A DNA stretch of 59,914 nt, the filler included. It is 5 parts of 5 records of this genome, joined end to end, with 100 filler letters (N's around TTAATTAATTAA, not from the genome) between each part and the next. Parts side by side here need not be neighbours in the genome. Positions count along the whole stretch, not along the records: positions 44,092 to 53,453 come from SRR20825006_2268; 4 more parts are not named here. One strand, written 5' to 3'. Within the stretch, counting starts at the first letter, position 1, and the number at the start of each line of letters is the position of its first letter. Both the position numbers and the translations under genes were made by a program. The notes under the pieces were generated by a model. The model made no database searches and had not been told where the DNA came from. It worked only from the letters and a program-made list of their open reading frames with translations. Shown here piece after piece: positions 1 to 59,914 of the stretch.

Positions 1-2
1 TT

Positions 3-764
3 CACTTAGAAATTATTAAAGAAAGACTAGAAAGAGAGTTTGATATGACGGTAATCACTACCGTACCAAACGTTTCTTACCACGCATTTACAAATAAAGA
101 ACCTGAGGTTCCTGTTTTGGTTAACAATCCTTCAGATTTACCAGATCCTTCAAAACTTAATCGCGTTGAAGAGCCTTTTATTAAAGCTACAATCATTACA
201 AAATCAGATTTTGTTGGTTCTGTAATGTCGCTTTGTATTGAAAAAAGAGGAGAAATAACCAATCAAACATACCTTACAACCGAAAGAGTTGAACTAACAT
301 TTGATATGCCTTTGGCAGAAATAGTTTTCGATTTTTATGATCGATTAAAAACTGTTTCAAAAGGGTATGCTTCTTTTGATTATTCGCCAATTGGGATGCG
401 TATGTCGCATCTTGTAAAGGTAGATGTGCTTCTTAATGCAAATATTGTTGATGCCCTTTCTGCTTTACTTCACCGTGATAATGCTTATGATATTGGGAAG
501 AAAATCTGTGAAAAACTACGACAATTAATTCCAAGACAACAGTTTGATATTCCTATTCAGGCAGCAATCGGTGCCAAAATTATAGCTCGTGAAACCGTTA
601 AAGCCTTACGAAAAGATGTTACCGCTAAATGTTACGGTGGCGATATTTCACGAAAGCGTAAACTTTTAGAAAAGCAGAAAAAAGGAAAGAAACGTATGCG
701 CCAAGTAGGAAACGTAGAGATTCCTCAAGAAGCTTTTATGGCGGTGTTAAAGTTGAACGACTAA
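3..764 (+). CDS. lepA: Elongation factor 4 (LepA), 5'-truncated by window edge
   Basis: Frame open from base 3 ([15 protein letters not shown]...); C-terminal LepA signature [30 protein letters not shown]. Confidence 0.98.
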
Positions 765-770
765 ATTTTG

Positions 771-998
771 TTAACCCCCACAGCTAGCTCCAGCCTGTTC
801 TAAACCAGAAATATAGGTGCTGTACTCGGTTCCTGTGTCTTGCCCGTTTACAGATGCATTGCCGTTTCGCTCTTTGCATACTTGAAAGTCTGCTGTTTCA
901 GACGATGAACATGAAGTACAGCTTATGCCATCATCTTTTTTGCATGAATAAATGGATAAACAGCAAATTATAGCAATAAATAGGAAGCCTTTTTTCAT
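771..998 (-). CDS. Small Cys-rich lipoprotein, hypothetical (75 aa)
   Basis: Likely start MKKGFLF at 998; signal peptide ending YSC followed by KKDD; four further Cys. Confidence 0.75.
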   Translation of the reverse strand: MKKGFLFIAIICCLSIYSCKKDDGISCTSCSSSETADFQVCKERNGNASVNGQDTGTEYSTYISGLEQAGASCGG

Positions 999-1032
999 CA
1001 GAAGTTTTTCATAAAACGATATAATCGTAAGA

Positions 1033-2901
1033 TTATTTCTTAAGTTTCTCTTCATTTTCTGGGCGAGTGGTATTCATTATTTCTTCAAAATCCATAGGTT
1101 TTCCCATGTACACCAAGTTACTGCCTTCAACAACATCTAATTCTTTGGGGTCACTTATAAGTTCAAGATAATTATCAGGCCATTTTAGAAAAAGTGGAAT
1201 AGCACTGTCCTCTTTGCCAAAGAGTTTTAGCATTTGTAAAAAATCTTTGTTTCCGTCTACAGGAATTTCTTGTATGGAAGGATAGTTTTCTGCTACTTCC
1301 GTAAATTTTAGATAATCATGTGTTTGGCAAAATAACTCAGTAGATCTTAGGTGTGAGCTATTGCGTAATTCTTCGGGAGTCATTAATCTAAAGGTTCCGT
1401 TTTCACCAAAAACTTTTCCAAAACGAGAAATAGCTTGTCGGTTTATTTCACTGCTACCAGTCATTGCAAGTAAATACCCAACATCGTTTAGTTCAATATT
1501 ATCTGTTAAATCGTCTGCATAAATGTTCGAATTTATGGCGTCTAATCCTAACTCTTTCGCTTTGTTAATATTTAAGCGGTTAGTATCTACTAGCACCACA
1601 TGGCGATTGTTTTTTTGAAGATAGGTGCCTATTAATCGAGATACTTTTGAGGCGCCTATAATTACAATTCCTTCAGATTTTTTAAGAAAAACCCCAACGA
1701 TAGATGCAAAAAGCCTGGCGGTTGTGGCGTTTAGCAATACCGTAACAAGTACAAGCCCGAAAACTAAGGGCGTAATATATTCTGCACCAGGCACACCGCT
1801 TGCCACTAATTTTGTTCCAAAAAGTGAAGCAATACCTGCGGCTACAATTCCTCTTGGACCTACCCAACTTATAAAAAGCTTTTCGTTGGTTTTGAGCGAA
1901 CTATTTATAGTACTTAAGAAAACACCTATTGGTCTCAACAAAAATATTATAATGGCAAATAATATGGCTGTTTTCAAATTATAAACTAGCAATAAATCTT
2001 CCAAGCTAATATTTGCAGCCAGTAAAATAAAAAGGATTGAAATAAGTAAAACACTTAATGACTCTTTAAAGTAAAGTAATTCTTTAAGGTTTGGAGTATC
2101 ACTATTACCAAGAAACATCCCCATTACCACTACCGATAAAAGGCCAGATTCATGGGCAAAAAGATCGCTTAAAACAAAAATAAGGAGCACCATTGAGAGT
2201 GATACCACATTCAATAAATAATGAGGAACCCATCTTTTTTTAATTGCCATATATAACGCGTAACCTCCAGAAATACCAAAAGCAAAACCAATTAGCATAA
2301 TTTTTCCAAATTCCATAAGCGCCTGCTTGGTAAAACCACTATGGCCTTCCACACTTATAAATTCAAAAACCAATACAGCTACTAATGCCCCAATAGGGTC
2401 AATTAAAATACCTTCCCACTTTAAAACTGCGGAAACGTCTTTTTTAAGTGGAATATTTCGCAGAATTGGTGTTATAACTGTAGGACCCGTAACGATAATA
2501 AGAGCAGAAAAAAGAAAGGCAATACGCCAATCTAGCCCAAATACATAATGCGCCGCAACTCCAGCACCAATAAAAGTTATTGCAGAACCAATGCTTATAA
2601 GTTTCCCGATTACAGAACCAACTTTCGAAATTTCACCTCGCCTTAAGGTAAGTCCTCCTTCAAAAAGAATAATTCCTATTGCCAGTGATACAAAATAAAA
2701 AAGGCCATCTCCAGGAAAGAGCCCTTTTTCTCCATTCCAGATAGGCTGAATCCATTGATAACCATCTTCAGAGAGTAAAGTAGATATCGGTCCCACAAAA
2801 AGACCGATTAATATTAAAGGGAGAATAGCTGGAATTTTAAACTTCCACGCAACCCATTGCGCCAAAATTCCTAAAATTATAATTCCTGCAAGTTCTACCA
2901 T
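1033..2901 (-). CDS. Cation:proton antiporter (CPA1/NhaP-like) with C-terminal TrkA-N/NAD-binding domain
   Basis: Many TM segments; motifs LFEGGL, TGPTVI, WEGILIDPIG, GPRGIVAA; C-terminal IIGAS Rossmann-like domain. Confidence 0.9.
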   Translation of the reverse strand: MVELAGIIILGILAQWVAWKFKIPAILPLILIGLFVGPISTLLSEDGYQWIQPIWNGEKGLFPGDGLFYFVSLAIGIILFEGGLTLRRGEISKVGSVIGKLISIGSAITFIGAGVAAHYVFGLDWRIAFLFSALIIVTGPTVITPILRNIPLKKDVSAVLKWEGILIDPIGALVAVLVFEFISVEGHSGFTKQALMEFGKIMLIGFAFGISGGYALYMAIKKRWVPHYLLNVVSLSMVLLIFVLSDLFAHESGLLSVVVMGMFLGNSDTPNLKELLYFKESLSVLLISILFILLAANISLEDLLLVYNLKTAILFAIIIFLLRPIGVFLSTINSSLKTNEKLFISWVGPRGIVAAGIASLFGTKLVASGVPGAEYITPLVFGLVLVTVLLNATTARLFASIVGVFLKKSEGIVIIGASKVSRLIGTYLQKNNRHVVLVDTNRLNINKAKELGLDAINSNIYADDLTDNIELNDVGYLLAMTGSSEINRQAISRFGKVFGENGTFRLMTPEELRNSSHLRSTELFCQTHDYLKFTEVAENYPSIQEIPVDGNKDFLQMLKLFGKEDSAIPLFLKWPDNYLELISDPKELDVVEGSNLVYMGKPMDFEEIMNTTRPENEEKLKK

Positions 2902-3040
2902 AAAATCGAGGTTTTTAACAAATTAAATACATTTCATTTTTTCTGAAAGGAAATGAATTGTTAAAAATAGCATAATTAATTTATAGTTAAACGCTCGATC
3001 TCTATCCCTTTTGTTATTTTGCAATTCATTTCTTCAAATT

Positions 3041-3901
3041 ATGCAAATATATCCTATTGAAGCTGGTAATTTTAAACTTGATGGAGGCGCTATGTTTGGC
3101 GTAGTTCCAAAAAAACTTTGGACTAAAACAAACCCAGCAGACGACAACAATATGATTGACATTGCCGCCCGATGTTTACTTATAGAACACGGCAATAGGC
3201 TAACATTAATTGATACCGGAATGGGTGATAAACAAAGTGAAAAATTCTTTGGGTATTACTATCGGTGGGGGGATCATAGCTTAGAAAATTCACTAAAAAA
3301 ACATGGTTTTCATCGAAATGATATTACGGATGTTTTTATGACGCACCTTCACTTTGATCATTGCGGCGGAAGTGTACAGTGGAATAAAGATAGAACAGGC
3401 TACGAACCAGCTTTTAAAAATGCAACTTATTGGAGTAATAAAGACCATTGGCAATGGGCTACAGAACCAAATAGAAGAGAACAAGCTTCTTTTTTAAAAG
3501 AAAATATTATGCCAATGCAAGAAAGTGGACAATTAAAATTTGTAGCTCAACCCAATTCAGATTTTGCAGCAGCTAATGAACTCGATTTCGGAATTCTCTT
3601 TGTAAACGGTCATACAGACAAACAAATGATTCCACACATTAATTATAAAGGAAAAACATTGGTTTTTATGGCAGATTTGCTTCCTACTGCTGGTCATTTG
3701 CCACTTCCATTTGTAATGGGATACGACACAAGACCTTTATTAACCCTTCCTGAAAAGGAAAAATTCTTAAAAACGGCAGCAGATAATAAGTATTATCTAT
3801 TCCTTGAACACGATGCGCACAACCCAATAATAACAGTACAAAACACTGATAAAGGAGTTCGTTTAAACGAAACCTTATCTTTAAATGAATTTTTTAATTA
3901 A
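3041..3901 (+). CDS. MBL-fold metallo-hydrolase (YtnP-like)
   Basis: THLHFDHCGG metal motif; LDGGAMFGVVP N-terminus; ATG start at 3041. Confidence 0.92.
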   Translation: MQIYPIEAGNFKLDGGAMFGVVPKKLWTKTNPADDNNMIDIAARCLLIEHGNRLTLIDTGMGDKQSEKFFGYYYRWGDHSLENSLKKHGFHRNDITDVFMTHLHFDHCGGSVQWNKDRTGYEPAFKNATYWSNKDHWQWATEPNRREQASFLKENIMPMQESGQLKFVAQPNSDFAAANELDFGILFVNGHTDKQMIPHINYKGKTLVFMADLLPTAGHLPLPFVMGYDTRPLLTLPEKEKFLKTAADNKYYLFLEHDAHNPIITVQNTDKGVRLNETLSLNEFFN

Positions 3902-3919
3902 TAAACATTTTTCAAAATA

Positions 3920-5587
3920 ATGAAAATATTTAAAATCACTCTTTTTGCAGTTGCAGCGTCAACTGTTTTAGCTAGCTGTGGAAGCGGGGCAGCAATAATA
4001 GCAACGCCTATCCAAAATATTGATACCAACCCTTTAAAAATCACCCCACTTGAAGACGCCCAAATGAAACACTGGCCGTTAATGGATTTGGTTACTGACA
4101 CGGTTCCAGGAATGAGCGTAAATAAAGCTTACACTGAACTTATTAAAAATCGAAAAGGTGAAACGGTTATCGTTGGTGTAATTGATAGTGGAGTAGATAT
4201 TGACCATGAAGACCTAAAAAACGTTATTTGGACCAACCCAAATGAAATTGCTGGCAATGGTATTGATGATGATAAAAATGGATATGTTGATGACATGCAT
4301 GGTTGGAATTTCTTAGGAAATATTACTGGTGAAAACATGGAATATGTTCGTATTGTTAGAAAATTGAAGCCTAAATACGAAGGAAAAAATGAATCTTCAA
4401 TCAGTGCAGCAGATAGAGAAGAATTCGCAATGTACAATAAAGCAAAAGCTGAATTTGAAAAAGAATCTTCAGAAATAAATGCTAACAAAGCACGATACGA
4501 GCAAATACTTTCACAATTAAAGCCAGTTCACCAAGCAATGACACAAAAACTTGGGAAAGAAAATTACACCCAAGAAGATTTGGCTACAATAAAAGACCCT
4601 TCAATGGAAGAGCAGCAACAAATTGGAATGCTAAACCAAATGTTGAATTTTGCTGATACCGTTCCTGAAGTGATTGAAGAGCTTGAAGGCGGTGTTAAAT
4701 ATTTTACAGGTAGAATTGAAAATAATTTTAACACAACTAAAGATTTCAGAAGTATTTTAGGAGATAATCCTGATGATATTACGGACACTATTTATGGAGA
4801 TAACAATGTAGCTGGGCCAGACCCAACAAGAGATAATGTAAAACACGGAACGCATGTTTCTGGAATTATTGCAGCGCAACGTGCTAATGGAATTGGAATG
4901 GACGGTGTAGCAAACAACGTACAAATCATGGCTGTTCGTGCCGTGCCAGATGGAGACGAATATGATAAAGATATTGCTTTAGCTATTCGTTATGCGGTAG
5001 ATAATGGTGCAAAAGTTTTAAACACTAGCTTCGGAAAATACTACTCGCCACAAGCAGATTGGGTGTATGATGCAATTAAATATGCAGCTTCTAAAGATGT
5101 TTTAATTGTTAATGCGGCTGGAAATGAAGGTTTAAATTTAGATACGGTAAATGTTTATCCAAACGATCAGGTAGATAACAGCTCTGAAATATCAGATACA
5201 TTTTTAACTGTTGGCGCACTCAATTATAAATATGGAGGAGAACTGGTTGCAAACTTTTCTAACTACGGAAAAACAAACGTTGATGTTTTTGCTCCAGGTG
5301 TAAAAATTTGGGCAACAACACCTTTAAACACCTATGAGTATCTACAAGGAACTTCAATGGCAGCTCCTGAAGTTGCTGGTGTTGCGGCAATAATTCGTTC
5401 GTATTACCCAAAACTTTCAGCTAAACAAGTAAAACAAATTATTATGGATAGCGGCCTAACAACAAATACACAAGTTGTTCTAGGTGGTGATAACTCTAAC
5501 ACAGATTCATTTGCTAATATATCTAAATCAGGTAAAATGGTAAACTTATATAACGCCATAATTATGGCTGATAAAATGTCAAAATAA
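3920..5587 (+). CDS. S8 subtilisin-like serine peptidase, lipoprotein
   Basis: Lipobox LASC; catalytic triad motifs VIDSG, HGTHV, GTSMA. Confidence 0.95.
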   Translation: MKIFKITLFAVAASTVLASCGSGAAIIATPIQNIDTNPLKITPLEDAQMKHWPLMDLVTDTVPGMSVNKAYTELIKNRKGETVIVGVIDSGVDIDHEDLKNVIWTNPNEIAGNGIDDDKNGYVDDMHGWNFLGNITGENMEYVRIVRKLKPKYEGKNESSISAADREEFAMYNKAKAEFEKESSEINANKARYEQILSQLKPVHQAMTQKLGKENYTQEDLATIKDPSMEEQQQIGMLNQMLNFADTVPEVIEELEGGVKYFTGRIENNFNTTKDFRSILGDNPDDITDTIYGDNNVAGPDPTRDNVKHGTHVSGIIAAQRANGIGMDGVANNVQIMAVRAVPDGDEYDKDIALAIRYAVDNGAKVLNTSFGKYYSPQADWVYDAIKYAASKDVLIVNAAGNEGLNLDTVNVYPNDQVDNSSEISDTFLTVGALNYKYGGELVANFSNYGKTNVDVFAPGVKIWATTPLNTYEYLQGTSMAAPEVAGVAAIIRSYYPKLSAKQVKQIIMDSGLTTNTQVVLGGDNSNTDSFANISKSGKMVNLYNAIIMADKMSK

Positions 5588-7422
5588 TGAAGTATATTAT
5601 TAATGGATTTTTTTTAACGGCAATCATTTTTTCGGCTTTTAGCCAAAACAATACTAGCTATTGGCAACAAGAAGTTGATTATAAAATGGACGTTCAGATG
5701 GACGTAAAAACCTTTCAATATAAAGGAACACAAGAATTAAAATACACAAATAATTCTCCCGATACTTTAAATAAGGTTTTCTACCATCTTTACTTCAACG
5801 CGTTTCAACCAGGAAGTGAAATGGATGTTCGGTCTCGAACCATTCTCGACCCGGATAGTCGTGTAACTGATAGGATTTCAAAATTAACTCCTTCTGAAAT
5901 TGGTTATATAAAACCAACATTATTTACACAAGATGGTACGGTTGCAGCATATAAAATTGAAGGAACTGTAATGGAAGTCATGCTTAACAAGCCAATATTT
6001 CCAGGTGAAAGCACTGTTTTTAATATGAATTGGGATGCGCAAGTGCCATTACAAGTTCGTCGTTCTGGAAGAAACAGTTCAGAAGGCGTAGCATTAACCA
6101 TGACGCAATGGTATCCAAAACTTGCCGAATACGATTTTCAAGGATGGCATGCCGATCCATATATTGGCCGTGAGTTTCATGGTGTTTGGGGCGATTTTGA
6201 TGTAACAATTACTATTGATGAAGCATATACAATTGGGGGTACCGGCTACCTTCAAAACCCCGCGGAAGTTGGCCACGGCTATACAGAACCTGGACAAAAA
6301 TGGATGAAACCTAAAAAAGGAAAATATACTTGGCATTTTTTAGCTCCAGATGTGCACGATTTTGCTTGGGCAGCTGATGCTAATTATATTCACGATACGT
6401 ATCCTGGGCCAAATGGAGTTACACTTCATTTTTTCTATAAAGACAATCCTGAAATTGCTGAAAAATGGAAGAACCTTCAGCCAAAAACTGCTGAATTAAT
6501 GGAGTTTTTCAACGAACAAATAGGTGAATATCCATACGAACAATATTCTGTAATTCAAGGAGGTGATGGCGGTATGGAGTATGCAATGTGTACTATGATT
6601 ACTGGCGAACGTGAATTTGGAAGCCTTGTGGGTGTAACAGCACACGAGCTTGCACATACATGGTTTCAATTTGTTTTGGCTACCAACGAAAGCAAACATG
6701 GATGGATGGACGAAGGCTTTACTTCTTATATTTCTAATGAAGCCATGAATTATGTAATGAAAGAAGATAAACCCAACCCACATGCTGGTTCCTATAGAAG
6801 TTACTTGTATCTAGCAAATAGTGGCGCTGAGCAACCCCAAACTACGCATGCTGATCGTTATGCTACAAACAGGGCATACAGTATAAATGCGTATAGCAAA
6901 GGCGCTGTCTTCTTAACGCAATTAGGATATGTAATTGGACCGGAAAACCTTTCAAAAACATTGAAACGATATTATTCTGAATTTAAATTTAAACATCCTA
7001 CACCAAATGATTTTATTCGTATTGCCGAAAAAGTTTCTGGGTTTGAATTGGATTGGTATTTAACAGATTGGACCCAAACCACCAATACTATCGATTATGC
7101 GATAAAAACGGTTGAAAATGAAAATGAAAACACTAAAATAACCTTGGAAAGAATAGGGTTAATGCCAATGCCAATAGATCTTTATGTAACTTATGAAGAT
7201 GGTACACAGGAACTATTTTACGTACCGCTACGAATGATGTGGGGTGAAAAACCAAATCCATTTACTTCGTTAAACAGAACTATTTTAGATAATTGGGCAT
7301 GGGCATATCCAACCTATACTTTTGAAATAAAAAACGGTAAAAAAGTAAAAAGCATGATGATTGATGCTACCCAACGTATGGCAGATATCAATCCTGAAAA
7401 TAATATGTGGGAAGCAAAATAG
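5587..7422 (+). CDS. M1 family zinc aminopeptidase
   Basis: GGMEY and HELAH-x18-E motifs; signal peptide; 1-bp TAATG overlap with the S8 gene. Confidence 0.93.
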   Translation: MKYIINGFFLTAIIFSAFSQNNTSYWQQEVDYKMDVQMDVKTFQYKGTQELKYTNNSPDTLNKVFYHLYFNAFQPGSEMDVRSRTILDPDSRVTDRISKLTPSEIGYIKPTLFTQDGTVAAYKIEGTVMEVMLNKPIFPGESTVFNMNWDAQVPLQVRRSGRNSSEGVALTMTQWYPKLAEYDFQGWHADPYIGREFHGVWGDFDVTITIDEAYTIGGTGYLQNPAEVGHGYTEPGQKWMKPKKGKYTWHFLAPDVHDFAWAADANYIHDTYPGPNGVTLHFFYKDNPEIAEKWKNLQPKTAELMEFFNEQIGEYPYEQYSVIQGGDGGMEYAMCTMITGEREFGSLVGVTAHELAHTWFQFVLATNESKHGWMDEGFTSYISNEAMNYVMKEDKPNPHAGSYRSYLYLANSGAEQPQTTHADRYATNRAYSINAYSKGAVFLTQLGYVIGPENLSKTLKRYYSEFKFKHPTPNDFIRIAEKVSGFELDWYLTDWTQTTNTIDYAIKTVENENENTKITLERIGLMPMPIDLYVTYEDGTQELFYVPLRMMWGEKPNPFTSLNRTILDNWAWAYPTYTFEIKNGKKVKSMMIDATQRMADINPENNMWEAK

Positions 7423-7444
7423 TTTTTACTTTCCTTTTTTAAAC

Positions 7445-7480
7445 AGACCTCGCAAAACTTAAATTCTGCGAGGTCTTTTT
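7445..7480 (+). terminator. Rho-independent terminator after S8/M1 genes
   Basis: Stem AGACCTCGCA...TGCGAGGTCT followed by a T-run. Confidence 0.7.
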
Positions 7481-7493
7481 ATATATTTACAGG

Positions 7494-7859
7494 GTGAACC
7501 AAAAATTTCCTAAAACCGAAAAATTAAAAAGCACCAAAACAATCGAAAGTTTGTTTTTGGAAGGAAAAACGCTTTCAAAATTTCCTATAAAAATATTTTT
7601 TCTTCCGAAAGAGAACCTAGCAATTAACCTTGCTGCCTTCGCTGTTCCCAAGCGTAATTTTAAATCTGCTGTAGACCGAAACCGAGTAAAACGCCAACTT
7701 CGCGAAGCCTACCGACTTAATAAACAATTGCTTGATAAAATTCAAAGCAAGAAATTTGTAATGCTTTTCCTTTTTATAGGAAAAGTTAAACCGCAGTATG
7801 CCGAGCTAGATAAAGCAATGGTGAAACTGCTTAAAAAATTACAAGATGAGAATAGTTAG
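7494..7859 (+). CDS. rnpA: Ribonuclease P protein component
   Basis: FAVPKRNFKSAVDRNRVKRQLREAYRLNK (RNR motif); GTG start. Confidence 0.95.
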   Translation: MNQKFPKTEKLKSTKTIESLFLEGKTLSKFPIKIFFLPKENLAINLAAFAVPKRNFKSAVDRNRVKRQLREAYRLNKQLLDKIQSKKFVMLFLFIGKVKPQYAELDKAMVKLLKKLQDENS

Positions 7860-8652
7860 CGTTTTATTTTTATTTATTGTTTTAGGGTGTTCCAATGAAG
7901 GAACAAATAAAGAATTCCACGATTTAGAAGCTCCATCACTCGCTTATAAGGTAAATCCAGAAGAAAATTATAGTACGGAAGACAATCAAGTACAAGAACA
8001 AAAAATAATTAAAACAGCACGCTTGGCTTTTGAAACACAAGATGTAGAAGCCACTCATAAAAAAATTATTAATCTTGTAGCTCAGCAAAAAGGTTTGGTG
8101 CAGCATGATAATAGCGGAAAAGATTACAACCGAATTTTTAAAAGCTTAATCCTTCGTGTGCCAACTGAAAATTTTCAGCAGCTTATCAACGGAATTTCTG
8201 AAGGCGTGGCATATTTTGATCAACGCGATATTTCCCGTCAAGATGTTTCCGAAGAATTTGTTGATCTTGAAGCACGTTTAAAAGCAAAACGTACTTTAGA
8301 ATCGCGTTATCTTGAGTTGCTTAAAAAAGCAAATAACGTTAAGGAAATGCTAGAAATAGAACACGAACTTTCAAACATTCGTGAAGAAATTGAAGCAAAA
8401 CAAGGACGGTTACAATACCTTCAAAGCCAAGTTTCAATGAGCACTATAACTGTTGAATTTTATAAAACCACAGCAGAAACTGGGGTTACCGAATCTTACG
8501 GACAAAAAATGAAAAACGCTATGCAAGGTGGATGGAATGGCATTTCGGTGTTTTTCTTAGGCATTTTATATTTATGGCCTTTGTTTTTACTTGCATTAAC
8601 TATCTTTATTGTTCTTCGTATATTTCTACAGAAAAAAAAGAAAAAGCACTAA
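7846..8652 (+). CDS. DUF4349-type lipoprotein with C-terminal TM anchor
   Basis: Lipobox LGC; KIIKTA, LRVP, DVSEEFVDLEARL coiled-coil; C-terminal TM and Lys tail. Confidence 0.8.
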   Translation: MRIVSVLFLFIVLGCSNEGTNKEFHDLEAPSLAYKVNPEENYSTEDNQVQEQKIIKTARLAFETQDVEATHKKIINLVAQQKGLVQHDNSGKDYNRIFKSLILRVPTENFQQLINGISEGVAYFDQRDISRQDVSEEFVDLEARLKAKRTLESRYLELLKKANNVKEMLEIEHELSNIREEIEAKQGRLQYLQSQVSMSTITVEFYKTTAETGVTESYGQKMKNAMQGGWNGISVFFLGILYLWPLFLLALTIFIVLRIFLQKKKKKH

Positions 8653-8664
8653 AAATTTCAGAAA

Positions 8665-10287
8665 ATGAAAAAGAGAATAGTAGTTCCAATTATCGCCATA
8701 GGTATATTTTTTACCACCGTAAGTTTTAAAAGTGACTTCTTTGAAATTGCAAAACAGATTGAAATATTTACCACACTTTTCAAAGAATTAAACATGAATT
8801 ATGTGGATGAAGTTACGCCAGCAACGCTTATGGATAAAGCCATAAAAGGCATGCTCGAAGATTTGGATCCATACACCGTTTACTGGAACGAACAGCAAGT
8901 AGAAGACGCTAAAATAAACAATTCAGGTATTTATACGGGTATTGGCGCCTCCGCTCAAAGCAAAAAAGATAAAATTATAATTGTAGAGCCATATAAAGAT
9001 TATCCTGCAGACAAAGCAGGTTTAAAAGCTGGTGACGAAATTATAAAAATTGGAAACGTTACTATTGCAGATTTAGAAGACGATGCTGGTGAATTATTAA
9101 AAGGTGCGCCAGGTTCTACAGTAGAAATTACCTATAATAGACAAGGAAAAACTGCCAAAGCAACAATTACTCGTGATGCTGTTGAAATTAAAGCAGTACC
9201 TTTTTATAAGCTAATTAATAACACGATTGGGTATATTGTTTTAAGTAAATTCAATAGTAAAACAACTATTGAAACCAAAACTGCTTTAGTAAATTTAAAA
9301 TCTCAAGGTGCCACAAAAATTATTTTAGACCTACGTGGAAATCCAGGAGGTTTATTAACTGAAGCTATAAACGTGGTCAATTTATTTGTGGATAAAGGCG
9401 AAGTAATTACAACCACTCAATCTGTAATAGAAAAATACAACCAGACTTACAAAACAAGATTCGATCCTATAGATACTGAAATTCCTTTGGTTGTTTTGGT
9501 AAATGGAAGAAGTGCTTCCGCCAGCGAAATTGTTTCTGGTGGTTTGCAAGATTTGGATCGCGCAGTGATTGTAGGTGCGCGTAGTTTTGGAAAAGGGCTT
9601 GTACAACGTCCAAAAAAATTAACCTACGGAACACAGCTTAAAGTTACCATTTCGCGGTATTACACACCAAGTGGACGCTGTATTCAAGCATTAGATTACT
9701 GGCATCGTGATGAAAATGGAGATCCTGTTCGGAAAGATGCAAAAGAATATAACGCATACAAAACAAAAGGCGGAAGAACAGTTTATGACGGCGGTGGAAT
9801 ACTACCAGACGTGCAATTAAAATCAGCTGTTTACAGCCCAATTACAACCGCTTTATTAAAAGACAACGCAATTTTTGATTACGCCACAAAGTATTATTAC
9901 AGCCATCAAATGACCGATTGGAGTAATTTTAAATTCGGGGAATCAGATTTTCAAGATTTTTTAAAGTTTTTGAAAGAAAACAATTTTGAATACGAAACTG
10001 AAACCGAAAAGAAATTTGCTGAAGGTTTAAGAATTTCTGAAGACGATGATTTAAACAAAGATATTTCTGTGGGTTATGAACAATTAATGAAAGCTATTGA
10101 CGCAGCCAAAGACAAGGCTATCGTTGACAAAAAAGTAGAAATAGAATCGTTATTGATTGATGAAATTTTGAAGCGTTATTTTTATCGTGAAGGTTTGTAT
10201 TCGTACCAAATAGAACACAATCCAGAAATTTTGGAAGCTGTTGCTGTTTTGAATGATGAAGAACGTTATAAAAAGATTTTAAAGTGA
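8665..10287 (+). CDS. S41 carboxyl-terminal processing protease (PDZ + S41)
   Basis: DLRGNPGG, SASASEIV and SFGKG motifs; PDZ segment PADKAGLKAGDEI. Confidence 0.95.
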   Translation: MKKRIVVPIIAIGIFFTTVSFKSDFFEIAKQIEIFTTLFKELNMNYVDEVTPATLMDKAIKGMLEDLDPYTVYWNEQQVEDAKINNSGIYTGIGASAQSKKDKIIIVEPYKDYPADKAGLKAGDEIIKIGNVTIADLEDDAGELLKGAPGSTVEITYNRQGKTAKATITRDAVEIKAVPFYKLINNTIGYIVLSKFNSKTTIETKTALVNLKSQGATKIILDLRGNPGGLLTEAINVVNLFVDKGEVITTTQSVIEKYNQTYKTRFDPIDTEIPLVVLVNGRSASASEIVSGGLQDLDRAVIVGARSFGKGLVQRPKKLTYGTQLKVTISRYYTPSGRCIQALDYWHRDENGDPVRKDAKEYNAYKTKGGRTVYDGGGILPDVQLKSAVYSPITTALLKDNAIFDYATKYYYSHQMTDWSNFKFGESDFQDFLKFLKENNFEYETETEKKFAEGLRISEDDDLNKDISVGYEQLMKAIDAAKDKAIVDKKVEIESLLIDEILKRYFYREGLYSYQIEHNPEILEAVAVLNDEERYKKILK

Positions 10288-10362
10288 TATATTAACAATA
10301 GCTCGTTTCACTTAACATATCATTAACTATCTGTTAATCAATGTTTTTGTATCTTACCATTT

Positions 10363-10734
10363 ATGGTACAAACAGACAGAGAAGAAAATCAAGAGATTTT
10401 AAAAGAATCAGTAACGTATTTAGAAAACAGAGGTTTTGAACACATTAAGGCCGCAATAGACGGCTATGAAACTCCAAAATCCTATCATAAAAAAGATAGT
10501 GATGTAGTAATTACTCCAGATATTGTTGCAGACAGAGCTGGAATAAAACATTATTTTGAAATCAGCTTAAAGTCTGAAAAACCCCGATTGTTAAAATCAA
10601 AATGGCAATTTCTTGATACATTAACCCGTATGCGAAATCAACGTTTTAGAATTATTACACGTCGTGGTCATTATAAATTTACAGATGAAATGCTTAAAGA
10701 TCTTAATTTGGAAAAAAACCTTATTAAGCTTTAA
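10363..10734 (+). CDS. Hypothetical protein, possible degenerate PD-(D/E)xK fold
   Basis: 123-aa ORF filling the gap; contains TPDIVA...YFEISLK. Confidence 0.75.
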   Translation: MVQTDREENQEILKESVTYLENRGFEHIKAAIDGYETPKSYHKKDSDVVITPDIVADRAGIKHYFEISLKSEKPRLLKSKWQFLDTLTRMRNQRFRIITRRGHYKFTDEMLKDLNLEKNLIKL

Positions 10735-11164
10735 TCATAGCAATATGAGGAATTCCATCTTCTAAGTAGCGATCGCCAACAGTTTTAAAACCGTGGCTTT
10801 CATAAAAGATAACCAAATAAGTTTGAGCAGATATCTTTATTTTATCAGCTTTAAAATTGGTTTTAATCGCTTCAACAGCTGCTTTGGTAATTTCGTGTCC
10901 ATACCCAAATTTTCTATAGTTTTCGCGTACTAAAACTCTTCCAATTGCTGCTTCATCAAAATAATCGCCTGGCTTAAAGCAGCGTGCATACGCAATTAGA
11001 TTATCGTCTTCATAGCCCATAATATGTAAAGATCTTTCATCTTTACCATCAATATCTTGATAAACGCAGTCTTGTTCTACCACAAAAACTTCGCTTCGCA
11101 ATTGTAAAATATTGTATAATTCTTTACTAGTTAACGCTTCAAATGTTTTAATATCAATTCTCAT
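10724..11164 (-). CDS. elaA: GNAT acetyltransferase, ElaA family
   Basis: LRSEVFVVEQDCVYQDIDGKD, IGRV, SAQTYL and YLEDGIPH motifs; start MRIDIK at 11164. Confidence 0.9.
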   Translation of the reverse strand: MRIDIKTFEALTSKELYNILQLRSEVFVVEQDCVYQDIDGKDERSLHIMGYEDDNLIAYARCFKPGDYFDEAAIGRVLVRENYRKFGYGHEITKAAVEAIKTNFKADKIKISAQTYLVIFYESHGFKTVGDRYLEDGIPHIAMIKA

Positions 11165-11178
11165 AGCTTTTCTTAAAA

Positions 11179-12096
11179 TCAATCTTGCACAATAATATCT
11201 TTTGGGTCGTCTTTTTGATGTTCTGGTTGAATGGTAACATGATTTATTCCGAAGTCATTATAAAGTAATTCTTCAACTTTTGTAAGAACCATATCAAATT
11301 CTGAAAGGGTAACGTCTTCATAAAAATCTAAGTGTGCTTCTAAATGCATTTCTTGTTCATTAAGCATCCAAATATGCATATGATGCACGTTTTTAATTTC
11401 AGGAAATTCACAAATTGCTTTGTTAATTACTTCCAAATTAAGGTTATCTGGAGTAAAAAGCATTAATATTTTATAGGAACTTTTCAATAAACTATAACCC
11501 ATAAAAATTAAATAGAGTGCAATTAGCATTGTTAAAAAGCTATCTACCCAAAACCAATTAAAATATTTCATCAATAAACCGCCAATTAAAACGGCTACTG
11601 AAGCTGCCATATCTGTAAACAAATGTAAATATGCAGAACGCATGTTTATGTTCCCTTTTGCTTCTTTTGAAAGCAATAAAACACTAAAACCATTTGCAAT
11701 TATACCTAATATTGCGAGCCAAATAACTAAATTACTTTCTATAATTTGTGGATTATTAAAACGAATTATAGCTTCGTAAATAAGGTAGATAGCAACAACA
11801 ATTAGCGTGGCAGAATTAACAAAAGCAGCAATTATTTCGGCGCGTTTGTAGCCAAAAGTTTTTTCAACTGAAGCGTCTTTTTTTGAATATCTATCAGCAA
11901 TATAACTAACAACTAATGAAAGCACGTCGCTAAAATTATGAAGTGCATCTGAAAGTAATGCCAAACTTCCTGAAACCAGCCCACCAACAACTTGCGCAAC
12001 GGTAATAATACTGTTTAAAAGAATAGAAAGTAAAAGCTTCTTTCCTTTTAAATCAGGATTAAAAAGGGTGTCGGAAGTTCCGTGGCTATGTGACAT
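11179..12096 (-). CDS. Cation diffusion facilitator (CzcD/ZitB-like Zn/Co/Cd efflux)
   Basis: SLALLSDALHNFSD, TFGYKRAE, HLFTD, HVTIQPE; His-containing N-terminus. Confidence 0.93.
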   Translation of the reverse strand: MSHSHGTSDTLFNPDLKGKKLLLSILLNSIITVAQVVGGLVSGSLALLSDALHNFSDVLSLVVSYIADRYSKKDASVEKTFGYKRAEIIAAFVNSATLIVVAIYLIYEAIIRFNNPQIIESNLVIWLAILGIIANGFSVLLLSKEAKGNINMRSAYLHLFTDMAASVAVLIGGLLMKYFNWFWVDSFLTMLIALYLIFMGYSLLKSSYKILMLFTPDNLNLEVINKAICEFPEIKNVHHMHIWMLNEQEMHLEAHLDFYEDVTLSEFDMVLTKVEELLYNDFGINHVTIQPEHQKDDPKDIIVQD

Positions 12097-12105
12097 TTTA
12101 AACGT

Positions 12106-12537
12106 TTATGAACACGCAATTTTTTGAACCCGATTTTGATGACGTCCTCCTTCAAATTCTGTGTTTAAAAAAGCTTGTACCATTGCTACAGCCTGCTGTT
12201 TGCTGGTATAACGTGCTGGAATGCTTAAAATATTAGCATCATTATGTTGACGCGCTAATTCAGTAATTTCTTTTGTCCAACAAAGTGCTGATCGTACTTT
12301 TTGGTGTTTGTTAGCGGTCATATTTGCACCATTTCCACTTCCGCAGATTATAATTCCTAGGGTTACTGTGCCGTTTTCTACATCGTTAGCAACAGGATGT
12401 ACAAAATCTGGATAATCAACACTTGCTTCACTATCGGTTCCGTGGTTAATAACTGTGTGTCCTTCTTTTTCTAAATAGGAAACAATTTCAAATTTATATT
12501 CCGTCCCTGCGTGATCGTTACCAATGGAAATTTTCAT
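12106..12537 (-). CDS. rpiB: Ribose-5-phosphate isomerase B
   Basis: GNDHAG, VDYPDF, ICGSGNG, ARQHNDAN and FEGGRHQNRV motifs. Confidence 0.97.
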   Translation of the reverse strand: MKISIGNDHAGTEYKFEIVSYLEKEGHTVINHGTDSEASVDYPDFVHPVANDVENGTVTLGIIICGSGNGANMTANKHQKVRSALCWTKEITELARQHNDANILSIPARYTSKQQAVAMVQAFLNTEFEGGRHQNRVQKIACS

Positions 12538-12551
12538 AATCTTATTTTTTT

Positions 12552-12559
12552 CAAAGATA
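12552..12559 (-). promoter_or_regulatory. Bacteroidetes sigma-A -7 element for rpiB
   Basis: TATCTTTG on the minus strand matches TAnnTTTG, 14 nt upstream of the ATG. Confidence 0.6.
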
Positions 12560-12659
12560 AAACATCATCGTTTTATTTAAAGCGAATTACATTAATAATT
12601 ATGTAAGCTTTTATATTTATTAGAGACTGAGGGTCAAATGATAACCTTTTCTTAACGGT

Positions 12660-13160
12660 TAGAACATATTTTAGTTAACAACATTGTTGATATTTGTTTA
12701 CGGAAATACTACAACTAAAATTGCATGTGTGAAGATTATTTACAATAGGTTTAAAATTATTCAACTTCCAAAAATTTAAACCTTTTTTTACATACTATTT
12801 GTTATCAAAAATTCTTCTGTTTCAAACAAAATTCTTCTAAAAACTTATAAGATTTCGGTTATAAAAATAGGTTATTCACAGTTGTTAACTAAATACATTA
12901 CTTCATTATTTCAAAGGCATTTAAATATTAAATATATGTTAATAACCTTTTATTAAGTAGCGATAAATTGATTTCAAAACAAAATTTCAAAAAGTTATAC
13001 TACATATTAACACCCTATAATCATCACCATTTTTTATTTTAAATTTAAGAAAAAAAGAAATGATGTATATATATATGTTGATAACATAAAATGGTAGTTG
13101 AAGTTGAATTTTTAAAAAAAGAAGCTTTTAGATTTTTAAAAAGGTATTTAAAATTTTAAA
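12660..13160. other. Candidate chromosomal replication origin (oriC)
   Basis: ORF-free AT-rich region with DnaA-box-like 9-mers: TTATTCACA 12872, TTATTTACA 12736, ATATTAACA 13004, and reverse-oriented TGTTGATAT 12685, TGTTAATAA 12937, TGTTGATAA 13076; box-CCC-trinucleotide repeat-AT-tract at 12995-13060. Confidence 0.7.
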
Positions 13161-13268
13161 AGTGATTTGTAGCAGTTTTAACTCCGTACACAAGGGTACT
13201 AAATCTTTCATAATGTAAACACGTCATTCTTTGAGAAGTAGTACTTTTACATTAATTACAAAATAACT

Positions 13269-14102
13269 ATGCCAAGACATAAACGAAAAAAGAAAATTAA
13301 TAAAATTGAAAATCTTTCCCAAACTATATTAAACATTCTTCGGAAAGACCATTCACAAGCTTTTAACTACAAGCAAATTGCTGCAAAACTACAATTGGAT
13401 GATCCAAGCAGCAGAAACCAAATTATAAAAAAATTGAAAGACCTTCAAGGCAAAGCTACCATTCAAGAAATTGAACGTGGTAAATATATACTTACACCAT
13501 CACAAAATTATTATACCGGAAAAGTTGATATAGCAGGCCGTGGCCAAGGGTATATAATTGTTGAAGATTTAGAGGAGGATATTTATGTGAAAAGTAAAAA
13601 CTTAAACAAAGCCTTAAATGGCGATATTGTTGAAGTATATGTATTTAAACGTAAAAAAGGAGGAAAAACAGAAGGTGAAGTTACTAAAATTATAGAGCGT
13701 AAACGCACAGAATTTGTAGGTACCATTCAAGTGCAAGAAAATTTTGCTTTTGTAGATGTTACTGACTATAAAATGTATACCGATATTTTTGTTCCGAAGA
13801 ATAAAATAAATGGTGCTAAAAATGGTGAAAAAGTATTGGTTGCAATGGAAGATTGGCCTGAAAAAGCGGATTCTCCCTTTGGAAGTGTTCTAAAAGTACT
13901 TGGAATGCCAGGGGAACATAATACCGAAATTCACTCCATTCTTGCGCAGTACGGATTGCCGTATGATTTTCCGAAAGAAGTTGAAGATTATGCAAATAAT
14001 ATTGATACTTCAATAAAAGCTTCCGAAATAAAAAAACGTCGCGATATGCGTGATGTTTTAACTTTTACAATCGATCCTAAAGATGCAAAAGATTTTGATG
14101 AT
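13269..14102 (+). CDS. rnr: Ribonuclease R, 3'-truncated at contig end
   Basis: N-terminal HTH and cold-shock domains; RNB start TFTIDPKDAKDFDD; runs into the linker. Confidence 0.96.
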
Positions 14103-14202
14103 NNNNNNNNNNNNNNNNNNNNNNNNNNNNNNNNNNNNNNNNNNNNTTAATTAATTAANNNNNNNNNNNNNNNNNNNNNNNNNNNNNNNNNNNNNNNNNN
14201 NN
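14103..14202. other. Artificial contig linker
   Basis: N44-TTAATTAATTAA-N44; the core has stops in all six frames. Confidence 0.99.
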
Positions 14203-14203
14203 G

Positions 14204-14506
14204 CGTAGTTTTGGATATTTCTTCGGAAGAGACAAAAAAGTGCGTGTAAATACTATTTCTCAATCACCAACACCTACTACTGCCGGTCAAGGGGTTAAAG
14301 GATTTGATGGTTTCATCGCTTATGCAGATAAAATGAGTCCGTTAGGTAATGCAACCGCTCAGGATTGTGCAGACTATACGGTAAGTTTATTTTCAGACTT
14401 GACTAAAAAAGTTACACTTCAGAACTTATTCCACGATGGTGGATTTAGTAATATGGGAGTTAGTGACGCTGTTATGGAAGCTTTTGTTGAAAAAGAAGAG
14501 CAATAA
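14204..14506 (+). CDS. fabI: Enoyl-ACP reductase FabI, C-terminal fragment
   Basis: Frame open from contig start: RSFGYFFG...VRVNTISQSPTPTTAG...VTLQNLFHDGGFS. Confidence 0.9.
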   Translation, partial: RSFGYFFGRDKKVRVNTISQSPTPTTAGQGVKGFDGFIAYADKMSPLGNATAQDCADYTVSLFSDLTKKVTLQNLFHDGGFSNMGVSDAVMEAFVEKEEQ

Positions 14507-14531
14507 TAGCTTAACTAAGTAAGAAATTAAG

Positions 14532-14566
14532 ATGTCCGTAAGTCCTTGACTTCGGGCATTTTTTTT
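14532..14566 (+). terminator. Rho-independent terminator after fabI
   Basis: ATGTCCG-TAAGTC/GACTT-CGGGCAT hairpin followed by a T-run. Confidence 0.75.
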
Positions 14567-14603
14567 AAAAGGGAATTGCACTTTGAAGTTTTAATTGATT
14601 CAG

Positions 14604-15602
14604 ATGAATGTACATTTTTCAATTATTGTACCTGTTTATAACAGACCGCAAGAAGTTTACGAACTTCTTGAAAGTTTGAAACATCAGGAATATAACAAAC
14701 CTTATGAGATTGTTATAGTCGAAGATGGTTCCACCGAAACTTCAGAGGCCATCGTTAAGCAATTTTCTGAACTCAATTGCAGTTATTTCTTTAAAGAGAA
14801 TTCCGGTCCCGGGGCGTCGAGAAACTACGGAATGCAACGTGCACAAGGCAATTATTTTTTAATCTTAGATAGTGACTGTGTGTTGCCGTCAGAGTATTTA
14901 AAGGCTGTTGAAACCGGATTAGAAGCAAAATTCACTGACTTTTTTGGTGGACCAGATGCTGCGCATCGTGATTTTACTAATCTGCAAAAAGCGATTAATT
15001 ATGCGATGACTTCATTGCTTACCACCGGTGGCATTAGAGGCAGAAAGGAAGCGTCTAAAAAGTTTGAGCCGCGCAGCTTTAATATGGGTATTTCTAAAAA
15101 AGCTTTTGAAGCCTCTCAAGGTTTTGGCACCATTCACCCTGGTGAAGATCCTGACCTCACCCTTAGGTTGTGGAAGTTAGGTTTTGAATCTCAATTGCTC
15201 TCTGATGCCTATGTGTATCATAAGCGCCGTATTTCTTGGTCTAAGTTTTATACGCAGGTAAAAAAGTTTGGCACCGTGAGACCCATATTGACGCAGTGGC
15301 ATCCAGAATCGGCACGAGTGACGTTTTGGTTTCCCAGTTTTTTTGTGCTGGGTTTGGTCGTTGCAATCCTTTTTGCATTAGCTGATATCGGCTTGCCTAT
15401 ATTGATGTATGCATTCTATTTTGCAGCCATTGCGATTCACGCTTCAATTGTCAATAAAAGTATTTTGATCGGGCTGTTGAGCGTGTGGGCAGTTTTGGTT
15501 CAGTTTGCCGGCTACGGAAAAGCTTTTTTAGTATCGAAGATAAAAATCGGTTGGTTTAAAAAGGACCCGCGTACAGAATATCCTCATTTATTTTTTGAGT
15601 AA
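14604..15602 (+). CDS. Glycosyltransferase family 2
   Basis: FSIIVPVYNRP, NSGPGASRN, LDSD (DxD), GEDPDL; C-terminal TMs. Confidence 0.92.
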   Translation: MNVHFSIIVPVYNRPQEVYELLESLKHQEYNKPYEIVIVEDGSTETSEAIVKQFSELNCSYFFKENSGPGASRNYGMQRAQGNYFLILDSDCVLPSEYLKAVETGLEAKFTDFFGGPDAAHRDFTNLQKAINYAMTSLLTTGGIRGRKEASKKFEPRSFNMGISKKAFEASQGFGTIHPGEDPDLTLRLWKLGFESQLLSDAYVYHKRRISWSKFYTQVKKFGTVRPILTQWHPESARVTFWFPSFFVLGLVVAILFALADIGLPILMYAFYFAAIAIHASIVNKSILIGLLSVWAVLVQFAGYGKAFLVSKIKIGWFKKDPRTEYPHLFFE

Positions 15603-15623
15603 TTTTGAATCAAAAGCCTTGCG

Positions 15624-16568
15624 ATGTCAGATAAAAAGAAGAAAAATAAAAATTCTAACCTAAGGGTTTTTCTTACCATTTTATTGGTAGTGGCTACGAT
15701 TTCTGTGATGATCAAACTCAACCGAAACTTTAGTTTTTCGGTTAAAGTGCCGCTGACTTTTCAAAACTTAAGTGAGGATCAGATTCTTAAATCGGCCTCT
15801 GCAAATGAGGTCAAAGTGACTGGCAAAGCAAGCGGTTATGACTACTTTAAGTACCGATTTTTCTCTCAGCAATTTCCTATAGATCTTTCTCAACTTCAGA
15901 AAGCAAAAGGCAAATCTTTCTATGTTTTCAACCCGGAAGACGATGCGTTACAAGGCAGTTTGACCGGAAGCGATATAACAGCGTTTCAGCCCGATACCGT
16001 ATTTTTTGATTTGGATCGAAATTATGAAAAGCAAGTTGCTGTGATTCCGGATTATCAAGTGGATTTTGCGGCAGGGTACGGTAGTCTTGAAGGTTTTAAA
16101 ATTAAACCCGACACGGTCACAATACGCGGGCCGCAGTCTGAGGTTGATACCATTACGCGTGTGTACACTGATGCGGTGCGTTTTGAAGAAGTGCGCAATT
16201 CGGTGGCAGATAGTTTAAACCTGCGTTTTGCCTCAAACATTCCAATGGTAGAAATTCAGCCTAAAAAAGTGCTGTACTCGCTTTCGGTTGATAAGTTTAC
16301 TGAAGGTAGCGTTTCAGTTCCCCTTCAGCTAATAAACGTTCCGGCTAATGTTACTGCAAAAGTGTTTCCGAAGCGTATAAATGTGATCTTTAATGTGAAT
16401 CTGAGTAACTACGAACTGGTTAAGTCTTCAGACTTTAAGGTGGTGGTAGATTTTGATCAGGTAGATGATTCTTCAACTTCTTTGACACCCGAGGTAAAAG
16501 AAGCCCCCGTTTATGTGCGTGATATTCGTTTGAGCGAAAGCACGGTGCAATATTTATTAGTAAAATAA
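15624..16568 (+). CDS. YbbR-like/CdaR domain protein
   Basis: N-terminal TM; PDTVTIRGP repeat-type motif; lies between GT2 and coaE. Confidence 0.75.
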   Translation: MSDKKKKNKNSNLRVFLTILLVVATISVMIKLNRNFSFSVKVPLTFQNLSEDQILKSASANEVKVTGKASGYDYFKYRFFSQQFPIDLSQLQKAKGKSFYVFNPEDDALQGSLTGSDITAFQPDTVFFDLDRNYEKQVAVIPDYQVDFAAGYGSLEGFKIKPDTVTIRGPQSEVDTITRVYTDAVRFEEVRNSVADSLNLRFASNIPMVEIQPKKVLYSLSVDKFTEGSVSVPLQLINVPANVTAKVFPKRINVIFNVNLSNYELVKSSDFKVVVDFDQVDDSSTSLTPEVKEAPVYVRDIRLSESTVQYLLVK

Positions 16569-16569
16569 A

Positions 16570-17163
16570 ATGAAAACAGTAGGAATAACCGGTGGAATAG
16601 GAAGCGGTAAAAGCACGATTGCTTCTTTTTTTAATTCTGAATTTAATATTCCGGTGTATTATGCTGATGCCGAAGCCAAGGCTTTAATGCACACCGAAGC
16701 ACTCAAGGAAAAAATCATATCACTCTTTGGTGCTGAAGCTTATCAAGATCATAAACTCAATAGAAAATTCATTTCAGCGTTGGTTTTTAAAGATGAGCAC
16801 TTACTAGAGCAACTTAATAAAATTGTTCATCCTGCAGTAGGAGAACATTTTAAACAATGGAAAGAGGCGCAACACGCACCATATGTGCTCAAAGAAGCAG
16901 CAATTCTTTTTGAAAATGGTACTGCGCAATCCTGCGATGCCATAATCCTCATAACTGCTCCGGAAGAAGTGCGTATTCAACGTGTTTTAAGAAGAGATGA
17001 AACTTCTGTAGCGGCGATCAAAGACCGCATGAATAAGCAGTGGCCAGATGCTAAAAAGATTCCTTTGGCAGACTTTTTGATTGAGAACATAGACCTCGAA
17101 GAATCGAAAAAACAGGCAAGAGAAATACATCTTCAACTCTTGGGAGACCGCGTAAACACATAG
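16570..17163 (+). CDS. coaE: Dephospho-CoA kinase
   Basis: VGITGGIGSGKST P-loop; LNKIVHPAV; EAAILFE. Confidence 0.97.
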   Translation: MKTVGITGGIGSGKSTIASFFNSEFNIPVYYADAEAKALMHTEALKEKIISLFGAEAYQDHKLNRKFISALVFKDEHLLEQLNKIVHPAVGEHFKQWKEAQHAPYVLKEAAILFENGTAQSCDAIILITAPEEVRIQRVLRRDETSVAAIKDRMNKQWPDAKKIPLADFLIENIDLEESKKQAREIHLQLLGDRVNT

Positions 17164-17171
17164 CTTATTCT

Positions 17172-17224
17172 TGTTAACATTTGGTTAAACCACCAAAGTC
17201 CTAAATGTTAAAATCATACATTTG
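17172..17224 (+). promoter_or_regulatory. Promoter of the two-component operon: GTTAA direct repeats plus -7 element
   Basis: GTTAA at 17173, 17184 and 17207; TACATTTG (TAnnTTTG) at 17217-17224. Confidence 0.5.
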
Positions 17225-17228
17225 GGCT

Positions 17229-18800
17229 ATGAATAAAAATCTATTTGTACTCCTCGTTGTGCTGATGAGCTTGTCTCTTATAGGCATCATATTTGTGCAG
17301 GGTTACTGGATCTCAAATAGTATTGAAGCAAAACGTGGTCAATTTGCTTTTAGTGCCAAACAAGTACTCAAAGAAGTTGCTCGGGATATACAAATGAAAG
17401 AGGTAAACACCTGGTATAATCCTGTACTGCGTATGCGCGATAGCTTAGGAGTGCCTGACGATGTGAGTTTGTACGATCTGATCTATAAACAAGACGATTC
17501 GCTATCTAACGAATCGTATATTTTTAGAAACAGCATTGTTGAGCAAGATTATAAGCTGAGTGCGCCGGTTTTAGATTATGAGGTAGACAGCATCAAATTT
17601 AAACGCTACTTGCAGCGACAGTACACACAGATCATTGATAAGAATGACCTTGACCGTTCTGAAGTTGATCGTACCACGGTGCTGACCAGAATGTCTGATC
17701 TTAGCGAGATTGAACGCTACAATATAGAGCAAGCGGTGATGTATATCACGCGGAAGATTCCTATTCATAAACGTGTTGAAGAAGCAGATTTGCAGCGTTT
17801 ATTAACGATGGAATTGGCCGAGCGTGATATGGATACCAATTTTGAATATGCGGTATACAGTAACAATTTAGTTACCAGCGTGCGCTCAAAAGATTTTGAT
17901 TTGCAATCTCCGGAGCAAAACTTCAGCGTACCACTCTTTACTGATGTGGAAGGAAATAGTGATTACCAATTGGTTGCTAATTTTCCCGGAGAGAAGAAAT
18001 TTGTTGTTTCTTCAGTAATAGGAATGGGAGGTTTGAGTATTCTGTTTACGTTGATCATTGTCATCGCTTACAGTAGTGCCTTACAGCAATTGGTAAAGCA
18101 ACGTCAAATTTCAGAAATCAAGACCGATTTCATCAACAATATGACGCACGAGTTTAAAACGCCTATTGCAACGATCAACCTTGCTCTAGACGCTATAAAA
18201 AACCCAAAAATCAGCAGTAACCCTGAGGCCTTGACGCGCTATATGGGTATGATCAGAGAAGAAAATAAGCGAATGCACGCGCAGGTCGAAAATGTATTGC
18301 GCATCTCTAAGCTTGAGAAAAATGAGCTTGATATTAAGAAGGAACGCTTAAATCTTCACGATATCATCGAGGATGCGATTACGCATATTGAGTTGATTGT
18401 AGAAGACCGTCAAGGATATATCAATACGCATTTAGGAGCGGTGAAAACTTCAGTGTTGGCAAACGAGTCGCACTTTACAAATGTGCTAGTAAACATTTTA
18501 GATAATGCGGTTAAGTATTCTACAGATATTCCCAAGATAGATGTATATACAGAGAACTTAAAAACGTTTATTCTGATTAAAATTAAAGATCAGGGTGATG
18601 GAATGACCAAACAAGTTCAGAAAAAAATATTTGACAAGTTTTATCGCGAGCATACCGGCGATATTCATAATGTAAAAGGACACGGCCTTGGTCTGGCTTA
18701 TGCAAAACGTATCGTGGAGGATCACGCAGGTGAGATCTGGGTACAAAGCGATAAGGGCAAAGGCAGTACATTCATAATTAAATTACCACTAATATCTTAA
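17229..18800 (+). CDS. rprX: Sensor histidine kinase (RprX-like)
   Basis: Two TMs; H-box FINNMTHEFKTP; N-box NILDNAVKY; G-boxes DQGDG and GHGLGL; start MNKNLF at 17229. Confidence 0.9.
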   Translation: MNKNLFVLLVVLMSLSLIGIIFVQGYWISNSIEAKRGQFAFSAKQVLKEVARDIQMKEVNTWYNPVLRMRDSLGVPDDVSLYDLIYKQDDSLSNESYIFRNSIVEQDYKLSAPVLDYEVDSIKFKRYLQRQYTQIIDKNDLDRSEVDRTTVLTRMSDLSEIERYNIEQAVMYITRKIPIHKRVEEADLQRLLTMELAERDMDTNFEYAVYSNNLVTSVRSKDFDLQSPEQNFSVPLFTDVEGNSDYQLVANFPGEKKFVVSSVIGMGGLSILFTLIIVIAYSSALQQLVKQRQISEIKTDFINNMTHEFKTPIATINLALDAIKNPKISSNPEALTRYMGMIREENKRMHAQVENVLRISKLEKNELDIKKERLNLHDIIEDAITHIELIVEDRQGYINTHLGAVKTSVLANESHFTNVLVNILDNAVKYSTDIPKIDVYTENLKTFILIKIKDQGDGMTKQVQKKIFDKFYREHTGDIHNVKGHGLGLAYAKRIVEDHAGEIWVQSDKGKGSTFIIKLPLIS

Positions 18801-18804
18801 ACAT

Positions 18805-19521
18805 ATGGAAACTGAAAACAAAAAAATCCTACTCGTAGAAGACGATCCAAACTTCGGGACGGTGTTGAAAGATTATCTTTCAATGAATGATTATGACGTA
18901 ACGCATGCCAAAAATGGTATGGAAGGTTTTGAGAAGTTTAAAAAAGACGACTTTGATCTTTGTATTCTTGACGTAATGATGCCCTATAAAGATGGCTTTA
19001 CTTTAGCTAAAGAAATACGTGAGAAAAACGAGGATGTGCCTATTATTTTCTTAACCGCAAAAGCGATGAAAGAAGATGTGCTTAAAGGGTACAAAGTAGG
19101 TGCAGATGACTATTTGAACAAGCCATTTGACAGTGAAGTATTGCTTATGAAGATTAAAGCGATTATGCTGCGCAAGGCTACAGATTCTGTTGCAGATAGT
19201 AAGCAATTTGAATTTCAGATCGGAAATTTCTTTCTGAATTCTAAACTGCGCTTTTTAACCTATAAAGACGAAGAGCCTAATAAACTTTCTCCCAAAGAAA
19301 ACGAATTATTACGTCTTTTAGCCTTGCACGAAAATGATTTGATGCCCCGTGAATTGGCACTTACGAAAATATGGCGAGATGATAACTATTTTACTTCTCG
19401 TAGTATGGATGTGTACATCGCTAAACTGCGTAAATATCTTAAACGTGATGATACGGTAGAAATACTTAACATTCACGGAGAAGGTTTCCGTTTGGTTGTA
19501 AAAACCGAAGAAGAAAAATAA
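18805..19521 (+). CDS. rprY: OmpR-family response regulator (RprY-like)
   Basis: ILLVEDD, LDVMMP, ADDYLNKPF; winged helix RSMDVYIAKLRK. Confidence 0.92.
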   Translation: METENKKILLVEDDPNFGTVLKDYLSMNDYDVTHAKNGMEGFEKFKKDDFDLCILDVMMPYKDGFTLAKEIREKNEDVPIIFLTAKAMKEDVLKGYKVGADDYLNKPFDSEVLLMKIKAIMLRKATDSVADSKQFEFQIGNFFLNSKLRFLTYKDEEPNKLSPKENELLRLLALHENDLMPRELALTKIWRDDNYFTSRSMDVYIAKLRKYLKRDDTVEILNIHGEGFRLVVKTEEEK

Positions 19522-19548
19522 ATACTAGTGGTAAAGAAAGTGCCTCTG

Positions 19549-20457
19549 CTAAAGAGGCACTTTTTCTTTTATCCTTTGTATAATTTCTTCAAAAGGTATG
19601 TTGTAGTCAAACCAGACAATCGTCTCATCTTTGCGGTACCAAGTCAGTTGGCGTTTAGCAAACCTTCTGGTATTCTTTTTTATTTCTTCAATGGCAGTAT
19701 TTAGGTCAGATTCTTCTGCAAAATAGCTGAACAATTCCCGGTATCCCACCGTTTGTAAAGCATTCAGTTCGCGCTTAGCATATAAGCCTTGAGCTTCCTC
19801 AATCAAGCCTTTTTCAATCATTACATCTACACGCTTGTTGATGCGGTCATAAATAAGTTGACGCGCTGCATTAAGGCCGATTTTTAAAGTGTTAAAAGGT
19901 CTTTGAACAGTATTTCTTGCTAAAAATGAGGAATATGGTTTTCCTGTACCCAAACAAATTTCAAGCGCCCGAATAAGGCGTTGCTTATTGTGTAGATCAA
20001 TTCTTTGATAATGTTCAGGGTCTAAAGTTTGAAGTTGGTTTTGTAAGCTTTCAATACCTTCAGATTCTAAACGTTGGGTAAGTGTGCTTCGGATTTCTGG
20101 ATCAACATCAGGAAATTTGTCTAAACCATTGATAACAGCATCTACATAAAGTCCTGAGCCGCCTACCATAATTACCACGTCGTGTTCTGTAAAAAGTGCT
20201 TCGATCTTGGCAAGTGCTTCCTGTTCAAAAAGCCCCACATTATATTCTTCTTCAACCGAAATATGCTGAATAAAATGGTGTTTGGCTGCTGATAGTTCGT
20301 TTTCATCAGGTACAGCCGTACCTATACTCATTTCTTTAAAAAACTGCCTGGAATCTGCCGAAATGATTTCCGTGTCAAAATGATTTGCAAGCTTTATTCC
20401 TAAGGCTGTTTTACCAATAGCAGTAGGCCCTACCACAGCAATAAGTAGTTTATTCAT
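19549..20457 (-). CDS. miaA: tRNA dimethylallyltransferase
   Basis: GPTAIGKT, ISADSRQ, GGSGLY, NTRRFAKRQLTW. Confidence 0.97.
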   Translation of the reverse strand: MNKLLIAVVGPTAIGKTALGIKLANHFDTEIISADSRQFFKEMSIGTAVPDENELSAAKHHFIQHISVEEEYNVGLFEQEALAKIEALFTEHDVVIMVGGSGLYVDAVINGLDKFPDVDPEIRSTLTQRLESEGIESLQNQLQTLDPEHYQRIDLHNKQRLIRALEICLGTGKPYSSFLARNTVQRPFNTLKIGLNAARQLIYDRINKRVDVMIEKGLIEEAQGLYAKRELNALQTVGYRELFSYFAEESDLNTAIEEIKKNTRRFAKRQLTWYRKDETIVWFDYNIPFEEIIQRIKEKVPL

Positions 20458-21295
20458 AATGCAAACTGTTTCCGCAGTTATGACAATATTTAGCCGAATC
20501 TTGATGTTTTCTCGCGCCGCAATGGTGACAAACCTGCGTGTTCATATGCAATTTTTGTGGTTCAGGTTCTTTGCGTTCTCCTTTGGCCATTTCTGCACTA
20601 ACGATTCCTGTCGGTACAGCGATAATTCCGTAACCCACCACCATAATGACGGTAGCAATAAACTGCCCTAAAGCAGTCACCGGGGCAATATCACCAAAAC
20701 CAACGGTTGTCAGGGTCACAATACACCAGTAAATACTTACCGGAATGCTTTTAAAACCGTGTTCTGGCCCTTCTACGATATACATCAAGGTGCCCGCAAT
20801 GATCGAAAGGATCATTACCGCAAAAAGGAATACCAGAATTTTAGGTCTGCTGTCTCGCAAAGCACGTGCAAGCTTATTGCCCTCCCCAATGTATCGGGTA
20901 ACTTTTAAAATTCTGAACACACGTAGCAAGCGCAGTGCCCGTATCGTGAGTAAAGCATTTGTACCCACAATAAAAAACGACAGGTACAACGGGATCGTAG
21001 AGATCAAATCGATCAAACCATAAAAGCTAAAAATGTAGGAGGATGGCTTCTTGATGGAAATTACGCGCAAAATATATTCGATCGTAAAAAAGATGGTGAT
21101 GATCCATTCGCCTAAATAGAAATAATCGCCGTATTGGGCCTGCATAGGAGCAACACTTTCTAGCATGACCAGAATGATACTCACGAAAATGAGAATGAGC
21201 AGCACTACATCAAAGGTCTTTCCGGCAGGAGTATCTGCTTCATAGATCACTTCATGTAGTCGTGTTTTCCAGGTATGTTTTTGGGGTTGTGTCAA
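20450..21295 (-). CDS. 6-TM potassium channel / ion transporter with C-terminal zinc ribbon
   Basis: S4-like RALRLLRVFRILK; selectivity filter TTVGFGD; CHHC...CHNC. Confidence 0.92.
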   Translation of the reverse strand: MTQPQKHTWKTRLHEVIYEADTPAGKTFDVVLLILIFVSIILVMLESVAPMQAQYGDYFYLGEWIITIFFTIEYILRVISIKKPSSYIFSFYGLIDLISTIPLYLSFFIVGTNALLTIRALRLLRVFRILKVTRYIGEGNKLARALRDSRPKILVFLFAVMILSIIAGTLMYIVEGPEHGFKSIPVSIYWCIVTLTTVGFGDIAPVTALGQFIATVIMVVGYGIIAVPTGIVSAEMAKGERKEPEPQKLHMNTQVCHHCGARKHQDSAKYCHNCGNSLHYE

Positions 21296-21657
21296 ATAGT
21301 TACAGTTAATTCTTCAAGATTTTTAGCCAAGAGTTGCTTTCTGAATGCTGGTTTATATTCTAGTTCAATAGCGCCGTAAGAAGCACTAGCACCATATTTT
21401 GCAGTAGCTTTTTTCCCTTTTAAAATTGATACTTTCGCTAGGGCTGAAATAGGAATATCTTTAAAAAAATCATCTATTTTATAGTATTTACCCTCAAGAA
21501 GCAACGCATATAAAGGGTCGGTTTTTTCAGTGGAAACTGAAACTTGACAAATGAGCTTTATTTGCTGCGTATCTGTATAATAATCGAGGTCGTTGTCTTG
21601 AACAGAGCAACTTCCGAAAAGAAGAATTACCGAAAATAATAGTAGGCTTTTAATCAT
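21292..21657 (-). CDS. Lipoprotein with TonB-receptor plug-like motif
   Basis: Lipobox FGSC; VSILKGKKATAKYGASASYGAIELEYK resembles the plug signature. Confidence 0.65.
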   Translation of the reverse strand: MIKSLLLFSVILLFGSCSVQDNDLDYYTDTQQIKLICQVSVSTEKTDPLYALLLEGKYYKIDDFFKDIPISALAKVSILKGKKATAKYGASASYGAIELEYKPAFRKQLLAKNLEELTVTI

Positions 21658-21660
21658 ATC

Positions 21661-23037
21661 TTAATTTTCTAGTTCAGTCAGTTCCATAATTTTGATTACT
21701 TTTCGTGTACGCAAATAACTTTGAATTAAATGTCTGGCATCGCGGTTATCCTGCATCGGTGTGATGATGCGCTCTAAAATATCTAAGTTATTGATCTGAA
21801 AGTTCAAGTTATAAAAACCATAGCCTTTAAATTTTCCTTCTTCAATTAAAACCACGCTGCGCTCATCAACAGAACGCCCGCGATCAATGATCAAAAAATT
21901 CTTATTTTCAAAACTATGCTTGCTGATAAACTCAGTTACTCTGGCATTATAATCTGCTGCCGATTCTTCTCCCACGCAGGCACCGTCGCAAGCTTTAATG
22001 GTATAGTTAAAGCAATTGCTATCGGTAGTATGAAGCCCCATTTTGCTTTGGCACAAGTTATATTCCACAAGCATTTTTTCTAAATATTGCTTTGCAGAAT
22101 GACTAGTGGCAAAAGTCGTTATGTGCTCTTTTCTGGGGTCTGCTTTTTCCAACCGAAGGTTAATATACCCGGCTTCATCCCTGAATTGAACCAACTGACT
22201 TTTAAATTTTGTCCGCCGGAGCGCCCGGTTGTGTTTAGGTTTTATGCTCTTGATCTCCTCATTCTCCTTAAGAAGTGCAACAAGTTCGCTGCCGGTCTCC
22301 TCGTAGCTAACGGCCTCAACTTCCTCTTGAATCTTTTTAGACTTGCGGTTATCGCTTGTGAAATGCTGATTCACCCGCTTTTTGATGTTGCGGCTCTTGC
22401 CGATATAAATAACCGAGCCATTTGCGTTATGCATATAATACACGCCGGTGCTGCTGGGCAGGTCTGCAATTATATCCCGAAGCTTTGTATCTATTTGCTT
22501 TTTGGGATTCAGTTTGATCGCTTCTTGTATAATGGTCTTTTTACTGTCTTTTGCTAGCAGTAATTTGAACAACTTTACCGTAGCTAAAGCATCGCCATTA
22601 GCCCGATGTCGATCGGTAATCGGGATGCCTAAGTTTCTTACGAGTTTACCTAAACTGTAACTTTCCTGCCCCGGAAGCAATTCTTGCGCAAGTTCTACTG
22701 TACATAAACTTTTGCGCTGATAATCATATCCCAGTCGGTCAAACTCTAATTGTAAAATGCGGTAATCAAACTGCGCATTATGCGCTACAATGATGCAATC
22801 CTGAGTGATCTCGATGATGCGTTTGGCCACCTCATAAAACTTTGGGGCATTGCGCAACATCGCGTTATTTATACCTGTAAGTCCTACAACAAAGGCTTGT
22901 ATAGGCCGCTCAGGATTTACCAGACTGATAAATTGATCAACTACTTGATGACCGTCAAATTTGTAGATAGCAACCTCGGTAACTCCTTCTTCATTGTATT
23001 TTCCTCCGGTAGTTTCTAGATCGAGAATTGCATACAT
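21661..23037 (-). CDS. DEDDh 3'-5' exonuclease (DnaQ-like) fused to a GIY-YIG (UvrC/Cho-like) domain
   Basis: LDLETTG, AHNAQFD, HRANGDA; GVYYM...YIGKS...RVNQHF. Confidence 0.92.
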   Translation of the reverse strand: MYAILDLETTGGKYNEEGVTEVAIYKFDGHQVVDQFISLVNPERPIQAFVVGLTGINNAMLRNAPKFYEVAKRIIEITQDCIIVAHNAQFDYRILQLEFDRLGYDYQRKSLCTVELAQELLPGQESYSLGKLVRNLGIPITDRHRANGDALATVKLFKLLLAKDSKKTIIQEAIKLNPKKQIDTKLRDIIADLPSSTGVYYMHNANGSVIYIGKSRNIKKRVNQHFTSDNRKSKKIQEEVEAVSYEETGSELVALLKENEEIKSIKPKHNRALRRTKFKSQLVQFRDEAGYINLRLEKADPRKEHITTFATSHSAKQYLEKMLVEYNLCQSKMGLHTTDSNCFNYTIKACDGACVGEESAADYNARVTEFISKHSFENKNFLIIDRGRSVDERSVVLIEEGKFKGYGFYNLNFQINNLDILERIITPMQDNRDARHLIQSYLRTRKVIKIMELTELEN

Positions 23038-23069
23038 AGGCCGTGTAGCGCTAGTTTTATAATTAGTGT

Positions 23070-23729
23070 TTAGTTGTAGTTGCGGGCACCAAAGATCGCG
23101 CTTCCCACACGTACCATAGTGCTGCCATGTTCAAGAGCAAGTTTGTAGTCACCGCTCATTCCCATAGAAAGCACGCTAAAAGCATACTGCTCTTTAAAGG
23201 TATTGTAAATTTTCTCAAGTTGGGCAAATTCACGCTTAATCTGCACTTTATCGTCAACAAATGAGGCCATTCCCATTAGACCTACGATATTGACGTTAGG
23301 ATACTGGGCAGCCTTATTTTCTTCTAAAAAGACTTTTGCTTCTTTAGGCGGCATCCCAAACTTACTATCCTCTTCGGCAATTTTTACCTGAAGTAATACA
23401 TCAATGACGCGTTCATTCTTTTTCGCTTCTTTATTGATCTCTTTAAAGAGTTTGAGTCGGTCTGCACTGTGGATTAAGTTGACGTAGGGCGCCATATACT
23501 TAACCTTATTGGTCTGTACGTGACCTATCATATGCCATTGAATGTCTTTAGGAAGCGCTTCCCACTTGTCGGTCATTTCCTGTATTTTGTTCTCACCAAA
23601 AATACGCTGACCGGCATCGTAAGCTTCTTGTAGATCCTCGTTAGGTTTGGTTTTAGAAACCGCTACGAGGGTGACTTCCTCCGGTAATTCTGCTTTAAAT
23701 TGTTTTAAGTTCTGCGTTATATCAGCCAT
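23070..23729 (-). CDS. yggS: PLP homeostasis protein YggS
   Basis: LVAVSKTK, FGENKIQE, WHMIGHVQTNK, LSMGMSGDY, RVGSAIFG. Confidence 0.96.
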   Translation of the reverse strand: MADITQNLKQFKAELPEEVTLVAVSKTKPNEDLQEAYDAGQRIFGENKIQEMTDKWEALPKDIQWHMIGHVQTNKVKYMAPYVNLIHSADRLKLFKEINKEAKKNERVIDVLLQVKIAEEDSKFGMPPKEAKVFLEENKAAQYPNVNIVGLMGMASFVDDKVQIKREFAQLEKIYNTFKEQYAFSVLSMGMSGDYKLALEHGSTMVRVGSAIFGARNYN

Positions 23730-23786
23730 AAATCACTGTGCTTTCACAATGACGTAAAGGTACATATTTGTAATGGGCTATGCTAG

Positions 23787-25019
23787 CTAGAGAAACTCAT
23801 AAATCGTCACTCCGCTGCGTAGTTTAGGCTGAATAAAAGTAGATTTAGGAGGCATAGTAAGTCCTTCATCAGATATGTCTTTGATTTGTTGTACCGTAGC
23901 CGGAAACAAGCCAAAAGCGACAGCATATTTACCACGATCTACTTTTTCTTTAGCGCCGAGCATATCATTTTTGCCCTTTCCATAAGCCAAACGCGCATCT
24001 TGTCGCGGGTCTTGTATTTTTAAGATAGGGTTCAGTACCAGGTCATAAAGTATCTGAGCATCTAAACCTTCTAAAGCATCTTTAAAATTTCGATAGTGTT
24101 TGCGCAATTCTAATGTGTAAAAGTCACCGTCGAGATACATACTGAAGTGATGCACTTTTGAAGGCTGAATATATTCATCGCCACGATTTTCAATTTTAAA
24201 GATCGAATCTAATTTGATCAGGAACATATCTTTATCCATTCCGCAGAGATCGGTGATCATCCTGCTAAACGCGTGGATGCGCAAATTCGACTCGGGAATG
24301 ATATACGTCATAAAATAATTGTGTTCATCACCCACCAAATCCGAAGCATTCAAGTCGTCTGCTAAGAGTGCAGACGAACTCGACCTATGATGTCCGTCTG
24401 CAATGTACAGTTCGGGCATATTGGCATAAATGGTCTTTATTTTTTCTATGAGATGTTCCTCGGTTACCGGCCACAGATAGTGCGTATCACGGTAGGTTGT
24501 GGTGAATTCGTACTCTGCCCGGGCACGCATAACCTCTTCAAAAATTGCGTTCAACGGAATATAATCAGGGTGGGTGAGTAGCACCGCTTCGGCATTAAAT
24601 CCTGTTGTTTTCAGATATTCTTTAAAGACTTCTTCACGCGCTTTAATCGTGTTTTCGTGTCGCTTGATGTGATTGTTCTTATAATCTGCAACACTAGCAG
24701 CGCCAATGATCCCGGTAAAACTTTCAGCATCCCGATTCACGATCCTATACACATAAAACACCGGTTGTTCTTCTTTGATAAAAATACCTTCTTCCTTAAA
24801 CTCCAGATACCGGTTGCGCACGAGTTGAAAGCGCTCTTGACCGCTCAATTCTTTATGGTATTTATATCCGGGATTCACAATGTGCAAAAACGAATATGGG
24901 TTATTGTCTAAACGGGCTTTACGCTCGGCTTTGGTATACGTGTCATACGAGCGCGAGGCGATTAAACTCACTTTGTCTCGGGTAGGGCGTACGGCTCTAA
25001 AAGGAATGATCTTTGGCAT
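23787..25019 (-). CDS. DUF1015 family protein
   Basis: IIPFRAVRP, IKRHENT, YIADGHHRS, MPPKSTFIQPKLRSG. Confidence 0.9.
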   Translation of the reverse strand: MPKIIPFRAVRPTRDKVSLIASRSYDTYTKAERKARLDNNPYSFLHIVNPGYKYHKELSGQERFQLVRNRYLEFKEEGIFIKEEQPVFYVYRIVNRDAESFTGIIGAASVADYKNNHIKRHENTIKAREEVFKEYLKTTGFNAEAVLLTHPDYIPLNAIFEEVMRARAEYEFTTTYRDTHYLWPVTEEHLIEKIKTIYANMPELYIADGHHRSSSSALLADDLNASDLVGDEHNYFMTYIIPESNLRIHAFSRMITDLCGMDKDMFLIKLDSIFKIENRGDEYIQPSKVHHFSMYLDGDFYTLELRKHYRNFKDALEGLDAQILYDLVLNPILKIQDPRQDARLAYGKGKNDMLGAKEKVDRGKYAVAFGLFPATVQQIKDISDEGLTMPPKSTFIQPKLRSGVTIYEFL

Positions 25020-25058
25020 TTAAAAGTATTTTGCTGAAAAGCTTCAGCTCAAATTTCC

Positions 25059-25529
25059 TTATAATTTTAGTAAATACACAGCTTCGGCTTTTAAAGAATA
25101 ATGCTCTTCTCCTAAAAAGACCAAGGTGTCCACTAAAGCCTTCTTCACTTCGTCATAATTGCGCATATGAAAGTTGCAACAACAAGCCACGCGTTTTCCG
25201 TTTTTGATTAGATGTATATACTTTTTAGAATAGTTTTCCATTTCAGTAAAGCCATCCAATTCTTTTAAGTCGAAATGTTGCGCATAACCAATGCCGAAAA
25301 ACGAGCGCTTTTCAATTTGATTCTCAGACAGAATAAATACATCTGCACGTTTTCTGAATTCCGTTAGAAGAAAAAGCAAACAGAAAAAAAACAAACCCAA
25401 CATTCCATAATCACTGAAGGTGCTTAATGTTTGAAATTGCTCAATTAAAACCAATATACAGACTGCCATTAAATAAATAATGGTTACAAAACAGAACACG
25501 CCCAGCCGGGCAATTTTAGACTTTACCAC
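25059..25529 (-). CDS. Hypothetical membrane protein (2 TM plus soluble domain)
   Basis: 156-aa ORF filling the hbd-DUF1015 gap; non-ATG start uncertain. Confidence 0.65.
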   Translation of the reverse strand: MVKSKIARLGVFCFVTIIYLMAVCILVLIEQFQTLSTFSDYGMLGLFFFCLLFLLTEFRKRADVFILSENQIEKRSFFGIGYAQHFDLKELDGFTEMENYSKKYIHLIKNGKRVACCCNFHMRNYDEVKKALVDTLVFLGEEHYSLKAEAVYLLKL

Positions 25530-25532
25530 AAA

Positions 25533-26420
25533 TTATTGAAATTGAGCGGATACCGTTTCTGCTTTTCTACTTTCACTGTAATCATAAAAACCTTCACCTG
25601 ATTTAACACCGAGTTTTCCGGCTCTAACCATATTTACAAGTAATGGGCAAGGCGCATACTTCGGATTTTTAAAACCTTCATACATCACCTCTAGAATAGA
25701 TAAACACACATCCAGACCAATAAAATCTGCCAACTGCAAAGGCCCCATAGGGTGCGCCATTCCTAATTTCATCACCGTGTCGATCTCTTGTACGCCGGCA
25801 ACACCATTGTATAAGGTTTCAATCGCTTCGTTAAGCATCGGCATCAGGATACGGTTGGCTACAAAGCCGGGATAATCATTAACAGGAACAGGAGTTTTAC
25901 CCAACTGTTCGGCGAGTTTGGTTACCGTCGCTAAGGTTTCCGGCGAAGTATTGTACCCGCTAATGATCTCCACGAGTTTCATCACCGGCACCGGATTCAT
26001 AAAATGCATCCCGATCACTTTATCTGCGCGTTTGGTGGCAGCAGCGATCTGTGTGATAGAGATCGAACTCGTGTTACTTGCCAAAATAGTATTGGGCTTG
26101 CACAGCTCTTCAAGCTTTTTAAATATATCCAGTTTAATATTGATGTTCTCGCTGGCAGCTTCAACGACCAGATCAGCTTTAGCAACACCTTCTTTAAGAT
26201 CGGTAAGCAAAGCAATATTGAGCAGGGTTTCGTTTTTTTGCGCTTCGGTAAGCACTTCTTTAGCCACCTGACGATCTAGATTTTTGGTAACGTTGGCGAT
26301 TCCGTTTTTCAGCGCCGTTTCAGAAATATCAATAAGGCTCACATTAAAACCGTGTTGCGCAAACGTATGTGCAATGCCATTACCCATAGTTCCTGCACCA
26401 ATAACTGCAATATTTTTCAT
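25533..26420 (-). CDS. hbd: 3-hydroxybutyryl-CoA dehydrogenase
   Basis: GAGTMGNG, ASNTSSISI, GMHFMNPVPVM, PGFVANR, HPMGPL. Confidence 0.95.
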   Translation of the reverse strand: MKNIAVIGAGTMGNGIAHTFAQHGFNVSLIDISETALKNGIANVTKNLDRQVAKEVLTEAQKNETLLNIALLTDLKEGVAKADLVVEAASENINIKLDIFKKLEELCKPNTILASNTSSISITQIAAATKRADKVIGMHFMNPVPVMKLVEIISGYNTSPETLATVTKLAEQLGKTPVPVNDYPGFVANRILMPMLNEAIETLYNGVAGVQEIDTVMKLGMAHPMGPLQLADFIGLDVCLSILEVMYEGFKNPKYAPCPLLVNMVRAGKLGVKSGEGFYDYSESRKAETVSAQFQ

Positions 26421-26558
26421 GAATTCGTTGTATTGAGAGAATTCCGTTATTCTTATGGAATTCTTTGATTTATAATAAAATACTTAAAAAGGTTGCGAAA
26501 CTTAGCATCGTAACCCTCGTAAATTTACGAATTTTATAATTGAAGCTGAGCGTGTCTT

Positions 26559-27389
26559 TTACTCAAAAGTAATACTAACGGCATCGCGATAATCCAGACC
26601 AAATAGGGTAGAGGCACTGCCCACCGTACTGGGATTACTCTTGTAAATCGCGAGTTCGAGATAGCCCGACGAATTGAACAAGGCGATCTTTTTACCATCT
26701 TCTTCCCGTTTGCTTTTTTCAATCTCAAAATTGATCGCATCGCTATAATGCTGGTGGATCTTTTTAAACATCGCACGTCGTGCCTGAATGGTAAACTTGC
26801 GGCCTTTGCCAACATCTTCAAAAAGTCTTTTGGTGATGTTGGTGATCACATTTCCGTAGTTATCAACATAGATCACATTCCCTATAATGCCTTTTTGGTC
26901 GCTGTTGATCACCGGCATAATCCCGGTGATTTCTTTGATCTCTTTGATGGGTTTGCCAATTACCCCCAGCGTACCTCCACGAGCGATATGACACGCTACC
27001 TGAACAAAAACATCCAGCTCGGTAAAATTGGTTTTAATCCGATCGTGAATGTTGATCTCAACGACTTCTTCAGGATTGATGGTCTTGGTGATCATAGACA
27101 TAATCCCGTTGTTAGCACAAATAAAATACTGGCCTTCAAGCTTTACTGCAATATGCTTATTCTCGGGATTTTGCTCAGAATCGATCCCGATGATATGTAT
27201 GGTACCCGGTGGAAAGTTTTTATACGCGTTCTGAATGATGTACGCCGCTTCGGTGATATGAAAAGGCGATACATTGTGTGAGATATCAACAATTCTGGCA
27301 TCAGCCATTTCGCTATAAATAGCCCCTTTAACCGCGCCGGCAAAATGATCTTTTAAGCCGAAATCTGTGGTTAATGTGAGTATAGGCAT
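26559..27389 (-). CDS. SAM hydroxide adenosyltransferase / SAM-dependent halogenase family (DUF62)
   Basis: LTLTTDFGLKD, VDISHNV, YVDNYGNVITNI, FNSSGYLELA. Confidence 0.9.
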   Translation of the reverse strand: MPILTLTTDFGLKDHFAGAVKGAIYSEMADARIVDISHNVSPFHITEAAYIIQNAYKNFPPGTIHIIGIDSEQNPENKHIAVKLEGQYFICANNGIMSMITKTINPEEVVEINIHDRIKTNFTELDVFVQVACHIARGGTLGVIGKPIKEIKEITGIMPVINSDQKGIIGNVIYVDNYGNVITNITKRLFEDVGKGRKFTIQARRAMFKKIHQHYSDAINFEIEKSKREEDGKKIALFNSSGYLELAIYKSNPSTVGSASTLFGLDYRDAVSITFE

Positions 27390-27436
27390 AGGTGGTATTG
27401 TTGATATTTTTAGGGAGGATAGTTACTAAATTTGGT

Positions 27437-27460
27437 TACATTTGTTAGAGCACAAAACTA
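27437..27460. promoter_or_regulatory. Closely spaced divergent -7 elements (phoH / DUF62)
   Basis: TACATTTG on + (27437-27444) and TAGTTTTG on - (27453-27460), both matching TAnnTTTG. Confidence 0.55.
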
Positions 27461-27499
27461 AAGATAATTAACTAGTTTTTTTATAAAATTCTTCCGCTT

Positions 27500-28453
27500 T
27501 TGAACGAACTTATCATCGAACTTTCAGAGATCACACCAAGGGAATTCTTTGGTCAAAACAACGCCAATATAGAACTTCTTAAGAAGTACTTTCCTAAATT
27601 AAAACTCGTCGCCCGGGGTAATCATATCAAGGCCTATGGCGACGAAGATCTGCTGGAAGAGTTTGATAAACGCATCACGATGTTGCTTGAGCATTTTGCC
27701 AAGTACAATAAGCTTGACGAAAATATGATCGAGCGTGTGCTTACCAGCGACAGCCGCGAAGACTACGAGACTTCTCCCCAAAGCGGTGAAATTCTCGTAC
27801 ACGGCGTTGGCGGAAAACTTATCAAAGCGCAAACGGCAAACCAGCGCAAACTGGTAGATATGGCACGCAAAAACGATATGGTGTTTGCCATTGGCCCAGC
27901 GGGAACCGGAAAAACCTATACCGGTGTAGCTCTTGCGGTAAAAGCTTTGAAAGAGAAACAAGTAAAGCGCATCATTCTTACCCGTCCTGCGGTAGAAGCA
28001 GGGGAGAACCTGGGCTTCTTACCGGGAGACTTAAAAGAAAAATTAGATCCGTATATGCAGCCGTTGTATGATGCGTTGCGTGATATGATTCCGCACGAGA
28101 AGTTGGAGAGCTTTATCGAGAAAGGCGTGATACAGATCGCTCCTATGGCGTTTATGCGCGGGCGTACTTTAGATAATGCCTTTGTGATTCTTGACGAAGC
28201 GCAAAACACCACCCACGCGCAGATGAAGATGTTTTTAACCCGTATGGGGAAGCACGCCAAATTCTTGATCACCGGTGACCCGGGACAGATCGACCTTCCG
28301 CGTCGCGTGATCAGCGGACTTAAAGAAGCGCTTTTGGTACTTAAAGATGTTGACGGAGTAGGGATGATCTATCTGGATGATAAAGATGTGATACGTCATC
28401 GTCTCGTGAAGAAAGTGATTGCTGCCTACAAAGCCATAGAAAACAGAGATTAA
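27500..28453 (+). CDS. phoH: PhoH family ATPase (YbeZ-like)
   Basis: [40 protein letters not shown] start. Confidence 0.95.
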
Positions 28454-28469
28454 ACCTAGAATACATACA

Positions 28470-29423
28470 ATGTCAAATAAAACCATAACGGATACCAATT
28501 ATACATTTCCGGGTCAAACTAATGTTTATAAGGGTAAAGTGCGCGAGGTGTACAGCCTTGACAACGACCTTTTGGTGATGATCGCTACCGACCGCTTGAG
28601 CGCGTTTGATGTGGTGATGCCTAAAGGAATCCCTTATAAAGGGCAGATCCTCAATCAGATTGCGACTAAAATGATGCGCGATACCGAAGACCTGGTGCCT
28701 AACTGGCTGGCAGCGACGCCAGATCCTAATGTGGCAGTAGGGAAGAAGTGCGAACCCTTTAAAGTAGAGATGGTGATACGTGGCTATATGAGCGGGCACG
28801 CGGCGCGCGAATATAAAGCCGGAAAGCGTATGCTGTGCGGGGTACCGCTACCCGAAGGTATGAAGGAAAATGATAAGTTTCCGCAACCTATTATTACCCC
28901 GGCAACCAAAGCCGAAATGGGCGATCACGATGAGGACATCTCTAAAGAAGATATTCTTAAACGCGGAATTGTTTCTGCGGAAGACTATGCGGTATTAGAA
29001 GATTATACCCATAAGCTTTTTCAGCGTGGGACGGAGATCGCTGCCGAGCGCGGACTCATCCTCGTAGATACCAAATATGAGTTTGGTAAAACGGCCGAAG
29101 GGGAGATTGTACTCATTGATGAGATCCACACGCCAGATTCGTCACGCTACTTTTATGCAGACGGCTATGCGGAGCGTCAGGAAAAAGGCGAAGCGCAAAA
29201 GCAATTGTCTAAAGAGTTTGTGCGCCAATGGCTTATCAGCAACGGTTTTCAGGGTTTAGAAGGGCAAACCTTACCTGAGATGACTGATGAGTACATCGAG
29301 ACTGTTTCTGAGCGTTATATCGAGTTGTATGAGAATATCACCGGGGAAACTTTTGTAAAGGCAGACCTTTCGGATATTGACAAGCGTATTGAAACCAATG
29401 TGTTGAACTACTTGAACGCATAA
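28470..29423 (+). CDS. purC: SAICAR synthase
   Basis: [39 protein letters not shown]. Confidence 0.97.
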
Positions 29424-29448
29424 GGTTGAGAGCAATCTAAACATGTAT

Positions 29449-29484
29449 AAACCGAAAAGGCGTAATACTCTTTTCGGTTTTTTT
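29449..29484 (+). terminator. Rho-independent terminator after purC
   Basis: AAACCGAAAAG...CTTTTCGGTTT followed by a T-run. Confidence 0.8.
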
Positions 29485-29508
29485 GGCGCAATCAAATAGG
29501 AGTAACCA

Positions 29509-29528
29509 ATCCCGATAGCTATCGGGAT
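29509..29528. repeat. Perfect 20-bp palindrome, REP-like
   Basis: ATCCCGATAGCTATCGGGAT. Confidence 0.7.
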
Positions 29529-29654
29529 GCCTAGAACTTAGAATTTGTTTTAACCAATGCCTTGATGTTTTAACCCGAGGTAGCTCATTGGCGCCGCCAA
29601 ATCGGAGTAATTTGCTGAAGCTTTTCTATTTTTAACGAATCAATCTAAACGTGT

Positions 29655-31028
29655 ATGGATTTATTGAATCAATGGATCGCTGAAGCTGCCTCATTTGTAT
29701 GGGGTTTGCCACTCTTATTTTTATTAATTGGCGGCGGACTGTTTTTGTTAGTGTATTCGCGTTTTCTTCCCTTCAAATATTTCGGGCACGCCATTCAGGT
29801 GTTGCGTGGCAAGTATGATAATCCTGACGATCCTGGAGAAATCAGTCATTTTCAGGCGTTGATGACGGCCTTGTCGTCTACCGTGGGGATGGGCAATATT
29901 GCGGGAGTTGCTGTTGCCATCGCGGTAGGTGGTCCCGGTGCGGTGTTTTGGATGTGGATCAGCGCTTTAGTAGGGATGAGTACCAAATTCTTTACCTGTA
30001 CCTTGGCTATTTTGTTCCGAGGAAAAGATGACTCGGGAACGTTGCAAGGCGGACCCATGTATTTTATTACCGAAGGTCTGGGCAAAGCCTGGAAACCTCT
30101 TGCGGTGTTTTTTAGTATCGCCGGTCTTGTGGGTGCGTTGCCGGTGTTTAACGTAAACCAACTCACGCAAGCTGTTAATGATATTTTACTGGTGCCTAAT
30201 GGAATTGAAAAAGGCTTTGCTACTGATCTGAGCATCGGTATTGTACTGGCAGTCATTACCGGGATCGTGATCCTGGGCGGACTCAACCGCATCAGCAAAA
30301 CGGCGAGTAAAATGGTGCCTGCGATGGTGGTGCTGTATTTTGTTGCGGTGCTGGCAATTTTATTTATAAATGCCGCTGAGGTACCGCGCTACTTGCAGCT
30401 TATTTTTACCGATGCGTTTGCAGCGAACAATTACACTGGTGATCCCATGTTTGGCGGAATGTTAGGCGCTTTGATCGTTTTGGGTATTCGGCGGGGTGCG
30501 TTTTCTAACGAAGCGGGAATAGGTACCGCACCTATGGCACACGGTGCCGCAAAGACGGAAGAACCCATTCGTGAAGGACTCGTGGCAATGCTGGGTCCCT
30601 TTATAGATACGGTGATCGTTTGTACCCTGACAGCCTTGTGTATTTTGGTGACCGGGGTTTGGCAAACTAGTGAAGCCAACGGCGTAACCCTTACTGCTAA
30701 AGCCTTTAGCGACAGTATACCCGGCTACGGACCCTATGTATTATTGGTGTGTATCGCTGTGTTCAGTATCAGTTCGTTATTCAGCTATTCGTACTACGGC
30801 TCTAAATGTTTGGCCTTTATCTTCGGAACGCGCCACAAACAATGGTACAATTATTTTTATATCGCCAGTATTTTAATCGGTGCGACCACTTCGCTAGATC
30901 TAATGATCAACCTGATCGATACCTTTTTTGCATTAATGGCGATCCCAACGATGTTGGCTACGCTTATCCTCGCTCCTAAAGTGATGCAGCGTGCACGACA
31001 GTATTTTACGAGCTTAGATAAGGTTTAA
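29655..31028 (+). CDS. Alanine/glycine:cation symporter (AGCS family)
   Basis: ISHFQAL...GMGNIAGVAVAI..GGPGAVFWMW; GGPMYFI; RRGAFSNEAGIG. Confidence 0.95.
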   Translation: MDLLNQWIAEAASFVWGLPLLFLLIGGGLFLLVYSRFLPFKYFGHAIQVLRGKYDNPDDPGEISHFQALMTALSSTVGMGNIAGVAVAIAVGGPGAVFWMWISALVGMSTKFFTCTLAILFRGKDDSGTLQGGPMYFITEGLGKAWKPLAVFFSIAGLVGALPVFNVNQLTQAVNDILLVPNGIEKGFATDLSIGIVLAVITGIVILGGLNRISKTASKMVPAMVVLYFVAVLAILFINAAEVPRYLQLIFTDAFAANNYTGDPMFGGMLGALIVLGIRRGAFSNEAGIGTAPMAHGAAKTEEPIREGLVAMLGPFIDTVIVCTLTALCILVTGVWQTSEANGVTLTAKAFSDSIPGYGPYVLLVCIAVFSISSLFSYSYYGSKCLAFIFGTRHKQWYNYFYIASILIGATTSLDLMINLIDTFFALMAIPTMLATLILAPKVMQRARQYFTSLDKV

Positions 31029-31032
31029 AAGC

Positions 31033-31055
31033 GGTACGCGATGAAATCGCGCACC
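31033..31055. repeat. GC-rich hairpin (REP-like or terminator) between convergent genes
   Basis: GGTACGCGAT-GAA-ATCGCGCACC; 10-bp stem with one mismatch; no U-tract. Confidence 0.5.
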
Positions 31056-31127
31056 AATATATATACTAAATACGCCTTTTAAAAGCCCTTGTGTCAAAAG
31101 CCTTAGAACTTTTGGACTATTCCAAAC

Positions 31128-32111
31128 CTATTCTTCTAAGAGTACTTTTCTAATCTGCGTTAGCACTTTTTCATTTTTAATGATATTTAAATGATTGGCG
31201 TTAGGGATGCGTTTGACCTCAGTAAATGCAGCGGCGGGTTCAAAGACTTCCTGAAAACGCTCCGGGTAGAAGCTTTCATCGGCATTGCCTACGAGAACCA
31301 GTGTTGGTGTTTTTAGTTTAATGATATCGTGTTTGTAATGTGTAGGTGCAAAGTTTACCGCCATACGGTAGGAGTAGGAAGCTGCTTGTAAAGGATCTTC
31401 GTAAGCTTTTGGCCGATTGAAAAAGAGCACCGGTTTATCGTTGTATGCTGTAACCCCAATACCATTAAGCATCGCCAGACCCACCCAACGTTTTACGCCT
31501 ACACTTACCCAGCCACCGCTGTTTTGTTTTACCGTAGGAGCATCGTGCCCCAGGTAGGGAGCGAGTAAGATAGCTTGATCCACTTGAGGGTGTTTTGCGC
31601 TTGCAAGATACCGCAGGACCAGACCACCACCGGAAGAGTGCCCTGCGAGCACAATCTTCTCAGCTTGCAGTTCGTGCTGTGCATAAAAGAGGAAGTCTTC
31701 CAGATCTTCTTCGAGTTGGCCTATATGATCAATATCAGAGTGCAGTAGTAGATTACGGCCGTGGCCTCTAAGGTCGGGCGTAAGTACCGTAGCCAGATCT
31801 TCTTGTGCAAGCCTGCCGGCTAAGCTTTTCAAATACCTGCTTTCAGAACCACTGCCGTGTAGTAAAAGCAGCACCGTTTTAGAATTTGCAGCATAGCGTC
31901 GGCTGAACAAGGCAGCACCATCACGCATGCTAATCCATTCTTCCTGATGCGCATAGGTCTTTACCGCTACGGTATCTATAGAAGTATAATCGTAATTCTT
32001 GGCGGGTACTTTTTGCGGAATAGGCCAGTTGATCAATACCACTACCGCAATCAGATACAAACAAACATTAACTCCTAAAAATACGAGTAGACGCTTTACT
32101 ATTTTCTTCAT
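31128..32111 (-). CDS. Alpha/beta hydrolase (lysophospholipase-like), N-terminal membrane anchor
   Basis: LLHGSG, DLRGHG, nucleophile GHSSGG; start MKKIVK at 32111. Confidence 0.88.
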   Translation of the reverse strand: MKKIVKRLLVFLGVNVCLYLIAVVVLINWPIPQKVPAKNYDYTSIDTVAVKTYAHQEEWISMRDGAALFSRRYAANSKTVLLLLHGSGSESRYLKSLAGRLAQEDLATVLTPDLRGHGRNLLLHSDIDHIGQLEEDLEDFLFYAQHELQAEKIVLAGHSSGGGLVLRYLASAKHPQVDQAILLAPYLGHDAPTVKQNSGGWVSVGVKRWVGLAMLNGIGVTAYNDKPVLFFNRPKAYEDPLQAASYSYRMAVNFAPTHYKHDIIKLKTPTLVLVGNADESFYPERFQEVFEPAAAFTEVKRIPNANHLNIIKNEKVLTQIRKVLLEE

Positions 32112-32372
32112 TCTTTCCTGTTTTAGAAGTGACGAAGCTAGCACGCGAACCCTGCTCCAGGGAATAAAAGATCCTCAATTGTACAGTGGTTATGCTGAAC
32201 CGTGTTTTTTAGCGCTTCAGAAGGAGTTTACATAATGCCAGCCTTAATCGTTTCGCACGATGGTTCCTCACTGCATTACAAAGTGTACGCTTTTGAGATT
32301 TTTGATATCTTCAGGAAGCTTACAAGAGCTAGACTAGTGGAATAGAAAATTTTATAACACTTAAAACAGTTT

Positions 32373-32380
32373 TACCTTTG
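32373..32380 (+). promoter_or_regulatory. Bacteroidetes -7 element for the AraC gene
   Basis: TACCTTTG matches TAnnTTTG, 22 nt before ATG 32403. Confidence 0.55.
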
Positions 32381-32402
32381 CATTTGCTAAGCTTTGATTC
32401 TG

Positions 32403-33377
32403 ATGAATACATTAAAACCGCAAGAAATAGTTCATCTTGAAACCTTAAAGGATTTCAGAAGGCATTATTTACCTTTTGATAAACGGGTATATTGTGAAGG
32501 AATTCATTCTTCAGAAACAGAACAGTCAACGGGCTTTTTTGAGATCACACGGTTAGAGCAAATGGCGCTTAAGGAAACAGGGGCTTCCGGAATATTAGAA
32601 CGCCGCAAGTTCTACTCGGTGATCGTGCTTACACACGGCGAACTTTGCGCGCAAATAGGGGAACACACCTATGACATAAAATCCCACAGTCTTTATTTTG
32701 TGGCGGCAAATCAATTACACGGAACTCAAAAGTGCTCCCAAGATGCTAAGGGTTATCATCTCATTTTTGACGAAGAATATTATTTGCTGTGCTTGCACAA
32801 CCAGATCAAGTTGAGCAATTTTATATTTTTTATGACAACCAAGAGTCCCATAATGTCATTAAACAAAGGGGCGTGTACAACCATTTTACCGCTTATTGAA
32901 AAGATGGAATTAGACTATTGCAGGCGCAGTACGTTTAAAGATGATCTACTGGTAAAACTCTATCTCAATGTATTCTTGGTTGAGGTTGAGCGGCTGTATG
33001 AGTTTAAGCAGGATCAAGAGACCAAGCCGCAATCTAAAGCGGCGCTATTGGTAGCTCAATTTCAAAATCTGGTAAAACAACACTATTTAAAAGTCCGCCA
33101 AGTGTCGGATTATGCGGCTATGCTTTATGTCACTCCCCATTATTTAAATGATGCTATGAGGGAGCAGACGGGGCATAGTGCCAGCGCGTTTATCAATGCT
33201 CAGCTAAGTACTGCCGCCAAAGCGCTCATTATTCAAACCGATTTAAGCTTTGCAGAAATCGCTGCCCAACTGTTGTTTTCTAATCCCAGTTACTTTGGCA
33301 GGTTCTTCAAGAAACAAACGGGCTTTACCCCGTTGCAATACCGTAAGGGATACCTCAACAATCAGTTGCTTTCTTAG
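32403..33377 (+). CDS. AraC family transcriptional regulator
   Basis: N-terminal cupin; C-terminal double HTH VSDYAAML...EIAAQLLFSNPSYFGRFFKKQTGFTPLQYR. Confidence 0.93.
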   Translation: MNTLKPQEIVHLETLKDFRRHYLPFDKRVYCEGIHSSETEQSTGFFEITRLEQMALKETGASGILERRKFYSVIVLTHGELCAQIGEHTYDIKSHSLYFVAANQLHGTQKCSQDAKGYHLIFDEEYYLLCLHNQIKLSNFIFFMTTKSPIMSLNKGACTTILPLIEKMELDYCRRSTFKDDLLVKLYLNVFLVEVERLYEFKQDQETKPQSKAALLVAQFQNLVKQHYLKVRQVSDYAAMLYVTPHYLNDAMREQTGHSASAFINAQLSTAAKALIIQTDLSFAEIAAQLLFSNPSYFGRFFKKQTGFTPLQYRKGYLNNQLLS

Positions 33378-33454
33378 GCTAACCTAATTCCATTCGTTTT
33401 TAAACGTATCATTATTCCCACGATTTGTGTCATATTTTGAGCCTACCGGCGTGG

Positions 33455-33462
33455 TAGTTTTG
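33455..33462 (+). promoter_or_regulatory. -7 element for the thioredoxin/CMD cluster
   Basis: TAGTTTTG 25 nt upstream of ATG 33488. Confidence 0.5.
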
Positions 33463-33487
33463 TCTTGTAAAACAAAATCAAAATAAG

Positions 33488-33787
33488 ATGACACCTGCTA
33501 CACTATTAGCAAGTACCACTCCGGTACTGCTTCATTTTTACAAGGAAGGTTGCGCTGCAAGCCGATTGATGTCTCGCAGCTTACAACAATTGAATGCAGA
33601 AGAAGACCTTCGGTATCAATTGATCAAAGTGAACTATACCGAAGAAGAAGCTTTTGCAAAAGCGCTTGAGGTAACCGATGCTCCCGAAACCTTACTTGTG
33701 ATGAATGGAGCGATAGTCTATCGGCAGTTTGGTGTTGTGAAAGCAGATGTGCTTCAAGAACAAATAGACATTCATTTAAACTCCTAA
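33488..33787 (+). CDS. Thioredoxin-like protein with monothiol CxxS site
   Basis: PVLLHFYKEGCAASRLM; cis-Pro equivalent DAPET; Trx-sized. Confidence 0.75.
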   Translation: MTPATLLASTTPVLLHFYKEGCAASRLMSRSLQQLNAEEDLRYQLIKVNYTEEEAFAKALEVTDAPETLLVMNGAIVYRQFGVVKADVLQEQIDIHLNS

Positions 33788-33791
33788 AACT

Positions 33792-34109
33792 ATGTCGTAT
33801 ACAGATCGTTTTAAAGACCAAGAAAAACCAACCTTACTTCAATTTTATGCCGACTGGTGTCCGCCGTGTCGTATGCTGAGTCCCATTGTACAAGAACTTT
33901 CGGAAGAATTTGAATCACAATTGCACGTAGAACAAATAAATGTGGATAACCATCAGGATATTGCTGCTGAGTTTGGCGTACGCAGCGTACCGGTGATGTT
34001 TCTTTTAAAAGAAAATAACATTGTTTGGGAGCACGTGGGCTATATGCCAAAAGCACAATTAACGCAAGAATTAGAACAGGTCACAGACCTTCAACTAACC
34101 CAATCTTAA
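33792..34109 (+). CDS. trxA: Thioredoxin
   Basis: FYADWCPPCRML active site; FGVRSVP. Confidence 0.92.
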   Translation: MSYTDRFKDQEKPTLLQFYADWCPPCRMLSPIVQELSEEFESQLHVEQINVDNHQDIAAEFGVRSVPVMFLLKENNIVWEHVGYMPKAQLTQELEQVTDLQLTQS

Positions 34110-34141
34110 CCACTTAAATAATTATAAAAAGCAATTAGATT

Positions 34142-34498
34142 ATGAGTATTAAATTAGATTATAACAAAGGTTTAGCTGAATTAAATGAGGTTTATCCTCA
34201 CTTGATCAACAATGCACCAGATGTTTTTAAAGCCTTTGCGGGTTTGCAAAAAGCAAGTTTAAAAGATAGTGCCCTTGATAGAAAAACCAAAGAGCTTATC
34301 GCGTCTGCACTGGCCATAGCTGCACGTTGTGAGGGTTGTATTACCGTTCACGTTAATGACTGTTTAAAATTAGGGTGTACCCTTGAAGAATTTTCAGAAA
34401 TGGTAGGCGTGGCTATCTTAATGGGAGGAGGACCTTCTCACTTTTACGCAGCAAAGGCCTTACAAGCGTTTGAAACCTTTAAAAAAGCACAAGAATAG
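34142..34498 (+). CDS. Carboxymuconolactone decarboxylase / AhpD-like protein
   Basis: ALDRKTKELIA.ALAIAARCEGCITVH; MGGGP. Confidence 0.92.
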   Translation: MSIKLDYNKGLAELNEVYPHLINNAPDVFKAFAGLQKASLKDSALDRKTKELIASALAIAARCEGCITVHVNDCLKLGCTLEEFSEMVGVAILMGGGPSHFYAAKALQAFETFKKAQE

Positions 34499-34579
34499 TT
34501 TCACCCCAAAATACTTGATGTTTTTAATGGCTCCCAGAGGAGCTTAACACAGGAGTCTTGTTCAAAGCAGGACGCTATT

Positions 34580-34613
34580 AAAAAAGAGGATGGCTTTTGG
34601 CGATCCTCTTTTT
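34580..34613. terminator. Bidirectional terminator between CMD and RDD genes
   Basis: AAAAAAGAGGAT...ATCCTCTTTTT. Confidence 0.75.
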
Positions 34614-34661
34614 GATTTTAAAATATGTTCATTTCACTAGGCACGTATATCTGAATACGTA

Positions 34662-35120
34662 TCATTCACTAACCCTAGCAGGCTTTTCCAGCGAACTCAT
34701 TTTAACCACTATAGTCTTAGCCCAAAGATCTCCAAAGCGTTGACATTTTTCAGTTCGTTTCAACAAGAGTATGGCAGGCAATCCTAAAAAAGACATATCA
34801 ACCAGATCTAAGAAATGCCTTTTAAAGGACTCTGAAAAGCTGAGCTTGCGATTACGACCATTTTGAGGAATAGCTTTTAAACCTACAATGGAGTTGCCTA
34901 AAGTACCGCCCAATCCACTTTCTAAGCCAACGGTCATCAACAACCAAAACGCTATAGGAATAAGTATAGGAAGCCCCGTGATGCTATAACCACCCATCGT
35001 CGTAGGTGTACCAAAACTCATCAAAAAAACATAGATAATTGTGTAGATGAGACCATAATCAATAAGCGCTGCCAGAATGCGTCTGCCAATATGAGGTTGG
35101 TGATTAAATTTTTGTTGCAT
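34662..35120 (-). CDS. RDD family membrane protein
   Basis: GRRILAALIDY, GTLGNSIVGLK, QRFGDLWAKTIVV. Confidence 0.88.
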   Translation of the reverse strand: MQQKFNHQPHIGRRILAALIDYGLIYTIIYVFLMSFGTPTTMGGYSITGLPILIPIAFWLLMTVGLESGLGGTLGNSIVGLKAIPQNGRNRKLSFSESFKRHFLDLVDMSFLGLPAILLLKRTEKCQRFGDLWAKTIVVKMSSLEKPARVSE

Positions 35121-35158
35121 TTTATTTGAATATTAATTGCTATCGCCAAACAGTGGTT

Positions 35159-35497
35159 TTAAAATGTTGTCTCCGTAGGTTCCTCAGCCCCCAATTCTCC
35201 AACACCCAATTGGGCAGCCTTGCTTTCCCAGTTTCGTTTAAAATAGTAATACAATAAATACGTGCCGGCAATACCAAAAGGAAGCAGCATCAAACCGAAT
35301 AAAAACTCATTGATAGTATCTACGGCACCCGGCCAGATCAGCTCTATAAAGATACCCATCAAGAAACCTGAAACTACTGCACACGCATAATACGTAACGA
35401 TTCCCAGAATCGCATATCCCCATTTGCTTTTACCGTGCGCTTCTGCGAGTTTATAATAGTATTTTCCGATCCAGTAAAGTAGTAGTATTCCTAGCAT
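35159..35497 (-). CDS. Hypothetical membrane protein
   Basis: 112 aa, hydrophobic; YYKLAEAHGKSKWGYAILG. Confidence 0.75.
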   Translation of the reverse strand: MLGILLLYWIGKYYYKLAEAHGKSKWGYAILGIVTYYACAVVSGFLMGIFIELIWPGAVDTINEFLFGLMLLPFGIAGTYLLYYYFKRNWESKAAQLGVGELGAEEPTETTF

Positions 35498-35572
35498 TAT
35501 TGTAGAAGTTTAAATATGGTGGCGGAGTCTTTTGTGTTCATTATTCAAAGTAACTATAGCACTATCTTAAGT

Positions 35573-36460
35573 TTATTTGAGCGTTTCAAGTTCTTGTAAA
35601 TGTTGGTCTAGTTCTAGCCATTTATCTTTATTTGCGCTGCTACTAAAAAAGCTGATATTTTGATTTTTGTCAATCACCAGGTTTTTAGGGTAAGAATTTC
35701 CAAAGAGTATCTTATCATTTTTAGAAATGAAAGTCATCGTGTAGGCAAAGTCTTTGGTCTCTAAAAAGGAGCTGACCTTTTCCTTAGAATCATCGGTAAT
35801 CGCTACAAACATCACCTTTTTACCTGTATACTTCTTGGCTAGACTATCGAGTCCGGGTATTTCTTCTTTACACGGAGCACAACGTGTATGCCACCAATTC
35901 AATACAAGCGTGTGGTCGCTATAATCCTTTAAGCGGAAGGGCGCCCTATTTATATCGGTAAGTTCGATATCAGGTAATGCATTCCCTTTAGCAAGGGGAT
36001 GGTCTATAGTCATCACCGTTATGGAGTCGGTTAAAGTAGTTTGATTGACCCACGAGTAGGTGATCTGCTTCTTTAGCGTGTCTAATGCTTTGATGCGGAA
36101 TGAAATTAGGCTCTTAGAATCATTAAACGGAATATCAATATCATTTTCCAGTTGGTTTTCCGGATCTTGTACAAACTTGGCAGCGCTTAAATGGTTTATT
36201 TGGTTGTTTATAGCTAGTGCAACATAATTACCCAATCTTGCTTTTTTCTCAAAATATCCTGCATATACGGTAAGCGAATCATTATACCCTTCCAAAACCG
36301 CATAGCTCTTTATATTAAACGGTAGTGATGTTGCATACGGTTGTAAGACCTCTGGGATTCCCTGCTGAAAGCTTGCCGTTTTATACGTGTGCTGTTGTTC
36401 TTGCTGACAGCTGGAGAACAGGGAAATTGTAAGTATGAAAAGAAAAAGATGCTTTAGCAT
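35573..36460 (-). CDS. TlpA/ResA-like thiol-disulfide oxidoreductase lipoprotein
   Basis: Lipobox FSSC; C-terminal LVLNWWHTRCAPCKEEIPGL...YPKNLVIDK. Confidence 0.85.
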   Translation of the reverse strand: MLKHLFLFILTISLFSSCQQEQQHTYKTASFQQGIPEVLQPYATSLPFNIKSYAVLEGYNDSLTVYAGYFEKKARLGNYVALAINNQINHLSAAKFVQDPENQLENDIDIPFNDSKSLISFRIKALDTLKKQITYSWVNQTTLTDSITVMTIDHPLAKGNALPDIELTDINRAPFRLKDYSDHTLVLNWWHTRCAPCKEEIPGLDSLAKKYTGKKVMFVAITDDSKEKVSSFLETKDFAYTMTFISKNDKILFGNSYPKNLVIDKNQNISFFSSSANKDKWLELDQHLQELETLK

Positions 36461-36475
36461 TTAGTGAAAATTTAG

Positions 36476-36594
36476 TTCTGCTAATGATTTAATTGGATAA
36501 CTGATTTTACAAGTATATATAAAATTGGTTTTCTAAAGTAATATGAATTGAAGGCGAGTAGAGGCAAGGGTTTGAAAACTATGGTTGTTACTCA
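36476..36594 (-). repeat. Degenerate attC-like intergenic repeat
   Basis: Shares ordered blocks with 38770-38878 (TCTG(G)CTAA, TTT(A/G)CAAGTA, AGGCGAG) and the end block TTGTTA(C/G)TCA with 37891-37900. Confidence 0.5.
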
Positions 36595-36602
36595 TTAAAA
36601 TA

Positions 36603-37703
36603 TCAATAATCTTTTCTAGAACCTTCTATGACTTCTCCTTTTTCATCGTACTCCCAAGACCTTAATAATTTCCCTTGCTCATCCCAATCTTTATAAACGC
36701 CAGTATTTAAACCATTTTCTTTAAACAATTCCGAGCGTAATGTGCCATTCTTGTAGTAATATCTGATATGCTCTTTTTTTTGATCAGGAAAATACAAGTG
36801 CTCGTCATTTTTAATTCCGTTTTGGTAATAGGTAATGTTAGAAAGGAGTTCTCCCTGTTCATTAAATATACGTTGAATCCAGAGGCTTGGCTTAGCCAGG
36901 ATGCTCTTGGCTTCTTCCATAGCTACGTTGTTTAGGCCTGAATATATTTTTAAACTCATATAAGACGTGTCGATTTCGTGCCAGATCAGCGTGGTGTCAA
37001 CAGGAATATTATTTTTAAACGTTTCAGTTTTGGTCAGCTGCTCTTTATCAGAATACCATTTAAATTTTCCGGTTTTTGCGCCATTGCTATACTGTTGAAT
37101 GCTTTGAAGCGTTTCATTAGGATAATATAACAACCGCTTACCGTTTAGAACACCATTTTCATAATACTCTTCCACTTGTTTGCTTCCATTAGGATAATAC
37201 ACAATGTGCGCTCCTTCGTAGGTAGGTTGGTTTATTTTTTTATCAAAAACCTGTTGTAGTTTTTTCTTTAAAGTGGGCTGATTAGGGTACTTCAGATCCT
37301 CAAAGCCATTGGCTCGTTTGATTCTTTTTGAACGTGTACAATACCCTGTAATTAGCTTTTTTTTATGTTCATCATAATACCCGAAAATGATCCATTCTTC
37401 ATCAGCACGTTCAACCAGATCGCAAGAGGTCCAACCTTCAAGAGATGGATGAGAACCTGAGACAAGGATCTCTTTTATTGGTGCACCTTTAAAAAGTTCT
37501 AAAAGTTCAAAGTTCATTTTATGAATAGGCCATTCTTCATCAATACCGGTTGCGGCTTCTACACCCTTAACCTTTACGTGAGCTATAAAGCGATATTCTT
37601 CTAGATCTTCTTGCGTTTGGAAGTCAGGTTCATAGGCGCAACTACAGGCAAGCATTTTAGCCCAACAAATAATTAAGAAGGTAAATGTTAGTTTTAATTT
37701 CAT
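36603..37703 (-). CDS. Secreted protein: N-terminal CxC (TIMP/NTR-like) domain plus MORN-variant (YwqK-like) repeats
   Basis: Signal peptide then ACSC; repeats YYPNGSKQ..YYENGVLNG, YSNGAKTGKFKWY, YYKNGTLRS, WDEQGKL. Confidence 0.8.
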   Translation of the reverse strand: MKLKLTFTFLIICWAKMLACSCAYEPDFQTQEDLEEYRFIAHVKVKGVEAATGIDEEWPIHKMNFELLELFKGAPIKEILVSGSHPSLEGWTSCDLVERADEEWIIFGYYDEHKKKLITGYCTRSKRIKRANGFEDLKYPNQPTLKKKLQQVFDKKINQPTYEGAHIVYYPNGSKQVEEYYENGVLNGKRLLYYPNETLQSIQQYSNGAKTGKFKWYSDKEQLTKTETFKNNIPVDTTLIWHEIDTSYMSLKIYSGLNNVAMEEAKSILAKPSLWIQRIFNEQGELLSNITYYQNGIKNDEHLYFPDQKKEHIRYYYKNGTLRSELFKENGLNTGVYKDWDEQGKLLRSWEYDEKGEVIEGSRKDY

Positions 37704-37709
37704 AGATTT

Positions 37710-37823
37710 TTAGTATTGTGTAGCATCTTCTTTTGAAAGCCCTAAAGCGATCTTGTCTCTAAAATCATCTTTAACCTCAAGAGCAAGATCATCTGAAAAT
37801 AGTGCCGGTCCCCAAGTGCCCAT
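37710..37823 (-). pseudogene. Truncated 37-codon fragment resembling a DUF4259-like N-terminus
   Basis: Manual translation MGTWGPALFSDDLALEVKDDFRDKIALGLSKEDATQY*. Confidence 0.55.
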
Positions 37824-37880
37824 AGTTTGTGTTTTGATATAAGTATTTATTCACTTTAAAGAATTAAACTAGGGCTTTTC

Positions 37881-37903
37881 ATAGGATACATTGTTAGTCA
37901 CAG
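37881..37903 (-). repeat. Partial attC-like site immediately after the hydrolase stop codon
   Basis: Minus strand TAA-CTGTGACTAACAATGTATCC; GACTAAC resembles the RYYYAAC inverse core. Confidence 0.5.
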
Positions 37904-38755
37904 TTATTTTCTTCTTTTGTAGTCAAATTTTTCTGATAGAAATCTGTTTACTATTTCATTAAATATTTTTGGATTGTTTCTCGGAGCTCCGTGATTAATC
38001 CCAGGCATTATACAAAGTTGTCCTCTGGGAATATTGTTAAAAATTTCAACAGCGTGTTCATTTTTAATTATATCTCTATCTCCAACCATAATTAAAACAG
38101 AGGCGTTAATTTTCTTTAAATCAGAATGACTAATATTAGGTTGATTTAATAAAAGTCCGTCTAATTGTAATTCCATTTTCCAATCTTGAGATGTGTCTCC
38201 TTCTTTAATCATTTCCAATGCTTTGGCTTGCATTTTTCTAACTTTTTTAGGAGCCCAGCTGTTCACTGCTGTAGTGTCAGGTCTCAAATTGGTTCCCATT
38301 GCTACTATTTTCTTAATTTTAGTTTTGTTGCTAATGCCCATTTTTAATCCGATAATTCCGCCATCACTCCAACCAAGTATGTTTATTGAATCTAATTGTA
38401 AATGTTTTACAAGGCCTTCCCAATCTTTTGTAATTTGAGTATAAGTTAGAGAATCGGTTTTTAATTCTGATTTTCCTTGACCTCTACTGTCGGCAGCAAT
38501 TACTCGATATTTATCTTTGAAATAATCAATCTGATAATCCATTGACTTAATGTCAGCTCCACAACCGTGAATAATTAATAAGGGTTCGCCTTTCCCGTAT
38601 TCTTCATAGTAAATTTTAGCGCCATTTATCTCGACATATTTTCCAATAGTTTTATTATTTCCATAATCAATATCGAATTTATTTTGCGCATTGGTAATGC
38701 TAAATTGTATTGTTAAAAGAAAGAAAATAATCTTATGAATGGTCGAATTTCTCAT
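37904..38755 (-). CDS. Secreted alpha/beta hydrolase; AT-rich, cassette-like
   Basis: Signal peptide; GEPLLIIHG, DSRGQG, GWSDGG nucleophile, GDRD, His in GINHG. Confidence 0.9.
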   Translation of the reverse strand: MRNSTIHKIIFFLLTIQFSITNAQNKFDIDYGNNKTIGKYVEINGAKIYYEEYGKGEPLLIIHGCGADIKSMDYQIDYFKDKYRVIAADSRGQGKSELKTDSLTYTQITKDWEGLVKHLQLDSINILGWSDGGIIGLKMGISNKTKIKKIVAMGTNLRPDTTAVNSWAPKKVRKMQAKALEMIKEGDTSQDWKMELQLDGLLLNQPNISHSDLKKINASVLIMVGDRDIIKNEHAVEIFNNIPRGQLCIMPGINHGAPRNNPKIFNEIVNRFLSEKFDYKRRK

Positions 38756-38769
38756 CGTAGGATTTTAAT

Positions 38770-38878
38770 TCTGGCTAACGGTCTCAGCTATGTGTCGCTG
38801 CATGGGTTAGTTATAAGCTTTGCAAGTACAAAATAGCCTAAAAATCCTCGAGGATTTTCAGAAGTAGGCGAGAACAAG
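38770..38878 (-). repeat. attC-like repeat element, truncated by contig end
   Basis: Minus-strand core GTTAGCC about 17 nt before the ATG; internal perfect palindrome AAAATCCTCGAGGATTTT (38841-38858); contig breaks inside it. Confidence 0.6.
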
Positions 38879-38978
38879 NNNNNNNNNNNNNNNNNNNNNN
38901 NNNNNNNNNNNNNNNNNNNNNNTTAATTAATTAANNNNNNNNNNNNNNNNNNNNNNNNNNNNNNNNNNNNNNNNNNNN
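38879..38978. other. Artificial contig linker
   Basis: N44-TTAATTAATTAA-N44. Confidence 0.99.
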
Positions 38979-39003
38979 GCTCTACCAACTGAGCTACGCC
39001 AGC
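38979..39003 (-). tRNA. 5' fragment of a tRNA (probably tRNA-Thr of the tuf-linked cluster)
   Basis: Minus strand GCTGGCGTAGCTCAGTTGGTAGAGC = acceptor stem plus D-arm; the anticodon is not visible, so identity is inferred from birA-coaX synteny. Confidence 0.8.
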
Positions 39004-39018
39004 TCACAAGGGTTGCGA

Positions 39019-39047
39019 ATTCTATAGAAAGGCATGGGGGGACGCAA
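39019..39047 (-). promoter_or_regulatory. Sigma70 promoter of the tRNA cluster
   Basis: Minus strand TTGCGT-17 nt-TAGAAT, 15 nt upstream of the tRNA. Confidence 0.75.
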
Positions 39048-39086
39048 TCCACTTAGGCATCAAACGCCTAATAATTGCGCACCCAA

Positions 39087-39737
39087 TCAATAACAGGAAA
39101 CCTTGTCGATACCAAGCGACTGATTTCCCTCAAGAAACACCTTCAGGTCGGTGTTATCTTCTGGCTTCGAGTTCGACAGATAGACCCAATATTCGGTCAC
39201 ATCTCGGGCCGTTTCACGCACAAACGCCGGATAGCCCGCATTTTGCATCTTCAACCGAAGCCCCTCTGCGGATTCAGCACTGGAGAAATAGCCCAGAGAA
39301 ATCGCATTAGCGTCCTCGCCTTCCTTGACTACAAAACTGTCAACACCATGGTCTTGCAGCTCTCGGAGCACACGCAGCGCACGCTCTCTGTCTTCATAGG
39401 GGGGCAGATACACCCAGTTAAGGCGATCCTTCTGCACACTCAATCCCCGCACACGGCCCGGCAGCCCAATGGCTTTGAGCTGTACCGCACCCGCTTCTGC
39501 CTGCTCACGGCTTTCCCATGGCCCAATCACCGGGCACAAGCTGCCGCCGGGCACGCTCGCCGCCGGCACACTTTGCGGCTGGGGGCTATCTGAGAGCAGC
39601 CGCAAACGCTCGCCACCGGCAGCCGCCTGGGAGACTGGCAAACGCAGAGAAGGAGACTCCGGAGCCAGCGACTTGGTCAACTGAAAGCCCACGTAGACCA
39701 AATTTATCACCAGCAAACTGTAGAATATCCACCGCAC
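39087..39737 (-). CDS. SPOR-domain protein
   Basis: N-terminal TM (MRWIFYSLLVINL); WVYLPP, NAISLGYFS; usual position after coaX. Confidence 0.8.
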   Translation of the reverse strand: MRWIFYSLLVINLVYVGFQLTKSLAPESPSLRLPVSQAAAGGERLRLLSDSPQPQSVPAASVPGGSLCPVIGPWESREQAEAGAVQLKAIGLPGRVRGLSVQKDRLNWVYLPPYEDRERALRVLRELQDHGVDSFVVKEGEDANAISLGYFSSAESAEGLRLKMQNAGYPAFVRETARDVTEYWVYLSNSKPEDNTDLKVFLEGNQSLGIDKVSCY

Positions 39738-39754
39738 AGGTGTTCCCCCATCAT

Positions 39755-40492
39755 TTATTGTTGTCGTGCAGCCACGCGCTCCAGTCCATCGAGGACCAAA
39801 TCCGGTGCGTGCTCAAATTCAAACGCAAACGAACCAATCAACTCCGGCGCATCGCCGCCCGTGACGAGCACTTTGCTAGTATCATCAAGCACTTGGCGCA
39901 GTTCAACCACCACCTCCGTGACAAAGGCCACAGACATGCGCAAGAGTCCGTTATGAACACACTCACCGGTAGTCTGCCCAAGCCCCAGCTGCGCCGTTCC
40001 TGGCTCGATATGCACATCCGAAGTATCGCGAAGCAAGGCACCACGCAACATACCAAGCCCCGGCACGATATAGCCCCCCAGGAAAACACCGCGCCGGTCC
40101 ACAGCATCGATCGTCAAGGCGCTGCCGCAATCGATAATGATCGATGCCCCGTAACGCTGAAACCCCTCAATCATTGCCACCCAGCGGTCAACGCCAAGCT
40201 TTCTCGGATCCGGATAACAGCTTTGCACACCAAAGTCGGATTCGCAGGAATAATAAAACCGGGGCTGGCAACCTGTGCGACTCGCAAGACAGGAGGCAAT
40301 AACCGTATCCGCCTCCGGTCCGGCGACTGAGGCGATCCATATTTCATCAGGCGACCGCCCTGCTCCCGCCAACATGACATCCACCACCCGCGACCACTCG
40401 CGCTGATGGCGGCAGCCACCCTGATGCACCGCTGCGCCGTCGCAATACCGCCATTTCATGGCGGTATTGCCCACATCAACAAACAGCTTCAT
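39755..40492 (-). CDS. coaX: Type III pantothenate kinase
   Basis: VDVGNTAMKW, LGVDRW, IDCGSALTID, GGYIVPG, TGGDA. Confidence 0.96.
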   Translation of the reverse strand: MKLFVDVGNTAMKWRYCDGAAVHQGGCRHQREWSRVVDVMLAGAGRSPDEIWIASVAGPEADTVIASCLASRTGCQPRFYYSCESDFGVQSCYPDPRKLGVDRWVAMIEGFQRYGASIIIDCGSALTIDAVDRRGVFLGGYIVPGLGMLRGALLRDTSDVHIEPGTAQLGLGQTTGECVHNGLLRMSVAFVTEVVVELRQVLDDTSKVLVTGGDAPELIGSFAFEFEHAPDLVLDGLERVAARQQ

Positions 40493-41451
40493 TGGATTCT
40501 CAAACTCACTTCTCCGCCGTACAGGGAGCGCAGCCCATCTTTTGTCTTCAGCAGTAGCGCGCCATCAGAGGCCACTCCATCAGCAACACCAACGAGCTCC
40601 TGATCCACGGCCCTGACAACCACATTCTTGCCGGATACCGCATCAAACTGAGCAAACGATTCCGCAAACGCATCAAATCCATCGCTCTCGAAAAGCGGCA
40701 ACATACCCATTAGCCGGGTAATCACCAGACTGGTGAGATCCGTGCGCGATGGCATCTGCGGCAAGACAGCCGCCAAATCGATCCAGCGCTGGTCAATGGC
40801 ATCAGCCTGACCCGCTGTCATCCGACCATTAAGCCCCACGCCGATCACCACATCCACACGCCCATCCATCTCGCCTGCAAGCTCGATCAACACACCACCA
40901 ATCTTGGCACCATCAACCAAAAGGTCATTGGGCCATTTGAGAGCAATCGGCAGGGCAGGCTCAAGCTCGCGCAACGCTTCGGCAACAGCCACACCAACAG
41001 CCAGACTCAACCCGCCCAACGCGGCGAAGCCACCACTTAACGTGAACCGAATGGAAACATAGAGATTCGCTGCGAACGGAGATTGCCAGGCCCGGCCGCG
41101 GCGACCACGACCCGCCAACTGGCATTCGGTGACAAACACCTGGGGACGGGCAACAGGCCCCTCCAATGCCAGGGCATCCGCATTGGTGGAACCGGTGAGC
41201 CACTGATAGTGAAGGTCCGCAGCCCCGCCCAGGCGGCGCTGCACAATATCGGAGTCAATCAACTCCAAGGGCTGAGCCAGCCGGTAACCTTTGCCTTTCA
41301 CGGATTCCAGAGTGAGACCAAAATCCGCAAGGCGCTGAACCCGCTTCCAGACCCCGGCCCGGGAAATGCCCAACACCTCCCCAAGCTCTGAACCGGAACG
41401 AAAGTTACCATCGGAGAGAAGACGGACCAGCGACTGGTCCGCCTCTTTCAT
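40489..41451 (-). CDS. birA: Bifunctional biotin ligase / biotin repressor
   Basis: N-terminal HTH SGSELGEVLGISRAGVWK; STN, QLAGRGRRGR, KWPND; start MKEADQ at 41451. Confidence 0.96.
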   Translation of the reverse strand: MKEADQSLVRLLSDGNFRSGSELGEVLGISRAGVWKRVQRLADFGLTLESVKGKGYRLAQPLELIDSDIVQRRLGGAADLHYQWLTGSTNADALALEGPVARPQVFVTECQLAGRGRRGRAWQSPFAANLYVSIRFTLSGGFAALGGLSLAVGVAVAEALRELEPALPIALKWPNDLLVDGAKIGGVLIELAGEMDGRVDVVIGVGLNGRMTAGQADAIDQRWIDLAAVLPQMPSRTDLTSLVITRLMGMLPLFESDGFDAFAESFAQFDAVSGKNVVVRAVDQELVGVADGVASDGALLLKTKDGLRSLYGGEVSLRIQ

Positions 41452-41456
41452 CGCGC

Positions 41457-43139
41457 TCAAGCCTCCCAAACAACCCCGCGCGTCTTGGACCACTGAACAA
41501 TGTCATCACCGTAACGCTTTTCGATTTCGTTGCGCTTAAGCTTCAGTGTCGGGGTGATCAGGTTATTCTCGACACTCCAGGCATCCTTGCACACAATCAA
41601 CGTGGTCATACGCTCGTGAGGGTCCAGCACTTCATTTACGCGAGCGAGAAGCTTCTCCAGCTCCTTGGTAAAGTGCTCTTTCTCACTGCCTTTACTCAAA
41701 CGCTCCTGCTCTTCCGGAGTAATATTAAGCAAGGCAACCGGCTGCCCCATACCTTGCCCGATCACACAGGCCAGCTCGAGGCCCGGCATCGTCGCCAGTC
41801 GATTCTCAATCGGCGCCGGCGCGACATATTTACCTTTTTCGGTTTTGAAAATTTCTTTCACTCGACCCGTGATGCGCAAGCGACCCTTACCGTCGATTTC
41901 GCCTACATCACCCGTGCGCAACCAACCGTCTTCGGTCAAATCTTCCGCCGTCTTCTCTGGCTGCTTGTAGTAGCCCTTCATGTTCCCCAGGCTGCGCACC
42001 AGAATTTCACCACCCTCACCGATGCGGCATTCAACACCGTCATTGGGCGTTCCCACCCAACCAATTTGCTGATCCCCTTCTTCCGTGGTGTGAGACCAGG
42101 CCAGGTTTTCGGTCATGCCGTAGACTTCGAGAATTTCCAGATCCAGTTTCTTGAACCAGGTAATAATTTCCGGTGACAACGCGGCAGCACCGGACAACGC
42201 AATTCGGCACTCATCCAACCCCATGGCAGCAAGCACTTTTTTCTTGATGATCTTGTTGAGGAAAGGAATCTTGAGCAACCGGTTGAGTTTCTTCGGTGGC
42301 ACCGCTTCCGAAGCTTTCTGGTAGAACTTGGACCAGATACGCGGCACCGCAAAAAATACGGTTGGTTGTGCCCGCTTGATATCTTCGCCAAAGGTATCCA
42401 GAGACTCGGCAAAAAAGATTTTGTTACCGACATATAGCACAGCAATTTCGACAGCAACGCGCTCAGCCACATGAGACAGCGGCAAATAAGAAATCATCCG
42501 CTCGTCGGGCTTAAGGTCGTACACCTTGATCATCTTTTCCCCGACAGTGGAAAGACTCTCAAAGTCGTGCATCACACCCTTTGGCATCCCTGTGGTGCCA
42601 GAGGTATAAACAATGGTAGCCAGATCGCCGAGTTCCGGTACGTTCACATCCGCCAACGGCGCCGTGTCACGAATAATGTCCGGCCATTTCGGGAACGCCT
42701 GCAGGGCATCTTCCGGTGCCAGGCTCAAGGCAATTTGTGCGACCCCTTCCGGCACACCAGCCTTCATCATGTCCCAGTCGTCCAGTTTGCCAACAAAAAG
42801 GAACTTGGACTCACTGTGCTCCATGATCTGACGCACCGTCTCGGCCACCAGCGTCGGGTAAAGGGGGACACTGACACCACCGGCCATCCAGATTGCCACG
42901 TCAGTGATGATCCATTCCGCACAGTTCTTGGACACCAGCGCAACGTGATCGCCTTTCTGCATCCCCTGGGACTGCAGGTAGGCGGCAATTTTACGCGCCT
43001 CTTCATCCACCTGCTTCCAGGTATATTCACGTAGCTTACCGCCACCCAGGGGCTGAACAAACGCCACTGCATCGCCGTGCTGCGAACAACGCTGAGCCAG
43101 CGCCTGTAGTGGAGTCAGCACACTGTTTTCTGTTGTCAT
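41457..43139 (-). CDS. Long-chain fatty acyl-CoA synthetase (AMP-binding)
   Basis: YTSGTTGMPKG, YLPLSHVAER, VYGMTE, WLRTGDVG, ITPTLKLKR; start MTTENS at 43139. Confidence 0.92.
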   Translation of the reverse strand: MTTENSVLTPLQALAQRCSQHGDAVAFVQPLGGGKLREYTWKQVDEEARKIAAYLQSQGMQKGDHVALVSKNCAEWIITDVAIWMAGGVSVPLYPTLVAETVRQIMEHSESKFLFVGKLDDWDMMKAGVPEGVAQIALSLAPEDALQAFPKWPDIIRDTAPLADVNVPELGDLATIVYTSGTTGMPKGVMHDFESLSTVGEKMIKVYDLKPDERMISYLPLSHVAERVAVEIAVLYVGNKIFFAESLDTFGEDIKRAQPTVFFAVPRIWSKFYQKASEAVPPKKLNRLLKIPFLNKIIKKKVLAAMGLDECRIALSGAAALSPEIITWFKKLDLEILEVYGMTENLAWSHTTEEGDQQIGWVGTPNDGVECRIGEGGEILVRSLGNMKGYYKQPEKTAEDLTEDGWLRTGDVGEIDGKGRLRITGRVKEIFKTEKGKYVAPAPIENRLATMPGLELACVIGQGMGQPVALLNITPEEQERLSKGSEKEHFTKELEKLLARVNEVLDPHERMTTLIVCKDAWSVENNLITPTLKLKRNEIEKRYGDDIVQWSKTRGVVWEA

Positions 43140-43376
43140 AATTCTCAACCTTTCCCGAGTCCAAAATTCAAAGAAACACCCCGCCATGTGGCAGGCCGGT
43201 GCAGGCTAACCCTGCGAATTCTGTTAACGATGCCGAGGAAGAGCAACATCTTCCCGGCAAACCAAGTTGCCAAACGCTGACCGGCAATACACACCCTCTA
43301 CCGCCCCTCGTCAGCAAGGCTCAACCATACCACTTTCGTCGGCAGCAATGGAGCCTTTCCAGGGCAGCAAATGGTT

Positions 43377-43394
43377 GGTAAACGCTTGTTTACT
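43377..43394. promoter_or_regulatory. Putative DesT/FabR-type (TetR family) operator
   Basis: Palindrome GGTAAAC-GCTT-GTTTACT about 240 nt upstream of the acyl-CoA synthetase. Confidence 0.55.
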
Positions 43395-43702
43395 GTAGGA
43401 ATACCGAAAGTCACAGCAGCAAGAATAGAGGCAGTAGGCGCCCGAATAAAGCGTGTTACCGGCGAATCTGCCAACAGACGACAGTGAACTGAATTCAAGA
43501 GAGGGATTACGCCGACGGCACCCGACCATCGAACCAGCCCGTCAAGCGAACATCACTTCCGATAACAGCAAAAGCTTCACAGAACAGAGGCGCAGGACAT
43601 CGTGGTTGTAGCGGGTCTTTTTGGCAAGGGTGTGACAGGGAGGGCTGCGGGTGCCTGGCAGTGCCAGGCTGCAACCAGAGCATTTCTGCCCAGCCTGAAC
43701 AC

Positions 43703-43740
43703 AAAAAAACCTCGACGCTTGCGCGACGAGAGGTCTTTGT
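43703..43740 (-). terminator. Second terminator downstream of the rRNA operon
   Basis: Minus strand GACCTCTCGTCGC-GCAA-GCGTCGAGGT followed by a T-run. Confidence 0.7.
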
Positions 43741-43763
43741 TTAAGAGCCTGACGATGACCTAC
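43740..43763 (-). repeat. 24-bp duplicate of the 5S rRNA 3' end
   Basis: TTTAAGAGCCTGACGATGACCTAC is identical to 43962-43985. Confidence 0.95.
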
Positions 43764-43890
43764 AGTGTGTGACGAGCATGCTCGTCATCCCTTGCGGGAC
43801 GCCTTCGGCGCACCACGCTTGCTCCTGCGGAGCATTGCTTGTCACACCTCGGTCCCGCTTGACGGGATGGCGGCTTTGCCGCGAGGTAGG
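43764..43890. other. Multi-hairpin GC-rich element between the duplicated 5S ends
   Basis: Outer stem GTGTGACGAGCA/TGCTTGTCACAC with nested hairpins; second branched stem ACCTCG/CGAGGT. Confidence 0.6.
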
Positions 43891-43917
43891 GAGAGTAATT
43901 CACCGTATCCCAAATAC

Positions 43918-43958
43918 AAAAAAAGCCCCCTAGCATACTGCGCTAGGGGGCCTTTTTT
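43918..43958 (-). terminator. rRNA operon terminator
   Basis: AAAAAAAGCCCCCTAGC...GCTAGGGGGCCTTTTTT. Confidence 0.85.
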
Positions 43959-43967
43959 GTATTTAAG

Positions 43968-43991
43968 AGCCTGACGATGACCTACTCTCAC
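43968..43991 (-). rRNA. rrf: 5S rRNA, 3' terminal fragment
   Basis: Minus strand GTGAGAGTAGGTCATCGTCAGGCT matches a gammaproteobacterial 5S 3' end; the contig breaks here. Confidence 0.88.
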
Positions 43992-44091
43992 NNNNNNNNN
44001 NNNNNNNNNNNNNNNNNNNNNNNNNNNNNNNNNNNTTAATTAATTAANNNNNNNNNNNNNNNNNNNNNNNNNNNNNNNNNNNNNNNNNNNN
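43992..44091. other. Artificial contig linker
   Basis: N44-TTAATTAATTAA-N44. Confidence 0.99.
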
Positions 44092-44120
44092 AGTAGATAT
44101 AATAATATAATAGTGATAAA
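44092..44120 (+). repeat. Left copy of the 29-bp terminal direct repeat of contig D
   Basis: AGTAGATATAATAATATAATAGTGATAAA is identical to 53425-53453. Confidence 0.97.
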
Positions 44121-44124
44121 TTTT

Positions 44125-44155
44125 AAGCCTTGACAGTAAATGTTGAGGCTTTTTT
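44125..44155 (+). terminator. Rho-independent terminator right after the left repeat
   Basis: AAGCCTTGACA-GTAAA-TGTTGAGGCTT followed by a T-run. Confidence 0.75.
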
Positions 44156-44415
44156 GTTTGTGTATTTTTTGTTCTAGATACCTATATGGGAAACAAAAGG
44201 GAGAAAAGTGGTTGAAACTTTTACGTTTTAAGATTGACAATTTTAATAGATCAACTAAAGAAGGCTTATGAGTTATCTGGACATCCATACTATCAAGTAA
44301 AACATAACTTTTGTTTTAACACAAATAACATTGTATTAACTTACCTTTTATAAAAAATAGTTTTTTTTGCTTACTTTTAGAAAATAGTCTCATTATAAAA
44401 TAGGTATCGTCTAGA

Positions 44416-44985
44416 GTGGCATCTTATAAAATTCATAGAAACATAAAATTATCTTCTGAGATAGATATAAACTCTAAAGAAGGGTTTGATCTTATCTTTA
44501 AATTATACTATGGAAAACTGTTTCATATTGCCAAAGGATATTTAGTGTTTAATGAAGATGCTGAAGAAATAGTACAGAATGTATTTTTACAACTTTTAGA
44601 AAATAAAGATACTGCCTCTAAAATCAATAATCTTAATAATTACTTATATACCTTAACCAAGAATGCTTGCCTAGATCATTTAAAGCATTTAAAAGTTAAA
44701 TCAAATTTCTCCGAGCAAAAGAAAAAAATTCAACAAGGCTTAATTAATGACGAAGCAGCTTCTTTACTGATAGAAAATGAGTTGAGTAAAAGGATAGAAG
44801 AAGCAATTGCGTTACTACCTGAAAAATGTAAAATGGTATTTGTAAAAAGTAAGTATGAAGGCTTAAAACGAAAAGAAATAGCTAGTATATTAGATATTTC
44901 ACCACGTACAGTGGATAATCATTTGGCAAATGCTTTAAAGCATATGCGACTGCATTTAAAAGAATACATTACATATTTATTTTAA
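44416..44985 (+). CDS. ECF sigma-70 factor (Bacteroidetes PUL type)
   Basis: DAEEIVQNVF, YLYTLTKNACLDHLK, LPEKCKMVF, EIASILDISPRTVDNHL; GTG start. Confidence 0.93.
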   Translation: MASYKIHRNIKLSSEIDINSKEGFDLIFKLYYGKLFHIAKGYLVFNEDAEEIVQNVFLQLLENKDTASKINNLNNYLYTLTKNACLDHLKHLKVKSNFSEQKKKIQQGLINDEAASLLIENELSKRIEEAIALLPEKCKMVFVKSKYEGLKRKEIASILDISPRTVDNHLANALKHMRLHLKEYITYLF

Positions 44986-45054
44986 AAAAAACTAAATTTC
45001 GTTTAGGTAATTCTTCATTTTAAATCGTCTATAATTAAAGAGGCAATTTTTTAA

Positions 45055-46188
45055 ATGAAAGAATTATTAAAAAAATATATTGAAGGGAAAACCGATGCTA
45101 CAGAAACGGAGACTGTAGAAAATTGGATTCTTAGCAGTGATAAAAATCAGAAGACTTACAATATTTTAAAGACTGCTAATACTATTAATTCCTTTGAGGA
45201 AACCGAAGCCCAAATTAATGTAGATAAACAATTAATTAAGCTTGAAGCGAACAAGACCAAATCTTCAAAATCAATACGGACTTATTATAAATACGCAGCT
45301 ATTTTTATAGTGCTGTTAGGAGGGGCATATATATTTCTAATTCAAAATTCCTTTCAGCAAAAATCCATTCCAGAAAATGCAATAACACTTACGTTAGATG
45401 ATGGTACAATAAAGGTTATTTCTGAAAACTCTGAAGAAGAAATACTAAGTAGCACAGGAAAAATGGTAGGAGTAAAAGGTTTAAATAAGATTGTATATAA
45501 AAACATAGCTAATAACATTGAAACGGAAGCGGTTTCTTATAACACCTTAAATGTACCCTACGGAAAACAATTTAACCTAGAATTGGCAGACGGTTCTGTT
45601 ATATACTTAAACGCTGGGAGTAGAATAACTTACCCAACAAATTTTAACGGTCAAAAACACAGAGAGGTTTTAATTAGTGGAGAAGCATTTTTTGAAATAG
45701 CAAAAGATACATTACACCCATTTGTGGTGAGAGCAAATAACCTTGGAGTACAAGTTTATGGTACAAAATTTAATGTGTCGGCATATAAGGAAGATGCTAC
45801 CGTACAAACAGTTTTGGTAGAAGGTTCTGTAGGGCTGTATTCTGAAAATGAAGATAAAAAAACAGAAACTACATTTTTAAAGCCTGGATATATGGCAACA
45901 TGGGAGAAGGCTGATGAAAATATCTCAATAGGTAAAACAGATGTATCTATTTATACCTCATGGATGCAAGGCGAGTTAGTATTTAAGCATATGCCATTTA
46001 GAAATATTTTGAAAAAATTAGAAAGACACTACAATGTGTCAATAGATATGCCTACAGATTCAATTGCTAATTTAACTTTTACAGCAAGTTTTAATGAAGA
46101 TAAGGCGTTGCCAGAAGTATTAGAAACTTTTAAACAATATTATGGAATTCATTATCAAATAAACAATAATAAAGTAAATATATATTAA
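45055..46188 (+). CDS. FecR-family anti-sigma factor
   Basis: Single TM; LADGSVIYLNAGS, GEAFFEI, VYGTKFNV, LVEGSV. Confidence 0.94.
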   Translation: MKELLKKYIEGKTDATETETVENWILSSDKNQKTYNILKTANTINSFEETEAQINVDKQLIKLEANKTKSSKSIRTYYKYAAIFIVLLGGAYIFLIQNSFQQKSIPENAITLTLDDGTIKVISENSEEEILSSTGKMVGVKGLNKIVYKNIANNIETEAVSYNTLNVPYGKQFNLELADGSVIYLNAGSRITYPTNFNGQKHREVLISGEAFFEIAKDTLHPFVVRANNLGVQVYGTKFNVSAYKEDATVQTVLVEGSVGLYSENEDKKTETTFLKPGYMATWEKADENISIGKTDVSIYTSWMQGELVFKHMPFRNILKKLERHYNVSIDMPTDSIANLTFTASFNEDKALPEVLETFKQYYGIHYQINNNKVNIY

Positions 46189-46345
46189 CACATAAAACTA
46201 TGGAGTCTATGAATAAATAAAGCTAATGAAACATCCATGTCTAATTTTTAGTCATACAGCGGAATGCTTATTTGGATGTTCCGCATGATTACTAAATACA
46301 ATAAAAAAGCACATGAAAGCTAACTAAGAAACTCTTGATATAAAA

Positions 46346-46377
46346 AAATCGGAAAATGCAGCCACATTTCCCGATTT
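46346..46377 (+). promoter_or_regulatory. Hairpin in the fecR-susC intergenic region
   Basis: AAATCGGAAAATG-CAGCCA-CATTTCCCGATTT preceded by an A-run. Confidence 0.55.
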
Positions 46378-46424
46378 AGAGAGTGATTAAATTATTTAAC
46401 CACATTTTTAAGAAAAGCAAAAAT

Positions 46425-49400
46425 ATGAAAAATCTAACTAGGATTAGGAAAAACATTCCTATTCACCAAAGTCATGTTTTAAAAATGAAATTGTCTGTTG
46501 TACTATTTTTTTTCATGATAATTCAAGTAAACGCCAATTTAACTTACGGACAAAAAGATAAAGTATCCGTTAACCTCCAAAATGTAAATTTAGATAGAGT
46601 ACTAACAGCTATTGAGTCGCAAACAGATTATCGATTTATTTATAAAGACGATGAAATAGATTACAAAAAGAGTGTTTCAATCAAGGTAGAGAAATCGCCA
46701 ATAAAAGAGGTATTACAAGATTTATTCAGAAATACTTCTATAGACTACCAAGTAGTTGGAACCCAAATTATTTTAAAGCCGAATAAGCATATTAAAACAG
46801 AGGTTTTAACGCAAAAAACTACTATTGTACAAGTATCTGTAAATGGAAGTGTATTAGATGATAATGGGCAACCCTTACCAGGAGCTAGTATTTTAGAAAA
46901 AGGAACAACTAATGGTGCTACCACAGATTTTGACGGGAATTTTTCTTTAACACTTACTAATTCTGATGCGGTTCTAGTTGTATCTTATATTGGATTTGTA
47001 GCTAAAGAAGTAGCAGTAAATGGGAATGAAAATATAACAGTAACACTTGAAGAAGATTTTGCAAAACTCGATGAGGTAGTGGTAATTGGGTATGGGCAAC
47101 AATCAAAAGCTAAAGTAATAGGTTCTGTAGGTAAAATAGAGGAAGAAGAACTTTCCAAAGTAGCGTCATCATCTGTAGGGCAACAATTAGCGGGAAAAAT
47201 GTCAGGAGTTGTAGTTAATCAATCAAATGGACAACCAGGAGCGGCATCTCAAATTGTTATTAGAGGTACTGGTACGTTAACTGCGGGGACAAATCCATTG
47301 ATAGTTGTAGATGGATTTCCATTATCCGAAGGGAGTTCATTAAACTCAATTAATCCAGATGATATTGCAACAGTTAATGTTTTAAAAGATGCGGCATCTG
47401 CATCTATTTATGGGTCTAGAGCAGCAAATGGGGTTATTTTAGTAACTACAAAACAAGGGAGTAAGAATGAAAAAACTACAATTACGTTAGATACTTATGT
47501 TGGGATGCAAGAACAAAGTTCTGGTGTAGAATTGGTGGATGCATACCAATTTGCACAATTTATAACAGAAGCACGAAATTGGGGGTATGTTTCCAAAGAT
47601 CCAGCAAACCGTAGCGCAACAGATCCTAATTCTGTTCGAGTTACTAAAACTATAAACGGTCAAGGGATAGACGGACGAGAATTGTATTTAGATTTTCTGC
47701 AACCCTACCTAGATGGAAAATCAGGTCTTACAAATACAGATTGGATGGATGTTGCCTTTAGAGCTGCAGCAATGTATAATTATAACCTTTCAGTCTCAGG
47801 AGGTAATGAAAAAACAAAATTCTATACTTCTTTAGGATATTTTAATCAGGAGGGAATTGTTATAGGAAGCGATTTAAAAAGATATTCTGCTAACATAAAT
47901 TTAAATTCGAAATTAACAGATAAGATAAATATAGGTGTAAGTGTAAAACCTTCATTTACAGATCAAAATGCATTAGATCAAGGTAGTAGAAGTTCAGGAG
48001 CTATCGCCTTAGTTCCTTTAAATTTTTCTTATTACAGTCCATATACAGACAATGGAGATATTAATATAAGTGAGCAAATAATAAATGAGCAACGAGAAAT
48101 TGAAGGAGTACGTATTAATGGTACCCCTGTTGAAAATTTATTAGCAACCTCAACAATGGTTAAAGATAATAGACAACAATTTAGAGTATTTGGAAACGTA
48201 TTTGCCGATTTTGAAATCGTTAAAAATTTAAAATATAAAATTTCATTAGGCGGAGATTATGAAAACTACACTCGCAATTTTTATTATCCATCCTCGGTTG
48301 GTTCATATAGAACGCCAGCTCCTCGATCTGATGCCGAAGCTACTCAGGATAAACAAACTAGATATAATTATTTAATAGAGAACACATTGAATTATGATTT
48401 TTCTTTAGCTAAACATAATTTTGATTTATTAGCAGGTTATACATTTCAAAAGGAAAACATAGATTTTTCAAGTACTGTAGGTACTGGATTTGCCGATGAT
48501 AATATTAAAAATATAGCAGGAGCAAGTTCTCATACTACAAATTATAATTTAGCAATATGGGCTTTAGAGTCATATTTTACAAGGTTGCAATACGACTATG
48601 ATGCAAAATATCTTTTTAGCGCAGCTATAAGAAAAGACGGTTCCTCAAGATTTGGTAGTAATAATAGATGGGGATATTTTCCTTCTGTATCTGGAGGATG
48701 GGTTTTCACTAGAGAATCGTTTATGCCTTTAGAAGATATAGTAACCTTTGGTAAAATATCTGCAAGTTGGGGACAAACAGGGAATAATCAAATAGGGAAT
48801 TATGGATCGTACGCATTGGTTACAGATTCTAACTATGTTAACGGGAATTCTCTAGCAGCTGGTTATATAACTACATCTGCTCCAAATCCTAATTTAGGAT
48901 GGGAAGTAGCATCAGCAATGAATATTGGACTAGATCTTAGCTTTTTTCATAAGTTAAACTTCAGCATGGCTTATTATAAAACTAATACCAAAGACTTATT
49001 ATTAAATGTTCCTGTTCCTCAGCAAACTGGGTATGAGAATGTGTTAGCCAATATAGGGGAAATGGAAAATAAGGGTTTAGAATTTGAATTGAGCGGAAGA
49101 AATTTCATGCTAGGAAATGTAGGACTTGGCTTTAATGCTAATTTAACGTCTTATCAGAACAAAGTATTGGCTTTGGGACCTGGACAAGAAGAGATTGCAA
49201 CAGGAAGAGATCAACTTTTTGTTACTAAAGTTGGAGGTTCTATTGCTGAAATATATGGATATGAAGTAGATGGAGTTTTTAAAACTCAACAAGAAATAGA
49301 TAATACCCCACATTTATCGGGAACACTTACAGGAGATTTCAAAGTGAAAGATATTAATGGAGATGGTAAGATTAATGATGAAGATAAGGTGTCTAAAGGA

Positions 49401-49928
49401 ACATATACACCAGATTTTACCTATGGTTTTGGAGGAAGTGTAGCTTACAAAGGTTTTAACTTTAGTTTTAATTTTAATGGAGTTTCAGGACGTGCTTTAA
49501 TGGATGGAGATATGGCTTCTTTAACGGAAGCTGGAGAAGGCTTTTCTGTACCTACAACGTATTATTTTGAAAATCGATACCATCCAGTAAACAATCCAGA
49601 TGGATTTTTAGGGCAACCTAATTTTGGAAACTTTTCAAATTCTAGAAAAATTTTACGTAGCTCGGTAGTTGTAGAGGAAAATAATGGAGATTATATCAGA
49701 CTTCGAGATATCAGAATAGCATACGATTTTAGTAAATCAATATTAGAAAGGTTACGTTTATCAAAACTTCAGTTATACGTATCTGGAAATAATGTATTTA
49801 CAAAGACAGATTATAGAGGATGGAATCCAGATGGAACATCGTCCAATATTCTTACTTCAGGATATAATGATGGGTCTAATTATCCATTAGCAAAAACCTA
49901 TTTAGTAGGATTAAGAATAGCATATTAA
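46425..49928 (+). CDS. SusC/RagA TonB-dependent transporter with N-terminal STN signalling domain
   Basis: STN region; CarboxypepD-like GQPLPGASILEKGT; LDEVVVIGYG; plug VLKDAASASIYGSRAANGVILVTTK; DGSSRFG; start uncertain (46383, 46425 or 46485). Confidence 0.95.
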   Translation: MKNLTRIRKNIPIHQSHVLKMKLSVVLFFFMIIQVNANLTYGQKDKVSVNLQNVNLDRVLTAIESQTDYRFIYKDDEIDYKKSVSIKVEKSPIKEVLQDLFRNTSIDYQVVGTQIILKPNKHIKTEVLTQKTTIVQVSVNGSVLDDNGQPLPGASILEKGTTNGATTDFDGNFSLTLTNSDAVLVVSYIGFVAKEVAVNGNENITVTLEEDFAKLDEVVVIGYGQQSKAKVIGSVGKIEEEELSKVASSSVGQQLAGKMSGVVVNQSNGQPGAASQIVIRGTGTLTAGTNPLIVVDGFPLSEGSSLNSINPDDIATVNVLKDAASASIYGSRAANGVILVTTKQGSKNEKTTITLDTYVGMQEQSSGVELVDAYQFAQFITEARNWGYVSKDPANRSATDPNSVRVTKTINGQGIDGRELYLDFLQPYLDGKSGLTNTDWMDVAFRAAAMYNYNLSVSGGNEKTKFYTSLGYFNQEGIVIGSDLKRYSANINLNSKLTDKINIGVSVKPSFTDQNALDQGSRSSGAIALVPLNFSYYSPYTDNGDINISEQIINEQREIEGVRINGTPVENLLATSTMVKDNRQQFRVFGNVFADFEIVKNLKYKISLGGDYENYTRNFYYPSSVGSYRTPAPRSDAEATQDKQTRYNYLIENTLNYDFSLAKHNFDLLAGYTFQKENIDFSSTVGTGFADDNIKNIAGASSHTTNYNLAIWALESYFTRLQYDYDAKYLFSAAIRKDGSSRFGSNNRWGYFPSVSGGWVFTRESFMPLEDIVTFGKISASWGQTGNNQIGNYGSYALVTDSNYVNGNSLAAGYITTSAPNPNLGWEVASAMNIGLDLSFFHKLNFSMAYYKTNTKDLLLNVPVPQQTGYENVLANIGEMENKGLEFELSGRNFMLGNVGLGFNANLTSYQNKVLALGPGQEEIATGRDQLFVTKVGGSIAEIYGYEVDGVFKTQQEIDNTPHLSGTLTGDFKVKDINGDGKINDEDKVSKGTYTPDFTYGFGGSVAYKGFNFSFNFNGVSGRALMDGDMASLTEAGEGFSVPTTYYFENRYHPVNNPDGFLGQPNFGNFSNSRKILRSSVVVEENNGDYIRLRDIRIAYDFSKSILERLRLSKLQLYVSGNNVFTKTDYRGWNPDGTSSNILTSGYNDGSNYPLAKTYLVGLRIAY

Positions 49929-49952
49929 TCATTAACTGATAAAATACCAGAG

Positions 49953-51338
49953 ATGAGAATATTAAAAATAATATTGATAGGGGGCTTATTCTTTATAGTT
50001 TCATGTGAAAAAGAATTAATCCAAAACCCAAATACAGACAAAGTTGCAAATAACTTTTATACAAATGAAGCAGAACTTGAAGAAGGAGTAAATGCAGTAT
50101 ATGCTACCTTACAGTTTGGCGGAAATTATGACATTGCAATTCCAGCATTAGGAGAAATACCTGGAGAAGATGCTTATGATGAAACTCCTGCAAATGATGG
50201 AGGAGTGTATGGAGAAATAGACCAATATAATGTAATTCCTCAAAATGGACTCATTGAAAATGTATGGAGAGATGCTTATAAAGGGATACAACGTGCAAAT
50301 ATAGTTTTAAATAGAATTGAAGATATAGCGTATGATAATGCAACCACTAAAAAAGCAAGAATAGGTGAAATGTTATTTATTAGATCTTTATACTATTTTA
50401 ATTTGGTGAGAATATTTGGAGATGTACCATTAGTTGTGGAGGAAATAATAAATCCTCAGGATAGTTTTGGGCAGACTAGAACCCCAAAAGAAGATGTCTA
50501 TAATCAAATTATAACAGACTTAACTCTCGCTGTAGATTTGTTACCAAATAGAAATGAGGGCAACAAAATGAGAGCTGTAAAAACTGCAGCATATACACTT
50601 TTAGGAAAAGTATATTTAACTCTAGGAGATTATCCAAACGCTTATGACAATTTAATTGAAGTTGTAAAATCAAAAAGTCATAAACTTATACCTATAGAAG
50701 AAGTTTTTTCAACTGAAAATGAATTGAACGAAGAAATTATTTTTGCAGTACAATTTGCTTCTGGAATTAATGCAAATAGTGAAGGAACAGATGCTTATAG
50801 AATGTTTAATCCAACAGGAAGAGTAGAAGGGAATATGACAGGAACTAAAGGACATGGAGTATTAAAACCTGATTTTTATGATTTGTATGAGGAAGATGAT
50901 TTACGAAAAGGAGTGTATGTAGATGTTTTAGAATCTGGAATTGCTTATAGCAAAAAACTAGCAATCCCATCTACCGTAATTGGAGATTCGGAAAGTGACT
51001 GGGTGGTTTTGAGATATGCAGAAGTACTTTTAATGTTAGCTGAGATTGAGAACCAAAGAGGTAATATAGACATTGCAATTGGATATTTAAATGAAATTCG
51101 AGAGCGTGTAAATCTAGGACTTTATGAAGGTTTAGAGGATAAAAATTCAGTATTTAACGAGATAGATTTACAACGTAGATTAGAATTAGTATGGGAAGGA
51201 CACAGATGGTTTGATATTTTACGACAAAATAGAGCAGGAGAAGTATTAGGAGTTTCAGATTCAAATCGTTTGCTAATGCCTATCCCTGCTAAACAAATAG
51301 CTACAGATAGTGCTTTAGAGCAAAATCCAGGATATTAA
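49953..51338 (+). CDS. SusD/RagB lipoprotein
   Basis: Lipobox IVSC; YFNLVRIFGDVP, LRYAEVLLMLAE, RRLELVWEGHRWFD, QNPGY. Confidence 0.95.
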   Translation: MRILKIILIGGLFFIVSCEKELIQNPNTDKVANNFYTNEAELEEGVNAVYATLQFGGNYDIAIPALGEIPGEDAYDETPANDGGVYGEIDQYNVIPQNGLIENVWRDAYKGIQRANIVLNRIEDIAYDNATTKKARIGEMLFIRSLYYFNLVRIFGDVPLVVEEIINPQDSFGQTRTPKEDVYNQIITDLTLAVDLLPNRNEGNKMRAVKTAAYTLLGKVYLTLGDYPNAYDNLIEVVKSKSHKLIPIEEVFSTENELNEEIIFAVQFASGINANSEGTDAYRMFNPTGRVEGNMTGTKGHGVLKPDFYDLYEEDDLRKGVYVDVLESGIAYSKKLAIPSTVIGDSESDWVVLRYAEVLLMLAEIENQRGNIDIAIGYLNEIRERVNLGLYEGLEDKNSVFNEIDLQRRLELVWEGHRWFDILRQNRAGEVLGVSDSNRLLMPIPAKQIATDSALEQNPGY

Positions 51339-51346
51339 TCCTATAT

Positions 51347-51466
51347 AGAGGTCTAAAAAGTACTTAAACTCGATATGTTATCCTAAGCTTGTTAAAGGAT
51401 TTTTCAAATGTTAGGAGCTTAAAAAATTGATGAGATTGAAAGCTATAAATTACTTTTTAGACCTCT
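51347..51466. mobile_element. MITE-like 120-bp element with perfect 16-bp terminal inverted repeats
   Basis: AGAGGTCTAAAAAGTA (51347-51362) and TACTTTTTAGACCTCT (51451-51466); non-coding interior. Confidence 0.6.
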
Positions 51467-51523
51467 TAAACTATATGTTAATCAAAAATATTACATCAGA
51501 CCAATTAAAAACAATAAAAAAAG

Positions 51524-53323
51524 ATGAATCAAACACATAAAATAATAGTCTCTTTATGTTGCTTTTTACTTTTTTCAATAAATATTTCATCTCAGAATTC
51601 AAGAGGTTACTTTCAGTCGTATCAAGATATTATTGAGATGATAGATAACCCAAGTGATGATCACGTAATGGTGGTAGCGCATAGAGGGGATTGGCGAAAT
51701 GCACCAGAAAACTCTATAAAAGCCGTTCTAAACTGTATTGAAATGGGAGTTGAGATTGTTGAAATAGATATTCGAATAACAAAAGATAATCAATTGGTTG
51801 TTATTCACGATTTAACGTTAGATCGTACCACAACAGGAACTGGAAAGGTTAAAGACAAAACGCTTGAGGAGATTAAGGAGTTGTCTTTAAAAAATGGAGC
51901 CAATGGAATAACTGCTCATAAAGTGCCAACGCTTAAAGAAATGATGCTTGCTGTTAAAGACAAATCTATTTTACTAAACTTAGATAAAGCATGGGAATAT
52001 TTACCTCAAACAGTTTCAATTTTAAAGGAAACAGAAACTTTAAAACAATGTATTTTTAAAGGAAATGACCCCTATGAGGTAATGATAGAAAAACATGGCA
52101 ATTTGCTAAAGCAAGTTAATTATATGCCAATGGTTTGGCCACCAGATTATAATATTTATAAAGCAGAAGATGAACTGATTAAAGATCCTGTAAAATACAC
52201 AAACGATTATATTGAGCAGTTAAATCCTTTAGCTTTTGAAGTTATTTACAGTGATGAGGAATCCTCTATTTTTGATGCAATTTCTAAAATAAAAGAGCAT
52301 AAAATATCCGTTTGGGTAAATACTTTATGGGGTAAGTTATGCGCATTTCATCAGGATGATGTTGCAGTTGAGAATCCAGATAAGCATTATGGTTGGGTAA
52401 TAGATCATGGGGCAAATATTATTCAAACGGATCGTCCTCAATTTTTAATTAATTATTTGAAATCTAAAAATTTACGAAACGCAAATAGTAAATCTAAAAT
52501 CCCACTTTTAATAGGTAACCTTGAAGACTCTACTAATAAGGAAATTATGGTTGTAGCGCATCGAGGAGATTGGCGAAATGCTCCAGAAAACTCTTTGCAA
52601 GCTATTAAGTCGTGCATAGATATGGGGGTAGATATGGTGGAAATAGATGTTCGAGAAACAAAAGATGGTAAGCTTGTACTAATGCATGATGAGACTTTAG
52701 ATAGAACAACAAATGGACAAGGATTGGTTAGTAATTGGACGCTAGATAGCCTAAAAACGCTACATTTATTAGATGGCTTAGGGGTTAAAACGCCAAATAA
52801 AATACCAACTTTAGAGGAAGCTTTACGTCTATGCAAAGGGAAAATATTAGTAAACTTAGATAAAAGCTATAGTATTTTTGACAAATGTTTTGAGATAGCT
52901 AAAAAAACAGAGACCTTAAATCAGATTGTAATTAAAGGGAATAAAACTAAAAAAGAAGTGGAAGCCGAATTTGGGCAGTTTTTAGATGAGGTATATTTTA
53001 TGCCAATAGTTAAACTTAATAATCCTAATGCCGAACATATCATTGAAGAATATCTAGAAAGTGAAGTGCCTATAGCATTTGAATTTACGGTACCACAAGA
53101 TACAATTAGTCTTATTAAAAAATTTAAGGATATCAGAGATAAAGGAGCAGGAGTCTGGGTCAATTCATTATGGCCACAACATAATGGAGGTCATGACGAT
53201 GAGAAAGCCTTACTAAATCCAGAAATTTATAATTGGTTTATAGATGCTAATGTAGATATGATACAAACAGATAGACCTGCATTACTTCTTCAATATTTAA
53301 GAGCTAGAGGGTTACACCAGTAA
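51524..53323 (+). CDS. Secreted glycerophosphodiester phosphodiesterase with two tandem GDPD domains
   Basis: Signal peptide; two copies of VVAHRGDWRNAPENS...EID.R.TKD..LV..HD.TLDRTT and IQTDRP. Confidence 0.93.
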   Translation: MNQTHKIIVSLCCFLLFSINISSQNSRGYFQSYQDIIEMIDNPSDDHVMVVAHRGDWRNAPENSIKAVLNCIEMGVEIVEIDIRITKDNQLVVIHDLTLDRTTTGTGKVKDKTLEEIKELSLKNGANGITAHKVPTLKEMMLAVKDKSILLNLDKAWEYLPQTVSILKETETLKQCIFKGNDPYEVMIEKHGNLLKQVNYMPMVWPPDYNIYKAEDELIKDPVKYTNDYIEQLNPLAFEVIYSDEESSIFDAISKIKEHKISVWVNTLWGKLCAFHQDDVAVENPDKHYGWVIDHGANIIQTDRPQFLINYLKSKNLRNANSKSKIPLLIGNLEDSTNKEIMVVAHRGDWRNAPENSLQAIKSCIDMGVDMVEIDVRETKDGKLVLMHDETLDRTTNGQGLVSNWTLDSLKTLHLLDGLGVKTPNKIPTLEEALRLCKGKILVNLDKSYSIFDKCFEIAKKTETLNQIVIKGNKTKKEVEAEFGQFLDEVYFMPIVKLNNPNAEHIIEEYLESEVPIAFEFTVPQDTISLIKKFKDIRDKGAGVWVNSLWPQHNGGHDDEKALLNPEIYNWFIDANVDMIQTDRPALLLQYLRARGLHQ

Positions 53324-53424
53324 TAAAATGATTTATTCGATAATCGAAGTTTAAATACTCGAACACTTGCGTCGAAATATTTTTTAGTATTTCCTTTTAA
53401 TACCTCGTGCGCTTGAATCAAGAG

Positions 53425-53453
53425 AGTAGATATAATAATATAATAGTGATAAA
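53425..53453 (+). repeat. Right copy of the 29-bp terminal direct repeat of contig D
   Basis: Identical to 44092-44120. Confidence 0.97.
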
Positions 53454-53553
53454 NNNNNNNNNNNNNNNNNNNNNNNNNNNNNNNNNNNNNNNNNNNNTTA
53501 ATTAATTAANNNNNNNNNNNNNNNNNNNNNNNNNNNNNNNNNNNNNNNNNNNN
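53454..53553. other. Artificial contig linker
   Basis: N44-TTAATTAATTAA-N44. Confidence 0.99.
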
Positions 53554-53554
53554 G

Positions 53555-53815
53555 AATATTGATGGTGGTTTTAACTGGTATGCAGGACCTGGAGCAGGTG
53601 TTGGTTTAGTTAGTTATGATGATTATAATGACAAGGATCCTTTTGATAAGGATAAAACCACAGATGCATACGCTTTTATTACAGGTGATATCGGTATTGA
53701 ATATAATTTCGATTTCCCGTTATTAATCTCGTTTGATTTTAGGCCTCAGTTTAATTTAGGGTATTTAGATGATGCAGGTTTTGATATTGGATTAAGTGCT
53801 CGATATCAATTTTAG
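53555..53815 (+). CDS. Outer-membrane beta-barrel protein, C-terminal fragment
   Basis: Manual translation NIDGGFNWYAGPGAG...GDIGIEYNFDFPLLISFDFRP...IGLSARYQF*; C-terminal YxF beta signal. Confidence 0.8.
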   Translation, partial: NIDGGFNWYAGPGAGVGLVSYDDYNDKDPFDKDKTTDAYAFITGDIGIEYNFDFPLLISFDFRPQFNLGYLDDAGFDIGLSARYQF

Positions 53816-53825
53816 ATAGTAGATA

Positions 53826-54968
53826 TTAATTATAATTAGTTGTGCCTTTTTGTTGAATAGCTGTTTCATAAAGCTTTTCATATAAAGGCACAATTTTTTT
53901 GGTATCATACACCATAGCAGCTTCAATTGCTTGATTTTTAAATTTATTTAAAGTTTCATCTGAAGCTAAAATAATCAGAGCGTTTTCAGCCATTTCATCT
54001 ACATTCCCCACATCACTCAAAAATCCACTTACGCCATTAATATTTACTTCAGGTAATCCGCCAGCATTACTTGAAATTACTGGAACCCCACAAGCCATAG
54101 CTTCTAAAGCAGCGAGACCAAAACTTTCTTTTTCTGAAGGAAGAATAAATAAATCAGTAAAGCATAAAATTTTATCAATTTCATTACTGTTTCCTAAAAA
54201 GAGAACTTTTTCTTCAATTCCTTTTTTTCTACACAAACGTTCGCAAGCTTCACGTTCAGGGCCTTCACCTACGATAATTAATTTTGAAGGTATTTTCTTT
54301 TGAACACGATCAAAAACTTCAACTACATCTTTAACTCTTTTTACTTCTCTAAGGTTACTAACGTGTGTAATGATGCGTTCTTCCTTGCTCGCCATCATAT
54401 CACGCTGGCAATCCGTAAAAGGTTTTTTATCAGGAATATCAATAAAATTTGGAACTACATGAATCTCCTTTTTTATATCGAAAAGATGTAAGGTATCATC
54501 TTTTAAACTCTTTGAAACTGAAGTAACTACATCGCTATTATTGATGCTAAAAGTTACTGCAGGCTTATAAAATGGATGATTACCAACCAAGGTAATATCT
54601 GTGCCGTGAAGTGTTGTAACCATTGGAATATGGATGTTTTCTTCCGCTAATATTTTTTTAGCCATATAACCTGCATACGCATGTGGAATTGCATAATGCA
54701 CATGAAGTACTTCTATTTTATGTAGTTTCACCATATCTACCAACTTACTGGAAAGCGCAAGTTCATAGGGTTGATAATGAAATAGTGGGTAAACAGGGAC
54801 AGAAACTTCGTGAAAATGAATGTTTTTCGAAAGTAATTCCAATCGAACAGGTTGTTTGTATGTTATGAAATGAATTTCATGACCTTTTTCGGCAAGCGCC
54901 AAGCCCAATTCAGTGGCTACTACTCCACTTCCTCCGAAGGTTGGGTAACATACTATTGCTATCTTCAT
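53826..54968 (-). CDS. bshA: N-acetyl-alpha-D-glucosaminyl L-malate synthase (bacillithiol biosynthesis)
   Basis: CYPTFGGSGVVATELG, HVHYAIPHA, TTLHGTDIT, ESFGLAALEAMACG. Confidence 0.96.
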   Translation of the reverse strand: MKIAIVCYPTFGGSGVVATELGLALAEKGHEIHFITYKQPVRLELLSKNIHFHEVSVPVYPLFHYQPYELALSSKLVDMVKLHKIEVLHVHYAIPHAYAGYMAKKILAEENIHIPMVTTLHGTDITLVGNHPFYKPAVTFSINNSDVVTSVSKSLKDDTLHLFDIKKEIHVVPNFIDIPDKKPFTDCQRDMMASKEERIITHVSNLREVKRVKDVVEVFDRVQKKIPSKLIIVGEGPEREACERLCRKKGIEEKVLFLGNSNEIDKILCFTDLFILPSEKESFGLAALEAMACGVPVISSNAGGLPEVNINGVSGFLSDVGNVDEMAENALIILASDETLNKFKNQAIEAAMVYDTKKIVPLYEKLYETAIQQKGTTNYN

Positions 54969-55014
54969 TGTATTTTTTTCAAGTTCAAAGTTTTACAAAC
55001 AATTACTTCGAAAT

Positions 55015-57933
55015 TTAATAATCAATTGCCTCGTATATGGCTTCTTGTATTTTACTTCGTAAATCACTCTTAATCAACTTTCTATTTTCTGGATCTGGAA
55101 AAGTTCTATTCGAAAGAAATACATACACAATTTCCTGTTGTGGATCTGCCCAAGCAAATGTTCCAGTAAATCCACTATGCCCAAAACTTGTCATAGAAAC
55201 ACAACCACAAGTAGGGCCAGATGATCCGAGTTGTGGTTTGTCGAAACCAACACCTCTTCTTACATTTTTATTGCAATAATAACAGGTATTAAAAAGATCG
55301 AGAACTTCTGGATTGAAATATCTTTTTCCACCGTAAAAACCTTTCCAAAGGTACATTTGCATTATTTTGGCAACATCATTTGCATTACTAAATAAGCCTG
55401 CATGTCCGCTAACGCCACCAAGCATAGCAGCACCTTGGTCGTTTACATATCCTTGAACTTTCTGATTTCTAAAAATAGCATCTTGTTCGGTAGGTGGAAT
55501 ATTATCTTTTGAAAAAGCATCCAATGGATGGTACATCGTATAATTTGCCCCCAAGGATTCGTACAAGTTTTCTTGTAGAATTATTTCCATTGGTTTCCCA
55601 AACTTTTCTTCTAAATATTTTTTTAGAATATAATAAGGCAAGTCACTGTATTTATACTCTAGTCTTGAATTTAAATCACTCTCACGGATATTTTTATAGA
55701 TTGAATCTATATAATCCCTACGCATATATAGGTTTTCGGCAACTTCAACATTATAACTTTTACTTGGGTTTCTGGAATAGTATTTTGGTGAAACCGCTGT
55801 TTTTTCTTCATTTAAAGTATGTCTATAAAATGGAATCCACGCTTTAAAACGTGCATAATGCGATAACATTTGTTTTAAAGTTACATCTGCTTTGTTTGAG
55901 TTTTTATACTCTGGAAGCATTTCAGAAAGTTTTGTGTTTAGACTCAACTCCTTTTTATCTACCAATTGCATTACAATTGGTAAGGTTGCTAAAATTTTGG
56001 TTAATGATGCAAGGTCATAAACATTGGTGTCTCTAACTTCAAGATTCTTGTTGTATTCGTGGTAGCCAAAATCTTTTTGATAGATGATTTTTCCTTTTCT
56101 AGCTACTAAAATTTGCGCCCCTGGATACATTCCTTCCCTTAAACCAAGATTGGCAAGAGAGTCTATTTTTTTAAGCTTATAGCTATTAACACCAACACTT
56201 TCAGGTGTTCCGTATTGAAGTCTTCGTAACGATTTTGTTTGTAAGCTTGTATTTAATGGAAAATCCTCTCCTAAAGAAACAGGCAACTTACCTTTTGCTT
56301 CACGAGCGCCAAATATAAGCTGGGCAGAAAGCTTTTGTGTAATTGTACTGTTTTGATAAGACATTATTACACCTTCAAAATTTGCAGTGGTTTTAAGGTC
56401 CAGCATTGCATACGGTCTTGCAAAAACATCCAAAATTACTGTATTGGTTCGTGCAATCTCGTATATCCAAACAAGTTCGTTTTCAGTGAATTCAAATTTT
56501 TTCCATGGATTGTCATTAGATTTATGAAAACCGATAATTACATAATTATATTCTTTTAACTTCTGAACATATTCATCCAAACTATTGGCTTTAACCCAAG
56601 TAACATCGCCGTATTTTTTCAATTCATCTAAAAAAACTTTTCCAGAATCATCGCCAAAGTTTACATATGCAATTTTTTTCTTCTGAAGATCTTTTATAGG
56701 AAGAATGGCGAGGTCGTTTTTAATAACTGTAAGCGCATTATCCATGGCTTCTTCATAAAGTGCATCATCCGTAACCGAATTTAAATCTTCTACCAAATAC
56801 GCTGTTTTTACAGGTTTATACTTGTGCAAACCAACTTTATATTTTGCGTAAAGGATTTTTTTAACGGAATACGCCAATCTTTTTTCAGTAATTACTTCTT
56901 CGTTATAAGAAGCTAATAAAAATTCAATTGCTTTTGGAACGTCCTCTGAAATTAATAAAACATCATTTCCGGCCAAAAATGCTGCCAACTCAATTTCACC
57001 AGGTTTTTTATAATCTGAGGCACCTTTCATATTAAGTGCATCCGTAAAAATAAGGCCGTTAAAGCCCATTTCCTTTTTAAGAAGATCGGTAACTACTTTT
57101 GTGGAAAGCGATGATGGAAAATTCATTTGTGGTTCTAATGCTGGAACATTTAAATGTGCCACCATCACACTGTTTAAGCCTTCACTAATCAGTTTTTTAT
57201 AAGGATATAATTCTAAAGTATCTAATCTTCTTTTCGAAAAATCAATGGTTGGTAGGGCTTTATGACTATCCATATCGGTGTCGCCATGACCTGGAAAATG
57301 CTTTGCACTTCCCATAACTCCAGCACTTTGCATACCTTTCATAAACGCAAGTGCTTTCTCGGTTACATTGTCTTTATCTTCCCCAAAAGAACGGTTACCT
57401 ATGATTGGATTTTTTGGATTTGTATTTATATCAACAACTGGCGCAAAATTAATATGAACTCCCAAACGCTTGGATTGTTCACCAATTCGTCGGCCTACTT
57501 TTTCAACAATTTTTGAATCGGTTATAGCACCTAAAGTCATATTCCAAGGAAAAGCATAGGTAGAATCAAGACGCATAGACAAGCCCCATTCTGCATCCAT
57601 CCCAATTAGCATGGGGATTTTTGCTAGCGATTGAAATTCATTATTCAGCTTGGCTTGTCGCAGTGGTCCTCCTTTAGAAAAAATAACTCCACCTAGATGA
57701 TAATTAGTAATAAGATCCTTTATTTTATCTGTTTTAGATTTTGGATCACTTGAAAAAATATCAGCCATAAAGAGCTGGCCCATTTTTTCTTCTAAAGTCA
57801 TACTGTCATAGATACTATCCACCCATTTCTTTTGATTTTTAAAATCACTCTTAACGATCAATGGGTTATTTTCCTGCGCTAAACTTGGAAAATATATAGA
57901 TACGAAAATGCAAACAAGCAAAAAATTCTTCAT
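55015..57933 (-). CDS. GH3 beta-N-acetylglucosaminidase (NagZ-like) fused to a beta-lactamase-like serine hydrolase
   Basis: KHFPGHGDT, FTDALNM; C-terminal LASLTK (SxxK), YKYSD, FGHSGFTG; start MKNFLL at 57933. Confidence 0.93.
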   Translation of the reverse strand: MKNFLLVCIFVSIYFPSLAQENNPLIVKSDFKNQKKWVDSIYDSMTLEEKMGQLFMADIFSSDPKSKTDKIKDLITNYHLGGVIFSKGGPLRQAKLNNEFQSLAKIPMLIGMDAEWGLSMRLDSTYAFPWNMTLGAITDSKIVEKVGRRIGEQSKRLGVHINFAPVVDINTNPKNPIIGNRSFGEDKDNVTEKALAFMKGMQSAGVMGSAKHFPGHGDTDMDSHKALPTIDFSKRRLDTLELYPYKKLISEGLNSVMVAHLNVPALEPQMNFPSSLSTKVVTDLLKKEMGFNGLIFTDALNMKGASDYKKPGEIELAAFLAGNDVLLISEDVPKAIEFLLASYNEEVITEKRLAYSVKKILYAKYKVGLHKYKPVKTAYLVEDLNSVTDDALYEEAMDNALTVIKNDLAILPIKDLQKKKIAYVNFGDDSGKVFLDELKKYGDVTWVKANSLDEYVQKLKEYNYVIIGFHKSNDNPWKKFEFTENELVWIYEIARTNTVILDVFARPYAMLDLKTTANFEGVIMSYQNSTITQKLSAQLIFGAREAKGKLPVSLGEDFPLNTSLQTKSLRRLQYGTPESVGVNSYKLKKIDSLANLGLREGMYPGAQILVARKGKIIYQKDFGYHEYNKNLEVRDTNVYDLASLTKILATLPIVMQLVDKKELSLNTKLSEMLPEYKNSNKADVTLKQMLSHYARFKAWIPFYRHTLNEEKTAVSPKYYSRNPSKSYNVEVAENLYMRRDYIDSIYKNIRESDLNSRLEYKYSDLPYYILKKYLEEKFGKPMEIILQENLYESLGANYTMYHPLDAFSKDNIPPTEQDAIFRNQKVQGYVNDQGAAMLGGVSGHAGLFSNANDVAKIMQMYLWKGFYGGKRYFNPEVLDLFNTCYYCNKNVRRGVGFDKPQLGSSGPTCGCVSMTSFGHSGFTGTFAWADPQQEIVYVFLSNRTFPDPENRKLIKSDLRSKIQEAIYEAIDY

Positions 57934-57949
57934 AGCGGTTGAAATGGGA

Positions 57950-58435
57950 TTAGGACAAAAATCGATTATGCCAGCTTTCTGTGGCGGGTACTTCCCAGTT
58001 TTCAAGATATTCTGCTTTTGTGTTTACTAAATTATTAAAGACTATAGTATTTTTTGAAACCGATTTGTCTTTTGCCATTTTTCTGAAATCAGCCAATGGT
58101 TTATAAGCAATATAGTCTCCTGAATAGAATGTAACGTTCATTTTATCTAATAAATCTACATCAAAATCATCTTGAAGCGATTGTATAAAATGTACTGAAG
58201 CATCAATACTACAGCCTGAAGCCGAAGCATTTGCTTGGTTAAGACCAATAATTATAAAACGGTTGTACTTTAACTCCACCCCTGCTTCAAGTTCAGCACC
58301 GTGGGCAGTCCATTTTGTTAAAAAGTTGTTTGTTAATTCGTTAATTTTAGCAACTTCATCGTCACTAAGCTTTCTATTGGCTTGATAAATCCATACTCTG
58401 GAATCATCAGGTAAATTTTTAAAATCTGTCAGCAT
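57950..58435 (-). CDS. Conserved Bacteroidetes hypothetical protein
   Basis: SRVWIYQ, WTAHG and ASGCSIDASVHF motifs; no Walker A visible. Confidence 0.8.
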   Translation of the reverse strand: MLTDFKNLPDDSRVWIYQANRKLSDDEVAKINELTNNFLTKWTAHGAELEAGVELKYNRFIIIGLNQANASASGCSIDASVHFIQSLQDDFDVDLLDKMNVTFYSGDYIAYKPLADFRKMAKDKSVSKNTIVFNNLVNTKAEYLENWEVPATESWHNRFLS

Positions 58436-58438
58436 TCT

Positions 58439-59230
58439 TTATAAATCTTCTGCATTTGCAATCATTTCTGCAACATCCAAAACTTGAACATTGTCTTCTG
58501 CGTGTTTAGCTTTAACGCCATCGGTTAGCATTGTATTGCAAAAAGGACATCCCGCAGCAATAATTTTTGGAGCAACCTCTAAAGCTTCTTCTGTTCTTTC
58601 CACATTTATGTCTTTATCACCAGCTTCTGGTTCTTTAAACATTTGTGCTCCACCAGCGCCACAACAAAGGCCACGGGTTTTACAACGTTTCATTTCTATT
58701 AGTTCTACTTCTAGTTTTCTAAGTAATTCACGCGGGGCTTCATATTCACCATTTGCTCTTCCTAAATAACATGGATCGTGAAATGTGATTCTTTTTCCTT
58801 TGAATTTTCCTCCTTCTATTTTTAATCTTCCTTCTTCTACTAACGATTTTAGGAATTGTGTATGATGCACAACTTCATAATTGCCGCCAAGGCCAGGATA
58901 TTCATTTTTTATAGTGTTGAAGCAATGTGGGCAAGCGGTTACTATTTTTTTAATTTCATAGCCGTTTAGCACTTCAATATTTGTCATTGCTTGCATTTGA
59001 AACAAAAACTCATTTCCTGCTCTTTTTGCGGGATCTCCAGTACAGCTTTCTTCAGTCCCTAAAACAGCGAAATCTATATTTGCTTTGTTAAGTAACTTTA
59101 CAAATGCTTTGGTAATTTTTTTTGCACGGTCGTCAAAACTCCCTGAGCAACCTACCCAAAAAAGCACTTCAGGCTTTTTGCCTTGTGCCATATATTCGGC
59201 CATTGTTGGGACTTTTATTGCTTCACTCAT
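58439..59230 (-). CDS. Fe-S oxidoreductase subunit, two CCG domains (HdrD/GlpC-like)
   Basis: WVGC, ESCTG, ACPHC, HDPCYLGR, CCGAGG, GCPFC. Confidence 0.9.
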   Translation of the reverse strand: MSEAIKVPTMAEYMAQGKKPEVLFWVGCSGSFDDRAKKITKAFVKLLNKANIDFAVLGTEESCTGDPAKRAGNEFLFQMQAMTNIEVLNGYEIKKIVTACPHCFNTIKNEYPGLGGNYEVVHHTQFLKSLVEEGRLKIEGGKFKGKRITFHDPCYLGRANGEYEAPRELLRKLEVELIEMKRCKTRGLCCGAGGAQMFKEPEAGDKDINVERTEEALEVAPKIIAAGCPFCNTMLTDGVKAKHAEDNVQVLDVAEMIANAEDL

Positions 59231-59288
59231 ATTCTATATTTCAAATTTTAATTGAAGAGCTTAATTTCAGCGCTTCGAAATTTTATGA

Positions 59289-59723
59289 CTAATCTTCAAA
59301 TACTTTTATTTTTACTTGTTTCTCTATTAAATCGGTAAATTTACCTTTATAACGGGTTGCTTTAACTAAGTGGTTGTCAATCCAATGATAATTTCCACCG
59401 CGTGGTTTACCCATTAACATACTGTGATACTTAAAACCGTGTTTATTAAGCCAGGTTTCAGTTACTTCACGATGCGCTTCTGTTCGTGATGTGAAAAAAC
59501 AAATAATATGACCTTCGTCATACCATTTATTTAATGTTTTTAAGGCATCAGGAAATGGCTCACAGGTTACCATTCTTTCAGGTTCCTCGTTTGGAACATC
59601 TTCTGTAATGGTACCATCAATATCAATTAAATAGTTTTTTATTCCTTCAGGAAGAATTGGGCTAACGTGTTCGCCTTTTTCTACTTTATTGTGCAGTATT
59701 CTATCAACTTCTTCTTTTTTCAT
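59289..59723 (-). CDS. Small HAD-superfamily phosphatase-like protein
   Basis: YLIDIDGTI (DxDGT), FFTSR, MGKP, WIDN; start MKKEEV at 59723. Confidence 0.8.
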   Translation of the reverse strand: MKKEEVDRILHNKVEKGEHVSPILPEGIKNYLIDIDGTITEDVPNEEPERMVTCEPFPDALKTLNKWYDEGHIICFFTSRTEAHREVTETWLNKHGFKYHSMLMGKPRGGNYHWIDNHLVKATRYKGKFTDLIEKQVKIKVFED

Positions 59724-59776
59724 GTTCAATTATTACCGCTTTTATTTAATTAATATTAATTGTAAAGAATTATTAT

Positions 59777-59914
59777 TTAATTCTCATCTTTCCAATTTAA
59801 ACGATCCATTTGGTTGTATGGCCATGGTGCGCCATTATTTTCAATATTTGTCATTGAAACATTCAACTCGGTTGGTGCCGCAGACTGTTCCATCACTAAA
59901 TACTGACGCATATC
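59777..59914 (-). CDS. 4Fe-4S oxidoreductase membrane subunit, C-terminal fragment
   Basis: Manual translation DMRQYLVMEQSAAPTELNVSMTNIENNGAPWPYNQMDRLNWKDEN*. Confidence 0.75.
   Translation of the reverse strand, partial: DMRQYLVMEQSAAPTELNVSMTNIENNGAPWPYNQMDRLNWKDEN

Follow-up and report, generated by a model that had tools for sequence, protein, structure and literature searches.

A SusCD-type uptake locus of a Galbibacter orientalis-type flavobacterium on a contig bounded by a 29-nt direct repeat

Gene organization of contig D

The window analyzed in this study (a stretch of 59,914 nt, filler included) is composed of five contigs, which stem from different organisms and not from one host as the original prediction had assumed. 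Contig D (44092-53453) is the only one of the five with an end-to-end overlap (10-200 nt, any orientation). An identical 29-mer, AGTAGATATAATAATATAATAGTGATAAA, opens and closes this contig (44092-44120 and 53425-53453, + strand in each case), in agreement with the exact direct repeat originally predicted to bound this contig, and N/TTAATTAATTAA spacers part it from the adjoining contigs. The 29-mer exists in exactly two copies in the window, where no third copy was detected at up to 3 mismatches (expected number from 100 shuffles, 0.00).

Contig D is filled by five complete genes, all on the + strand: an ECF-type sigma factor of 189 aa (44416-44985; Pfam Sigma70_r2, Sigma70_r4_2 and Sigma70_ECF); a FecR-type anti-sigma factor of 377 aa (45055-46188; FecR and FecR_C); a SusC-type TonB-dependent transporter of 1181 aa with an N-terminal STN signalling domain (46383-49928; STN, CarbopepD_reg_2, Plug and TonB_dep_Rec_b-barrel); a SusD-type lipoprotein of 461 aa (49953-51338), the N-terminus of which ends with FFIVSC; and a protein of 599 aa, predicted to be secreted from its signal sequence, in which Pfam detects two glycerophosphodiester phosphodiesterase (GDPD) domains as well as two DUF4996 stretches (51524-53323). 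The last gene contains an internal 120-nt repeat of 79% identity. Only 24 nt separate the SusC and SusD genes, and the double-GDPD protein is encoded downstream; with adjoining susC and susD and a co-located degradative enzyme, the cluster has the organization of a SusCD-type utilization locus (PUL/Pus). The Pfam scan of the five proteins gave no recombinase, relaxase, replication or transfer gene, confirming the gene content first described.

The left exact 29-mer copy (44092-44120, +) starts with AGTAGAT, the 3'-terminal part of a degenerate REP-like element that otherwise lies left of the contig start. Together with the following TTTTAAG, it makes up the portion within contig D of a longer, approximately 58-bp repeat copy (44092-44127, +), of which the preceding 22 nt are present only in the run contigs and at positions 4117-4138 of L007, the 3.95-Mb scaffold of Galbibacter orientalis DSM 19592. 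A terminator-like hairpin of 11 pairs followed by a T run (44125-44151, +) stands directly 3' of this copy. At the other end, a composite of REP-like hairpin modules (53330-53431, +) is located downstream of the GDPD gene and ends with a 33-nt module (53399-53431, +) that belongs, in degenerate form, to a 103-copy family. The portion of the right repeat copy within contig D (53403-53453, +) consists of 22 nt and the exact 29-mer, and continues as CTCTAAG in DSM 19592.

Chromosomal surroundings and the 58-bp repeat

Scaffold L007 aligns to contig D over 9,364 nt with 99.38% identity, and the locus of DSM 19592 lies between purC and acs. The neighbouring genes on the purC side encode GT4, AraC, SDR and PurC, and those on the acs side encode Acs, DUF6503, RNase T and DUF294. 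The purC stop codon precedes the start of the left repeat by 91 nt, and the hairpin at 44125-44151 takes its chromosomal place about 190 nt downstream of purC. With a GC content of 0.29-0.35, the locus is not distinct from its flanks. No tRNA or Rfam match was detected in the window or L007, and no plasmid or phage match was found for the locus.

In three of the four runs examined (X1, X15 and X18), one 13,985-nt contig spans 44092-53453 unbroken with 0-1 differences, carrying in addition 4,504 nt of other sequence to the left and 119 nt to the right. The 22 nt preceding the left 29-mer in these contigs correspond to 53403-53424 with 0-1 mismatch, and the next 30 nt upstream are unlike the window and, as judged by eye, represent L007 4087-4116. 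For X18 these 22 nt show 0 mismatches, literally a 51-nt exact repeat, which fits badly with a single contig crossing both copies. The depth of the locus contig was close to that of other long contigs (864 versus 844; 18.5 versus 20.1/20.4; 36 versus 33.7/43.2), as far as contig depth, which is not a copy number, can be compared. Contig D comes from the chromosome of a Galbibacter orientalis-type flavobacterium, where it is single-copy, and carries a SusCD-type outer-membrane uptake locus. The original prediction had itself cautioned that the overlap might be of assembler origin; in the run contigs the locus is embedded, with the two copies in different surroundings.

The chromosomal repeat is longer than the 29-mer, extending over about 58 bp (22 + 29 + 7) as an imperfect direct repeat. 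The exact 29-mer is present once in L007, the left copy there differing at 3 of 51 positions; the 7 further nt after the copies are alike, and the two DSM 19592 copies differ from each other at 5 of 56 aligned positions. The repeat is made of two different halves: the first 29 nt or so are a degenerate version of a 33-nt hairpin (REP-like) element that is dispersed in the genome, and the last 29 nt or so are AT-rich and confined to this pair in genome G001, where a search with the 58-mer gave two full-length matches plus partial matches to its first 26-42 nt. The 33-nt unit, with inverted arms TACCTCG...CGAGGTA, forms composite modules downstream of genes. With as many as 3 mismatches allowed, it gave 103 matches in the G. 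orientalis genome (60 forward and 43 reverse), and the reversed control gave 0. Both flank copies are included among the 103, with 2 and 3 mismatches. REP/BIME-type dispersed palindromic elements are known in enterobacteria and pseudomonads. The present family is REP-like in its many near-identical copies with inverted arms and in its composites downstream of genes, whereas the two locus copies are degenerate and carry a private AT-rich tail. Alignment of the flanks gave family-level identity upstream, 91-98% across the 58 nt and none beyond. At 2 sites where DSM 19592 retains the family consensus, the left window copy has the base of the right copy, and at 1 site the right window copy has that of the left.

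An ortholog of the GDPD gene was found in 1 of 10 Galbibacter genomes. The purC-acs spacing, 10.2 kb in G001, is 0.6-4.0 kb on one contig in 6 of the 9 other genomes, and the cargo of this gap varies between species; the locus is therefore a lineage-specific insertion, and the presence/absence variation that the original prediction looked for among relatives is indeed observed. The insertion probably took place between the two repeats; no vacant site bearing one hybrid repeat turned up, and the purC regions of the nine congeners gave no significant match to the 58-mer (best 16 nt, E 0.13). The next best SusD shares only 71% identity, hence no donor was identified. This apparently phosphodiester-type SusCD locus, specific to one Galbibacter lineage, situated in the variable purC-acs interval and bounded by a REP-derived repeat, provides a further case in which dispersed repeats delimit blocks of accessory genes of marine flavobacteria.

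Origin of the repeat and of the contig ends

The repeat may be a scar left behind when the locus entered the G. orientalis lineage at this site, to which we give an about even chance among the origin scenarios. Most likely, a circular intermediate would have integrated by one crossover within a short common REP-plus-tail sequence, or else a duplication would have arisen at the join, and the two copies might later have exchanged sequence by gene conversion. Such a repeat pair could permit rare RecA-type loss of the locus, but nothing points to its present mobility.

Alternatively, the two copies could be independent dispersed REP-like elements of neighbouring intergenic regions, unrelated to the arrival of the locus and homogenized afterwards by gene conversion. 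Both flanks carry full multi-module REP-like composites with differing upstream modules, the family numbers 103 copies in the genome, and the differences between strains look like conversion between the two copies. We nevertheless consider this origin unlikely: the AT-rich tail of about 29 nt and the derived GCGCTTGAATCAAGA core are common to these two copies only, no other tail copy was found in G001, a search of 401 family genomes gave the full repeat in only 1, and a conversion tract needs homology on both sides, yet the similarity ends abruptly after TAAG.

A scar of the arrival event is also to be weighed against a reading of the 58-bp repeats as attL and attR of an integrase-less cassette, moved in trans by an unlinked site-specific recombinase or a REP-associated Y1 transposase, with the purC-acs gap as a cassette hotspot. 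The locus resembles genomic islands with att-type direct repeats in its imperfect direct repeats of about 58 bp on both sides, its lineage-specific presence, and the variability of the site within the genus; unlike these islands, it is devoid of an integrase and of a tRNA or gene-end target, and part of its repeat is a dispersed element. The five locus proteins and nine flanking L007 proteins (from ORFs of 70 aa or more, over about 4 kb on the left of the locus and 8 kb on its right) matched no recombinase family. What recommends a cassette is the complete functional unit between direct repeats, together with genome G004, in which a different one-gene cargo at the same purC-acs site is flanked by a 238-bp direct repeat, and with the single Y1_Tnp gene (36-bit match) of G001. 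The G004 repeat is, however, the duplicated 3' end of purC, unrelated to the 58-mer; no copy of the REP-like element lies within 1.5 kb of the Y1_Tnp gene of G001 at up to 5 substitutions; and the flank copies fold no better than shuffles (z = -1.9 and 0.3). Furthermore, besides its restriction to one family genome, the 58-mer was not detected at 65 other SusD loci, and occurs in three metagenome contigs in the same context as in L007. Neither a junction nor an empty site was seen in the runs, and in all searches the 58-mer and the five-gene unit came up in one genomic context only, giving no sign of the movement as a module that was originally proposed. The att reading is thus quite improbable in our estimate, and a shade less probable still is the claim that the repeats serve as recombination sites of a cargo cassette lacking its own integrase, with such cassettes being exchanged in trans by an unlinked recombinase or REP-associated machinery at a purC-acs hotspot of Galbibacter. 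The hotspot reading also fits the different cargo in 6 congeners and the repeat-flanked unrelated cargo of G004. If true, the exchange of cassettes in the absence of a linked recombinase would be relevant to the way in which uptake loci are shuffled in Bacteroidota.

Contigs bounded by an unresolved short repeat are a general outcome of assembly. Contig D behaves alike in ending at the limits of the exact repeat, which the run contigs, from an assembly with longer words, pass at both copies; it differs in that both copies are real and flank a complete gene cluster, and therefore the terminal overlap reports genuine genome structure. The fallback of the original prediction, that a 29-nt overlap would imply a flanking repeat, was borne out, one chromosomal copy being present on each side of the locus. 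In the sequenced strain, the copies would be identical over exactly 29 nt with a mismatch bounding each side, and the contig would therefore have ended at the 29-mer on both sides, provided that the assembler, using words of about 29 nt or extending until reads disagree, was unable to bridge the repeat. The circular look of contig D would then be wholly due to this stop. We hold with very high confidence that the chromosomal SusCD segment and the assembler stop at the 29-nt repeat apply jointly; the explanation as a whole, discounted for the less certain origin of the repeat, is still likely.

It is very improbable that contig D existed in the source sample as an excised circle, as a small plasmid-like molecule or in tandemly amplified copies, the 29 nt being the assembler word overlap on a closed path. 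A closed path does give a terminal overlap, and after circularization the hairpin at 44125-44151 would fall about 130 nt past the GDPD stop codon; but the contigs of three runs cross both copies unbranched into different flanks at ordinary depth, against the excised circle originally proposed, and neither replication or relaxase genes nor a plasmid or phage match accompany the locus. Under a circle, the agreement of the overlap length with the exact identity of two chromosomal copies would be a coincidence, an argument that assumes, as judged from DSM 19592, a mismatch beside the 29-mer and a differing base after it. The joint of a circle, from the GDPD side through the 29-mer into TTTTAAGCC... 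(53453 to 44092), was absent among the joints listed for the four runs, which are contig data that drop rare variants and in which a rare circle or a rare empty site is invisible. Caution is needed, as a contig with the same short word at both ends mimics a circle or mobile module, here a chromosomal segment cut at a 29-nt repeat; the mixing of contigs of several organisms in the window calls for caution as well.

In PMC6449649, dif/pdif sites are described as 28 bp long (11-6-11), the inner parts of their arms being palindromic, and dif modules as having a site on either side in inverted orientation; the Acinetobacter dif modules are likewise small gene units bounded by short sites without a recombinase of their own, but their site length, central region, palindromy, orientation, plasmid location and context recurrence are all without counterpart here. 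A Xer-dependent dif-type module, as originally proposed from an 8-of-11 match to one arm in very AT-rich sequence, its sole support, is hardly credible and was rejected: the 29-mer plus one base parses only as 11-8-11 (centre 8 nt versus 6), the two arms agree as a dyad at no more than 4 of 11 positions, the copies are direct, the right copy in DSM 19592 is followed by C where the proposed right arm would end with T, the 29-mer opens with 7 nt of the REP-like element of which half of the repeat is a degenerate copy, no dif-like site was found, and L007 and the three metagenome contigs share one context with no plasmid match.

Predicted function of the locus

The secreted GDPD enzyme probably cleaves glycerophosphodiester-type substrates. 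SusD would bind such compounds at the cell surface and SusC would import them, and occupancy of SusC may be signalled through its STN domain to FecR, so that the ECF sigma factor would be freed and transcription of the locus raised. None of the runs found to contain the stretch is recorded as RNA. This assignment draws on the Pfam domains, the signal sequences and the co-location of PusCD with phosphodiesterases in the phosphate-utilization (Pus) SusCD loci of Flavobacterium, as described in PMC8115612. The locus appears to resemble these Pus loci as judged by domain content: in both, the SusC/SusD pair adjoins phosphodiesterase genes and not carbohydrate-active enzymes. Unlike the Pus loci described there, the locus of contig D encodes an ECF sigma factor paired with FecR, and its SusC bears an STN domain.

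Contig D and the composition of the window

Contig D (44092-53453; 9,362 nt) starts and ends with an identical 29-nt sequence (hereafter the 29-mer), the two copies of which were the sole matches in the window at up to 3 mismatches, with 0.00 expected from 100 shuffles. The exact repeat at the borders of the contig was thus confirmed, and no overlap of 10-200 nt was detected between any other ends of the five contigs compared. Contig D carries five complete genes, all on the + strand: an ECF sigma factor and a FecR anti-sigma factor (both from domain search), SusC (domains STN, CarboxypepD_reg, Plug and barrel), a SusD lipoprotein, and a 599-aa secreted protein in which two GDPD domains are accompanied by two DUF4996 stretches. 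By domain content, these five complete genes include no recombinase, relaxase or replication gene, as the original prediction had stated. Since neither the window nor the corresponding locus region of Galbibacter orientalis DSM 19592 (L007) gave a match in searches for Rfam families and tRNA genes, the repeat lies outside any known RNA gene.

The genes are arranged as in a trans-envelope-signalling SusCD locus, of which the enzyme, judging from its domains, would be a phosphodiesterase and not a glycoside hydrolase. The closest described kind, by likeness of domain content, is that of the phosphate-utilisation (Pus) loci known from Flavobacterium; there, PusCD pairs lie beside phosphodiesterases and are induced by phosphate depletion (PMC8115612). 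A motif around TTATTTGGATGTTCC is located at window 46226-46259, upstream of susC, and again at 51502-51522, upstream of the GDPD gene. The same motif is shared by other long contigs of the sequencing runs that contain D, namely one of 41 kb and one of 9,481 nt (the latter with 3 mismatches over 34 nt), and could represent a promoter or operator common to several SusCD loci under sigma/anti-sigma control.

The five contigs of the window (spacers N/TTAATTAATTAA) come from more than one organism. The GC content is 0.340 for A (1-14102), 0.403 for B (14203-38878), 0.557 for C (38979-43991), 0.315 for D and 0.342 for E (53554-59914). Contigs A, B and E showed only 65-78% identity to the DSM 19592 genome, against 99.4% for D, and no match to this genome was found for C. 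In composition the window resembles a mixed assembly or a loose bin, and with several organisms in it a comparison of coverage with that of the host is meaningless here. Contig B carries its own purC homologue (approximately 28460-29423; 71% DNA identity to purC of DSM 19592), and contig E is homologous (66-77%) to positions 2935920-2942550 of the DSM 19592 chromosome (G001:C1), a segment whose end is some 2 kb upstream of purC. The window thus contains, on two unrelated contigs, counterparts from another flavobacterium of the chromosomal neighbourhood of D.

Chromosomal setting of the locus

A SusD-based scan of species genomes yielded 66 loci, among which L007, located on the 3.95-Mb scaffold of G. 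orientalis DSM 19592, was 99% identical and the next best 71%. Alignment of D with L007 4139-13502 gave 99.38% identity. In L007 the locus is preceded by genes for a GT4 glycosyltransferase, an AraC regulator, an SDR protein and purC, and is followed by acs and genes for DUF6503, an RNase T-like exonuclease and DUF294; locus and flanks have the same GC content.

In 18 of the 23 listed runs, half or more of the words sampled from D were present, and the contigs of four of these (X1, X9, X15 and X18) were compared with D. In X1, X15 and X18, a single 13,985-nt contig spans the whole of D unbroken, with 0-1 differences, 4,504 nt preceding D and 119 nt following it. The 22 nt to the left of the left 29-mer differ from window 53403-53424, the 22 nt preceding the right 29-mer, at 1, 1 and 0 positions in X1, X15 and X18, respectively, while the next 30 nt further left are without likeness to the window. 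The shared 22 nt together with the unlike outer 30 nt indicate that both copies of the 29-mer are on the same molecule, each with its own outer flank. Compared by eye, the 30 nt before the left repeat are those of L007 4087-4116, so that the run contigs share the purC-side context. In each run the 13,985-nt contig has the depth of other long contigs, a value not to be taken as a copy number. A joint of 53453 to 44092 was absent among the joints listed for the contigs of the four runs, in which rare forms are invisible, and megablast of the whole contig D against plasmid and phage collections gave no match. Contigs that cross both copies into different flanks at ordinary depth thus speak against the proposal that D is an excised circle, and what stands is the fallback offered with it, in which a 29-nt overlap implies a flanking repeat.

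The left end of the 13,985-nt contig is another copy of a REP-like composite, and its right end is an array of a 14-nt unit repeated 5.8 times, which in G. orientalis lies directly right of the right repeat (L007 13544-13622); this contig likewise stops at repeats. X9 gave only pieces of up to 1.7 kb at depth 0.5-19, with several joints that skip or run backward (their sides being 20-29 letters long) around 46294-51527, which we read as paralogous loci of other organisms, uninformative on the repeat. Runs X1 and X15-X18, which bear five coded organism names from three coded studies, each hold 100% of the words sampled from D. X1, X15 and X18, filed under three different organism names, share an identical 13,985-nt contig, indicating the same bacterium in runs filed as other organisms.

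The circular look of D is an assembly effect. In DSM 19592, the two copies of the repeat mismatch directly before the 29-mer (T/G) and directly after it (T/C), and in the left copy the window strain has the letters of the right copy at two positions, both of which still follow the consensus of the REP-like family in DSM 19592; these differences leave exactly 29 identical bases. We infer that D would end at both copies with an assembler using words of about 29 letters, or with one extending until reads disagree; the default word series of one widely used metagenome assembler includes 29. The overlap of a true circle would equal the word length of the assembler, and only chance would then make it as long as the exact repeat in the chromosome. 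The run contigs were presumably made with 31-letter words, which would explain their crossing of both copies. For X18, where the 22 nt ahead of the left copy show 0 mismatches, a literal reading would give an exact repeat of 51 nt, which would fit poorly with a single contig passing through both copies.

The flanking repeat and a REP-like family

The 29-mer is part of a longer, imperfect repeat of about 58 nt (the 58-mer), present in DSM 19592 at L007 4117-4174 and 13452-13509, with 5 mismatches over 56 aligned nt and unrelated sequence beyond. When a 64-nt query over the right copy was searched against the DSM 19592 genome, two full-length matches were obtained, together with partial matches elsewhere to its first 26-42 nt, which are members of a modular hairpin family. 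The 33-nt unit of this family (consensus AATACCTCGTAGGCTTGCCTCGAGGTAGTTGAT) gave 103 matches at up to 3 mismatches in this genome, 60 forward and 43 reverse, versus 0 for the reversed control, and both flank copies are among the 103, with 2 and 3 mismatches. The unit often forms multi-module composites downstream of genes (for instance in loci L070, L071 and L069, and at L112 1653-1685); its forward copies cluster in other parts of the chromosome than its reverse copies, and partial matches occur in a few other genomes of the family. A single match to Y1_Tnp (IS200/RAYT-type; 36 bits) was found in a 190-aa open frame of the DSM 19592 genome (G001:C1:1762815-1763054; L131), with no REP-like copy at up to 5 substitutions within 1.5 kb.

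Both copies of the repeat were aligned with two members of the hairpin family. Upstream of the 58 nt, similarity is at the family level only; across the 58 nt it is high, with a derived core GCGCTTGAATCAAGA and an AT-rich tail private to the pair; past TAAG it is nil. This pattern of zones indicates that the 29-mer begins within the 7 nt that end a degenerate REP-like element, and continues through the private tail. Folded as single strands, the two flank regions were not better than shuffles (z = -1.9 and 0.3). The full repeat was present in 1 of the 401 family genomes searched, and the 58-mer gave nothing at E <= 0.01 in 65 other SusD loci.

The identity over 58 nt is sharp-edged and includes a private tail, and it lies at either border of a complete unit; it could mark a join made when the locus arrived. 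Such a join might result from a circular intermediate recombining with the chromosome by a single crossover inside a short shared stretch, or from duplication at the join. The first route would also account for the terminator-like hairpin after the left copy (44125-44151), which in the circular permutation would directly follow the GDPD gene. The strain differences between copies suggest that gene conversion may later have acted between them. As a rival reading, two resident REP-like copies would have been homogenised, against which the private tail speaks. The locus may also have been moved in trans by site-specific recombination, for which there is zero positive evidence.

The original prediction had likened the 29-mer to a Xer/dif-type site, but it fails the defining features, and there is no evidence for Xer. 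The dif and pdif sites are of 28 bp in an 11-6-11 arrangement with palindromic inner arms, and dif modules are bounded by inverted copies (PMC6449649); the centre here would be of 8 nt, not 6. The arms pair as a dyad at just 4 of 11 positions, the copies of the 29-mer are direct and not inverted, and in DSM 19592 the base that follows the right copy is not the one with which the supposed right arm ends. Plasmid and phage collections yielded no copy, and the metagenome contigs and family genomes present one genomic context only.

The purC-acs interval in the genus

Both purC and acs were found in 10 of 10 genomes of the genus, on different contigs in three (G003, G008 and G010). The gap between them is 10.2 kb in DSM 19592, 4.0 kb in G002 (CDF, OMP, DsbA and EcsC proteins), 2.8 kb in G007 (an SSF symporter), 2.3 kb in G004 (an fn3/DUF4959 gene), 2.1 kb in G005 (proteins without a Pfam family), 1.1 kb in G009 (an OMP beta-barrel protein) and 0.63 kb in G006 (a tandem array alone). 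An ortholog of the 599-aa GDPD protein was detected in DSM 19592 only, the other genus genomes carrying just paralogues of about 250 aa (37-43% identity). Against the purC regions of the nine congeners, the best match of the 58-mer was of 16 nt (E 0.13), and thus there is no clean empty site among them. A metagenome scan for the 29-mer with two degenerate positions covering both variants matched 3 contigs, all with DSM-type occupied junctions and none with an empty site.

Outside the genus, where loci were compared at E <= 1e-20 and coverage >60%, SusC was detected in 15 of 16 (61-71% identity in 14, 31% in one), GDPD in 3 (40-55%) and FecR in 2 (32-41%), and none of the 16 gave a match for sigma, purC or acs. 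Such scattered partner genes indicate that the five-gene unit as such is not conserved there; only the SusCD pair is, at 61-71% identity, and purC and acs never adjoin it. Our conclusion is that the G. orientalis lineage acquired the locus at a variable site, that this acquisition is not recent, and that no donor is among the genomes sampled. A real repeat flanks a chromosomal, lineage-specific SusCD/GDPD locus, for which evidence of present mobility is absent.

In G004, the fn3/DUF4959 gene is flanked by a 238-bp direct repeat (97%; L117 2880-3117 and 4284-4521) that is a duplicated 3' end of purC. The topology is of the single-crossover insertion type, the same as that of the crossover route proposed for D, with longer homology. 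Around the other purC-acs cargos, direct repeats were just chance-like pairs of 24-28 nt, apart from this 238-bp pair and the tandem array of G006. The latter (L122 995-1254), directly after purC, differs from that of G. orientalis and has a copy spacing of 21 nt.
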